Shown: in pieces, positions 1 to 32,000 of the stretch | Layout: each line of letters opens with the position of its first letter | Numbering within the stretch: position 1 is the first letter of the stretch | NCBI RefSeq assembly: GCF_051201565.1 | Contig: NZ_CP179200.1 | Coordinates: forward strand, 1,020,001-1,052,000 | Reading direction: 5' to 3' | DNA: 32,000 nt | DNA from: Pseudothioglobus sp. nBUS_23 | GTDB lineage: Bacteria > Pseudomonadota > Gammaproteobacteria > PS1 > Pseudothioglobaceae | Notes under the pieces: model-generated | Databases searched by the model: none | The model's input: the letters and a program-made list of their open reading frames with translations, nothing else | What the model was told of the DNA's origin: nothing | Made by a program: the position numbers and the translations under genes

Positions 1-424
1 GATCTAATCTTGAGCCTTGCTCTATGTTGTGCCTTATTTCGTCTCTAGAGTGTGCCCTATAAAGGCAAATACGCTTATCATCCTCTTCAACAAAAAATGA
101 GGATGTTTCTCCAGATACATCTCTAATGAAGTCAACAATTGGTCTAATTTGCTCAAGATGATTACTTTGGGTATATATTGCACTTAAATATAAAGCTTGA
201 GTTCCAACTACATAGTTTTTATTTTTCAGACGGGAAACATAGCCATAATCTTCAAGAGTAGAAAGAATACGATATGCAGTTGAAACGTTAAAGTTTAATT
301 GTTCACAAATTTCTTTAATTGAAAATGAAGACTTATCTAACGAAAACATCGAAAGAATCTGTAGGCACTTTTCAATTGCATTATATTTTTTATCTATAGA
401 TCTGGGTTTCATCTTTTTTTTCAT
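1..424 (-). CDS. iclR: IclR-family transcriptional regulator, N-terminal ~141 aa only (the gene runs off the left window edge)
   Basis: This ORF is absent from the track because it is truncated. My own reverse-complement translation from the ATG at 424-422 gives MKKKMKPRSIDKKYNAIEKCLQILSMFSLDKSSFSIKEICEQLNFNVSTAYRILSTLEDYGYVSRLKNKNYVVGTQALYLSAIYTQSNHLEQIRPIVDFIRDVSGETSSFFVEEDDKRICLYRAHSRDEIRHNIEQGSRLD. It has an IclR-type winged HTH (STAYRIL.TLE..GYV). It is divergent from aceA, as in classical glyoxylate-shunt regulons. Confidence 0.75.
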   Translation of the reverse strand, partial: MKKKMKPRSIDKKYNAIEKCLQILSMFSLDKSSFSIKEICEQLNFNVSTAYRILSTLEDYGYVSRLKNKNYVVGTQALYLSAIYTQSNHLEQIRPIVDFIRDVSGETSSFFVEEDDKRICLYRAHSRDEIRHNIEQGSRLD

Positions 425-587
425 ATTATGAAATTTTAATATTATATAGTGAAATAAATAAATTATCTTAAAACAACATCGGTATTATTCAAATCAGTCA
501 ATTAAGTTGTTTTTTCAAGAAGTTAGATTAAACATTATAAGCCTTGTTGCTTTCAAAAAACTGACCTAGGTATCAAAAAGTTAAGTT

Positions 588-605
588 CTTAAATTTTGAT
601 TTAAG
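588..605. promoter_or_regulatory. Candidate operator palindrome in the iclR/aceA divergent region
   Basis: The sequence is CTTAAAT-TTTG-ATTTAAG, with perfect 7-bp inverted arms, 32-49 nt upstream of the aceA ATG. It overlaps a second small palindrome, TTAAG-TT-CTTAA (581-592). The AT-rich background makes a chance occurrence plausible. Confidence 0.25.
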
Positions 606-636
606 ATTACAAAAAAATGAAAAAAGGAGAAAAAAT

Positions 637-1944
637 ATGAACAGAAGTGATCAAATTAAAGCGCTTGAAAAAGATTGGAAAGTTAACCCTAGATGGGATA
701 ACGTAAAAAGACCTTATTCTGCTGAAGACGTTGTAAGGCTCAGAGGTTCAGTTCAACCAGAGTGTACTTATGCTAGACGAGGCGCTGAAAAGCTTTGGGA
801 CTTAGTAAATGGCTCTTCCAAAAAAGGTTATGTCAATTGCATGGGTGCCATTACAGCAGGTCAAGCAATGCAGCAAGCCAAAGCAGGCATTGAGGCCATA
901 TATCTATCTGGCTGGCAAGTAGCAGCAGACGGAAACACTTCAGAGACAATGTACCCAGATCAGTCACTTTATGCTTATGACTCCGTACCAACTATGGTTA
1001 GAAGAATTAATAATACATTTAAGAGAGCAGATGAAATTCAATGGTCCCAAGGAATAAATCCTGACGATGATAAATATATTGACTTTTTTCTTCCTATTGT
1101 TGCTGATGCTGAAGCCGGTTTTGGCGGCGTTCTAAATTCTTTTGAACTGATGAAGAATATGATAACGAATGGTGCAGCTGGAGCTCACTTTGAGGATCAG
1201 CTTGCAGCAGTTAAGAAATGTGGTCATATGGGAGGAAAAGTATTAGTACCAACCCAGGAAGCAGTTCAAAAACTAATCTCAGCTCGATTGGCATCAGATG
1301 TCATGGGAGTTCCAACACTATTATTAGCTAGAACAGATGCAGAAGCAGCAAATCTACTTACGTCTGACGTAGATCCTCATGATGCTCCGTTCATAACTGG
1401 TGAGAGAACTGCTGAAGGGTTTTATGTAGTAAAAAATGGCCTAGAACAATCAATTTCAAGAGGAGTTGCCTATGCACCTTATGCTGATTTAGTTTGGTGC
1501 GAGACTGGTAAGCCAGATCTTGGCTTTGCTCGTGAGTTTGCGGAAGCAGTTTTGGCTGAGAACCCAGGACAATTATTAGCTTATAACTGCTCTCCATCAT
1601 TTAACTGGAAGAAGAATCTTAATGACAGTGAAATTGCATCATTTCAGGAGAAAATTTCAGAGATGGGGTACAAGTATCAATTTATCACTTTAGCTGGTAT
1701 CCACAATATGTGGTATAACATGTTTGATCTTGCATACGAGTATGCTAAAGGCGAGGGCATGAAACACTACGTAGAGAAAGTTCAAGAGCCTGAGTTTAAT
1801 GCTGCAAAGAAAGGTTATACATTTGCCTCTCATCAGCAAGAAGTGGGTGCAGGTTACTTTGATGATGTTACAACCGTTATACAAGGTGGTGAATCATCGG
1901 TAACTGCTTTAAAGGGCTCGACTGAAGAAGAGCAATTTAGTTAA
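637..1944 (+). CDS. aceA: Isocitrate lyase
   Basis: The 435-aa ORF carries the isocitrate lyase signature KKCGHMGGK and is collinear with enterobacterial AceA. An AGGAG Shine-Dalgarno sequence lies about 7 nt upstream of the ATG. Confidence 0.97.
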
Positions 1945-1966
1945 AGCCAAAACTGATTTAAAGAAC

Positions 1967-1996
1967 GCCCTTCTTTTTTGAGGGGCTTTCTAATTT
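1967..1996 (+). terminator. Stem-loop with a T-rich tail in the 63-nt aceA-aceK spacer (candidate partial terminator or attenuator)
   Basis: GCCCTTC (1967-1973), a TTTTTT loop, then GAGGGGC (1980-1986) form a 7-bp stem with one G-U pair. The stem is followed by TTTCTAATTT. Confidence 0.5.
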
Positions 1997-2007
1997 AAAT
2001 AGAATTT

Positions 2008-3801
2008 ATGCCTAGCAGTTCTTCTCAAAAAATCTCTTTATCGATTGCAAAAAAGATTTTGATGGGATTTGAACGTCACTATCAAAACATAAAAAGTGCT
2101 TCAATAGAAGCAAAAAGGTGCTTTGAAGAAAGAGAATGGGAAAAGATTGAAAAAGATTCAAAACTAAGACTTAATTTTTATGATGAACAAGTTGATGATT
2201 TTTGTAAGAAACTTTCCCTAGAACTTAAAAAACAAACCCTCTATGGAGCTAAAGAAGAATTCAATGACACAAAGAGTAGCGACAAATTTAATTCAGATTT
2301 CTGGAAAAATACTAAAAACGTATATACTGAGCTCATCACATCACACAAACAGCCGGAGTTAGCAGAGACTTTTTATAACTCAGTTTTTTGTAGAATATTC
2401 TCGAGAAGTTTTTATAACAATCAATATATTTTTACTAAACCTTGTGTTTCTCTTAATTACATTGATATGGATGAGCCTGTCATAGACAGCTATTTTGTTG
2501 ACAATGAACAGCTTCATGACACATTTGCATCCATTCTTAAGAATTATCAGTTCAAATGTGAATTTGGTAACTTTGATCAAGATATCGACAGGCTGCAGGA
2601 GCAACTATACAGACAAGTACCAAGGCTCAGCTCTGAGGTATTTGAGATGCAATTTATAAGCACACCCTTTATTAGAGGGACATGTGCTTATATTGTTGGG
2701 AAAATTGTCACTCAACTTCACCCCGATATTCCAGTTCTCATAGCGCTATTGAATGATCAAGAAAAAGGATTGTATGTTGACAGTCTCCTGACTGATGTCG
2801 GTGCAATTTCAATTGTTTTCAGTTTTTCTAGGTCATACTTTTTTATTACTACAGACTATCCTTCAGCCATTGTTGAATATTTGAAAGAGCTTTTACCAGG
2901 AAAAACAAGGGCCGTTCTTTACAGTGCAATTGGACTTCATAAACAAGGAAAAACTCTTCTTTATCGACATTTTTTAAAATATTCTAAAATTACTAGCGAA
3001 AAACTCATAATCGCACCTGGTATTAAAGGTATGGTTATGTCAGTGTTTACTTTTCCAATGTACCCATATGTTTTCAAAGTCATTAATGATAAGTTTGCCC
3101 CCCCAAAAATGGGAACAAAAGACATGGTTAAGGATAGATATTATTTTGTCAAAAATCATGTCAGAATTGGAAGATTAGCAGATACCTGGGAGTTTTCTAA
3201 TGTTGCCTTTCCACTGAAAGATATAGATGATACTTTATTGCAAGAATTAAAAAATAAAGCTGGTTCAAACATTGAAATTGAAGATGATCTGCTAATCATA
3301 AAACATATGTACATTGAAAACAAAATGACGCCATTAAATATGTATCTTGAAACAGCAAATAAGAAACAACAGAACCATATCATTAATGACTATGGAAAAG
3401 CAATTGATGAGCTTATAAACTCAAATATCTTTCCTGGCGACATGTTAACCAAAAACTTTGGTGTCACTCGCCAAAACCGAGTTGTTTTTTATGACTATGA
3501 TGAAATCACTTTGATGAGTACGCCAATCTTCAAAAAAATACCGAAGGCAAAAACATACGAACAGGAGATGGCATCAGAGCCATGGTATTACGTGGGACAA
3601 AACGATGTTTTTCCAGAAGAATTTAAATACTTTATGCTACCAAACCCCTACATGAAAGAGGTTTTTAATAAAAAGTATAAAAAGCTTTTGGATGCAGATT
3701 ACTGGGTATCTGTCCAAGAAAAAATAAAAGAAAATGGGGTTATGGATTACTATCCGTATGGACTTGAAATGCGTATGTGCAATATCTACAATGAAAAATA
3801 A
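2008..3801 (+). CDS. aceK: Isocitrate dehydrogenase kinase/phosphatase
   Basis: The 597-aa ORF shows long collinear matches to E. coli AceK as I recall it: IFPGDML.KNFGVTR..RVVFYDYDEI, ASEPWY.V...DVFPEEF, APGI.GMVM.VFT.P and VFKVI.D.FAP.K. Confidence 0.95.
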   Translation: MPSSSSQKISLSIAKKILMGFERHYQNIKSASIEAKRCFEEREWEKIEKDSKLRLNFYDEQVDDFCKKLSLELKKQTLYGAKEEFNDTKSSDKFNSDFWKNTKNVYTELITSHKQPELAETFYNSVFCRIFSRSFYNNQYIFTKPCVSLNYIDMDEPVIDSYFVDNEQLHDTFASILKNYQFKCEFGNFDQDIDRLQEQLYRQVPRLSSEVFEMQFISTPFIRGTCAYIVGKIVTQLHPDIPVLIALLNDQEKGLYVDSLLTDVGAISIVFSFSRSYFFITTDYPSAIVEYLKELLPGKTRAVLYSAIGLHKQGKTLLYRHFLKYSKITSEKLIIAPGIKGMVMSVFTFPMYPYVFKVINDKFAPPKMGTKDMVKDRYYFVKNHVRIGRLADTWEFSNVAFPLKDIDDTLLQELKNKAGSNIEIEDDLLIIKHMYIENKMTPLNMYLETANKKQQNHIINDYGKAIDELINSNIFPGDMLTKNFGVTRQNRVVFYDYDEITLMSTPIFKKIPKAKTYEQEMASEPWYYVGQNDVFPEEFKYFMLPNPYMKEVFNKKYKKLLDADYWVSVQEKIKENGVMDYYPYGLEMRMCNIYNEK

Positions 3802-4279
3802 TATGAAGTCAACCTGTGATATTTCTGATGAAATGCATCCAAAAGTTCAATATTTGAACCCAGTTTTTCAGAGTTTTGGTAAAAAAAATAGCTTCTCTGG
3901 TCGAATAGTTACAATCAAATGTTATGAGGATAACTCACTTGTAGAGGAAGCTTTAAAAACTGATGGGAGTGAATGTGTTCTGGTTATTGATGCAGGGGCA
4001 TCTTTAAAGTGCGCAATGATGGGAGATAAAAGAGCCTCAGATGCAATAAAGAATAACTGGGAAGGAATTATTATTAATGGGCCAATTAGAGACTCAGCAG
4101 AAATCAATTCTATGAATATTGGTATTCGTGCTCTTGGAACATGCCCTAGAAAAAGTATTAAAAAAGGAGCTGGAAAAAGAGATATAGATGTAACTTTTTC
4201 AAATGTAAAATTCATCTCTGGAAACTATCTTTATGCTGACGAAGATGGGGTTATTGTATTGGAACATAAGGCAGATTAA
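3791..4279 (+). CDS. RraA-family protein (RNase E regulator / HMG-CHA aldolase / oxaloacetate decarboxylase family)
   Basis: The protein is collinear with E. coli RraA: VFQSFGKK.SFSGRIVTIKCYEDNSL, VLVIDAG.S...A..GD, NWEGIIINGPIRD, IGI.ALG, and NVKFISGNYLYADEDGVIV. The track start at 3734 lies inside aceK. ATG 3791 overlaps aceK by 11 nt. ATG 3803 (MKSTCDIS...) aligns better with the RraA N-terminus. The stop TAA shares one base with the glcB ATG (TAATG). Confidence 0.85.
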   Translation: MKNNMKSTCDISDEMHPKVQYLNPVFQSFGKKNSFSGRIVTIKCYEDNSLVEEALKTDGSECVLVIDAGASLKCAMMGDKRASDAIKNNWEGIIINGPIRDSAEINSMNIGIRALGTCPRKSIKKGAGKRDIDVTFSNVKFISGNYLYADEDGVIVLEHKAD

Positions 4280-6429
4280 TGAGTACTGAACATCAAGTAA
4301 TTAATGACATAAAGGTTAACAATAAATTTTATGATTTTATTGATCAAGAGGTTTGTGATGGGCTGGACATTTCTGCTACAGAATTCTTCCAATCATTATC
4401 GAACATTCTAGCTAAATACCAAGATGAAAATAAGATTCTTTTGGAGAAGAGAAGTGAGCTGCAAGCAAAGATTAATGACTGGCATCGGAACAATAAAAGG
4501 ATTGACCAAAAAAAATACAAAGGCTTTCTTGAAGACATAGGCTATATTACCTCAAATCCTGGTGAATTCAATATTGATGTTGAAGAGGTTGATGATGAGA
4601 TTTCAAAGGTTTCAGGACCTCAGCTTGTTGTTCCTATAACTAACCAAAGATTTGTATTAAATGCAGTTAATGCAAGATGGGGTAGTCTTTTTGACTGTCT
4701 GTATGGAACCAACGTAATTCCTAATAGGGGCAGTATGACAACCTCTTTTGCGCATAACCTCCAGCGTGTAAACCGAACTGCAGAACTTGCATGTGAATTT
4801 CTTGATGAAATAGCACCTCTTAAAGGCGCCTCATATAGACAAATTACTTCCCAAGTGAAGTACTCTGGGACTTTAATTTTTAATCTTGATGATGGTGAGC
4901 TAGCAACCTTAATCGATCCTGATCAGTACATTGGTCTTACTGAAAGTGGAAACATATTACTCAAGAATAACAATCTCCATCTGGAGATAGTTTGTGACCA
5001 AGAGAGAAGTCTTCACAAAAGTGGAATTTTTGATGTCATTCTTGAGTCTGCTGTCACAACGATTGTTGATTTTGAGGATTCTGCCGCGACTGTTTCTGAT
5101 GAGGAGAAAATCCATGGCTACAGGAATTATTTAGGTCTTATGAAGCGTGATTTAAACTCAACTTTCACAAAAAATGGACATACAATCAGTAGATCACTAA
5201 ATAAAGACAAAAAGTATATTGATACAAATGGTGAAGAACATACTCTTCCTGGAACTAGCTTAACTCTTGTTCGCAACGTTGGAATACATATGAGAACAAG
5301 AATGGTTAGAAATCTTGACAACTCATCTATACCTGAAGGCATTATGGATGCAATGGTTACCTCACTGATTGCACTTCATGACTTGAAACTCAAGATAAAC
5401 TCAAAAAAAGGAAGTGTTTACATTGTAAAACCAAAGCTTCATGGTCCAGATGAGGTCAAATTTACAATAGATTTATTTGAATCAGTCGAAAACGCGCTTT
5501 CAATCAAAAAGAACACTCTGAAGATTGGAATTATGGATGAAGAGAGAAGAACTACTCTAAATCTAAAAGCTTGTATTTATGAAGCAAGAAGTCGGTGTAT
5601 TTTTATTAATACTGGCTTCCTTGACAGAACTGGTGATGAAATTCATACATCGATGATGGCCGGAGCAATGCGTTGTAAAAACCTTATTAAGGAAGAGGAC
5701 TGGTTTTCTGCTTATGAGGAAAACAATGTCAGTGTTGGACTGGAATGCGGACTTTACAAGAAAGCCCAGATTGGCAAAGGAATGTGGGCACAACCCGACC
5801 AAATGAGAGAGATGCTAGATAACAAGATGGTGCATCTAGAGGCTGGTGCAAGCTGCTCTTGGGTACCCTCTCCAACTGCAGCAACTTTACATGCCACTCA
5901 TTATCATCGATTTGATGTTATGAGTCAGCAACAAAAAATATTATCTAAAAACCAAAAGCCTAATCAAGATGACCTGCTTGTAATTCCTTTTTTGAAACTA
6001 GCCGATCAATTGTCTGAGGAAAAAATTATTAATGAAATAAATAACAATGCTCAAAGTATTTTGGGTTACGTTGTTAGATGGATTAACCATGGAGTTGGTT
6101 GCTCTAAAGTTCAAGATATAAACCATGTTGGACTCATGGAAGACAGAGCAACATTAAGAATTTCCTCGCAGCATATGGCTAACTGGTTGCACCACGAGAT
6201 CTGTTCTGAGAAGCAAGTCATTCAAGCCTTTAAAGAAATGGCTCTTATAGTGGATCAACAAAATAAGCATGACCCTAACTATATTCCAATGGCTCCTAAA
6301 TACGATTGCTACGCATTTAAAGCCTCTACAGCTCTAGTATTTGAAGGGACAGACCAGGCAAATGGTTACACTGAAGACATTCTCATCAAATACCGACGAA
6401 AATTTCTTGAGGCTAATCAAATTACTTAG
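4279..6429 (+). CDS. glcB: Malate synthase G
   Basis: The 716-aa ORF is collinear with E. coli GlcB: GPQLVVP..N.R..LNA.NARWGSL.D.LYG, SVYIVKPK.HGP.EV, MDEERRT.LNL, FINTGFLDRTGDE.H, AQIGKGMWA.PD, VPSPTAATLHA.HYH and MEDRATLRISSQH.ANWL.H. Confidence 0.96.
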   Translation: MSTEHQVINDIKVNNKFYDFIDQEVCDGLDISATEFFQSLSNILAKYQDENKILLEKRSELQAKINDWHRNNKRIDQKKYKGFLEDIGYITSNPGEFNIDVEEVDDEISKVSGPQLVVPITNQRFVLNAVNARWGSLFDCLYGTNVIPNRGSMTTSFAHNLQRVNRTAELACEFLDEIAPLKGASYRQITSQVKYSGTLIFNLDDGELATLIDPDQYIGLTESGNILLKNNNLHLEIVCDQERSLHKSGIFDVILESAVTTIVDFEDSAATVSDEEKIHGYRNYLGLMKRDLNSTFTKNGHTISRSLNKDKKYIDTNGEEHTLPGTSLTLVRNVGIHMRTRMVRNLDNSSIPEGIMDAMVTSLIALHDLKLKINSKKGSVYIVKPKLHGPDEVKFTIDLFESVENALSIKKNTLKIGIMDEERRTTLNLKACIYEARSRCIFINTGFLDRTGDEIHTSMMAGAMRCKNLIKEEDWFSAYEENNVSVGLECGLYKKAQIGKGMWAQPDQMREMLDNKMVHLEAGASCSWVPSPTAATLHATHYHRFDVMSQQQKILSKNQKPNQDDLLVIPFLKLADQLSEEKIINEINNNAQSILGYVVRWINHGVGCSKVQDINHVGLMEDRATLRISSQHMANWLHHEICSEKQVIQAFKEMALIVDQQNKHDPNYIPMAPKYDCYAFKASTALVFEGTDQANGYTEDILIKYRRKFLEANQIT

Positions 6430-6516
6430 ATAAATTGTAAATTTTCTTGATATATGTAATTTCGACCTCCTACAGGTATTTCCTTAAACTAACTATTAAA
6501 ACGCAATAGTTTTGTC

Positions 6517-6551
6517 AGTTGATTTGACCTAAATCAGCTTTGATATTTTCT
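6517..6551 (+). terminator. Weak AT-rich hairpin with a T-rich tail downstream of glcB
   Basis: AGTTGATTT (6517-6525), a GACCT loop, then AAATCAGCT (6531-6539) form a 9-bp stem with one G-U pair. It is followed by TTGATATTTTC. The stem has low GC, so termination would be weak at best. Confidence 0.3.
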
Positions 6552-6685
6552 AAATCCACTCCTTAAAAATTAAGTTATATTAATATTATTGATAAATATT
6601 AAGGGGTTTTTATGAGTCATATTATCTATGAGCTAGTCAAACTGAAGTTACAGCAAAGTGCAATGGCCATTCCGAAGGTTAAAAT

Positions 6686-7105
6686 ATGAAAAAGGTACTA
6701 AAGCTTACACTTGAAGATACAACTAAAATGATGGATAGCGCAATCAATAAAGCAATTGAAATAGGTATAGATATGGATATCGCTATTGTCGATGACGGTG
6801 GTCATCTCATGTTATTTACAAGAATGGATAATGCAAAAATTACAAGCATTAATGTTTCTATTGATAAGGCATTTACCGCTGCAGCAGCTAGAAAAGCAAC
6901 TTTAGATTATGGTAAATCTGTTATCAATCATGGACCAGCATTTGGCATCCAAACTTCACATCAAGGTCGTTTTTGTGTCGTTGGTGGTGGTTTGCCGCTT
7001 TTTGTTGATGGTCAGATTGTTGGCGGGATTGGTTGCAGTTCTGGGAGTGCAGACCAGGATATAGTCGTGGCTCAAGCAGGCATTGACGCATTACTTTCTG
7101 CTTAG
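6686..7105 (+). CDS. glcG: GlcG/DUF336 (HbpS-like, heme-binding) family protein
   Basis: The 139-aa ORF contains AIVDDGGHLMLFTRMD, S..KA.TAA and GGLPLFVDGQIVGGIGCSSGSADQD, which is collinear with E. coli GlcG. Adjacency to glcB mirrors the E. coli glc operon. Confidence 0.85.
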   Translation: MKKVLKLTLEDTTKMMDSAINKAIEIGIDMDIAIVDDGGHLMLFTRMDNAKITSINVSIDKAFTAAAARKATLDYGKSVINHGPAFGIQTSHQGRFCVVGGGLPLFVDGQIVGGIGCSSGSADQDIVVAQAGIDALLSA

Positions 7106-7118
7106 TAAAAAACTACCA

Positions 7119-7670
7119 CTAACCTTTAAATGCATTATCAGAAAGAAGATAATCTAATTCTTCCATAGTGCTCATGCGACCTAAGATTTCATTTCTATGA
7201 GGAAAGCGACCAAATTTTTTAACAAGGTCTCTATGATGCTTTGAAAACTCAAGGTTAAAGTTGTACTTTTCAAAAAGATAGACTTGGAGATTTTGATGGT
7301 CTAAATTTTCACTGTGCATTAATGGCATAAAGAGGAAAAGAAGCATTTCATTATCTAATTCCTCATCAAACCCATTATTTATCGCGTTTAGTGCAACCTC
7401 AATGGCCATACCTTCAGTTGAAAAGCCTTTAGCTTCAGATCTAAACATATTGAGAGGAAACTGATCAAGAATTATGATGAGGGCAACTGAGCCTTCAGCT
7501 GTCTCTCTCCATGAGCCGAAATCACCAGATGAGGCCTGTTCCCAAACTTTCTCAAATCTGGATTTAATCTCTTTGTCTATTGTTGGAGTTGAAGCAAACC
7601 AGAACTGCTTGCTTTTTTCAGAAAACCAATAATCAATTATATCGCTAGGCTTTATTAGATTTTCATTCAT
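7119..7670 (-). CDS. DUF924-family protein of unknown function
   Basis: The motifs are IIDYWF....KQFWF....IDKEI..RF, ALIIILDQFPLNMFR, LFLFMPLMHSE and KHHRDLVKKFGRFPHRNEILGR.ST.EE, which I recognise as the DUF924 pattern. The track start at 7712 is a GTG buried in a hairpin. The ATG at 7670 (MNENLIKPSDII...) is preferred. Confidence 0.8.
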   Translation of the reverse strand: MNENLIKPSDIIDYWFSEKSKQFWFASTPTIDKEIKSRFEKVWEQASSGDFGSWRETAEGSVALIIILDQFPLNMFRSEAKGFSTEGMAIEVALNAINNGFDEELDNEMLLFLFMPLMHSENLDHQNLQVYLFEKYNFNLEFSKHHRDLVKKFGRFPHRNEILGRMSTMEELDYLLSDNAFKG

Positions 7671-7685
7671 AGTTAAGCTATAAGA

Positions 7686-7722
7686 AACCTCTAGAGCAGC
7701 ATAATATACCACTCTAAAGGTT
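7686..7722 (-). other. Stable stem-loop in the xsc-DUF924 spacer (mRNA processing or stability element, or weak terminator)
   Basis: On the minus-strand transcript, AACCTTTAGAG, a 15-nt loop and CTCTAGAGGTT form an 11-bp stem with one G-U pair. Only a weak U-rich tail (UCUUAU) follows. Confidence 0.45.
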
Positions 7723-7735
7723 TAAAAGTTAATAC

Positions 7736-9508
7736 TTAACGATGAGGAGATTTTTCGCCGTAATCTTTGTACTTTTCTAAATGTCTAATTGGTTTGCTTA
7801 GAGCATCTTTTCTGAACGGGTCTCCCAGCTCTCTAGAGCACATAATTTCGATAATTGTTGTCTTTCTCTCATTCATTTGCATATCGATTGCTTTTTTGAG
7901 TGCTGGCCCAACATCTTCAAGCTTATCAACACGGATTCCTTCAGCGCCCATCGATTCAGCTATATTGACAAAATGTTGGTCAGTTAGTTCAGCTGCTACA
8001 AATCTTCTGTCATAAAAATCAACTTGATTCTTCTTTTCTGCTCCCCAATGACGATTATGAAAAACTACCGCTGTCACAGGGATATCATGACGTACACAAG
8101 TCATCGTTTCAACCATACTCATGGCCCATGCACCATCACCAGCATAAGAAACTGCAGGCCTATGTTGGGCAGCTGCTTTCGCGCCAATAATTGTTGGAAA
8201 TGCATAGCCACAATTTCCAAAGCTCATTGCTGCAAAAAAACTTCGTGGCTTTTCAAAGCGCAAATAACTATTTGCAACAGAGTTAATATTTCCAATATCA
8301 GTTGAAACCATTACATCTTCAGGCATTGCTTTTTCAAGTTCTCTTAAAACTTGTCTAGGATGAAGCCAACCCTCTTCCTTATTTGCAATCATATCCATGC
8401 TGTAGGAATCAGTCTCATGAATCCATTCATCCAATTCTAATTCCCAGGCCGCTTTTTCATCTGCAATCATTTTTGCTCTATCAGCTTTTGTAGAATCACA
8501 ATTAAGTGATTCAGAGTCTAATTTTTGACATAAAACTGATGCCACTGCTTTTGCATCACCACAGATACCAACATTAATTGGTTTAACTAAGCCAAGCATT
8601 TTGTGGTCAGCATCAATTTGAATAATCTGAGCATCTTTTGGCCAGTAGTCCATTCCATGCTGAGGCAGGGTCCCAAACGGGCCTAATCTAGTTCCTAACG
8701 CAATAACTACATCAGCCTTAGAAATAAGCTTCATTGCAGCTTTTGAGCCTTGATAACCCAGTGGACCACACCACAAATCATGACTAGCTGGGAAAGAATC
8801 ATTATGCAAGTAGCTATTCACTACAGGAGCGCCAAGACGCTCAGCTAAGGCTGCACACTCATCTACGCCATCTGCCATAACAACACCACCGCCAGATACA
8901 ATAACTGGAAACTTTGCTTTTGCAATCAATGCAACTGCTTCGTTGAGAGTATCCTCTCCTCCGGATCCTCGATCTATACGTCGAGGTGTAGGAATAGTGA
9001 ATTCTCCATCTGCATAGAAATAATCTCTAGGTATATTTAGTTGTGTTGGGGCCATTTCACTCATAGCTCTATCAAAACAACGGCCAGTAAATTCCGCCAT
9101 TCTCATTGGATTCACAACATGTCCCTGATATTTAGTAAACTCTTGGAACATAGGAAGTTGATTCGCTTCTTGAAATCCTCCCAATCCCATACCCATTGTT
9201 CCAGCTTCAGGAGTTACAATAACAACGGGGCTATGAGCCCAATAAGCAGCAGCAATCGCAGTAACGCAATTTGAAATTCCTGGACCATTTTGCCCAATAA
9301 CAACACCATGCCTACCACTAACCCTTGAGTATCCATCAGCCATGTGAGCAGCTCCCTGCTCATGAACAACTGGAATAAATCTTATTCCTGCGGGTTCAAA
9401 GATATCCATTGCATCCATAAATGCTGAGCCCATAATACCGAAAATATCTGTAACTTCATTCGCTACCATAGTTTCAACAAAGGCTTCACTCGAAGTCATT
9501 TTTGCCAT
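7736..9508 (-). CDS. xsc: Sulfoacetaldehyde acetyltransferase (ThDP-dependent)
   Basis: The 590-aa ThDP enzyme has long matches to characterised Xsc as I recall it: GQNGPGISN, AAYW.H.P, LNIPRDYF, AKFPVIVSGGGVV, HNDSFP.SH.L..GPLGYQGSKAAMKLISKADVVIALGTRLGPFGTLP..GMDYWPKDAQIIQID and VGICGDAK. A GGGAG Shine-Dalgarno sequence is present, and the gene sits in a tpa/ald/tauR/tauE context. Confidence 0.9.
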   Translation of the reverse strand: MAKMTSSEAFVETMVANEVTDIFGIMGSAFMDAMDIFEPAGIRFIPVVHEQGAAHMADGYSRVSGRHGVVIGQNGPGISNCVTAIAAAYWAHSPVVIVTPEAGTMGMGLGGFQEANQLPMFQEFTKYQGHVVNPMRMAEFTGRCFDRAMSEMAPTQLNIPRDYFYADGEFTIPTPRRIDRGSGGEDTLNEAVALIAKAKFPVIVSGGGVVMADGVDECAALAERLGAPVVNSYLHNDSFPASHDLWCGPLGYQGSKAAMKLISKADVVIALGTRLGPFGTLPQHGMDYWPKDAQIIQIDADHKMLGLVKPINVGICGDAKAVASVLCQKLDSESLNCDSTKADRAKMIADEKAAWELELDEWIHETDSYSMDMIANKEEGWLHPRQVLRELEKAMPEDVMVSTDIGNINSVANSYLRFEKPRSFFAAMSFGNCGYAFPTIIGAKAAAQHRPAVSYAGDGAWAMSMVETMTCVRHDIPVTAVVFHNRHWGAEKKNQVDFYDRRFVAAELTDQHFVNIAESMGAEGIRVDKLEDVGPALKKAIDMQMNERKTTIIEIMCSRELGDPFRKDALSKPIRHLEKYKDYGEKSPHR

Positions 9509-9527
9509 TTTTTTTACTCCCCTATTA

Positions 9528-10646
9528 TTATTTATTTAATATATCCAAAGCAGGAACATAATCATATCCCAAATCCTGTGCAACCTCTAAACAAGTTACG
9601 TTTCCACTGTGAACGTTTAATCCAGCTCTTAGGTGCTCATCATCCAATAGAGCCTGTTTTACTCCTTTATTCGCAATACTCAGCCCGAACGGCAAGGTGA
9701 CATTGTTCAGAGCATAAGTAGATGTTTTTGGAACGCCTCCAGGCATATTAGCAACACAATAGTGCACTACATCGTCAACTATGTATGTTGGTTCTGCATG
9801 AGTTGTAGCCTTAGAAGTTTCAAAACAGCCGCCTTGGTCAATTGCAACATCTACAATCACAGATCCAGGTTTCATAGCTTTTATCATTTCTTTAGAGACC
9901 AGTTTTGGAGCTTCAGCTCCAGGAATCAGCACCCCACCAATAACCAGGTCGGCTTGGAGCACATACTCTTCTACCGAACTTTTAGTTGAGAACACAGTAT
10001 TTGTGCTTCTACCAAATTGCTGCCAATGCTGCTCCAAAGTATCAGGATTATTATCCAGTACCCAAACATCAGCACCCATACCAACAGCCATATGTGCTGC
10101 ATGAGCTCCAACAACTCCACCACCAAGTATCACTACCTTAAGTGGATCAACTCCTGGGACACCGCCAAGAAGTGCACCCATTCCGCCATTTGGATGCTCT
10201 AAAAAGTGGGCACCGGCTTGGACAGCCATTCTGCCAGCAACCTTTGACATTGGTGCCAGTAATGGCAGGCCACCTCTTGGAGAGGTTACTGTCTCATAGG
10301 CAACACAGATTGCTCCACTTTCAACAAGCCCTTTAGTCTGCTCAGGGTCTGGCGCAAGATGAAGATAAGTGTAGAGTATTTGTCCTTCTCTAAGCATGGC
10401 AATTTCTTCCGCCTGAGGTTCTTTGACCTTGACAATCATTTCTGCTTTATCAAACACCTCTTTGGCAGTTGCAATAATCTCAGCACCTGTATAAGCATAC
10501 TCCTGATCTGAAGCACCGATTCCAACACCAGCATTAGTTTGAACTAAAACTTTGTGACCATGGTTAATAAATTCCTTAACACTTCTAGGTGTAAGACCAA
10601 CTCTATACTCATGATTTTTAATTTCTTTTGGGACACCAATAATCAT
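9528..10646 (-). CDS. ald: L-alanine dehydrogenase
   Basis: The 372-aa ORF begins MIIGVPKEIKNHEYRVGLTP. It has the NAD-binding VVILGGGVVG motif and is collinear with Ald throughout. Confidence 0.93.
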   Translation of the reverse strand: MIIGVPKEIKNHEYRVGLTPRSVKEFINHGHKVLVQTNAGVGIGASDQEYAYTGAEIIATAKEVFDKAEMIVKVKEPQAEEIAMLREGQILYTYLHLAPDPEQTKGLVESGAICVAYETVTSPRGGLPLLAPMSKVAGRMAVQAGAHFLEHPNGGMGALLGGVPGVDPLKVVILGGGVVGAHAAHMAVGMGADVWVLDNNPDTLEQHWQQFGRSTNTVFSTKSSVEEYVLQADLVIGGVLIPGAEAPKLVSKEMIKAMKPGSVIVDVAIDQGGCFETSKATTHAEPTYIVDDVVHYCVANMPGGVPKTSTYALNNVTLPFGLSIANKGVKQALLDDEHLRAGLNVHSGNVTCLEVAQDLGYDYVPALDILNK

Positions 10647-10678
10647 TTTAAATCCTATATGTTTATTAAAAAAAACTA

Positions 10679-12040
10679 TTAAATATTCGCAGCAATTGCG
10701 TTATCAACAGCATCTACAATTTGATCAATTTCGTTCTTTGAACAGATAAAAGCTGGACTGAACAAGAGCACATTGTTATTGTATTCAAAGCTTCGATTAG
10801 TTCTACCAATCATAACTTTATTTTTTAAACAATGTCCAGCAATGGCCATTGCTATGCTCTCATGAACGGGCTCTTTTGATTTTCTGTCCTTTACGAGCTC
10901 AACACCACAAAATAAACCTTTTCCCCTTACATCTCCAATGATGTCATATTTATCCTCGAGCGCATGCAACTTGTCTTTAAGATAATCACCCATATTTTTA
11001 ACATTTTCAAGGAGATTTTCTCTTTTAATAATATTTACAACTTCAAGAGCTGCAGCGGGCCCAGCAGTGCACCCACCAAAAGTAGATATGTCTCTGAAGT
11101 AGCTATCAGGGTTAGAAGGATCTTGCTTAAATCTATCAAAAATTTCTTCTGAAGTAATCGTAACAGAAATAGCGGCATAACCAGCAGCAAGGCCTTTTGC
11201 TGTAGTAACAATATCAGGCTGCACGTCAAAGTGTTGATAACCAAACCATTTACCAGTTCTGCCAAGTCCACAAACCACCTCATCAATGTGAAGTAAGACA
11301 TTATATTTTTTACATATAGATTGAATTATTGGGAAATATTCTTTGACAGGAGGAATAACACCTCCACCAGCAGTAATTGGCTCTAGAACAACAGAGCCTA
11401 CAGTATCTGGCCCCTCTTTAACAATGATATCTTCAAGTACGGTTGCGCACTCTATATTACACTCTCCATATTTTTTACCAAATGGGCAACGGTAACAACA
11501 ACAATTTGGCATTTCGACAAACCCTGGCGCAAAAGGACCATATTGTTTTTTGCGTTGGATTTGAGCAGAGGAGCTCATAGCACCAATTGTGGTTCCATGA
11601 TAATCACGATCACGAAAAATAATTTTATGTTTCTTGCCGTCATTATCAAAATGAGCCAGTTGGCGAACCATCTTATAGCCCTTTTCATTAGCTTCAGAGC
11701 CAGAATTAGAATAATAAACTCTGTTCATACCAGGCATCAACGAGGTAATTTCTTGCGCATATTCTGAAGCCGGTTCATTACCAAACGCACCAGCAAAATA
11801 AGGAATCTTTGAAATTTGATCACTAACCACCTTAACCATTTCATCTCTTCCATAACCCAGGTTCACTGTCCAAACTCCGCCTGAAGTTGCGTCCAGGTAT
11901 TCGTCACCTTTAGAATCCGTTATAATCATTCCATTAGCATTTGAAACAACTAGTGGATCATTAGATTCAAAAGCTTTGTGTTGAGTAAGATGGTGCCAGA
12001 CATGGTCTTTTGCATTTTCGACAACTGAAGTATTAGACAT
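10679..12040 (-). CDS. tpa: Class-III (omega) aminotransferase, taurine:pyruvate aminotransferase by context
   Basis: Class-III PLP motifs are present (SGSEANE, DEV.CGLGRTGKWFG, TTAKGL). The gene heads an operon with ald and xsc, divergent from tauR. I moved the start to the ATG at 12040 (MSNTSVV...), which has an AGGAGG Shine-Dalgarno sequence 4-5 nt upstream. The track start at 12088 has none. Confidence 0.8.
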   Translation of the reverse strand: MSNTSVVENAKDHVWHHLTQHKAFESNDPLVVSNANGMIITDSKGDEYLDATSGGVWTVNLGYGRDEMVKVVSDQISKIPYFAGAFGNEPASEYAQEITSLMPGMNRVYYSNSGSEANEKGYKMVRQLAHFDNDGKKHKIIFRDRDYHGTTIGAMSSSAQIQRKKQYGPFAPGFVEMPNCCCYRCPFGKKYGECNIECATVLEDIIVKEGPDTVGSVVLEPITAGGGVIPPVKEYFPIIQSICKKYNVLLHIDEVVCGLGRTGKWFGYQHFDVQPDIVTTAKGLAAGYAAISVTITSEEIFDRFKQDPSNPDSYFRDISTFGGCTAGPAAALEVVNIIKRENLLENVKNMGDYLKDKLHALEDKYDIIGDVRGKGLFCGVELVKDRKSKEPVHESIAMAIAGHCLKNKVMIGRTNRSFEYNNNVLLFSPAFICSKNEIDQIVDAVDNAIAANI

Positions 12041-12116
12041 TCTCCCTCCTAGAATAAATTTATACGCAGTATTAAAAGAAACAATCAAATTTTAAGAAAA
12101 GAATTATAAAATTTAA

Positions 12117-12148
12117 CTGGTCCTGATTTAACATATATATAGAACCAG
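12117..12148. promoter_or_regulatory. Candidate TauR (MocR) operator in the tpa/tauR divergent region
   Basis: CTGGTCC (12117-12123) and GAACCAG (12142-12148) are inverted repeats matching at 6 of 7 positions. An 18-nt AT-rich spacer containing TATATATA separates them. These are the only GC-rich islands in the 135-bp spacer. Confidence 0.35.
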
Positions 12149-12175
12149 GAAACTTACTATTAATAGGCCAGCAAA

Positions 12176-13648
12176 ATGGATGAAATGTGGAATCAATTTT
12201 TTTCTTTGAGACATGATAAACCAAGGACGCTTCAACTGCAGATCCGTCAGCAGCTAATTGATGCCATTACTAATGGTCTAATCGGTTCTAATGAGCCACT
12301 CCCGTCCTCACGAAATTTAGCAAAGGCTCTCAAGGTGGCCAGAAATACAGTCATAGCAGCTTACAAAGAGTTAGAGTTTGATGGCTATATAACACCGAAA
12401 GAAAGAAGAGGATATTTTGTTAACGAGCAATTTTATGAAAGCTATACTTCAAATGAAAAAGGCGAGCCAACTGAGCCACAGTCTCCAGTCTGGCATGATA
12501 AATTAATTACAAAAAAACCTTCTTCTCAAATCAATATTCATAATCCAGATAACTGGCAAAGTCTTCCCTACTCGTTCACAATTGGGCAACTTGACAAGAG
12601 CTTGATACCATACTATGAATGGCGAGAGGTGGTTAGACACTCATCTACACTGCCAGAAATTCAAAAATGGAATATAGATCATGTTGATAGTGATGATCCG
12701 TCCTTAATAAAACAAATCCAGTCTAAAGTTCTTCCAAAGAGAGGTATTTGGGCCAACAAAGATCAAATTTTGATTACGTCAGGCAGTCAAAATGCCATCT
12801 ACATGATAGCTAGTTTACTGACTAAACAAGGAACAGTTGTGGGTATGGAGAACCCCGGTTATCCTGATGTGAGAAACATTTTTAGCTCTAAAACTGACAA
12901 TATTGTTCCTATTAGTATTGATAAAGACGGCATTGTTGTTAACGATATTAAAGAAGACACGGATATTATTTTTACGACACCAAGCCACCAATACCCAACA
13001 GGTGTGACTATGAGTATGGAAAGAAGACGTGAACTTTTATCTATTGCCAAAGAAAAACAAATGGTTATTATTGAGGATGATTATGAGGCCGAGATAAACT
13101 TTCAAAAAAAGCCTCACCCTTCTCTCAAAAGCTTAGATAAAGACAATAATGTGATTTATGTTGGTAGCTTTTCAAAGGCTTTCGCTCCTGGTTTAAGGTT
13201 GGGATACATGGTAGCTCCTGAAAGCTTTATCAAGGAAGTCAAAGCTTTAAGAAGGCTAATGATTAGACATATACCAGCAAACAACCAGAGATCTGTTGCC
13301 CTTTTTATAGGACTAGGCCATTATCATAATATGTTTACTAAAATTCAAAAAACTAACAAAGAAAGGTGGGGGTTAATTAACGAAAAAATAAATAATGAGC
13401 CTTTATTGTCTTGCACTCCGACTCTAGGTGGTTCAACTTTTTGGATCGAAATACTTGCGCCTATCGATAGTGATAAACTTTGCAAAAACCTCCTAGGCAA
13501 AGGGGTTGCTGTAAGGTCTGGAAACACGCTATTTAGTGGGGATAACTCGCCAACAAATTATTTGCACCTTGGTTATTCTGCCATTGATACCAATAAAATT
13601 GACAAAGGTTTAGATTTAATTATTAAAGAAATTAAGGCGATGGTTTAA
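12176..13648 (+). CDS. tauR: MocR-subfamily GntR regulator (N-terminal wHTH plus C-terminal aminotransferase-like PLP domain), taurine regulator by context
   Basis: The 490-aa ORF has an N-terminal GntR HTH (LPSSRNLAKALKVARNTVIAAYKELEFDGYI). Its C-terminal fold-type-I aminotransferase-like domain includes the SFSKAFAPGLRLGY lysine motif. It is divergent from tpa. Confidence 0.8.
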   Translation: MDEMWNQFFSLRHDKPRTLQLQIRQQLIDAITNGLIGSNEPLPSSRNLAKALKVARNTVIAAYKELEFDGYITPKERRGYFVNEQFYESYTSNEKGEPTEPQSPVWHDKLITKKPSSQINIHNPDNWQSLPYSFTIGQLDKSLIPYYEWREVVRHSSTLPEIQKWNIDHVDSDDPSLIKQIQSKVLPKRGIWANKDQILITSGSQNAIYMIASLLTKQGTVVGMENPGYPDVRNIFSSKTDNIVPISIDKDGIVVNDIKEDTDIIFTTPSHQYPTGVTMSMERRRELLSIAKEKQMVIIEDDYEAEINFQKKPHPSLKSLDKDNNVIYVGSFSKAFAPGLRLGYMVAPESFIKEVKALRRLMIRHIPANNQRSVALFIGLGHYHNMFTKIQKTNKERWGLINEKINNEPLLSCTPTLGGSTFWIEILAPIDSDKLCKNLLGKGVAVRSGNTLFSGDNSPTNYLHLGYSAIDTNKIDKGLDLIIKEIKAMV

Positions 13649-13656
13649 AGTCCTCA

Positions 13657-14412
13657 ATGGAAAATCTTTATAACTTCACTCCAGAAAACTATTTATTAAT
13701 AGCTCTTGTTGTTATTTTTTCTGGTTTTTTAAGAGGCTTTATAGGCTTTGGATCTGGTCTCTTAATGATTCCAATTCTTTCTTATTTTTATTCTCCAGTC
13801 TTTGCAATGGTTTTCAATATTGTCATTGAAATTCCAGCAACCATCTATTTGACATTTGTTGGCATTAAAAAAGCTAATTTAAAAGAGATCACTCCTATGA
13901 TGGCGACAATGATGCTAACTATCCCTTTTGGAACAATATTTTTAGTTTCCGTTGATGAACAAATCATCAAAACTTTGATGTCTATACTTTTAATATTTTT
14001 TGTTATTCTGATTGGAAGTGGCTGGCGAATCAAATCTACGATAACTAAATATGTTCTTGTATTAGGAGGCGCTATCAGCGGCTTAATGCAGGGAGCAACA
14101 GGTATGGGAGGGCCGCCATACGTAACAGTTCTATTATCTAAAAATGATAGCGATGAAGTGGCACGAGCAAATATTTTAGTAATTACTTCTGGCCTAGTGA
14201 TCAGCGCTATTATGAGTCTTTATTATTTTGGACTTTTCACAAAAGACATTTTATTTACAGGTGCAATCACTGCCCCAGTCTATGTATTTGCCACATATAT
14301 TGGCACAAGATTTTTTAACTTTTCTGGGAACAAATATTACAGAAACTCTTCATTGGTTGCGCTTGGAATAGTTGGGGTAGCGACACTCATAGGCGCTTTA
14401 ATGAGCCATTAG
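13657..14412 (+). CDS. tauE: TauE/SafE-family sulfite exporter (membrane protein)
   Basis: The 251-aa ORF is polytopic and hydrophobic, with the family-typical G.G.GLL.IP and GMGGP motifs. It lies 8 nt downstream of tauR in an xsc locus. Confidence 0.8.
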   Translation: MENLYNFTPENYLLIALVVIFSGFLRGFIGFGSGLLMIPILSYFYSPVFAMVFNIVIEIPATIYLTFVGIKKANLKEITPMMATMMLTIPFGTIFLVSVDEQIIKTLMSILLIFFVILIGSGWRIKSTITKYVLVLGGAISGLMQGATGMGGPPYVTVLLSKNDSDEVARANILVITSGLVISAIMSLYYFGLFTKDILFTGAITAPVYVFATYIGTRFFNFSGNKYYRNSSLVALGIVGVATLIGALMSH

Positions 14413-16877
14413 ATTCTAATTTTTTCATTGAGTGGATCATACAAAGGTTTGAGTGATACCTTACACTTTTCAATAACACCTTCAACCTCGATAGTATACT
14501 CAGCCATTAAAATATCTTCGTGACTTTCATTTGGCTTACAAGGCACATAACCAAGTCCAACAGCGCCTCCTAGAGTATGACTATATGTTCCACTCGATAA
14601 ATGACCCACAATTTCTCCATTTTTTAGAATAGGCTCATTGTGGTATAACATTAAATCTGAATTATCTAATAAAAATTGCATAACGCGCATATCGTAGCCA
14701 GATGCTTTTTTAGATTGAACAGAGTCATGGCCAATGAAATTACCGTACTTAGAAGGCTTCTTATCAACCTTAACTGCAAACCCAAGACCTGCATTAATTA
14801 CGTGGTCTTCATCAGTAATATCATGTCCAAAATGTCTGTACGCTTTTTCAATTCTACAACTATCTACGGTATGCATTCCAATATGTCTCAAAGAAAACTC
14901 TTTGCCTTTCTCATCTAGCAACTCAGCAACATAACTTGAGAATTCAATTGGAAAATAAAGCTCCCAACCCAGTTCGCCAACATAAGTAATTCTATGAGCC
15001 CTTACATTGGCCATGCCTATCTCAATGTTTCGCACATTTGCAAATGGAAAGCTTTCATTGCTCATATCAGTATCTGTAAGCAATTGAAGTAGATCTCTCG
15101 AATTTGGACCCATAATGGCTATACAACCCTCAGAGCTTGTAGCGTCAAATAATGAACAGTTCGCATCATTTGGCATATTTTTCTGAAGCCAATGCATATC
15201 TCTATTAAGGCAAACAGTTCCGCTAACAATCAAGTAATCGTCAATAGCAAGTCGAGTCACAGTTACATCGGCCTCTATTCCGCCTTTTTCATTAAGCCAT
15301 TGAGTGTAGACCATCTTTCCAGGCTCAACATCTACATCATTTGCACAAATGAGCTGAAGAAAGTCCATAGCATCACTGCCTTTAACTCTAATTTTGGCAT
15401 ACGATGACATTTCATACATGCCAACAGACTCTCTTATAGCTTGTTGCTCTAATTTATGATACTCAAACCAATTTTGCCTACCCCAAGAATATTCATACTT
15501 TGCCTCTGCCTTACCAATGAGCTCTTCTGGAACAAACCAGTTAGGCCTCTCCCAGCCAGCAACTTCACCAAAACAGGCGCCACGTTTTTTGTAGAAATCA
15601 TAAAGAGGTGTTTTCCTTAGTCCTCTTGCAGTTTCATATTGGTGATATGGAAAATGATTTTCATAAAGATAGCCAAGGGTTTCAGTTACTCTGTTAGCTA
15701 GATAAGTCTTATTACTCTGGAAGGACTGATTTCTTCTTATATCTACGTCCCATAAATCACAAGGTGGTTCTTTGCCAACAATCCATTCTGCTAGATATTT
15801 TCCAGCTCCGCCAGCAGCTTGAATTCCAATTGAGTTGAACCCAGCAGCAACATAAAAACTTCCAAGTTCCGGTGACTCACCAATTTGAAAATTATCATCT
15901 GGTGTAAAACTTTCTGGCCCATTGAAAAGTGTTTCAATACCTAAACTCTCCATTACTGGGACTCTGTTCATTGCTAATTCAAGGTAAGGCATGCAGTGAT
16001 CTAAATCATCCTGAATTTGATCAAAACAAAAATCCTCTGGTATGCCATTTTGAGCCCAGGGTTTAGCATTTGGCTCAAATAGACCAACCAATATTTTTCC
16101 AGCGTCTTCTTTGTAGTATGCAGACTCGTCTGGAACTCTGACAACCGGCATATCTCCTAATCCTGGTACAGCCGAAGTTAAAAAATAGAAATGCTCACAG
16201 GCATGAAGTGGAACTGACACTCCAGCCATTTTTCCTACTTCTCTTGCCCACATGCCACCGCAGTTGACAACTACCTCAGATTGAATGTCTCCAAAATCTG
16301 TTTGAACTCCAGTTGCCTTTCCATTATCTTTAAGAATCCCAGTAACTTTTACATCTTCAAAAATTTTAACGCCATTATTTTTAGCGCCCTTTGCCAGAGC
16401 CATTGCAACATTTGCTGGATCAGCCTTGCCATCTTTAGGTATCCATGCACCACCCACGACGTCATCAAGATTAAAAAAATCTAACTTCTTTCTTAACTCA
16501 TCTGTTGACAGGATTTGTACATCAACCCCATGAACCTTTGCAAGTGATGCATTGCGTTTATATTCAGTTAACCTCTCTTGATTAGTAGCTAGACTTACAG
16601 AGCCAGTTCTTCTGTAACCAGTAGCCATTCCAGTTTCTGATTCAAGTGTTTCATAGAGATTTCCAGAGTACTTAACCATTTGAGTTAAATTAAGCGAGGA
16701 TCGCATTTGTCCTACAAGACCAGCGGCATGCCAAGTTGTGCCAGAAGTTAATTTTTTTCTCTCTAGTAAGACTACATCCTTGTATCCAAGTTTTGAAAGG
16801 TGATAAGCAACGGAGCAACCAACAACTCCACCACCAATGATTACTGCTTGAGCATGCTTAGGAATACTTGTCGACAT
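14409..16877 (-). CDS. Dimethylglycine/sarcosine dehydrogenase-family flavoenzyme (N-terminal FAD oxidoreductase plus C-terminal GcvT-like folate-binding domain)
   Basis: The 822-aa ORF has the dinucleotide fold AVIIGGGVVGCSVAYHL and SGTTWHAAGL, the covalent-FAD histidine context of DMGDH/SARDH. The C-terminal ~400 aa form an aminomethyltransferase-like domain (ITYVGELGWELY, MLYHNEPI). Its start lies 36 nt after the tauC stop on the same strand. Confidence 0.85.
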   Translation of the reverse strand: MSTSIPKHAQAVIIGGGVVGCSVAYHLSKLGYKDVVLLERKKLTSGTTWHAAGLVGQMRSSLNLTQMVKYSGNLYETLESETGMATGYRRTGSVSLATNQERLTEYKRNASLAKVHGVDVQILSTDELRKKLDFFNLDDVVGGAWIPKDGKADPANVAMALAKGAKNNGVKIFEDVKVTGILKDNGKATGVQTDFGDIQSEVVVNCGGMWAREVGKMAGVSVPLHACEHFYFLTSAVPGLGDMPVVRVPDESAYYKEDAGKILVGLFEPNAKPWAQNGIPEDFCFDQIQDDLDHCMPYLELAMNRVPVMESLGIETLFNGPESFTPDDNFQIGESPELGSFYVAAGFNSIGIQAAGGAGKYLAEWIVGKEPPCDLWDVDIRRNQSFQSNKTYLANRVTETLGYLYENHFPYHQYETARGLRKTPLYDFYKKRGACFGEVAGWERPNWFVPEELIGKAEAKYEYSWGRQNWFEYHKLEQQAIRESVGMYEMSSYAKIRVKGSDAMDFLQLICANDVDVEPGKMVYTQWLNEKGGIEADVTVTRLAIDDYLIVSGTVCLNRDMHWLQKNMPNDANCSLFDATSSEGCIAIMGPNSRDLLQLLTDTDMSNESFPFANVRNIEIGMANVRAHRITYVGELGWELYFPIEFSSYVAELLDEKGKEFSLRHIGMHTVDSCRIEKAYRHFGHDITDEDHVINAGLGFAVKVDKKPSKYGNFIGHDSVQSKKASGYDMRVMQFLLDNSDLMLYHNEPILKNGEIVGHLSSGTYSHTLGGAVGLGYVPCKPNESHEDILMAEYTIEVEGVIEKCKVSLKPLYDPLNEKIRI

Positions 16878-16913
16878 ATCTATTTAAGTGATAAAAAAAA
16901 TAGAATTATAGAA

Positions 16914-18182
16914 CTATTTACCCTTCCATGGAACGAGATAGTTTTCTGAAATTCTCATTAATATATCAATGGCATAGCCAATGACGCCAATTAAAACAAT
17001 TCCCATAATTACTAAGTCGGTCATTTGGAATTTAGATGCGTTAATAATCATCATTCCAGCTCCTTTTTGTGCAGCTACCAATTCTGCAGCAACAACTGTT
17101 CCCCAGCAAACTCCCATAGATACTCTTGCACCTGTAAAGATCTCTGGCAAACTATTTGGAACAATGACTAACCTCATAATCTGCCACTTTGATGCGCCGA
17201 GGGAGTAAGCGGCATGGATTTTTGAAATTTTCACACCTGAAACTCCTGCTCTGGCTGAAATCGTCATAATCCAGAGTGATGCTAAAAATAGCAAAATAAT
17301 CTTACCCTGCTCTCCAATTCCAAACCAAATAATAACTAGCGGAATGAGAGCTAAAGGTGGCACTGGCCTCATAAATTCAACTATAGGGTCAAACCAGCCC
17401 CTAAACCATCCAGATAAACCCATCGCATAGCCCAAAGGAATTCCAATAATTGCACCAGCTAAAAACCCAACAATTACTCGAATAAGGGACCAACCTAAGT
17501 GCTCCCATAGAGTAAAGTTTTTATACCCTTCAGAGCCAACCTTGACTAATCTAGACCAGACTGTTTCTGGTGCAGGAAGCCACACAGGCTGCATCTGCCA
17601 GCCTTTTTCTGGTGTGACACTCAACGTACCCTTTCTTGTCATATAAATACGAGCATTGTCAACAAACACCTCTTGTTCTGGAGATATTTCCTGTCCATTG
17701 ACAGCTACTACTTTATAGTCTTTATCTTTTCCACCTACATCGTTTTTTTGAACTTTAATAAGTCCACTTCTGTAGGTTATGATTTGATCAGTATCATTCA
17801 GCGCAAAACCGTCTCCTGGTTCAATTTCAAGCTTGTCAGGTATTACACCAGACTGAACATCATAGACCGTTATGGTTACATCGGCGTCATCTGTTTCACC
17901 AGAGGAATTCATTGCTGTATAGCTAAAAGAGAGATCGCCAACAAAAGGTCCAGGCACATGAATTGGGATTAATTTAGAGCCTGTGAATGCTGCCCATATA
18001 GCAAAGATAGCGATTACGGATATAAAAGATGCTGCTCTGTTAGGTGTGACAGCACTCTCATCTCCAAAAGTTACTGTTTTTAAACTTGTAAAATCATCTT
18101 GTGATTTGGTAAATGATGTAGCAATCTTAACAACATAGAAAGCTGCAACAAAAATTATTATATAAAAAATTAAAATAGCCAT
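16914..18182 (-). CDS. tauC: Taurine ABC transporter permease with a long N-terminal/periplasmic extension
   Basis: The C-terminal ~225 aa are collinear with E. coli TauC: LP.P..V, TLW.HL..SL.R, DPI.E..RPVPPLA..PL.IIWFGIGE, SLGAS, LPEI.TG.R and VAAEL.AA..G.G. The N-terminal ~200 aa have no counterpart in the 275-aa E. coli protein. The ATG shares one base with the tauB stop (TAATG). Confidence 0.85.
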   Translation of the reverse strand: MAILIFYIIIFVAAFYVVKIATSFTKSQDDFTSLKTVTFGDESAVTPNRAASFISVIAIFAIWAAFTGSKLIPIHVPGPFVGDLSFSYTAMNSSGETDDADVTITVYDVQSGVIPDKLEIEPGDGFALNDTDQIITYRSGLIKVQKNDVGGKDKDYKVVAVNGQEISPEQEVFVDNARIYMTRKGTLSVTPEKGWQMQPVWLPAPETVWSRLVKVGSEGYKNFTLWEHLGWSLIRVIVGFLAGAIIGIPLGYAMGLSGWFRGWFDPIVEFMRPVPPLALIPLVIIWFGIGEQGKIILLFLASLWIMTISARAGVSGVKISKIHAAYSLGASKWQIMRLVIVPNSLPEIFTGARVSMGVCWGTVVAAELVAAQKGAGMMIINASKFQMTDLVIMGIVLIGVIGYAIDILMRISENYLVPWKGK

Positions 18183-18985
18183 TAGTTTTCTTCCGCTCTA
18201 CCCATTATTTCTTCTTCCATTTCCCAAATAATTGAGAGAATTTCATCCCGAGTCTCAGTGTAGCCATCCGCCTTTTTAACATCCCTTAAATCCATGTTTA
18301 CTCCCATTTCAGCAAAAGGGAGTTGGTATTCTTTGTGGATTCTTCCTGGTCTTGGAGCTAGTACTAACAATCTTTCACCAAGAAGAACCGCCTCTTCAAC
18401 TGAGTGAGTAATTAAGATAATTGTTTTACCAGTCTCTTTCCATAGTTTTAAAACAAGGCCTTGCATTTTTTCACGTGTTAATGCATCTAATGCGCCTAAT
18501 GGTTCATCCATCAAGATTACATCAGGATCATTGGCCAGACACCTTGCTAGAGCAACTCTTTGTTGCATCCCTCCAGATAATTCATAAACCGCTTTATCTT
18601 CAAAATCAGCGAGTCCTACAATCTCTAAAAGATGCTTAACCTTTTCTTCTTGCTCTGACTTAGACATTCCCTTCATTCGGGGTCCAAAAGCAACGTTTGA
18701 GCGAACATTCATCCACTCAAAAAGAGCGCCCTGCTGAAAAACCATTCCACGCTCTGCGCCAGGCCCTTGAACAATCTCATCATTCAGAATAACCTTGCCT
18801 TCTGTAGGAGCTAGAAAGCCTGCTACGATATTAAGTAGTGTAGTTTTTCCACAGCCCGAGGGTCCAAGAACAGTAATTATTTGTCCTTCATCTATGTCAA
18901 GTGAAACGTCTTTTAGCGCTTGAACGGAAGATCCATTCTTTAAGTCAAAACGCATGGATATATTATTTATTGATAAACCTTTCAA
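18182..18985 (-). CDS. tauB: Taurine ABC transporter ATP-binding protein
   Basis: Walker A (GPSGCGKTT), the signature LSGGMQQRVALAR and Walker B (ILMDEP) are all present. The start is TTG at 18985, with a GGAG Shine-Dalgarno sequence 7 nt upstream. The first in-frame ATG would remove the conserved first beta-strand. Confidence 0.9.
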   Translation of the reverse strand: MKGLSINNISMRFDLKNGSSVQALKDVSLDIDEGQIITVLGPSGCGKTTLLNIVAGFLAPTEGKVILNDEIVQGPGAERGMVFQQGALFEWMNVRSNVAFGPRMKGMSKSEQEEKVKHLLEIVGLADFEDKAVYELSGGMQQRVALARCLANDPDVILMDEPLGALDALTREKMQGLVLKLWKETGKTIILITHSVEEAVLLGERLLVLAPRPGRIHKEYQLPFAEMGVNMDLRDVKKADGYTETRDEILSIIWEMEEEIMGRAEEN

Positions 18986-19011
18986 AACTGGCTCCGAATT
19001 TGTTTTTCATT

Positions 19012-19041
19012 AAAAAAGTGGCACACTTAAAAGTGCGCCAC
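19012..19041 (-). terminator. Intra-operon intrinsic terminator or attenuator between tauA and tauB
   Basis: On the minus-strand transcript, GUGGCGCAC, a UUUUAA loop and GUGUGCCAC form a 9-bp stem with one mismatch. UUUUUU follows immediately. The element lies in the 110-nt tauA-tauB spacer. Confidence 0.6.
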
Positions 19042-19095
19042 CTTTGGTCTAACTAATACTAAATTAAAGACTTAAATGTCGTTAATTTAAATACT

Positions 19096-20091
19096 TTATT
19101 GTGCAGCTAGTCCCTCTAAGCCATCAGTGTTGATAGCATTAGCATATGAACCACGAGCACTTGGGATGTTTCCACTGTTAACGAATACATCTGCTACACC
19201 TTTAAGGAATGCCGCACCTGATCCACCAAGCCAGTTACTACCTAGTTGGTTGCTAACTGAAGGGAATACAAATGTCGCCATTGTTTCAGCCGTAGCTTGC
19301 TCATCCATACCTGCATCTTTAGCAATATGAGGAAGCATTAGTGAAGTAAATCCACCAGAATTCCACATTGCATTTGAAGCAGCAGTAACACCTAAGAATG
19401 TTTGAAGAACTTCTGCATTCTCATCAGCAAAGCTTGCTGGAACTGATGTTACATCCCATACCAAGATACCTAGAGCTGTTTTTTCAGCACCTGTTAAAAG
19501 AACATTACCATGTTCTAGAGCACGACGAAGTGAACCACCCCAACCACAGAACATATCAATACTTCCTTGCGCTAATGCAGCAGCACCTTCCGGTGGAGCC
19601 ATATCAACAACTTGCATTGAGTCTACTGAAACACCAAAATGTTCCATCTGCTTTAAGAAGCCATAGTGCGCAGCTGTTCCGATTGGAACTGAAACTTTCT
19701 TGCCAGCTAATTCTGAAGCGTTGCTTGCATCAATTTCTAGGCCTGAAGCCACAACACAGTTGTCGTTATCAGCATAGCTCACAGCCACGTCAACAATTTG
19801 GATATCCTGACCAGTTGATGCCGCCACGATAAATGGAGGCACACCCTGGCTCACAGATATATGGATATCACCTGATGCCATAGCAGCTGACATTGCTGTA
19901 CCTGTTCCAAAAGCTTTCCAGTTGACTTTCATACCAAGAGCTTCATCATAAGCACCGATTTGTTTTGCGTACTCAAATGGCATTGGCCACTCTTCAAAAT
20001 AAGCCACATTCAACTCATCAAGAGCCATAACATTCACTGAAGCAATAGCACTTACTACTGTAGCTCCAATTTTTTTATAAATACTTTTCAT
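19096..20091 (-). CDS. tauA: Taurine ABC transporter periplasmic substrate-binding protein
   Basis: The 331-aa ORF has a signal peptide (MKSIYKKIGATVVSAIASVNVMA). It is collinear with E. coli TauA (W..F.(S/T)G......A.ASGD..I, PP..VAAS, GK...VP...(T/A)HY). A GGAG Shine-Dalgarno sequence is present. GC content and codon bias are visibly higher than in neighbouring genes, consistent with high expression. Confidence 0.88.
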   Translation of the reverse strand: MKSIYKKIGATVVSAIASVNVMALDELNVAYFEEWPMPFEYAKQIGAYDEALGMKVNWKAFGTGTAMSAAMASGDIHISVSQGVPPFIVAASTGQDIQIVDVAVSYADNDNCVVASGLEIDASNASELAGKKVSVPIGTAAHYGFLKQMEHFGVSVDSMQVVDMAPPEGAAALAQGSIDMFCGWGGSLRRALEHGNVLLTGAEKTALGILVWDVTSVPASFADENAEVLQTFLGVTAASNAMWNSGGFTSLMLPHIAKDAGMDEQATAETMATFVFPSVSNQLGSNWLGGSGAAFLKGVADVFVNSGNIPSARGSYANAINTDGLEGLAAQ

Positions 20092-20387
20092 TGTTTCTCC
20101 TAAAATAATATAAATATTTAACTTACCCTATTTTCAGCAAAAAAAGTAAGCCTGAGCTATAGAGTAAAAACTCATTTTTAGCTAACTAGATTTGAATGCT
20201 GAAATTAAATACTACCATGAAAAAAGATAAAATCAATAAAATTTTTAAAGATGTGTTTAATTTATTTTTGATTGAGATAAAAAAAGAACTATGGTGGCTG
20301 AAAGAGATTTATTAATTGTCTAATTTAAGCTGGAGCGCAACTTAAAAAAATAATTTCAGTTTGGTGGACTTTTATTAATTGATTATT

Positions 20388-20804
20388 CTACTTTGCAAAC
20401 TCTATAGATCTTAGGTCTGGAGCAATCTTGTCTAGTGAGGAGTTTATGAGCTTAAAAGAGCCCTCTGCGCCATAAAGTTTAGCTAGCTCTACTGCCTCAT
20501 TAATAACAACGCGATAAGGCACCTCAAGCTGAAACTTTAATTCATAAACGCCTAAGTATAAAATTGCCTTTTCTGTAGGACCTAATTCATCAACACCTCG
20601 ATCAAGGGATGGAACAATAATATCCTCAAGCGCAGCAATATTCTTAGGAATGTTTAGCAACAAATTTGAGAAAAAAGCTTTAGAAATTTTTCCTTCTTTT
20701 TGGTTTAAAAACTGCTGCTCAATCTTTTTGATATCTTCACCAGAAAGAAGCCATTGGTATATAGCCTGAACTACTCGTGCTCTTGAGCGCTGTTTAGGAG
20801 TCAC
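20388..20804 (-). CDS. nusB: Transcription antitermination factor NusB
   Basis: The 138-aa ORF contains [13 protein letters not shown] and [11 protein letters not shown].(Y/F)G. It overlaps ribH by 4 nt, in the classical ribH-nusB order. Confidence 0.95.
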
Positions 20805-21259
20805 AGTTTATCTATCAAGCTAATCATTTGAATAGTACTTTCCGCAGCTTCAGCGCCTTTATTTTCTGAACTTCCTGAGCGCTCAATTGCTTGTTCAACG
20901 GTATCAACAGTTAATACGCCGAAAGCGATGGGTATTTCCGAATTTAGTGAAATCTGTGAAATTCCTTTTACACACTCTCCAGCAACGTACTCAAAATGTG
21001 GTGTTCCGCCTCGAATGACAGCCCCCAAAGCCACCACTCCATCAAATTTACAAGTGCCTACTACTTTTTTAAGTGCCAATGGAATTTCAAAAGCTCCTGG
21101 AACATAGAATATTTCAATGTCATCCTCTTTAGTGCCACTTTTTAGTAGGGCTTCTTTTGCTCCACTAATCAAATGCTCAACGACAAAGAAATTAAATTTG
21201 GCAGCGACAATTGCAATTTTTTTATCGTTAATCGTTAAATCTCCCTCAATAGCTTTCAA
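20801..21259 (-). CDS. ribH: 6,7-dimethyl-8-ribityllumazine synthase
   Basis: The 152-aa ORF contains [26 protein letters not shown] and FGVLT. Confidence 0.96.
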
Positions 21260-21264
21260 TTCAT

Positions 21265-22344
21265 TTACTCCTTAATGTTTACGTATTCAGTAATAGTTAT
21301 TCCAAAACCCTCTAGGCCTGGCCAGGTTCTTGGCTTTCCTAGAGACTTCATATTTGAAACACCTAAATCAGACAGAATTTGGGCGCCAATACCAAAAGTT
21401 TTATCGTCGTCACTGCTTCTATAGTCTTGATTATCAATATTTTCTAAAATAGCCTGATTGGACTGTTTTCTAAGCAACAAAAAAACACCATTATCAACCT
21501 CTGAAATCATATCTAAAGCACTGTTAATACTGAAACCTCTATGAACCTCTTGAAGAACATCTTTGAAGATGTTTTCCATATGAACCCTAACATAAGGCTC
21601 TGTTTTATGACTTATAGTTCCTTTAACAAGCGCAATATGAATATCATTATGGATAGTATCTAAATAAGAATAGAGATCGAAATCGCCGTACTTGGTTTTA
21701 AAAGGCCTCTGACTTATCCTCTCTACAGTTTTTTCATTTTCAACTCTGTAGTGAATTAAATCAGCAATATGGCCAACTTTAATGTCGTGTTTTTTACCAA
21801 ACTTGTATAAATCATCACTTCGAGCCATAGATCCATCATCATTTAGAATTTCAACTATGACTGAGGAGGCTTCAAAGCCAGCTAAACGAGCCAAATCACA
21901 TCCCGCCTCTGTATGTCCAGCACGTATTAAAACCCCGCCCTGTTGAGCCATTAAAGGAAAAACATGCCCGGGCTGAACAATATCAATGGGTTTTGCATCT
22001 TTTGCAACTGCATCGAGTATCGTCTTTGTCCGGTCAGCAGCTGAGATTCCAGTTGTTACTCCTGAGGCAGCCTCAATTGATACGGTAAAGTTTGTAGAAT
22101 GCAGGTCACTATTTTGCGACACCATGAGAGGAAGGTTCAATTGTTGACACCTTTGTTGAGTCAGAGTCAAGCAAATTAATCCTCGGCCATGCGTGGCCAT
22201 AAAATTAATATCTTCTTTTGTAACCTTTTCAGAGGCAATCAAAAGATCTCCCTCATTTTCACGGTTCTCATCATCCATAAGAATGATCATTTTTCCTTGC
22301 TTGTAGTCTTCTAATATTTCTTTAATTGATGCTTGCATATTCAT
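21265..22344 (-). CDS. ribB: 3,4-dihydroxy-2-butanone-4-phosphate synthase fused to a degenerate GTP-cyclohydrolase-II-like domain (RibBX type)
   Basis: The N-terminal DHBP synthase motifs are [18 protein letters not shown] and GHTEA. The C-terminal domain aligns with RibA, but the Zn-ligand cysteine region (E. coli VHSECLTGD...RCDCG) reads VHMENIFKD...VHRGFS, with no Cys. Confidence 0.88.
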
Positions 22345-22944
22345 CTATTCTTCATTTTGACTCAAAAGCCTTTCAACATATCTTGCAATCTGATCAATCT
22401 CTATATTTACATTGGATTGAAGAGAGAGATCTCCAAGAGTCGTAGCTGAAAGCGTATGAGGAACTATATTAACATCAAAAAAGTTATTCTCGACGCTATT
22501 GACCGTTAGGCTTACACCATTAATACAGATTGATCCTTTCTTAGCAATATATTTTATGATGTCGCCTTGAACTTCTATCTTTATTCTTACACTATCGCCA
22601 TCTTTTTCGATAGAATTTACAGCACCAATTCCGTCTACATGGCCGCTCACCAGGTGACCATCAACGCCTTGGTTAACTCTGAGTGATCTTTCAAGGTTAA
22701 CGTTTTTTCCCTGCTTAAGAGCTGAAAAAGTTGTACAAGTTAGTGTTTCGTTAGAGACATCTGCTGTGAATGAGCTTTCTGTAAGCTCAGTTACAGTCAA
22801 ACAGACACCATCTACAGCAATGCTATCTCCAACTTTGGTGTCACTTAAGTCTAGGGCGTTAGTATTGATTTTCAAACGAGCACCATCACTAGAAGAGAAA
22901 ATCTCCTTGATGCTGCCTTTAGATTGAATAATTCCTGTAAACAT
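22345..22944 (-). CDS. ribE: Riboflavin synthase (alpha chain)
   Basis: The 199-aa ORF begins MFTGII, has the duplicated lumazine-binding repeat (G.S.AV.GVCLTV / GS.C..GVSLTV) and VNLE. It abuts ribB with no gap (TAG followed directly by ATG). Confidence 0.95.
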   Translation of the reverse strand: MFTGIIQSKGSIKEIFSSSDGARLKINTNALDLSDTKVGDSIAVDGVCLTVTELTESSFTADVSNETLTCTTFSALKQGKNVNLERSLRVNQGVDGHLVSGHVDGIGAVNSIEKDGDSVRIKIEVQGDIIKYIAKKGSICINGVSLTVNSVENNFFDVNIVPHTLSATTLGDLSLQSNVNIEIDQIARYVERLLSQNEE

Positions 22945-23051
22945 TTAACAAGTAACCTTATATTAAAAAACGCACTTAAATAATTTATTTATTTAACCAT
23001 CAAATGTTGCAATGAATTATTAATAGATTTCAAAAGGATATTTAATTAAAT

Positions 23052-24638
23052 TCACACTTGAGACAAAAGGTAATCTTCGTAATTTCCTGAATAATAGTGA
23101 GCGCCATCTTCCTTCAGCTCTATCACTTTCGTAGATAGTGATGATACAAACTCTCTGTCATGACTTACAAAAATGAGTGTTCCTTTGTAGTTGTCTAGAG
23201 CTAAATTCAAAGCTTCAATAGACTCCATATCGAGGTGATTTGTAGGCTCATCCATCAACAAAATATTAGGCTTCTGAAGCATCAATCTTCCAAAAATCAT
23301 CCTTCCTTTTTCCCCACCAGACAGTGATTTGACAGATTTTTTCACATCCTCTTTTCCGAAAAGCATTTTCCCTAAAACTGAACGCATCACTTGAACATCA
23401 TCTTTTTCATTTTTAAATTGAGTCATCCAATCTAAAACGCTCATATCTTTCTCAAACTCTTCATTATGATCCTGGGCATAGTAACCAATGTTAGAGTTTT
23501 CACTCCATTTTGTATTACCACTGTCAGCCTCAACTTCTCCAAATAGAGTTTTAAGTAAAGTGCTTTTCCCAATTCCGTTTTGTCCAATGATTGCAACCCT
23601 CTCACCTGTTTCAATCATTAAATTAATATCTTTTAGTACCTGCTCATCATCATAACTTTTAGAGAGCCCTTGCACCTCCAAAACATTTCTGAACAACTCC
23701 TTACTTTGATTAAAAATAATATAAGGGCTTACCCGTGAAGAAGGCTTAATATCATCTAGTTCAATTTTATTTAGCTGCTTTAAGCGTGATGTAGCCTGCT
23801 TTGACTTTGAAGCGTTTGCAGAGAATCTAGAGACAAAGTGCTTTAAATCTTTAATTTTTTCTTCCTTTTTGGCATTATCCGCTCTCATCCTCTCCTGGAT
23901 TGCAGTTGCCGCAATCATAAAGTCATCATAACTTCCTGGAAATACATTTAAAGCGCCGTAATCTAAATCCGCCATGTGCGTACAAACGCCATTCAAAAAA
24001 TGACGATCGTGTGAAATGATAACCATGGTTGACTTTCTGGCGCTAAGAACCTCCTCTAGCCACCTAATGGAGTTAATATCCAAGTTATTTGTAGGCTCAT
24101 CCAACAGAAGTATCTCTGGATCAGAAAACAGTGCTTGAGCCAACAACACTCGAAGCTTCCATCCAGGTGCAATCTCACTCATCAACCCATAATGCTGGTC
24201 TAATGGAATATCTAGGCCCAACAATAATTCTCCTGCTGAAGACTCAGCTGAGTAGCCGTCCATCTCAGCAAACTCCATCTCTAATTCTGCAACTTTAATA
24301 CCATCCTCTTCACTCATCTCAGGAAGCGCATAGATTCTGTCTCTTTCTTCTTTAATTTCCCAGAGTTTTTTGTGCCCCATGATGACCGTATCAACAACCC
24401 GATACTCTTCAAAAGCAAACTGATCCTGAGATAGCACTCCTAGCCTTTGACCCTCTCCCACTAGAACTGACCCGTGAGTAGGCTTTAATTCGCCTGTCAA
24501 AATTTTCATTAAGGTTGACTTTCCACATCCATTGGCTCCAATCAGACCATATCGATTACCGCTTTGAAACTTTACTGAAATATTTTCAAAGAGCGGTTTT
24601 TCACCAAATTGCATGGTGACGTTTGCAGTAGAAATCAT
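23052..24638 (-). CDS. ybiT: ABC-F family ATPase (YbiT type)
   Basis: The 528-aa ORF has two ABC cassettes and no transmembrane domain. It is near-collinear with E. coli YbiT as I recall it: [64 protein letters not shown] and NYEDYL. Confidence 0.9.
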
Positions 24639-24692
24639 GGTTCGTTTAAATTTATAAAATAAAATATTATCCCATAATGACTTATTGAAAGC

Positions 24693-24722
24693 TTGACTAT
24701 TAAGCTTATCGATATCTATAGA
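24693..24722 (+). promoter_or_regulatory. Candidate sigma70-type promoter for ftsW-murG
   Basis: TTGACT (24693-24698), an 18-nt spacer and TATAGA (24717-24722) lie about 30 nt upstream of the ftsW start. The call rests on sequence pattern alone. Confidence 0.25.
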
Positions 24723-24753
24723 AACTTTTCAAAAATAAAAGTATAAAATATAT

Positions 24754-25905
24754 TTGTCTATGAGATTAAACCCAAACATGAGAACAAGACAAATGCCAGA
24801 TAAAGCATTGCTGTCTTCTATTTTGGCTTTGTTAATTTTTGGGTGGCTCATGTCCTTTTCTGCTTCATTGGCTTATTTTTCTAGTTATTCATTTTTTTTC
24901 AAGCAGACTATATTTATCTGCGCTGGTTTGTTTGCAGGACTGATAATTTTGAATACTCCAATTTCAACCCTCCAAAAATACTCAATACCGCTATTCATTC
25001 TCTCTTTGATTCTTTTGACAGTCGTATTCTTTCCTCCACCAATTGGGCACACTGTTAACGGATCGACGAGATGGATTAATTTTGTTTTTTTTAAATTTCA
25101 ACCTTCAGAGTTAATGAAACTATCCATGGTTCTTTTTATGGCTGGTTTTTTAATTCGGCAAGAAAAAGATATTAGAAGGCCTTGGAAAGGGTTTCTTAAA
25201 ACACTGGTCATTATTGGTATAGCTGATTTTCTTTTGCTTTTAGAGACTGACTTTGGCGCAACCTTAATCATATCTTTAACTGCTCTAGCTATGCTTTATG
25301 CTGCTGGAGTTTTTTTAAAGCAACTTTCAATTATAACAGCTGGCTTATTTGCCTTCGTTGGTGTATTTATTTATCTTAATCCAAATCGAATTGCACGACT
25401 CACTTCCTTCTGGGTGGATGATTTTTGGGCCAGTAATGACGCTAAAGTTCATCAAACTCAGCAGGCATTAATTGGTATCGCAAGGGGGGATTGGTTTGGA
25501 ACTGGTATTGGTGCTGGAATCCAAAAATACTCTCTACTGCCTGAGCGACACACAGATATGATTTTTGCAGTCATAGGTGAAGAATTGGGAATTTTAGGGA
25601 TGATGTTTGTATTGCTATCCTTTTTGTTTATTTTGCTAAAGGGGTTTAAGATTGCAAAAGTTGCCCTTCAAAAAGGCAGGTATTACAGCTCCTATGTAGT
25701 TTTTGGGATATGTACCTGGTTCGCAATGCAAATCACGGTCAATATAGGAATGAATTTAGGTCTTTTGCCTCCGAAAGGATTTACATTGCCTCTTCTGAGC
25801 TATGGCGGGACATCTATGATATTTGCGATCATTTCTTTAGCCATTATTTTACGAGTAGATATGGAAAATAGGACTAAATACTCAAAGCAACGTCACTATG
25901 TCTAA
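24754..25905 (+). CDS. ftsW: Peptidoglycan glycosyltransferase FtsW (SEDS family)
   Basis: The 383-aa polytopic SEDS protein contains QPSE.MK, DFG and GEELG..G. I call it FtsW rather than RodA because murG follows with an 8-nt overlap. The track start at 24754 is TTG, and the ATG at 24760 is an equally plausible start. Confidence 0.85.
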   Translation: MSMRLNPNMRTRQMPDKALLSSILALLIFGWLMSFSASLAYFSSYSFFFKQTIFICAGLFAGLIILNTPISTLQKYSIPLFILSLILLTVVFFPPPIGHTVNGSTRWINFVFFKFQPSELMKLSMVLFMAGFLIRQEKDIRRPWKGFLKTLVIIGIADFLLLLETDFGATLIISLTALAMLYAAGVFLKQLSIITAGLFAFVGVFIYLNPNRIARLTSFWVDDFWASNDAKVHQTQQALIGIARGDWFGTGIGAGIQKYSLLPERHTDMIFAVIGEELGILGMMFVLLSFLFILLKGFKIAKVALQKGRYYSSYVVFGICTWFAMQITVNIGMNLGLLPPKGFTLPLLSYGGTSMIFAIISLAIILRVDMENRTKYSKQRHYV

Positions 25906-26923
25906 AAAGATTCTAATTATGGCTGGCGGCACTGGGGGTCATATTTTCCCGGCCCTTTCTATTGCTAAAGAGTTGTCAAAAAGGGGTGCAATAGTTGAGT
26001 GGCTTGGTGGCAGAAACTCTATGGAGAGCGACCTAGTTCCAAGGTATAAAATTAAATTTAATGGCGTCTTTTCTAGCGGAATTCGTGGAAAAAAATTAAT
26101 AACAATAATCAGGGCTTTATTTTTACTTAGTTTTGGGTTTATTCAGACTGTCATTGTCTTTATAAAATATAGGCCAAATGCGGTGATTGGTATGGGAGGT
26201 TATGTAACAGGAATCGGGGGCTTGATTGCAAAAATTTTTTTTGTACCTTTGTTTATTCATGAACAAAATACAATTCCAGGATCTACTAATAAACTTTTAA
26301 GCAAGATTTCAACGCTAAATTTTCAAGCATTCGAAAACTCCTTTTCTGAGGAAGTCAATGCTATTACAACTGGAAATCCTATTTTGTTTGAGCCAAATTC
26401 AAAAAAAGCAGTCTCAGAGGTCAAAAATCTACTTGTGCTTGGGGGCTCGCTAGGCGCAAAAAAAATAAACGAAGTGATTCCGCACATTAAAACTCCAATT
26501 AATATCTGGCATCAGACTGGAAAAAGTCATTTTGATGAAGTCAAGGCTTTGTATAGTAAGAGTGATCATCGCCAAGTAAAGTTGGATCCATTTATCTCCA
26601 ATATGAGTGAGGCTTACGCCTGGGCAGACCTAGTAGTATGCAGAGCAGGAGCCATGACTGTATCTGAATTAATCGCAACAAAGACAATTGCCATACTTAT
26701 TCCATTTCCTTATGCAATCGATAATCACCAAACTGTTAATGCTCAGTACTTAACTAAAAAAGAAGCAGGGATAATAATTGATGAGCAAAATCTCACACCT
26801 GAAGCGTTAGACGAGCAAATGTCTCAATTAGACTCAGAAAGGCTCAAGGAGATGAGTTTTAACCTTGGGTCACTTAAAGTGCTACATCCTGAGCGACTGA
26901 TTGCTGATTATCTTCTGAATTAA
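25898..26923 (+). CDS. murG: UDP-N-acetylglucosamine--N-acetylmuramyl-(pentapeptide) pyrophosphoryl-undecaprenol GlcNAc transferase
   Basis: The 341-aa ORF contains [30 protein letters not shown] and NA..L. Confidence 0.94.
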
Positions 26924-27854
26924 TGCCAAGGCGGCTAAAAAGAAGCTTGTCGTTAGCAACCGTTGGGTTGTCAGTAGTAAGAAGCTGTTCGCCGTAAAAA
27001 ATAGAATTAGCACCTGCAAAAAAGCATAGCGCCTGCATCCCTTCTCCCATATCCAGACGGCCAGCGGACAACCTAACAACAGAATTAGGCATCAAGATTC
27101 TTGCAACCGCGATGGTTCTTACAAACTCACTTTCACTAGGAGGCTTTACATTCTCAAATGGCGTTCCGGGAATTGGAACAAGCAAGTTAATTGGGACACT
27201 GTCTGGGTGCTTTTCAAGGTTAGCCAAAGATTGAAGCATTGAAGCTCTGTCAGTCTCTGTTTCTCCCATCCCAAGAATACCACCACTACAAACGTTAATA
27301 TTGGCATTCTTAACAGCTTCTAAGGTATCCAGTCTGTCTTGGAATTGGCGTGTAGTTACAACATTAGAGTAATTTTCTTTAGATGTATCAATATTATGGT
27401 TGTAATAGTCAAGTCCAGCATCTTTAAGAACTGCTGCTTGCTTAGGAGATAACATGCCGAGAGTCACGCAAGTCTCCATGCCCATTGCTTTGACCCCTTG
27501 AATCATCGGAATCACTTTGTCTAGGCTTTTATCTGTCGGATTTCTCCATGCTGCACCCATACAAAAACGAGTCGCACCTTTGTTTTTAGCATTTTGAGCT
27601 TGTTGAAGAACTTCCTCAACCTCCATCAATTTTTCACGCTCTAAACCAGTATCATATTTGGAGCTTTGCGAGCAGTATGAACAATCCTCAGGACAAGCAC
27701 CAGTTTTGATATTCAATAATGAACTCACTTGAACTTTATTTGGGTCAAATGTTTCTCTATGAATCGAGTGCGCCTTAAATAGAAGGTCATTAAAGGGAAG
27801 CTCAAAAAGAGCTTTAATTTCACCTATTTGCCAATCATTTCTGAGTTCAATCAT
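26874..27854 (-). CDS. bioB: Biotin synthase (radical SAM)
   Basis: The 326-aa ORF carries the radical-SAM motif CPEDCSYC and is collinear with BioB ([24 protein letters not shown]). Its 3' end overlaps the murG 3' end by 50 nt in convergent orientation. Confidence 0.95.
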
Positions 27855-27923
27855 CTTTGTTCTAAAAAAATAAATTTAATTATGATGTATTTTAACGTAT
27901 CCATAAAGTTATGAATAGATTAT

Positions 27924-27954
27924 AAAAAAGCCGCACAGAGCGCGGCTTTTTTTT
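27924..27954 (-). terminator. Intrinsic terminator after glnA (symmetrical A/T tracts, potentially bidirectional)
   Basis: The sequence is AAAAAA-GCCGC-acagagc-GCGGC-TTTTTTTT, starting 19 nt downstream of the glnA stop. On the minus-strand transcript the GC stem is followed by a U-run. Confidence 0.8.
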
Positions 27955-27972
27955 ATTTTTTATTTATTACCA

Positions 27973-29379
27973 TTAACAACTGTAATATAAATCAAACTCA
28001 AGTGGTTGAGGTGACGCTCTCATAGCAGTAACCTCTTGCATCTTAAGATCTATGAATGAATCAATCACTTCATCAGTGAATACTCCACCTTCCTTAAGAA
28101 AATCACGATCTTTGTCGAGCTCTTCAAGAGCGATATGAAGCATACCACTAACCTTAGGAATGGACCCATCACTGTCTTCATATAAATCCTGATCAGCTGG
28201 CTCACCCGGATGTATCTTGTTTTTAATTCCATCAAGCCCTGCCATTAGAAGTGCTGCAAAGGCAAGATATGGATTCGCTGTTGAATCTGGAAAGCGCACT
28301 TCAATTCTGCGCCCCTTAGGATTAGAAACGAATGGAATTCTTATCGCAGCAGAACGATTCTTTGCTGAATAAGCAAGCATTTCTGGAGCTTCAAAACCAG
28401 GTACTAATCGCTTATATGAATTAGTAGATGGATTTGTAAAAGCGTTTAATGCTTTTGCATGTTTAATAACACCACCAATGTAGTAAAGCGCTGTTTCACT
28501 TAAGTTTCCGTAGCCGTCACCGTCAAATAAATTTTTACCATCTTTCGCAATTGACATATGAACATGCATGCCGTTTCCATTATCAACAGCAATTGGCTTT
28601 GGCATAAATGTTGCAGTCTTTCCATATAAATGAGCTACATTATGAACACAGTATTTTAGAATCTGAGTCTCATCAGCCTTCTTAACTAGAGTATTAAATA
28701 ACGCTCCAATTTCACATTGTCCAGCTGTTCCAACCTCGTGATGGTGAACCTCTGTAGTAACGCCCATCTCTTCAATTGCTAAACACATCTGAGAGCGAAG
28801 ATCATGCAATGAGTCTACTGGAGGTACAGGGAAATAGCCACCTTTAACTCTTGGGCGATGACCTTTGTTACCACCTTCCATATCCTCACCAGAACTCCAT
28901 GCAGCCTCTTCAGAGTTAATCTCAAAGAAAGCCTTTCCCATTCCGTGACCTGTATCCCACTTCACGCTATCAAATACAAAAAATTCAGGTTCATTACCAA
29001 AATAAGCTGTGTCGCCAATCCCTGAATCCTTCAGGTATGCTTCTGCTCTATGAGCAATAGAGCGAGGGTCTTTAACATATCCCTTCATGTCTGAAGGCTC
29101 AATGATATTACAACGGATATTGAGTGTTACCTCTTCAGTAAAAGGATCAATGATTGCGGTATCACAATCAGGCATAAGAATCATGTCAGACTCGTTAATA
29201 TCTTTCCAGCCAGCAATTGAAGATCCATCAAACATCTGTCCTTCTTCAAGCTTTTCAGCATCAACTGTATGAGCTGGAACACTAACGTGCTGCTCTTTTC
29301 CTTTTGTATCAGTAAAACGAAAATCTATAAACTTTACGCTTTGCTCTTCAATCGTTTTCATTACATCTTTTGCAGACAT
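27973..29379 (-). CDS. glnA: Glutamine synthetase type I
   Basis: The 468-aa ORF contains FDGSSI, KP..G.NG.GMH.H.S and NPY. The adenylylation-site context DLYE is present. An AGGGAG Shine-Dalgarno sequence lies upstream. Confidence 0.96.
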
Positions 29380-29554
29380 AGCTATACTCCCTATAAATAA
29401 TAGTAAATTTAAAAAATGACAGGCATTGTCAGAAGTCTGCGCCGTTGCAAACGATATGTTGTATCTAAACAGAACAACAAAAGATATTTCAGCGTGGATT
29501 ATATCCTAGTTTTAAAAGCTTTTCACTAGAAAATAATTCAACCGTAGTTGATAT

Positions 29555-30457
29555 CTATGAAATCCAATTTCTAGGCTTCAAAAAGTAATTCGTTAGTTTT
29601 TCCTCTTCACTATTGGGAGCTATATTGAATTGATAAGCCCACTGAACTTTTGGTGGAAGTGACATCAAAATTGATTCAGTCCTACCTCCACTTTGAAGGC
29701 CAAACAAAGTTCCTCTATCCTGAACTAAATTAAATTCGACGTATCGGCCTCGCCTGTAAAGCTGAAACTCTTTTTGCTTTTCTGTATATGGTGTTTCTTG
29801 TCTTTTAAGGACGATCGGTTTATATGCTTTAACAAAATGGTTTCCGACACTTTTCATAAAATCAAAGCAATAATCAAACCCGCCTTCATTTAGGTCATCG
29901 AAAAATAGTCCGCCTATGCCACGCTGCTCATCTCTATGGCTCAAATAAAAATAGTCATCGCACCACTTTTTATAATTTTCATAAACCTTTTCTCCAAAAG
30001 GTTTACAAGCCTGATGAGCGGTCTTATGCCAATGAATTGCGTCCTCCTCAAATCCATAGTATGGTGTCAAGTCAAAGCCTCCACCAAACCACCACAAAGG
30101 CTCTTCGCCTTCATTTTCAGCTATAAAGAAGCGGACATTTGAATGTGTAGTTGGAACAAATGGATTTTCAGGATGGAACACAACAGAAATGCCCAGCGCT
30201 GTATACTTTCTACCCTCTAGCTCAGGCCTGAGCTGTGTTGCTGATTTGGGCATCTTGTCGCCACTAATAATTGAGAAGTTGACGCCGCCTTTTTCAAATA
30301 GACTACCATTAGAGATGACTCGAGTGATTCCACTTCCTCGTCCGTCATCTCTCTCCCATACATCATTATCAAAGCTTGATTTTGAGTCTAAATTTCCAAA
30401 TTCTTCGCAAATATCATTTTGAAGATTTAATAGATACTTTTTAACTTGTTCTATCAT
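29555..30457 (-). CDS. hemF: Oxygen-dependent coproporphyrinogen-III oxidase
   Basis: The 300-aa ORF contains FEK.GVN.S...G, HP.NP..PT.H.N.R, WWFGGG.DLTP, RGIGG.FFDD and [17 protein letters not shown]. Confidence 0.95.
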
Positions 30458-30509
30458 TTTTTTTAGTTTATAAAAATTAAGCGTTTGTCATTTAAATGAA
30501 TTTAAGTGT

Positions 30510-31061
30510 TTACCTTAAACGCTCCCCAGTCATTAAATTAATGATCTTTGAAGGTTCAGAATTATACCCAGTAGGAGGCAATACATAGTCTAGCTGATTA
30601 CCAAAGTAGCTTTTTAATTCGCGCTGAGTTGAGGCAGCTTTTTTGCCTTGTAGATTTGCACTTGTTGAAATCAGAGCCGACTCAGTTTCCTCACAAAAAA
30701 ACTTAATCAAAGGATTGGAAGTAATTCTCACAGCCAAAAGTTCATTTCCACCAGCTAATAATGGGGGCAATTCCTCTGACTTTGGCACTAAAAAAGTCGT
30801 TGGACTTTCTGTAGGTAATGATAGCTGCTCTAAGAGATCTTCACTTATTTGAGAATCAATATAGGGCAGTAGGTAACCAATGTCAGAGGCAAGCAGAATG
30901 AAACCTTTGCTAATATCTCTTTTCTTTAGTTCGATAATCTTTTGAATTCCAAATGAGTTATTAGCGAGACACCCAAGACCATAGATAGTATCCGTTGGAT
31001 GGGCTATAACTCCTTTTCTTAGATGATGGAGTGCCAGTCTAATTCTAGTATTGACTATCAT
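30510..31061 (-). CDS. tsaC: L-threonylcarbamoyladenylate synthase type 1 (YrdC/Sua5 family)
   Basis: The 183-aa single-domain YrdC-family ORF contains IAHPTDTIYGLGC, LLA.RIT and STSANL.G. Its ATG overlaps the xerC stop by 4 nt. Confidence 0.85.
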   Translation of the reverse strand: MIVNTRIRLALHHLRKGVIAHPTDTIYGLGCLANNSFGIQKIIELKKRDISKGFILLASDIGYLLPYIDSQISEDLLEQLSLPTESPTTFLVPKSEELPPLLAGGNELLAVRITSNPLIKFFCEETESALISTSANLQGKKAASTQRELKSYFGNQLDYVLPPTGYNSEPSKIINLMTGERLR

Positions 31062-31972
31062 TTTTTGGCTCTTGGATGAAACTCATCATAAACTTTCGAT
31101 AATTCAAGAAAATCTAAGTGGGTATAGACCTGGGTACTTTTAATGCTCTTGTGCCCTAAAAACTCTTGAACAGTCCTCAAGTCATGACTTGACTGCAAGA
31201 AATGTGTGGCTGCTGCATGTCTTAGCAAATGTGGATGAACATTGATTGAGACACCTACTTGGAGGGCCCTTTTTTTAACAACATTTTGAACGGTTCTTGT
31301 TGAAATTCTTGTGTTTTTTTGATTAATGAATAAGGCATCTGAATTGCAGGTCGGCCTCTGTTTAATATAACGCTTCAAAACATCAATTGTTGTTTGGCCC
31401 ATTGGAGAAAATCGAGCCTTATTGCCTTTACCAATGACCTTTACAAAACCCTCATTCATATCAATATCTTCAAGATTTATTCCGACAAGCTCTGATACTC
31501 TGAGTGCACATGAATATAGCAACTCAATCATCAATACCGATCTTAACTCCTTATATTGAGATGAATTAATTGTCATCATTTTTTTTAAGTCATCAAAGTC
31601 GATAGTTTTCGGAAGCTCACGCTCCACTTTTGGTGTTTTAATTAAGAGGGCAGAATTTGTTTCTACTTCACCAATCTCCATAAGAAATGCAAAGAAAACT
31701 CTGATTGAGGACAAGTATCTTTTAATTGATTTTCCTGATGTGTTGCTATGCCTTAACTCCATGACAAACATATTAAGAGTATCAGGGTCAACCATTTTGT
31801 AATCAGAGACCTCTTTATCAATTAGAAATGATGTAAATTTCAATAAGTCTCTTTTGTAAGATGAAATTGTATTTAATGCATAGTTTTTTTCGATACTCAA
31901 GTGCCCAACAAAATCTTCAATTTGTTTCGATAAAATTACGTTTTTGTACTTGTTTTTTTCGTGATTGACCAT
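31058..31972 (-). CDS. xerC: Tyrosine site-specific recombinase XerC
   Basis: The 304-aa ORF has the catalytic R...HxxR...Y motifs (ALRVSEL; HPHLLRHAAATHFL; GHKSIKSTQVYTH). The C-terminal tail THLDFLELSKVYDEFHPRAKK closely matches the E. coli XerC tail ([21 protein letters not shown]) as I recall it. Confidence 0.85.
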   Translation of the reverse strand: MVNHEKNKYKNVILSKQIEDFVGHLSIEKNYALNTISSYKRDLLKFTSFLIDKEVSDYKMVDPDTLNMFVMELRHSNTSGKSIKRYLSSIRVFFAFLMEIGEVETNSALLIKTPKVERELPKTIDFDDLKKMMTINSSQYKELRSVLMIELLYSCALRVSELVGINLEDIDMNEGFVKVIGKGNKARFSPMGQTTIDVLKRYIKQRPTCNSDALFINQKNTRISTRTVQNVVKKRALQVGVSINVHPHLLRHAAATHFLQSSHDLRTVQEFLGHKSIKSTQVYTHLDFLELSKVYDEFHPRAKK

Positions 31973-32000
31973 ATCTTTACATTTTACGTTAAACGATAGG

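Follow-up and report, generated by a model that had tools for sequence, protein, structure and literature searches.

An RraA-like gene within the glyoxylate-shunt operon of Pseudothioglobus and its possible role as an oxaloacetate decarboxylase

Organization of the glyoxylate-shunt locus

The window, i.e., the whole stretch of 32,000 nucleotides that was analysed, carries near its 5' end a glyoxylate-bypass operon of the aceBAK type, in which isocitrate lyase, malate synthase and AceK are clustered with an IclR-type regulator. The regulator gene (2-424, minus strand; Pfam HTH_IclR, E = 2e-9) is divergent from aceA and represented by its N-terminal part, being cut by the window edge; a full-length IclR gene occupies the matching position in loci L001-L008, L011, L012 and L091. 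On the plus strand, aceA (637-1944) encodes isocitrate lyase (NCBIfam NF011645, 763 bits for a cutoff of 562; Pfam ICL) and is followed by aceK (2008-3801), encoding the isocitrate dehydrogenase kinase/phosphatase (NCBIfam NF002804, 681 bits for a cutoff of 488; Pfam AceK_regulatory and AceK_kinase) and ending with the TAA at 3799-3801. Next come an RraA-family gene (3803-4279, plus strand; PF03737 and NF006875) of 158 aa, or 162 aa if read from the ATG at 3791, whose stop is the TAA at 4277-4279, and glcB (4279-6429, plus strand), the gene of malate synthase G (NCBIfam NF002825, 994 bits for a cutoff of 565). A GlcG/HbpS-like gene (PF03928, 125 bits; 6686-7105, plus strand) lies 3' of glcB, as it does at the equivalent position in L001-L008 and L011, and is possibly the last member of the transcription unit. 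The taurine genes Tpa/Ald, noticed in the sequence-only reading of this DNA, are indeed present near the shunt operon.

Between aceA and aceK lies a GC-rich stem-loop with a T-run behind it (1967-1986, plus strand), which gives a terminator-like match. L001 and L005 retain the stem, as does L011 through changes in both arms (GCCCTTC/GAAGGGC to GCCTT/AAGGC), and from its sequence it is a candidate attenuator or partial terminator that may act upstream of aceK-rraA-glcB. The locus resembles the E. coli aceBAK operon and its divergent iclR in the clustering of aceA, aceK, a malate synthase and an IclR-type regulator, and in having a structured element between aceA and aceK. It differs by the order aceA-aceK-X-glcB, with malate synthase G in last position and a fourth, rraA-like gene inserted and translationally coupled where E. 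coli has nothing; the order aceB-aceA-aceK-rraA is found in L063.

Both junctions of the rraA-like gene are tight, as had been noted from the letters alone. Depending on the start codon, the gene overlaps aceK by 11 nt (ATG 3791) or is separated from it by 1 nt (ATG 3803), and its stop shares one base with the ATG of glcB at 4279 (TAATG). An AAGG Shine-Dalgarno-like motif for glcB, kept in L001, L005 and L011, is located within the 3' end of rraA. The orthologues start with MKSTCD or MTKSTCD and abut or overlap the aceK stop, and this homology of the N-termini favors ATG 3803; the AAGGA Shine-Dalgarno sequence of the relatives reads AATGA in the window, a change which creates ATG 3791. The rraA-like ORF is a real, constrained gene, with dN/dS values of 0.09-0.18 against three orthologues, i.e., under purifying selection. 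A TTGAAA-17-TACAAT match at 3764-3792, just 5' of rraA, is not claimed as a promoter, since promoter-like matches in this AT-rich region are below those of shuffled sequences (21 versus 29.5).

The order aceA-aceK-rraA-glcB with tight junctions is kept in relatives, with RraA identities of 55-98%. It occurs in the cultured Ca. Pseudothioglobus singularis PS1 (CP006911.1) and other Thioglobaceae, as well as at L012, whose AceK is 53% identical, and at L128, and it extends to more distant Gammaproteobacteria. The rraA junctions are overlapping or near-abutting in the close relatives L001, L005 and L011 and slightly looser in L012, where gaps of 17 nt and 6 nt were observed. This recurrence, including PS1, bears out the view that the gene is an integral member of the operon. 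Beyond this order, rraA-like genes also adjoin aceK, aceA, aceB or glcB in many unrelated arrangements.

Family assignment and active-site residues

Residues 8-156 of the protein match positions 1-152 of the PF03737 profile (146.7 bits for a cutoff of 24.5, E = 8e-43), which places it in the RraA-like/HMG-CHA aldolase superfamily. The model NF006875, named 'ribonuclease E activity regulator RraA', is passed at 206 bits for a cutoff of 136, this broad model also taking in proteins with intact catalytic motifs, whereas the score for the enterobacterial RraA equivalog TIGR02998 (RraA_entero) is 146 bits, under the cutoff of 241. The models of the HMG/CHA aldolase proper (LigK/GalC/ProA) are far from being reached (36.5 bits versus 304.5 for TIGR02798, 43.1 versus 179 for NF006731). 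Six solved RraA-family structures were matched at E < 1e-33. Structure prediction with 13 close homologues aligned gave an unusable model (mean pLDDT of 45.5), and the fold assignment is based on the 41-47% sequence identity to four solved structures.

RraA-like proteins are routinely annotated 'RNase E regulator' and were historically annotated 'MenG'. The closest solved structure is P. aeruginosa PA1772 (3C8O, annotated RraA; E = 3e-40, 47% identity), whose catalytic residues are identical to those of the window protein; unlike the window gene, PA1772 belongs to a 'DGGGS ... RDV' clade whose members adjoin ppsA (ppsA-hydrolase-rraA) outside shunt operons. Thermus thermophilus RraA (TtRraA, 1J3L) and yeast Yer010Cp (2C5Q) are like the window protein in fold family, similar length, R-D dyad, K-S-x-K and N; 1J3L is 37% identical to it, with no C-terminal extension. 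Reportedly, both proteins have HMG aldolase and oxaloacetate decarboxylase activities (Mazurkewich et al. 2014, as summarised in PMC5065237). We know of no defined in vivo role for either, whereas the window gene has a defined metabolic context. E. coli RraA (1Q5X), the protein inhibitor of RNase E, shares family and length with the window protein at 37-39% identity, but the G-D, R-D and S-x-K of the window protein are replaced in it by D-A, R-Q and A-x-G, and its gene lies beside menA, far from aceBAK, instead of inside a shunt operon. E. coli RraA reportedly has no C-C lyase activity.

[quoted passage not shown] Residue mapping gives N44, G74, D75, R96, D97, S118 and K120 as the equivalents of N71, G101, D102, R123, D124, T145 and K147, so that 7 of 7 mappable active-site residues are kept, whereas E. 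coli RraA retains only the N and the R and has lost the other 5. Catalysis by the P. putida enzyme requires Arg-123, and Asp-124 is a metal ligand, while Thr-145 and Lys-147 are active-site or phosphate-site residues (PMC5065237), in agreement with the roles given to the Arg-Asp dyad in the sequence-only reading. This dyad is present in the GPIRDSAEI peptide as R96-D97 (R100-D101 from ATG 3791), and the alignment also bears out the R-Q of E. coli RraA at the same position. Two codon stretches on the plus strand carry the site: 4022-4093 for G74-D75-X20-R96-D97 (G101-D102 ... R123-D124 in the alignment with the 3NOJ sequence) and 4151-4162 for K117-S118-I119-K120, in which S118 and K120 map to Thr-145 and Lys-147.

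With G74-D75-X20-R96-D97-S-A-E100, the window protein carries the D/G-X20-R-D motif, with its optional -X2-E/D, of the catalytically active RraA-like lyases of the TtRraA/Yer010Cp type, a class marked by oxaloacetate decarboxylase/HMG aldolase activity that depends on a divalent metal and is inhibited by oxalate, together with N44, S118 and K120 at the further active-site positions of 3NOJ (Asn-71, Thr-145 and Lys-147). TtRraA has a G at the D102 equivalent and relies on R-D-x2-E, whereas the window protein has a D there, as the P. putida enzyme does (D-X20-R-D). Except for this D75 to G replacement, the 97 family members tabulated besides E. coli RraA all keep the catalytic motif, and D-X20-R-D is invariant across all shunt-linked homologues. 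R-D-x2-E was rejected as the defining motif in favor of D-X20-R-D, the conserved metal motif, because E100 (E104 from ATG 3791) is M, Q or V even in close relatives. Similarly, the conserved Cys in 'RCAMLGD' was dropped as a subfamily marker since it is also present in many ppsA-linked members. 'RDS/T/A' versus 'RDV/I' does track shunt linkage (odds ratio of 10, P = 7e-6). From these alignments the window protein is predicted to be competent as an enzyme. According to PMC5065237, a metal or catalysis motif is present in the majority of homologues, which are expected to act as class II pyruvate aldolases, and the fold family decarboxylates oxaloacetate by way of a pyruvate enolate.

The protein does not correspond to the long form of the HMG/CHA aldolase (approximately 230 aa, encoded in protocatechuate/gallate meta-cleavage clusters): it ends approximately 35 residues past the K147 equivalent, its gene neighbors are aceK and glcB, and with 158 aa against 238 for 3NOJ it is without the C-terminal segment (Arg-195, Glu-199') and without equivalents of Arg-40 and His-75.

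Linkage of rraA-like genes to shunt genes and ppsA

Neighborhoods were compared in an AceK-centred and an RraA-centred survey, each limited to the 80 best of at least 600 pattern matches, the loci being phylogenetically non-independent. In the AceK-centred survey, an rraA-like ORF adjoins aceK or aceA in 10 of the 80 species genomes retained from at least 600 matches, for a chance expectation of approximately 0.1 (binomial P of approximately 3e-17, for loci that are phylogenetically non-independent); L042, where an RraA fragment is found 4.5 kb from aceK on the opposite strand, was excluded from the count. Six gene orders were observed, aceA-aceK-rraA(-glcB), aceB-aceA-aceK-rraA, aceA-rraA-aceK, rraA-aceK, aceK-rraA-acs and the convergent aceK> <rraA-aceA, and in each of the 10 positive loci the shunt gene next to rraA is aceK. 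In the RraA-centred, metagenomic survey, 28 of the best 80 of at least 600 loci are shunt-linked, and these 28 span several clades of the family tree and 37-65% GC. In 12 of the 28, aceK stands beside rraA, and many shunt-linked loci have no aceK (glcB-rraA, aceA-rraA).

The second recurrent neighbor is ppsA, the gene of PEP synthase, present in the flank of 36 of the 80 RraA-centred loci, 33 of them beyond the 28 shunt-linked ones, and always accompanied by ppsR. It ends directly 5' of rraA on the same strand in 12 loci and is separated from it by one gene in 13 others; in L161, the single locus scanned for it, this gene encodes an alpha/beta hydrolase. L159, of the same one-gene-between class, encodes an RraA 95% identical to P. 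aeruginosa PA1772. Both linkages meet in L097, L098 and L101, where aceA-aceK-rraA-x-ppsR-ppsA lie on a single strand. Further neighbors of family genes are acs and prpE-prpB-prpC. In the literature searched, no paper connects RraA with aceK, isocitrate lyase, malate synthase or ppsA, two co-mentions being irrelevant, and none describes the gene as part of an aceA-aceK-glcB operon.

Proposed function of the RraA-like protein

We propose, with about an even chance of being right, that the window protein is a Mg2+-dependent pyruvate-enolate lyase acting mainly as an oxaloacetate decarboxylase, which would give the shunt a C4-to-C3 exit; activity, substrate and direction of flux are inferred from the active site and the gene context. 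In this reading, a short-form RraA-family protein with an entire class II (divalent-metal) pyruvate-enolate active site is made from one transcript together with AceK and malate synthase G, its translation being coupled to theirs. Acetyl-CoA carbon, coming here for example from taurine via Tpa/Xsc and acetyl phosphate, would enter the shunt and leave it as malate, which malate dehydrogenase would convert to oxaloacetate. The RraA-like enzyme would then turn a part of the oxaloacetate pool into pyruvate and CO2, and this pyruvate could serve biosynthesis or, via PEP synthase, gluconeogenesis. In E. coli, the C4-to-C3 job is done by malic enzyme or PEP carboxykinase. Malic enzymes and soluble oxaloacetate decarboxylases (FAH-family Odx/FAHD1, PA4872 type) are alike in the role proposed, i.e., C4 to pyruvate on C2/C4 substrates, feeding PEP synthase, but their folds are unrelated to the RraA-like fold, and the role of the window protein is read only from gene context.

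Three roles had been put forward for the gene from its sequence, (i) oxaloacetate decarboxylase, (ii) glyoxylate/pyruvate aldolase and (iii) RNase E modulator. The first has gained independent support from the ppsA adjacency and the clusters joining shunt genes, rraA and ppsA, since a pyruvate-forming enzyme is the simplest common denominator of adjacency to ppsA (pyruvate to PEP) and to a C4-producing shunt; the second may hold; the third is not favored. Aldol cleavage and oxaloacetate decarboxylation are inseparable by gene context alone, because one active site supports both. Co-expressing an oxaloacetate decarboxylase with a pathway that saves carbon would seem wasteful in the absence of tight control.

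The main rival, to which we give a rather low probability, is a lyase acting on glyoxylate adducts, cleaving 4-hydroxy-2-oxoglutarate into pyruvate and glyoxylate and/or oxalomalate into oxaloacetate and glyoxylate, as metabolite repair or buffering. The adducts would arise from shunt glyoxylate with pyruvate or oxaloacetate, and their removal would protect aconitase and isocitrate dehydrogenase and recover glyoxylate. The chemistry of these compounds supports this reading: glyoxylate and oxaloacetate condense non-enzymatically to oxalomalate, which decarboxylates to 4-hydroxy-2-oxoglutarate, and each of these two products is a strong inhibitor of aconitase and of isocitrate dehydrogenase (PMC4945632). 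The active site is that of enzymes cleaving 4-hydroxy-2-oxoacids with a 4-carboxylate (HMG, CHA), the linkage is specifically to the glyoxylate producer aceA, the consumers aceB/glcB and the isocitrate dehydrogenase regulator aceK, and a site 3' of aceK and of the post-aceA hairpin would suit a low-abundance housekeeping enzyme. However, the adjacency to ppsA and that to acs and prpE-prpB-prpC are left unexplained, and the Arg-40, His-75, Arg-195 and Glu-199' that the short form lacks belong to the distal pocket of the long form (residues named in PMC5065237).

A true RraA, which would bind the C-terminal region of RNase E or DEAD-box helicases and tune ace mRNA or global decay upon shunt induction, is unlikely, and so is RNase E regulation as the main role of the window protein. 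The NF006875 score, the same annotation ('ribonuclease E activity regulator RraA') of the PS1 orthologue and the identity to E. coli RraA would fit such a function. Against it stand the score below the TIGR02998 cutoff, the strict conservation of catalytic residues that the established inhibitor of E. coli has lost, the consistent neighbors, which are genes of the PEP-pyruvate-oxaloacetate node and not of RNA metabolism, and the position of E. coli rraA away from the ace genes. Intact-motif proteins of Pseudomonas and Vibrio have been reported as RNase E inhibitors, so that one protein could well both act as a catalyst and bind RNase E.

It is very improbable that the protein is, instead of or in addition to an enzyme, a partner or metabolite sensor of the adjacent bifunctional regulatory kinases AceK (on isocitrate dehydrogenase) and PSRP (on PEP synthase), i.e., a mimic of the phosphohistidine 'swivel' domain that would bind pyruvate/oxaloacetate, modulate both kinases and couple the shunt branch point and PEP synthesis to the pyruvate/oxaloacetate pool: the frequent contact with aceK in both surveys, the place of rraA between aceK and ppsR-ppsA in L097, L098 and L101 and the relation of the fold to the phosphohistidine domain of PPDK and Enzyme I (PMC5065237) are purely circumstantial, many linked loci are without aceK, ppsR goes with ppsA anyway, and the strict conservation of the metal/enolate residues suggests catalysis.

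The recurrent linkage, which withstands rearrangement, suggests for RraA-like proteins a concrete, testable role as a soluble enzyme at the PEP-pyruvate-oxaloacetate node; one section of the family has isocitrate lyase, AceK and malate synthase as partners, a second has PEP synthase, and some clusters have both. RraA-like proteins competent in catalysis are present in every domain of life and, to our knowledge, have been assigned no physiological substrate or role. If the window protein is an oxaloacetate decarboxylase, abundant marine heterotrophs, among them SUP05-clade Pseudothioglobus and Chromatiales, would have a dedicated C4-to-C3 exit in their glyoxylate shunt, metabolic models resting on malic enzyme or PEP carboxykinase would have to be revised, and many database annotations would be misleading.

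Operon layout and translational signals

In the window, an RraA-family ORF (rraA) with a TAA stop at 4277-4279 lies on the forward strand within a glyoxylate-shunt operon formed by aceA (637-1944, isocitrate lyase, 763 bits), aceK (2008-3801, stop TAA 3799-3801, 681 bits) and glcB (4279-6429, malate synthase G, 994 bits), all on the same strand and all exceeding their NCBIfam cutoffs. The ORF begins either at ATG 3791, overlapping aceK by 11 nt, or at ATG 3803, after a 1-nt gap, and its stop has one base in common with the glcB ATG (TAATG); the layout and both junctions are exactly those claimed in the sequence-only reading. The ORF matches PF03737 (146.7 bits, E = 8e-43) and gives dN/dS values of 0.09, 0.12 and 0.18 against orthologues 88%, 75% and ~72% identical, respectively; it is a real gene. 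A fragment of an IclR-type regulator gene (2-424, reverse strand) is divergent from aceA. A GlcG/HbpS-like gene (PF03928, 6686-7105, forward strand), present 3' of glcB in every Pseudothioglobus-type locus, is convergent with a DUF924 gene (7119-7712, reverse strand); in E. coli, glcG adjoins glcB within the glc operon.

The closest homologues of the window protein (75-98% identity) belong to the SUP05-clade heterotroph Ca. Pseudothioglobus (Thioglobus) singularis and its relatives, in which every contig inspected carries aceA-aceK-rraA-glcB-glcG-like with a divergent iclR, and beyond it DUF924 and taurine genes (xsc-ald-aminotransferase). The complete genome of the cultured strain PS1 (CP006911.1, 797-810 kb) carries the same arrangement, which is thus already publicly available with an annotation that calls the gene RraA.

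The orthologues start with MKSTCD or MTKSTCD, their ATG following the aceK stop immediately in PS1 (TAAATG), one base later in the related locus L005 and overlapping it in L011 (ATGACTAA), and a Shine-Dalgarno sequence (AAGGA or GGAG) lies 7-10 nt 5' of the start in relatives. ATG 3803 is therefore the conserved start. In the window this site (3788-3805) reads AATGA versus AAGGA in relatives, a change which creates the in-frame ATG 3791 and weakens the ribosome-binding site, so that coupling to the end of aceK translation may matter more for rraA expression here. At the other junction, rraA and glcB also overlap in L005 and, as ATGA, in L001 and L011, and an AAGG motif within the final rraA codons is conserved across the window and these three loci.

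A GC-rich hairpin followed by a T-run lies in the aceA-aceK spacer immediately 3' of aceA (1967-1986, forward strand); its stem is kept in relatives, with both arms changed in L011. Like the E. coli aceA-aceK spacer, which is also structured, it may attenuate aceK-rraA-glcB relative to aceA. A promoter-like match (TTGAAA-17-TACAAT, 10/12) is found on the forward strand within the 3' end of aceK, just 5' of rraA (3764-3792); promoter-like matches in this AT-rich region were not enriched over shuffles.

Family membership and active site

The nearest solved structures are short RraA-family proteins, namely P. aeruginosa PA1772 (3C8O, 47% identity, E = 3e-40), V. cholerae RraA (1VI4, 44%), M. tuberculosis Rv3853 (1NXJ, 41%), E. 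coli RraA (1Q5X, 37%) and T. thermophilus RraA (1J3L, 37%), and the long-form P. putida HMG/CHA aldolase (3NOJ) was matched at E = 8e-4 only. The window protein exceeds the cutoff of the broad NCBIfam model 'RNase E activity regulator RraA' (206 versus 136 bits) and falls below that of the enterobacterial RraA equivalog (146 versus 241), slightly below that of NF009134 'putative HMG aldolase' (174 versus 196) and far under those of the LigK-type aldolase models.

For residue mapping, the 3NOJ sequence was aligned with the window protein and reference proteins. Asn-71, Gly-101, Asp-102, Arg-123, Asp-124, Thr-145 and Lys-147 of 3NOJ correspond to N44, G74, D75, R96, D97, S118 and K120 of the window protein (counted from ATG 3803) and to N, D, A, R, Q, A and G in E. 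coli RraA; the metal and catalytic residues are kept in the window protein, and E. coli RraA does read R-Q at the dyad, as stated in the sequence-only reading. In the P. putida aldolase, the pyruvate enolate is stabilised by Arg-123, which makes this residue essential, Asp-124 binds the metal, Thr-145 and Lys-147 line the site, and oxaloacetate is also decarboxylated via the same enolate (PMC5065237). One of two metal/catalysis motifs is found in most RraA homologues, which are thus predicted to act as class II pyruvate aldolases (PMC5065237); the version in the window protein is D-X20-R-D. The sequence-only reading had singled out an Arg-Asp dyad (GPIRDSAEI), which aligns with Arg-123/Asp-124. 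The Glu of RD-x2-E is not conserved even in close relatives, being M in PS1 and Q in P0011. Arg-40, His-75 and, at the C-terminus, Arg-195 and Glu-199' of the aromatic-pathway HMG/CHA aldolase are all missing from the short form, and membership in that subfamily is therefore ruled out.

Gene neighbourhoods of rraA

One genome per species was scanned with an AceK alignment, and six-frame ORFs of the 80 loci most similar to the window AceK were searched for an RraA-like ORF; in this survey and the RraA-centred one alike, the 80 loci are the top-ranked of at least 600 pattern matches and cannot be counted as phylogenetically independent. An RraA-like ORF adjoins aceK or aceA in 10 of these best 80, where ~0.1 chance adjacencies are expected (one rraA per ~3000 genes; binomial P ~3e-17, for loci that are not independent). 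The orders are aceA-aceK-rraA-glcB (L011, a Ca. Thioglobus MAG; L012, an unclassified Gammaproteobacterium with AceK 53% identical), aceA-aceK-rraA (L013, Ca. Poriferihabitaceae), aceA-rraA-aceK (L023, Thiorhodococcus fuscus), rraA-aceK (L017, Thiohalocapsa), aceK convergent with rraA-aceA (L054, Thiohalomonadales) and, in unclassified Gammaproteobacteria, aceA-aceK-rraA-acs-like (L057), aceB-aceA-aceK-rraA (L063), aceK-rraA-acs-like (L033) and aceK-rraA-acs-like-prpB-prpC (L051). No such ORF was found beside aceK or aceA in any of the many Burkholderiales or Alteromonadales loci of the 80, nor in E. coli. So many different orders speak against one chance event that was simply inherited.

Metagenome contigs without taxonomy were scanned reciprocally with an alignment of seven shunt-linked RraAs. 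Among the 80 top-ranked of at least 600 matches (48-100% identical to the L033 protein), 28 had a shunt gene directly beside rraA, as did 11 of the 41 whose two flanks are each at least 2.5 kb long. The orders were aceK-rraA, rraA-aceK, aceA-rraA-aceK, aceB-aceA-rraA, aceA-rraA, rraA-aceA, lysR-glcB-rraA with a divergent long-form aceA, icd and aceA divergent from rraA-MBL hydrolase, and one further aceA-aceK-rraA-glcB (L128); aceK-rraA-glcB, also present in PS1, L011 and L012, is thus not unique to this genome, in agreement with the operon-member reading. These shunt-linked loci span 37-65% GC, shunt-linked rraA fill several clades of a neighbour-joining tree, and the signature 'RDS/T/A' versus 'RDV/I' tracks the linkage (22:7 versus 12:39, odds ratio 10, P = 7e-6).

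Within the same best 80, 36 have ppsA, encoding PEP synthase, in the rraA flank. It ends directly 5' of rraA on the same strand, 4-37 nt before or overlapping, in 12 loci (L109, L110, L112, L116, L122, L129, L136, L144, L151, L153, L163, L166), and one gene intervenes in 13 others (including L159, L161, L165, L167-L170 and L172), an alpha/beta hydrolase in L161, the single locus scanned. The rraA of these loci belong to the PA1772-like clade, with the regulator gene ppsR divergent; the L159 RraA, from the one-intervening-gene class, is 95% identical to PA1772. Furthermore, L097, L098 (~1-7.8 kb) and L101, with L099 and L100 in part, carry a single co-directional cluster aceA-aceK-rraA-x-ppsR-ppsA, where x encodes a 278-aa protein with no Pfam match and ppsR is confirmed as PF03618. 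Shunt genes, the RraA-like gene and the PEP synthase gene are thus united in one cluster. In total, rraA has neighbours from the PEP-pyruvate-oxaloacetate node in 61 of the 80; of the other 19, most are on short contigs.

An acetyl/propionyl-CoA synthetase-like gene lies 3' of rraA in L033/L094, L051, L057/L095 and L096, followed by prpB-prpC (methylcitrate cycle) in L051 and L095, which ties rraA to C2/C3 acid assimilation more generally. A metallo-beta-lactamase-fold hydrolase gene (PF00753) lies directly 3' of rraA in the loci with divergent icd and aceA (L127, L141, L173) and in L126, the 320-aa ORF beginning 12-30 nt after rraA in the first three; this hydrolase gene may be another partner that recurs with rraA.

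Predicted function

Neither the RraA family nor its fold or in vitro activities are new, and the gene is in published genomes. Full-text searches, largely outside subscription journals, found no account of RraA-like genes recurring in glyoxylate-shunt clusters or neighbouring ppsA. Our data show, at the level of sequence, that an RraA-family protein with intact catalytic residues is an integral, coupled member of the shunt operon, and the surveys show a persistent linkage of its family with shunt genes and with the PEP synthase gene.

The common denominator of the neighbours would be pyruvate made from a C4 acid, and we give about even chances to the RraA-like enzyme being an oxaloacetate decarboxylase yielding pyruvate, as the sequence-only reading had suggested. 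Cleavage of 4-hydroxy-2-oxoglutarate or oxalomalate by the same active site is rather unlikely. [quoted passage not shown] Regulation of RNase E is improbable given the conserved catalytic residues and the metabolic gene context, and a partnership with AceK or PSRP, the ppsR product, is speculative and the least probable.

The shunt operon adjoins a complete taurine-to-acetyl-phosphate island (7736-20091), with xsc (7736-9508), ald (alanine dehydrogenase, 9528-10646), a Tpa-like class III aminotransferase gene (10679-12088), a FAD-oxidoreductase/GcvT-domain fusion (14409-16877) and tauCBA-like ABC transporter genes (16914-20091) on the reverse strand, and a MocR-type regulator (12176-13648) and a TauE sulfite exporter (13657-14412) on the forward strand. 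Housekeeping genes (riboflavin synthesis, nusB, ftsW, murG, bioB, glnA, hemF) extend from there to a XerC/XerD-type tyrosine recombinase gene (31058-31972, reverse strand) close to the other edge of the window. The island would supply C2 units as acetyl phosphate, and we propose that the shunt is consequently obligatory for growth on taurine. If the RraA-like enzyme is an oxaloacetate decarboxylase, the shunt would lead through malate to oxaloacetate, which this enzyme would convert to pyruvate, and PEP synthase would turn the pyruvate into PEP.

Follow-up and report, generated by a model that had tools for sequence, protein, structure and literature searches.

A candidate tetrahydrofolate-linked N-methyltaurine demethylase gene in a taurine catabolism locus of Candidatus Pseudothioglobus

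Gene organization of the locus

The window, that is the whole 32,000-nucleotide stretch of DNA analyzed here, belongs to Ca. Pseudothioglobus (SUP05/Arctic96BD-19 clade). Its relevant genes, with the support for each in parentheses, are:

7736..9508, (-) strand: sulfoacetaldehyde acetyltransferase, Xsc (TIGR03457, 1015 bits; cut-off 676)
9528..10646, (-) strand: alanine dehydrogenase, Ald (TIGR00518, 523 bits; cut-off 392)
10679..12088, (-) strand: class-III aminotransferase of 469 aa, candidate taurine:pyruvate aminotransferase, Tpa (profile match)
12176..13648, (+) strand: MocR-type regulator (GntR plus aminotransferase-fold), TauR candidate (divergent from tpa)
13657..14412, (+) strand: TauE/SafE-family sulfite exporter of 251 aa (ORF and Pfam)
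14409..16877, (-) strand: 822-aa putative FAD- and tetrahydrofolate (THF)-dependent N-demethylase of the DMGDH/DMGO family (domains, key residues and homologues)
16914..18182, (-) strand: tauC-like permease of 422 aa, extended by ~190 aa at its N-terminus (ORF and profile match)
18182..18985, (-) strand: tauB-like ABC ATPase of 267 aa (ORF and profile match)
19096..20091, (-) strand: tauA-like periplasmic substrate-binding protein of the NMT1/SsuA family, 331 aa (ORF and profile match)

The sequence-only reading had described tauA, a hairpin, tauB, tauC and the 822-aa gene as a minus-strand series, and all these ORFs and junctions were found where it placed them, including the TAATG in which the tauB stop and tauC start codons overlap. 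The tauE gene converges on the demethylase gene, and their stop-codon ends overlap by 4 nt. The tau gene names held in part. Xsc and Ald pass their cut-offs, but TauA (130 bits against 304 for TIGR01729), TauB (285 against 357) and TauC (240 against 342) score under those of the NCBIfam taurine-transporter models, so these proteins are tau-like and uncertified as taurine transporters. The closest structure to TauA is that of E. coli TauA (6SSY, E = 7e-21). In TauC the Pfam domain BPD_transp_1 is limited to residues 247-413, and the long form is also present in an alphaproteobacterial taurine locus, L121 (421 aa, 69% identity), whose TauCBA proteins show 69, 76 and 63% identity to those of the window. 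Since the regulator satisfies the NCBIfam PdxR model (374 against 320 bits), its name TauR depends on context. Glyoxylate-shunt genes adjoin the locus.

The 822-aa enzyme

Pfam searches identified DAO, FAO_M, GCV_T and GCV_T_C domains in the 822-aa protein, which also has a GxGxxG motif at residues 14-20 and TTWHAAGL at residues 47-54, in agreement with the FAD fold, flavin-binding His context and C-terminal GcvT-like domain recognized earlier. In alignments His50 corresponds to the flavinylated His of DMGDH and DMGO, His229/Tyr254 to the catalytic dyad His225/Tyr259 of DMGO, and Asp537 to Asp552 of the DMGO folate site. The best solved relatives are the rat and human dimethylglycine dehydrogenases (E ~1e-138), followed by the Arthrobacter dimethylglycine oxidase (E = 3e-108). 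By its domains the protein is a flavin dehydrogenase, its FAD most likely in covalent linkage, with a GcvT-type THF domain fused to it. No NCBIfam equivalog matched it, and JGI labels homologues as 4-methylaminobutanoate oxidase. The enzyme, judged from its sequence, belongs to a family of its own and lies outside any tight cluster with bona fide dimethylglycine dehydrogenases.

Junctions and regulatory sequences

The following non-coding features were located:

12139..12171, (-) strand: direct-repeat operator CTGGCCTATTAA-N11-CTGGTTCTAT in the tauR-tpa divergent region (regex and alignment)
16878..16913, (-) strand: tauC-to-demethylase spacer of 36 nt with TATAAT at 16905-16910 (folding and alignment of relatives)
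~19010..19045, (-) strand: terminator-like hairpin plus T-run in the tauA-tauB gap (13-14 bp GC-rich stem)
20209..20236, (-) strand: promoter-like block TTGATT-N16-TGG-TAGTAT upstream of tauA (~115 nt before the start codon)
20289..20323, (-) strand: degenerate version of the operator repeat that precedes tauA (alignment with relatives)

The tauA-tauB hairpin (-29.3 kcal/mol, z = -4.4, with none of 200 shuffles folding equally well) is probably a partial terminator or attenuator. The spacer that follows tauC had been described as free of hairpins, which made co-transcription likely. Indeed it is unstructured (z = 0.29; 124 of 200 shuffles fold equally well), and a consensus scan of 16878-16913 reported zero promoter-like or terminator-like sites. 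However, the TATAAT immediately 3' of the tauC stop codon is kept in most of 31 related loci while the remaining spacer drifts. Spacer length is 30-45 nt in 30 of these loci and 14 nt in L009. The tauABC transcript probably ends with the demethylase gene, some of whose expression may come from a promoter inside the operon. Strict co-transcription is likely, with some uncertainty as to its strictness because the conserved TATAAT makes a promoter within the spacer possible.

Upstream of tauA, relatives carry the operator TTGGACTATTAA-N10-CTGGTACCATAG, which is intact and in the same place in seven loci (L002, L004, L017, L020, L021, L030 and L042). The window shows TTAGACAATTAA..CAGCCACCATAG instead, with both TGG cores mutated, as they are in L039. 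The promoter-like block TTGATTTTATC..TTTTCATGGTAGTATTT, kept in most Thioglobaceae tauA upstream regions, lies under the consensus-scan threshold and may act as a promoter. The tauR-tpa operator is kept in 26 related loci. The repeat CTGGnCTATTAA-N9-11-CTGGTTCTATA had matches at no more than three kinds of site: ahead of tauA, in the tauR-tpa divergent region and, in L022/L023, which lack tauABC, ~143 nt upstream of the demethylase gene. The operator would be bound by the MocR-type regulator.

Conservation and taurine linkage

Some 30 Thioglobaceae loci share this gene order, which holds in every readable locus of the family; the arrangement tauABC-demethylase-(tauE)-tauR-tpa-ald-xsc is retained at 73-96% protein identity, and the presence of tauE varies. 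The deep-sea relatives L022/L023 lack tauABC, and their demethylase gene is solitary, preceded by an upstream region of its own. Right next to this gene, genomes of the L022 type encode a separate paralogue of 815 aa whose family bears the JGI name sarcosine dehydrogenase, which sets the demethylase apart from enzymes of that type.

Half of the ten nearest homologues (58-60% identity) lie within taurine loci of three different layouts, whereas no taurine gene lies within 10 kb of the other five (L038, L122, L123, L127 and the P0064 contig). Strong taurine markers were present within 10 kb in 13 of 83 non-Thioglobaceae loci (16%), leaving ~84% with no taurine genes nearby, and a genuine xsc in eight of the 83 (binomial P 2e-7 for an assumed background of 0.75%). 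The share of loci with markers climbs with identity to the window protein, from 4/52 below 54.5% to 3/21 at 54.5-57% and 6/10 at 57% or more. On the family tree, no fewer than nine separate branches have taurine genes around the demethylase gene, in several layouts: tauABC-like genes, MttB, Xsc, a MocR regulator, (Pta) and the demethylase in L035, L119, L120 and L044; a paralogue plus the demethylase, an ABC transporter, TauE, a MocR regulator, an aminotransferase and Ack in L036; Xsc, a paralogue plus the demethylase, TauCBA, TauE, a MocR regulator, an aminotransferase and Ack in L121; the demethylase adjoining Pta-Xsc-aminotransferase-TauAB in L050 and L052; an aminotransferase-demethylase-paralogue operon divergent from Xsc in L117; and a Tpa-Ald-demethylase operon in L082 and L104. 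In L050, L098 and L117, Xsc scores above the TIGR03457 cut-off. In Alphaproteobacteria a second paralogue usually lies alongside the demethylase gene, often with a non-pyrrolysine MttB methyltransferase, a pairing that fits the step-by-step removal of methyl groups from tri-, di- and mono-methylated amines.

The anticipated linkage to tau genes recurs in unrelated lineages, but half of the ten nearest homologues and the majority of those farther away are unlinked. The synteny in Thioglobaceae, this recurrence and the shared operator support a functional tie of the demethylase gene to taurine catabolism rather than a chance neighbourhood. This part of the original interpretation stands. No residue signature separating taurine-linked members from the rest of the family was found.

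Proposed pathway and alternative readings

From the gene context we deduce the likely substrate and product of the 822-aa protein. In our estimate there is about an even chance (roughly 0.5) that it is a THF-linked demethylase of N-methyltaurine, possibly of dimethyltaurine, that feeds Tpa, Ald and Xsc and is a member of the Ca. Pseudothioglobus taurine regulon. The TauABC-like importer would bring in an N-methylated taurine, with N-methyltaurine the leading candidate and N,N-dimethyltaurine possible. The flavin domain, with FAD on His50 and the His229/Tyr254 dyad, would oxidize the N-methyl C-N bond with ETF or O2 as candidate electron acceptors, and the GcvT domain (Asp537) would receive the iminium/formaldehyde unit through an internal cavity and load it onto THF, giving taurine and 5,10-methylene-THF. 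Tpa would then deaminate taurine, with pyruvate regenerated by Ald; Xsc would convert sulfoacetaldehyde to acetyl phosphate and sulfite, the latter exported by TauE, and the acetyl units could enter the glyoxylate shunt encoded by neighbouring genes. Methylated taurines are reported from red algae and tubeworms; our literature search found no report of them in pelagic seawater. This counts against the N-methyltaurine reading, as do the sub-threshold scores of TauABC, the degenerate tauA operator of the window, the lack of a residue signature for taurine-linked members, the roseobacter-type clade of the family discussed below, and the five near homologues and ~84% of the 83 other loci devoid of taurine genes. 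As the sequence-only reading had supposed, the literature search found no published THF-linked N-methyltaurine route. The recurrent pairing in distant bacteria points to an undescribed one, in which methylated taurines are demethylated ahead of ordinary taurine catabolism.

The main rival to the taurine reading comes from roseobacter-type relatives in putative glycine-betaine clusters: the protein could be an ordinary dimethylglycine/sarcosine dehydrogenase that merely adjoins taurine genes in an osmolyte-catabolism island. Its best solved relatives, DMGDH and DMGO, both accept dimethylglycine and sarcosine (PMC5082570). Members of the family at 52-55% identity occur in clusters of HTH-cupin, paralogue, homocysteine S-methyltransferase and demethylase genes; the roseobacter-type clade adjoins the homocysteine S-methyltransferase, and its layout is that of SPO3396-SPO3400 of Ruegeria pomeroyi, annotated, at annotation level only, as sarcosine/dimethylglycine dehydrogenases of glycine-betaine catabolism (PMC4744692). 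Yet that clade deviates at the otherwise invariant R329, E334, W376, R559, F610 and D689, so its function need not apply to the window protein, and the homocysteine methyltransferase of its clusters reaches 62 bits against a BHMT cut-off of 338. Betaine-pathway genes (BHMT, GbcAB, sox) were not found within the window, genomes of the L022 type have a separate paralogue labelled sarcosine dehydrogenase, and neither the recurrence of taurine genes in at least nine branches nor the taurine-type operator before the demethylase gene where tauABC is missing fits this explanation, which we regard as improbable.

It is likewise unlikely that the enzyme is a general module with its substrate set by context, acting here on some other N-methylated two-carbon zwitterion whose product also enters the locus. 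Candidates would be methylated ethanolamine-O-sulfate (from choline-O-sulfate), N-methyl-beta-alanine or methylated aminoethylphosphonate. The transporter scores leave room for such a substrate, as does the JGI label of the homologues. Across the family, first-step enzymes vary (MttB-like, GbcA-like Rieske at 280 against 670 bits, homocysteine methyltransferase), and so do downstream genes (AptA-type omega-aminotransferase, aldehyde dehydrogenase, HIBADH-like reductase); L124-L126 carry a divergent operon with a choline-kinase-like gene, an 815-aa paralogue, an Opp-type ABC transporter and a sulfatase. In the window, however, all neighbouring catabolic genes fit the conversion of taurine to sulfoacetaldehyde and acetyl phosphate, Xsc, which is specific for sulfoacetaldehyde, clears its equivalog cut-off, and the nearest non-Thioglobaceae homologues lie amid Xsc, Pta or Ack, and TauE. 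A different objection concerns regulation. The gene might have its own promoter in the 36-nt spacer, outside the tauABC transcript and independent of taurine, as the conserved TATAAT and the solitary gene of L022/L023 could indicate. This seems rather doubtful, as the spacer has no acceptable -35 element, its length is nearly constant and neither terminator nor hairpin follows tauC. Moreover, the stand-alone gene is itself preceded by a taurine-type operator, so taurine-linked regulation stands either way.

Comparison with known systems

Mammalian dimethylglycine dehydrogenase (rat 4PAA/4PAB, human 5L46) has the four-part architecture of the 822-aa protein in common and aligns with its residues 8-787; the flavinylation His (His91 in the human enzyme, PMC5082570), the His/Tyr dyad and the folate domain are all kept. 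Nevertheless, the 822-aa protein represents a distant family without an NCBIfam equivalog: its active-site stretch is ACEHFY instead of PVQHQY, Arg59, invariant throughout the family, is replaced by His in the mammalian enzyme, and its genomic context is taurine rather than choline/betaine catabolism. Arthrobacter globiformis dimethylglycine oxidase (1PJ5) aligns over its full length with the dyad and Asp552 equivalents kept, and the same channelling of the C1 unit to THF would be expected. The sequences have diverged, with Gly in the oxidase at the position of Trp376, and the Arthrobacter enzyme is an oxidase acting on dimethylglycine, whereas the acceptor of the 822-aa protein could be ETF or O2. 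The 4-methylaminobutanoate oxidase of the Paenarthrobacter nicotinovorans nicotine plasmid, a DMGDH-family enzyme, demethylates a secondary N-methyl omega-amino acid and not a glycine derivative. It is a precedent for longer-chain substrates, likened to our protein by the JGI label and description only, and its context is nicotine catabolism instead of taurine genes.

We know of no DMGDH-family gene in the described canonical alphaproteobacterial taurine loci. Such tauR-tauABC-tpa-xsc(-pta) loci occur in Rhodobacter capsulatus and Sinorhizobium meliloti (Wiethaus et al. 2008, cited in PMC4254191). They share with the window an ABC importer, a MocR-type regulator, an aminotransferase, Xsc, a sulfite exporter and a CTGG-initial direct-repeat operator; the window differs in its transporters, which are under the taurine equivalog cut-offs, and in its long TauC of 422 aa. 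N-methyltaurine is also channelled into the sulfoacetaldehyde/Xsc pathway by the N-methyltaurine dehydrogenase route, reportedly described by Weinitschke, Denger and Cook in 2006 in Alcaligenes faecalis and Paracoccus versutus. There the dehydrogenase breaks the other C-N bond, yielding methylamine and sulfoacetaldehyde in a folate-free reaction, whereas the proposed route would give taurine and methylene-THF and would require Tpa as a next step.

Organization of the taurine locus

The nearest relatives of the window (G+C content 36-41%) are Ca. Pseudothioglobus and Ca. Thioglobus genomes of the SUP05/Arctic96BD-19 clade, and one metagenome contig, L039, encodes a protein identical to the 822-aa demethylase. 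The genes and signals of the locus are arranged as follows.

Features of the taurine locus in the window
19096-20091, minus strand: tauA
about 19010-19045, minus strand: GC-rich hairpin of 13-14 bp with a T-run (-29.3 kcal/mol, z = -4.4)
18182-18985, minus strand: tauB
16914-18182, minus strand: tauC, with a TAATG overlap with tauB
16878-16913, minus strand: unstructured spacer of 36 nt between tauC and the demethylase gene
14409-16877, minus strand: 822-aa ORF (demethylase)
3' of the demethylase gene, plus strand: tauE, then a MocR-type regulator (12176-13648)
past the regulator, minus strand: class-III aminotransferase (tpa), alanine dehydrogenase (ald), xsc

The sequence-only reading had placed tauA, an attenuator hairpin, tauB, tauC and the 822-aa gene all on the minus strand, with a shared TAATG and a hairpin-free 36-nt spacer, and all of this was borne out. 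A Tpa/Xsc dissimilation set is clustered in the window (Xsc, Ald, Aminotran_3, TauE and a GntR + Aminotran_1_2 regulator). Among its annotated ORFs neither pta nor ack was found, and an Rfam search of the window matched no RNA family. The demethylase gene converges on tauE, with a 4-nt overlap of the stop codons (14409-14412) and no terminator in between; tauE is absent from many related loci. A 144-aa ORF antisense inside tauA (19398-19832, plus strand) is most likely spurious. Upstream of tauA lie nusB and riboflavin genes. Past xsc, the genes of isocitrate lyase (aceA), AceK (aceK), an RraA-like protein and malate synthase G adjoin the taurine locus (637-6429, plus strand), the glyoxylate shunt genes being thus adjacent to the acetyl phosphate source.

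The gene names assigned earlier stood in part. Xsc (1015 bits against a cut-off of 676) and Ald (523 against 392) pass their NCBIfam models. The best NCBIfam models for the transporter are indeed those of taurine TauA, TauB and TauC, yet the scores remain below the cut-offs (130 vs 304, 285 vs 357 and 240 vs 342, respectively), and E. coli TauA (78 bits) is too distant for ligand specificity to be read from its alignment with the window TauA. The window TauC has 422 aa, of which about 190 at the N-terminus form an extension beyond the permease domain. An equally long TauC (421 aa) goes with the demethylase in L121, an alphaproteobacterial locus whose TauC, TauB and TauA are 69, 76 and 63% identical to their window counterparts, and this long form may mark a transporter subtype. 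The regulator passes the PdxR model (374 against 320 bits); its genomic context and operator point to taurine control instead, and an automatic annotation may misname it.

Sequence features of the 822-aa protein

Pfam confirmed the FAD fold and the C-terminal GcvT-like domain described earlier, in a single DAO-FAO_M-GCV_T-GCV_T_C chain (PF01266, residues 11-365; PF16350, 370-422; PF01571, 425-701; PF08669, 731-814), the architecture of the FAD- and folate-dependent DMGDH/DMGO family, whose chains have about 800-850 aa. Among solved structures the closest are rat and human dimethylglycine dehydrogenase (DMGDH, E about 1e-138) and Arthrobacter dimethylglycine oxidase (DMGO, E = 3e-108). Residue alignment likewise upheld the histidine of TTWHAAGL, an instance of the S/T-W/S-H-A-A/P-G-L motif: the histidine matching His50 lies in STWHAAGL in rat and human DMGDH and in STSHAPGL in DMGO. 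In human DMGDH, His91 is the FAD attachment site (PMC5082570). His50 is the predicted site of 8-alpha covalent FAD attachment, and His229 and Tyr254 align with the catalytic dyad His225/Tyr259 of DMGO. In the folate site, Asp537 (GGIEADVTV) aligns with DMGO Asp552 (GGVRSDITV), the acidic residue of that site. His50, His229, Tyr254 and Asp537 are invariant among 27 homologues, and judging by its sequence the protein looks a complete, functional N-demethylase linked to tetrahydrofolate (THF). No NCBIfam equivalog was found for it, only partial sub-threshold matches to GcvT, SoxA/B and ThiO models; with its homologues it forms a separate family at 50-60% identity.

Taurine linkage across the family

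In the Thioglobaceae, the order tauABC-demethylase-(tauE)-tauR-tpa-ald-xsc was kept in every locus of sufficient length to display it, down to 73% demethylase identity. Since this synteny alone could be explained by shared ancestry, homologues outside the family were examined, comprising the ten nearest (58-60% identity), retrieved by exact look-up, and 80 metagenome loci (50-58%). Counts refer to the 83 non-Thioglobaceae loci that remained after duplicates were removed. In some high-GC loci antisense ORFs had been called as genes, and the clusters affected (14, 25 and 28) were disregarded.

The homologues were recurrently found near taurine genes, in several layouts, with strong taurine markers within 10 kb in 13 of the 83 loci. 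Xsc was present within that distance in eight (P = 2e-7 against an assumed background of 0.75%), and in L050, L098 and L117 it passes the equivalog cut-off. The fraction of loci with taurine markers rises with similarity to the window protein, from 4/52 below 54.5% identity to 3/21 at 54.5-57% and 6/10 at 57% or more.

Layouts of taurine-linked loci outside the Thioglobaceae
L035, L120, L119 and L044: tauABC-like genes, MttB, Xsc, MocR regulator, (Pta), demethylase
L036: paralogue and demethylase, different ABC importer, TauE, MocR regulator, aminotransferase, Ack
L121 (1-22475): TRAP transporter, GMC oxidoreductase, Xsc, paralogue and demethylase, TauCBA, TauE, MocR, aminotransferase, Ack
L050 and L052: demethylase beside Pta-Xsc-aminotransferase-TauAB
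L117: aminotransferase-demethylase-paralogue operon, divergent from Xsc
L082 and L104: Tpa-Ald-demethylase operon

L121, whose GMC oxidoreductase is perhaps isethionate dehydrogenase-like, looks like a hub for compounds converging on sulfoacetaldehyde. A neighbour-joining tree spreads the taurine-linked members over nine or more separate branches, including those nearest the Thioglobaceae clade. This independent recurrence, together with the shared operator described below, makes it quite probable that the demethylase is functionally coupled to taurine catabolism.

Beside the taurine genes of some loci there are SoeA-like molybdopterin and SoeB-like iron-sulfur subunits (L061, 5637-8513; L020, 19490-20179), a candidate sulfite dehydrogenase replacing or supplementing TauE.

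Transcription and operator repeat

Of 31 loci, 30 have a spacer of 30-45 nt between tauC and the demethylase gene, and L009 has one of 14 nt; the spacer contains no hairpin. Read-through from tauABC is the simplest reading for the predicted transcription of the demethylase gene. The rival is an independent promoter: in most loci a TATAAT comes immediately after the tauC stop, in contrast to the drifting remainder of the spacer, so that a weak internal promoter is possible there, but no convincing -35 element was seen for this TATAAT and a consensus scan reports nothing in the spacer.

A conserved direct repeat, CTGGCCTATTAA-N11-CTGGTTCTAT, was located in the tauR-tpa intergenic region (12139-12171 in the window) and in 26 related loci. 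In most relatives it recurs, as CTGGACTATTAA-N10-CTGGTTCTATA, some 230 nt before tauA. Within loci of roughly 22 kb the strict pattern matches nowhere else, with the sole exception of L022 and L023, loci without tauABC in which about 143 nt separate the repeat from the demethylase gene downstream of it. The demethylase would thus stay under a taurine-type operator even after leaving the tauABC operon. Given the divergent arrangement and the CTGG-type direct repeats that Rhodobacter capsulatus TauR reportedly binds (Wiethaus et al. 2008, cited in PMC4254191), the MocR protein is the putative ligand of the repeat.

In this strain, as in L039, the tauA-proximal operator (20289-20323 of the window, minus strand) is degenerate, reading TTAGACAATTAA..CAGCCACCATAG vs TTGGACTATTAA..CTGGTACCATAG in relatives. 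Both TGG cores are mutated, which suggests that regulator control of tauABC is altered or lost in the window's population. A TGGTGGC/GCCACCA motif, seemingly common to the tauA upstream region of the window and L022, was discarded, being absent from other genomes and a mutated remnant of the CTGG repeat operator.

Variants of the demethylase module

In Alphaproteobacteria the demethylase usually comes second, after a paralogue of about 810 aa, in a tandem pair that often has an HTH-cupin regulator in front of it. A non-pyrrolysine MttB-family methyltransferase (371 bits vs a cut-off of 525) occurs near the demethylase in 17 of the 83 loci, in aerobic Alphaproteobacteria, usually directly after the pair (L035, 2772-4343; L119, 4462-6033; L122, 12519-14084; 14 further loci). 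No corrinoid-protein gene was visible near these MttB genes, which are candidate demethylases of quaternary amines, conceivably taurobetaine. In other variants the companion is a GbcA-like Rieske oxygenase (280 vs 670 bits) or a homocysteine S-methyltransferase (62 vs 338 bits, BHMT model). Together the variants look like modules that take off three, two or one N-methyl groups step by step.

In deep-sea Thioglobaceae (L022, 1-4222; L124, 9126-20946; L125; L126) a divergent operon takes the place of tauABC and has the operator-bearing region in common with the demethylase gene. Its products are a choline-kinase-like protein, a DMGDH paralogue of 815 aa, an Opp-type ABC transporter and a sulfatase; the substrate might be a choline-O-sulfate-like or ethanolamine-O-sulfate-like compound. 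The 815-aa paralogue belongs to a highly conserved family, labelled sarcosine dehydrogenase by JGI and 65-78% identical across phyla, so in this lineage the demethylase coexists with a distinct enzyme of the sarcosine dehydrogenase type.

We looked for a taurine-specific residue signature by setting the nine branches linked to taurine genes against the groups linked to the methyltransferase, MttB or Rieske genes, and none emerged. Only the roseobacter-type clade, the branch beside a homocysteine S-methyltransferase gene, stood out, as derived: it differs from all others at six otherwise invariant positions (R329, E334, W376, R559, F610 and D689). The family may be somewhat promiscuous.

Proposed function

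The best explanation for the 822-aa enzyme, at a probability of about 0.5, is a predicted THF-linked demethylation of N-methyltaurine, and perhaps of dimethyltaurine, to taurine. The main rival is a dehydrogenase of the ordinary type, for dimethylglycine or sarcosine. The methyltransferase-linked clade corresponds to the Ruegeria pomeroyi region in which SPO3400 is annotated, without experiment, as DMGDH and SPO3396 as sarcosine dehydrogenase (PMC4744692). However, that clade is derived and differs at the six positions, so its presumed function need not apply to the window protein, which neither clusters closely with characterised DMGDH nor matches a curated equivalog. Betaine-type neighbours of the family occur only in the same derived clade, and no betaine-pathway genes (BHMT, GbcAB, sarcosine oxidase) were found in the 32-kb window. 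We consider an ordinary dehydrogenase of this kind unlikely. Another methylated two-carbon zwitterion as substrate also seems improbable.

Returning to N-methyltaurine demethylation, the position of the module beside Xsc and Pta suggests a logical substrate series of taurobetaine, dimethyltaurine, N-methyltaurine and taurine. A widespread new pathway of this kind is a tentative and somewhat doubtful extension. Its substrates would be taurobetaine (trimethyltaurine), dimethyltaurine and N-methyltaurine; the non-pyrrolysine MttB-type methyltransferase would remove the first methyl group, the remaining two would be transferred to THF by a pair of DMGDH-family dehydrogenases, and the resulting taurine would enter Tpa/Xsc. 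Alphaproteobacteria would hold the full enzyme set, and SUP05-clade heterotrophs would keep the last enzyme only, with a dedicated TauABC variant ahead of it and the taurine operator in control. The literature searched yielded no published description of a THF-linked N-methyltaurine route and no bacterial catabolic study of N-methyl-, dimethyl- or trimethyltaurine, of taurobetaine or of MttB with taurine; the demethylase gene is absent from papers on Thioglobus, North Sea sulfonates, a sponge symbiont and betaine uptake.

Taurine is a major source of carbon, nitrogen, sulfur and energy for marine bacteria, and N-methylated taurines are osmolytes of algae and invertebrates. If the wider pathway exists, methylated sulfonate osmolytes in the ocean would have a new sink, and C1 units and energy would come from a new source. 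A folate-linked demethylation would join organosulfur and one-carbon metabolism in one of the ocean's most abundant gammaproteobacterial clades. It would also give a function to one of the many marine DMGDH paralogues of unassigned substrate, and our analysis flags the non-pyrrolysine MttB genes of aerobic Alphaproteobacteria as candidates for taurobetaine demethylation. To our knowledge, methylamine is the product released by the only catabolic route known for N-methylated taurines; demethylation linked to folate would open a new way into the sulfonate network.
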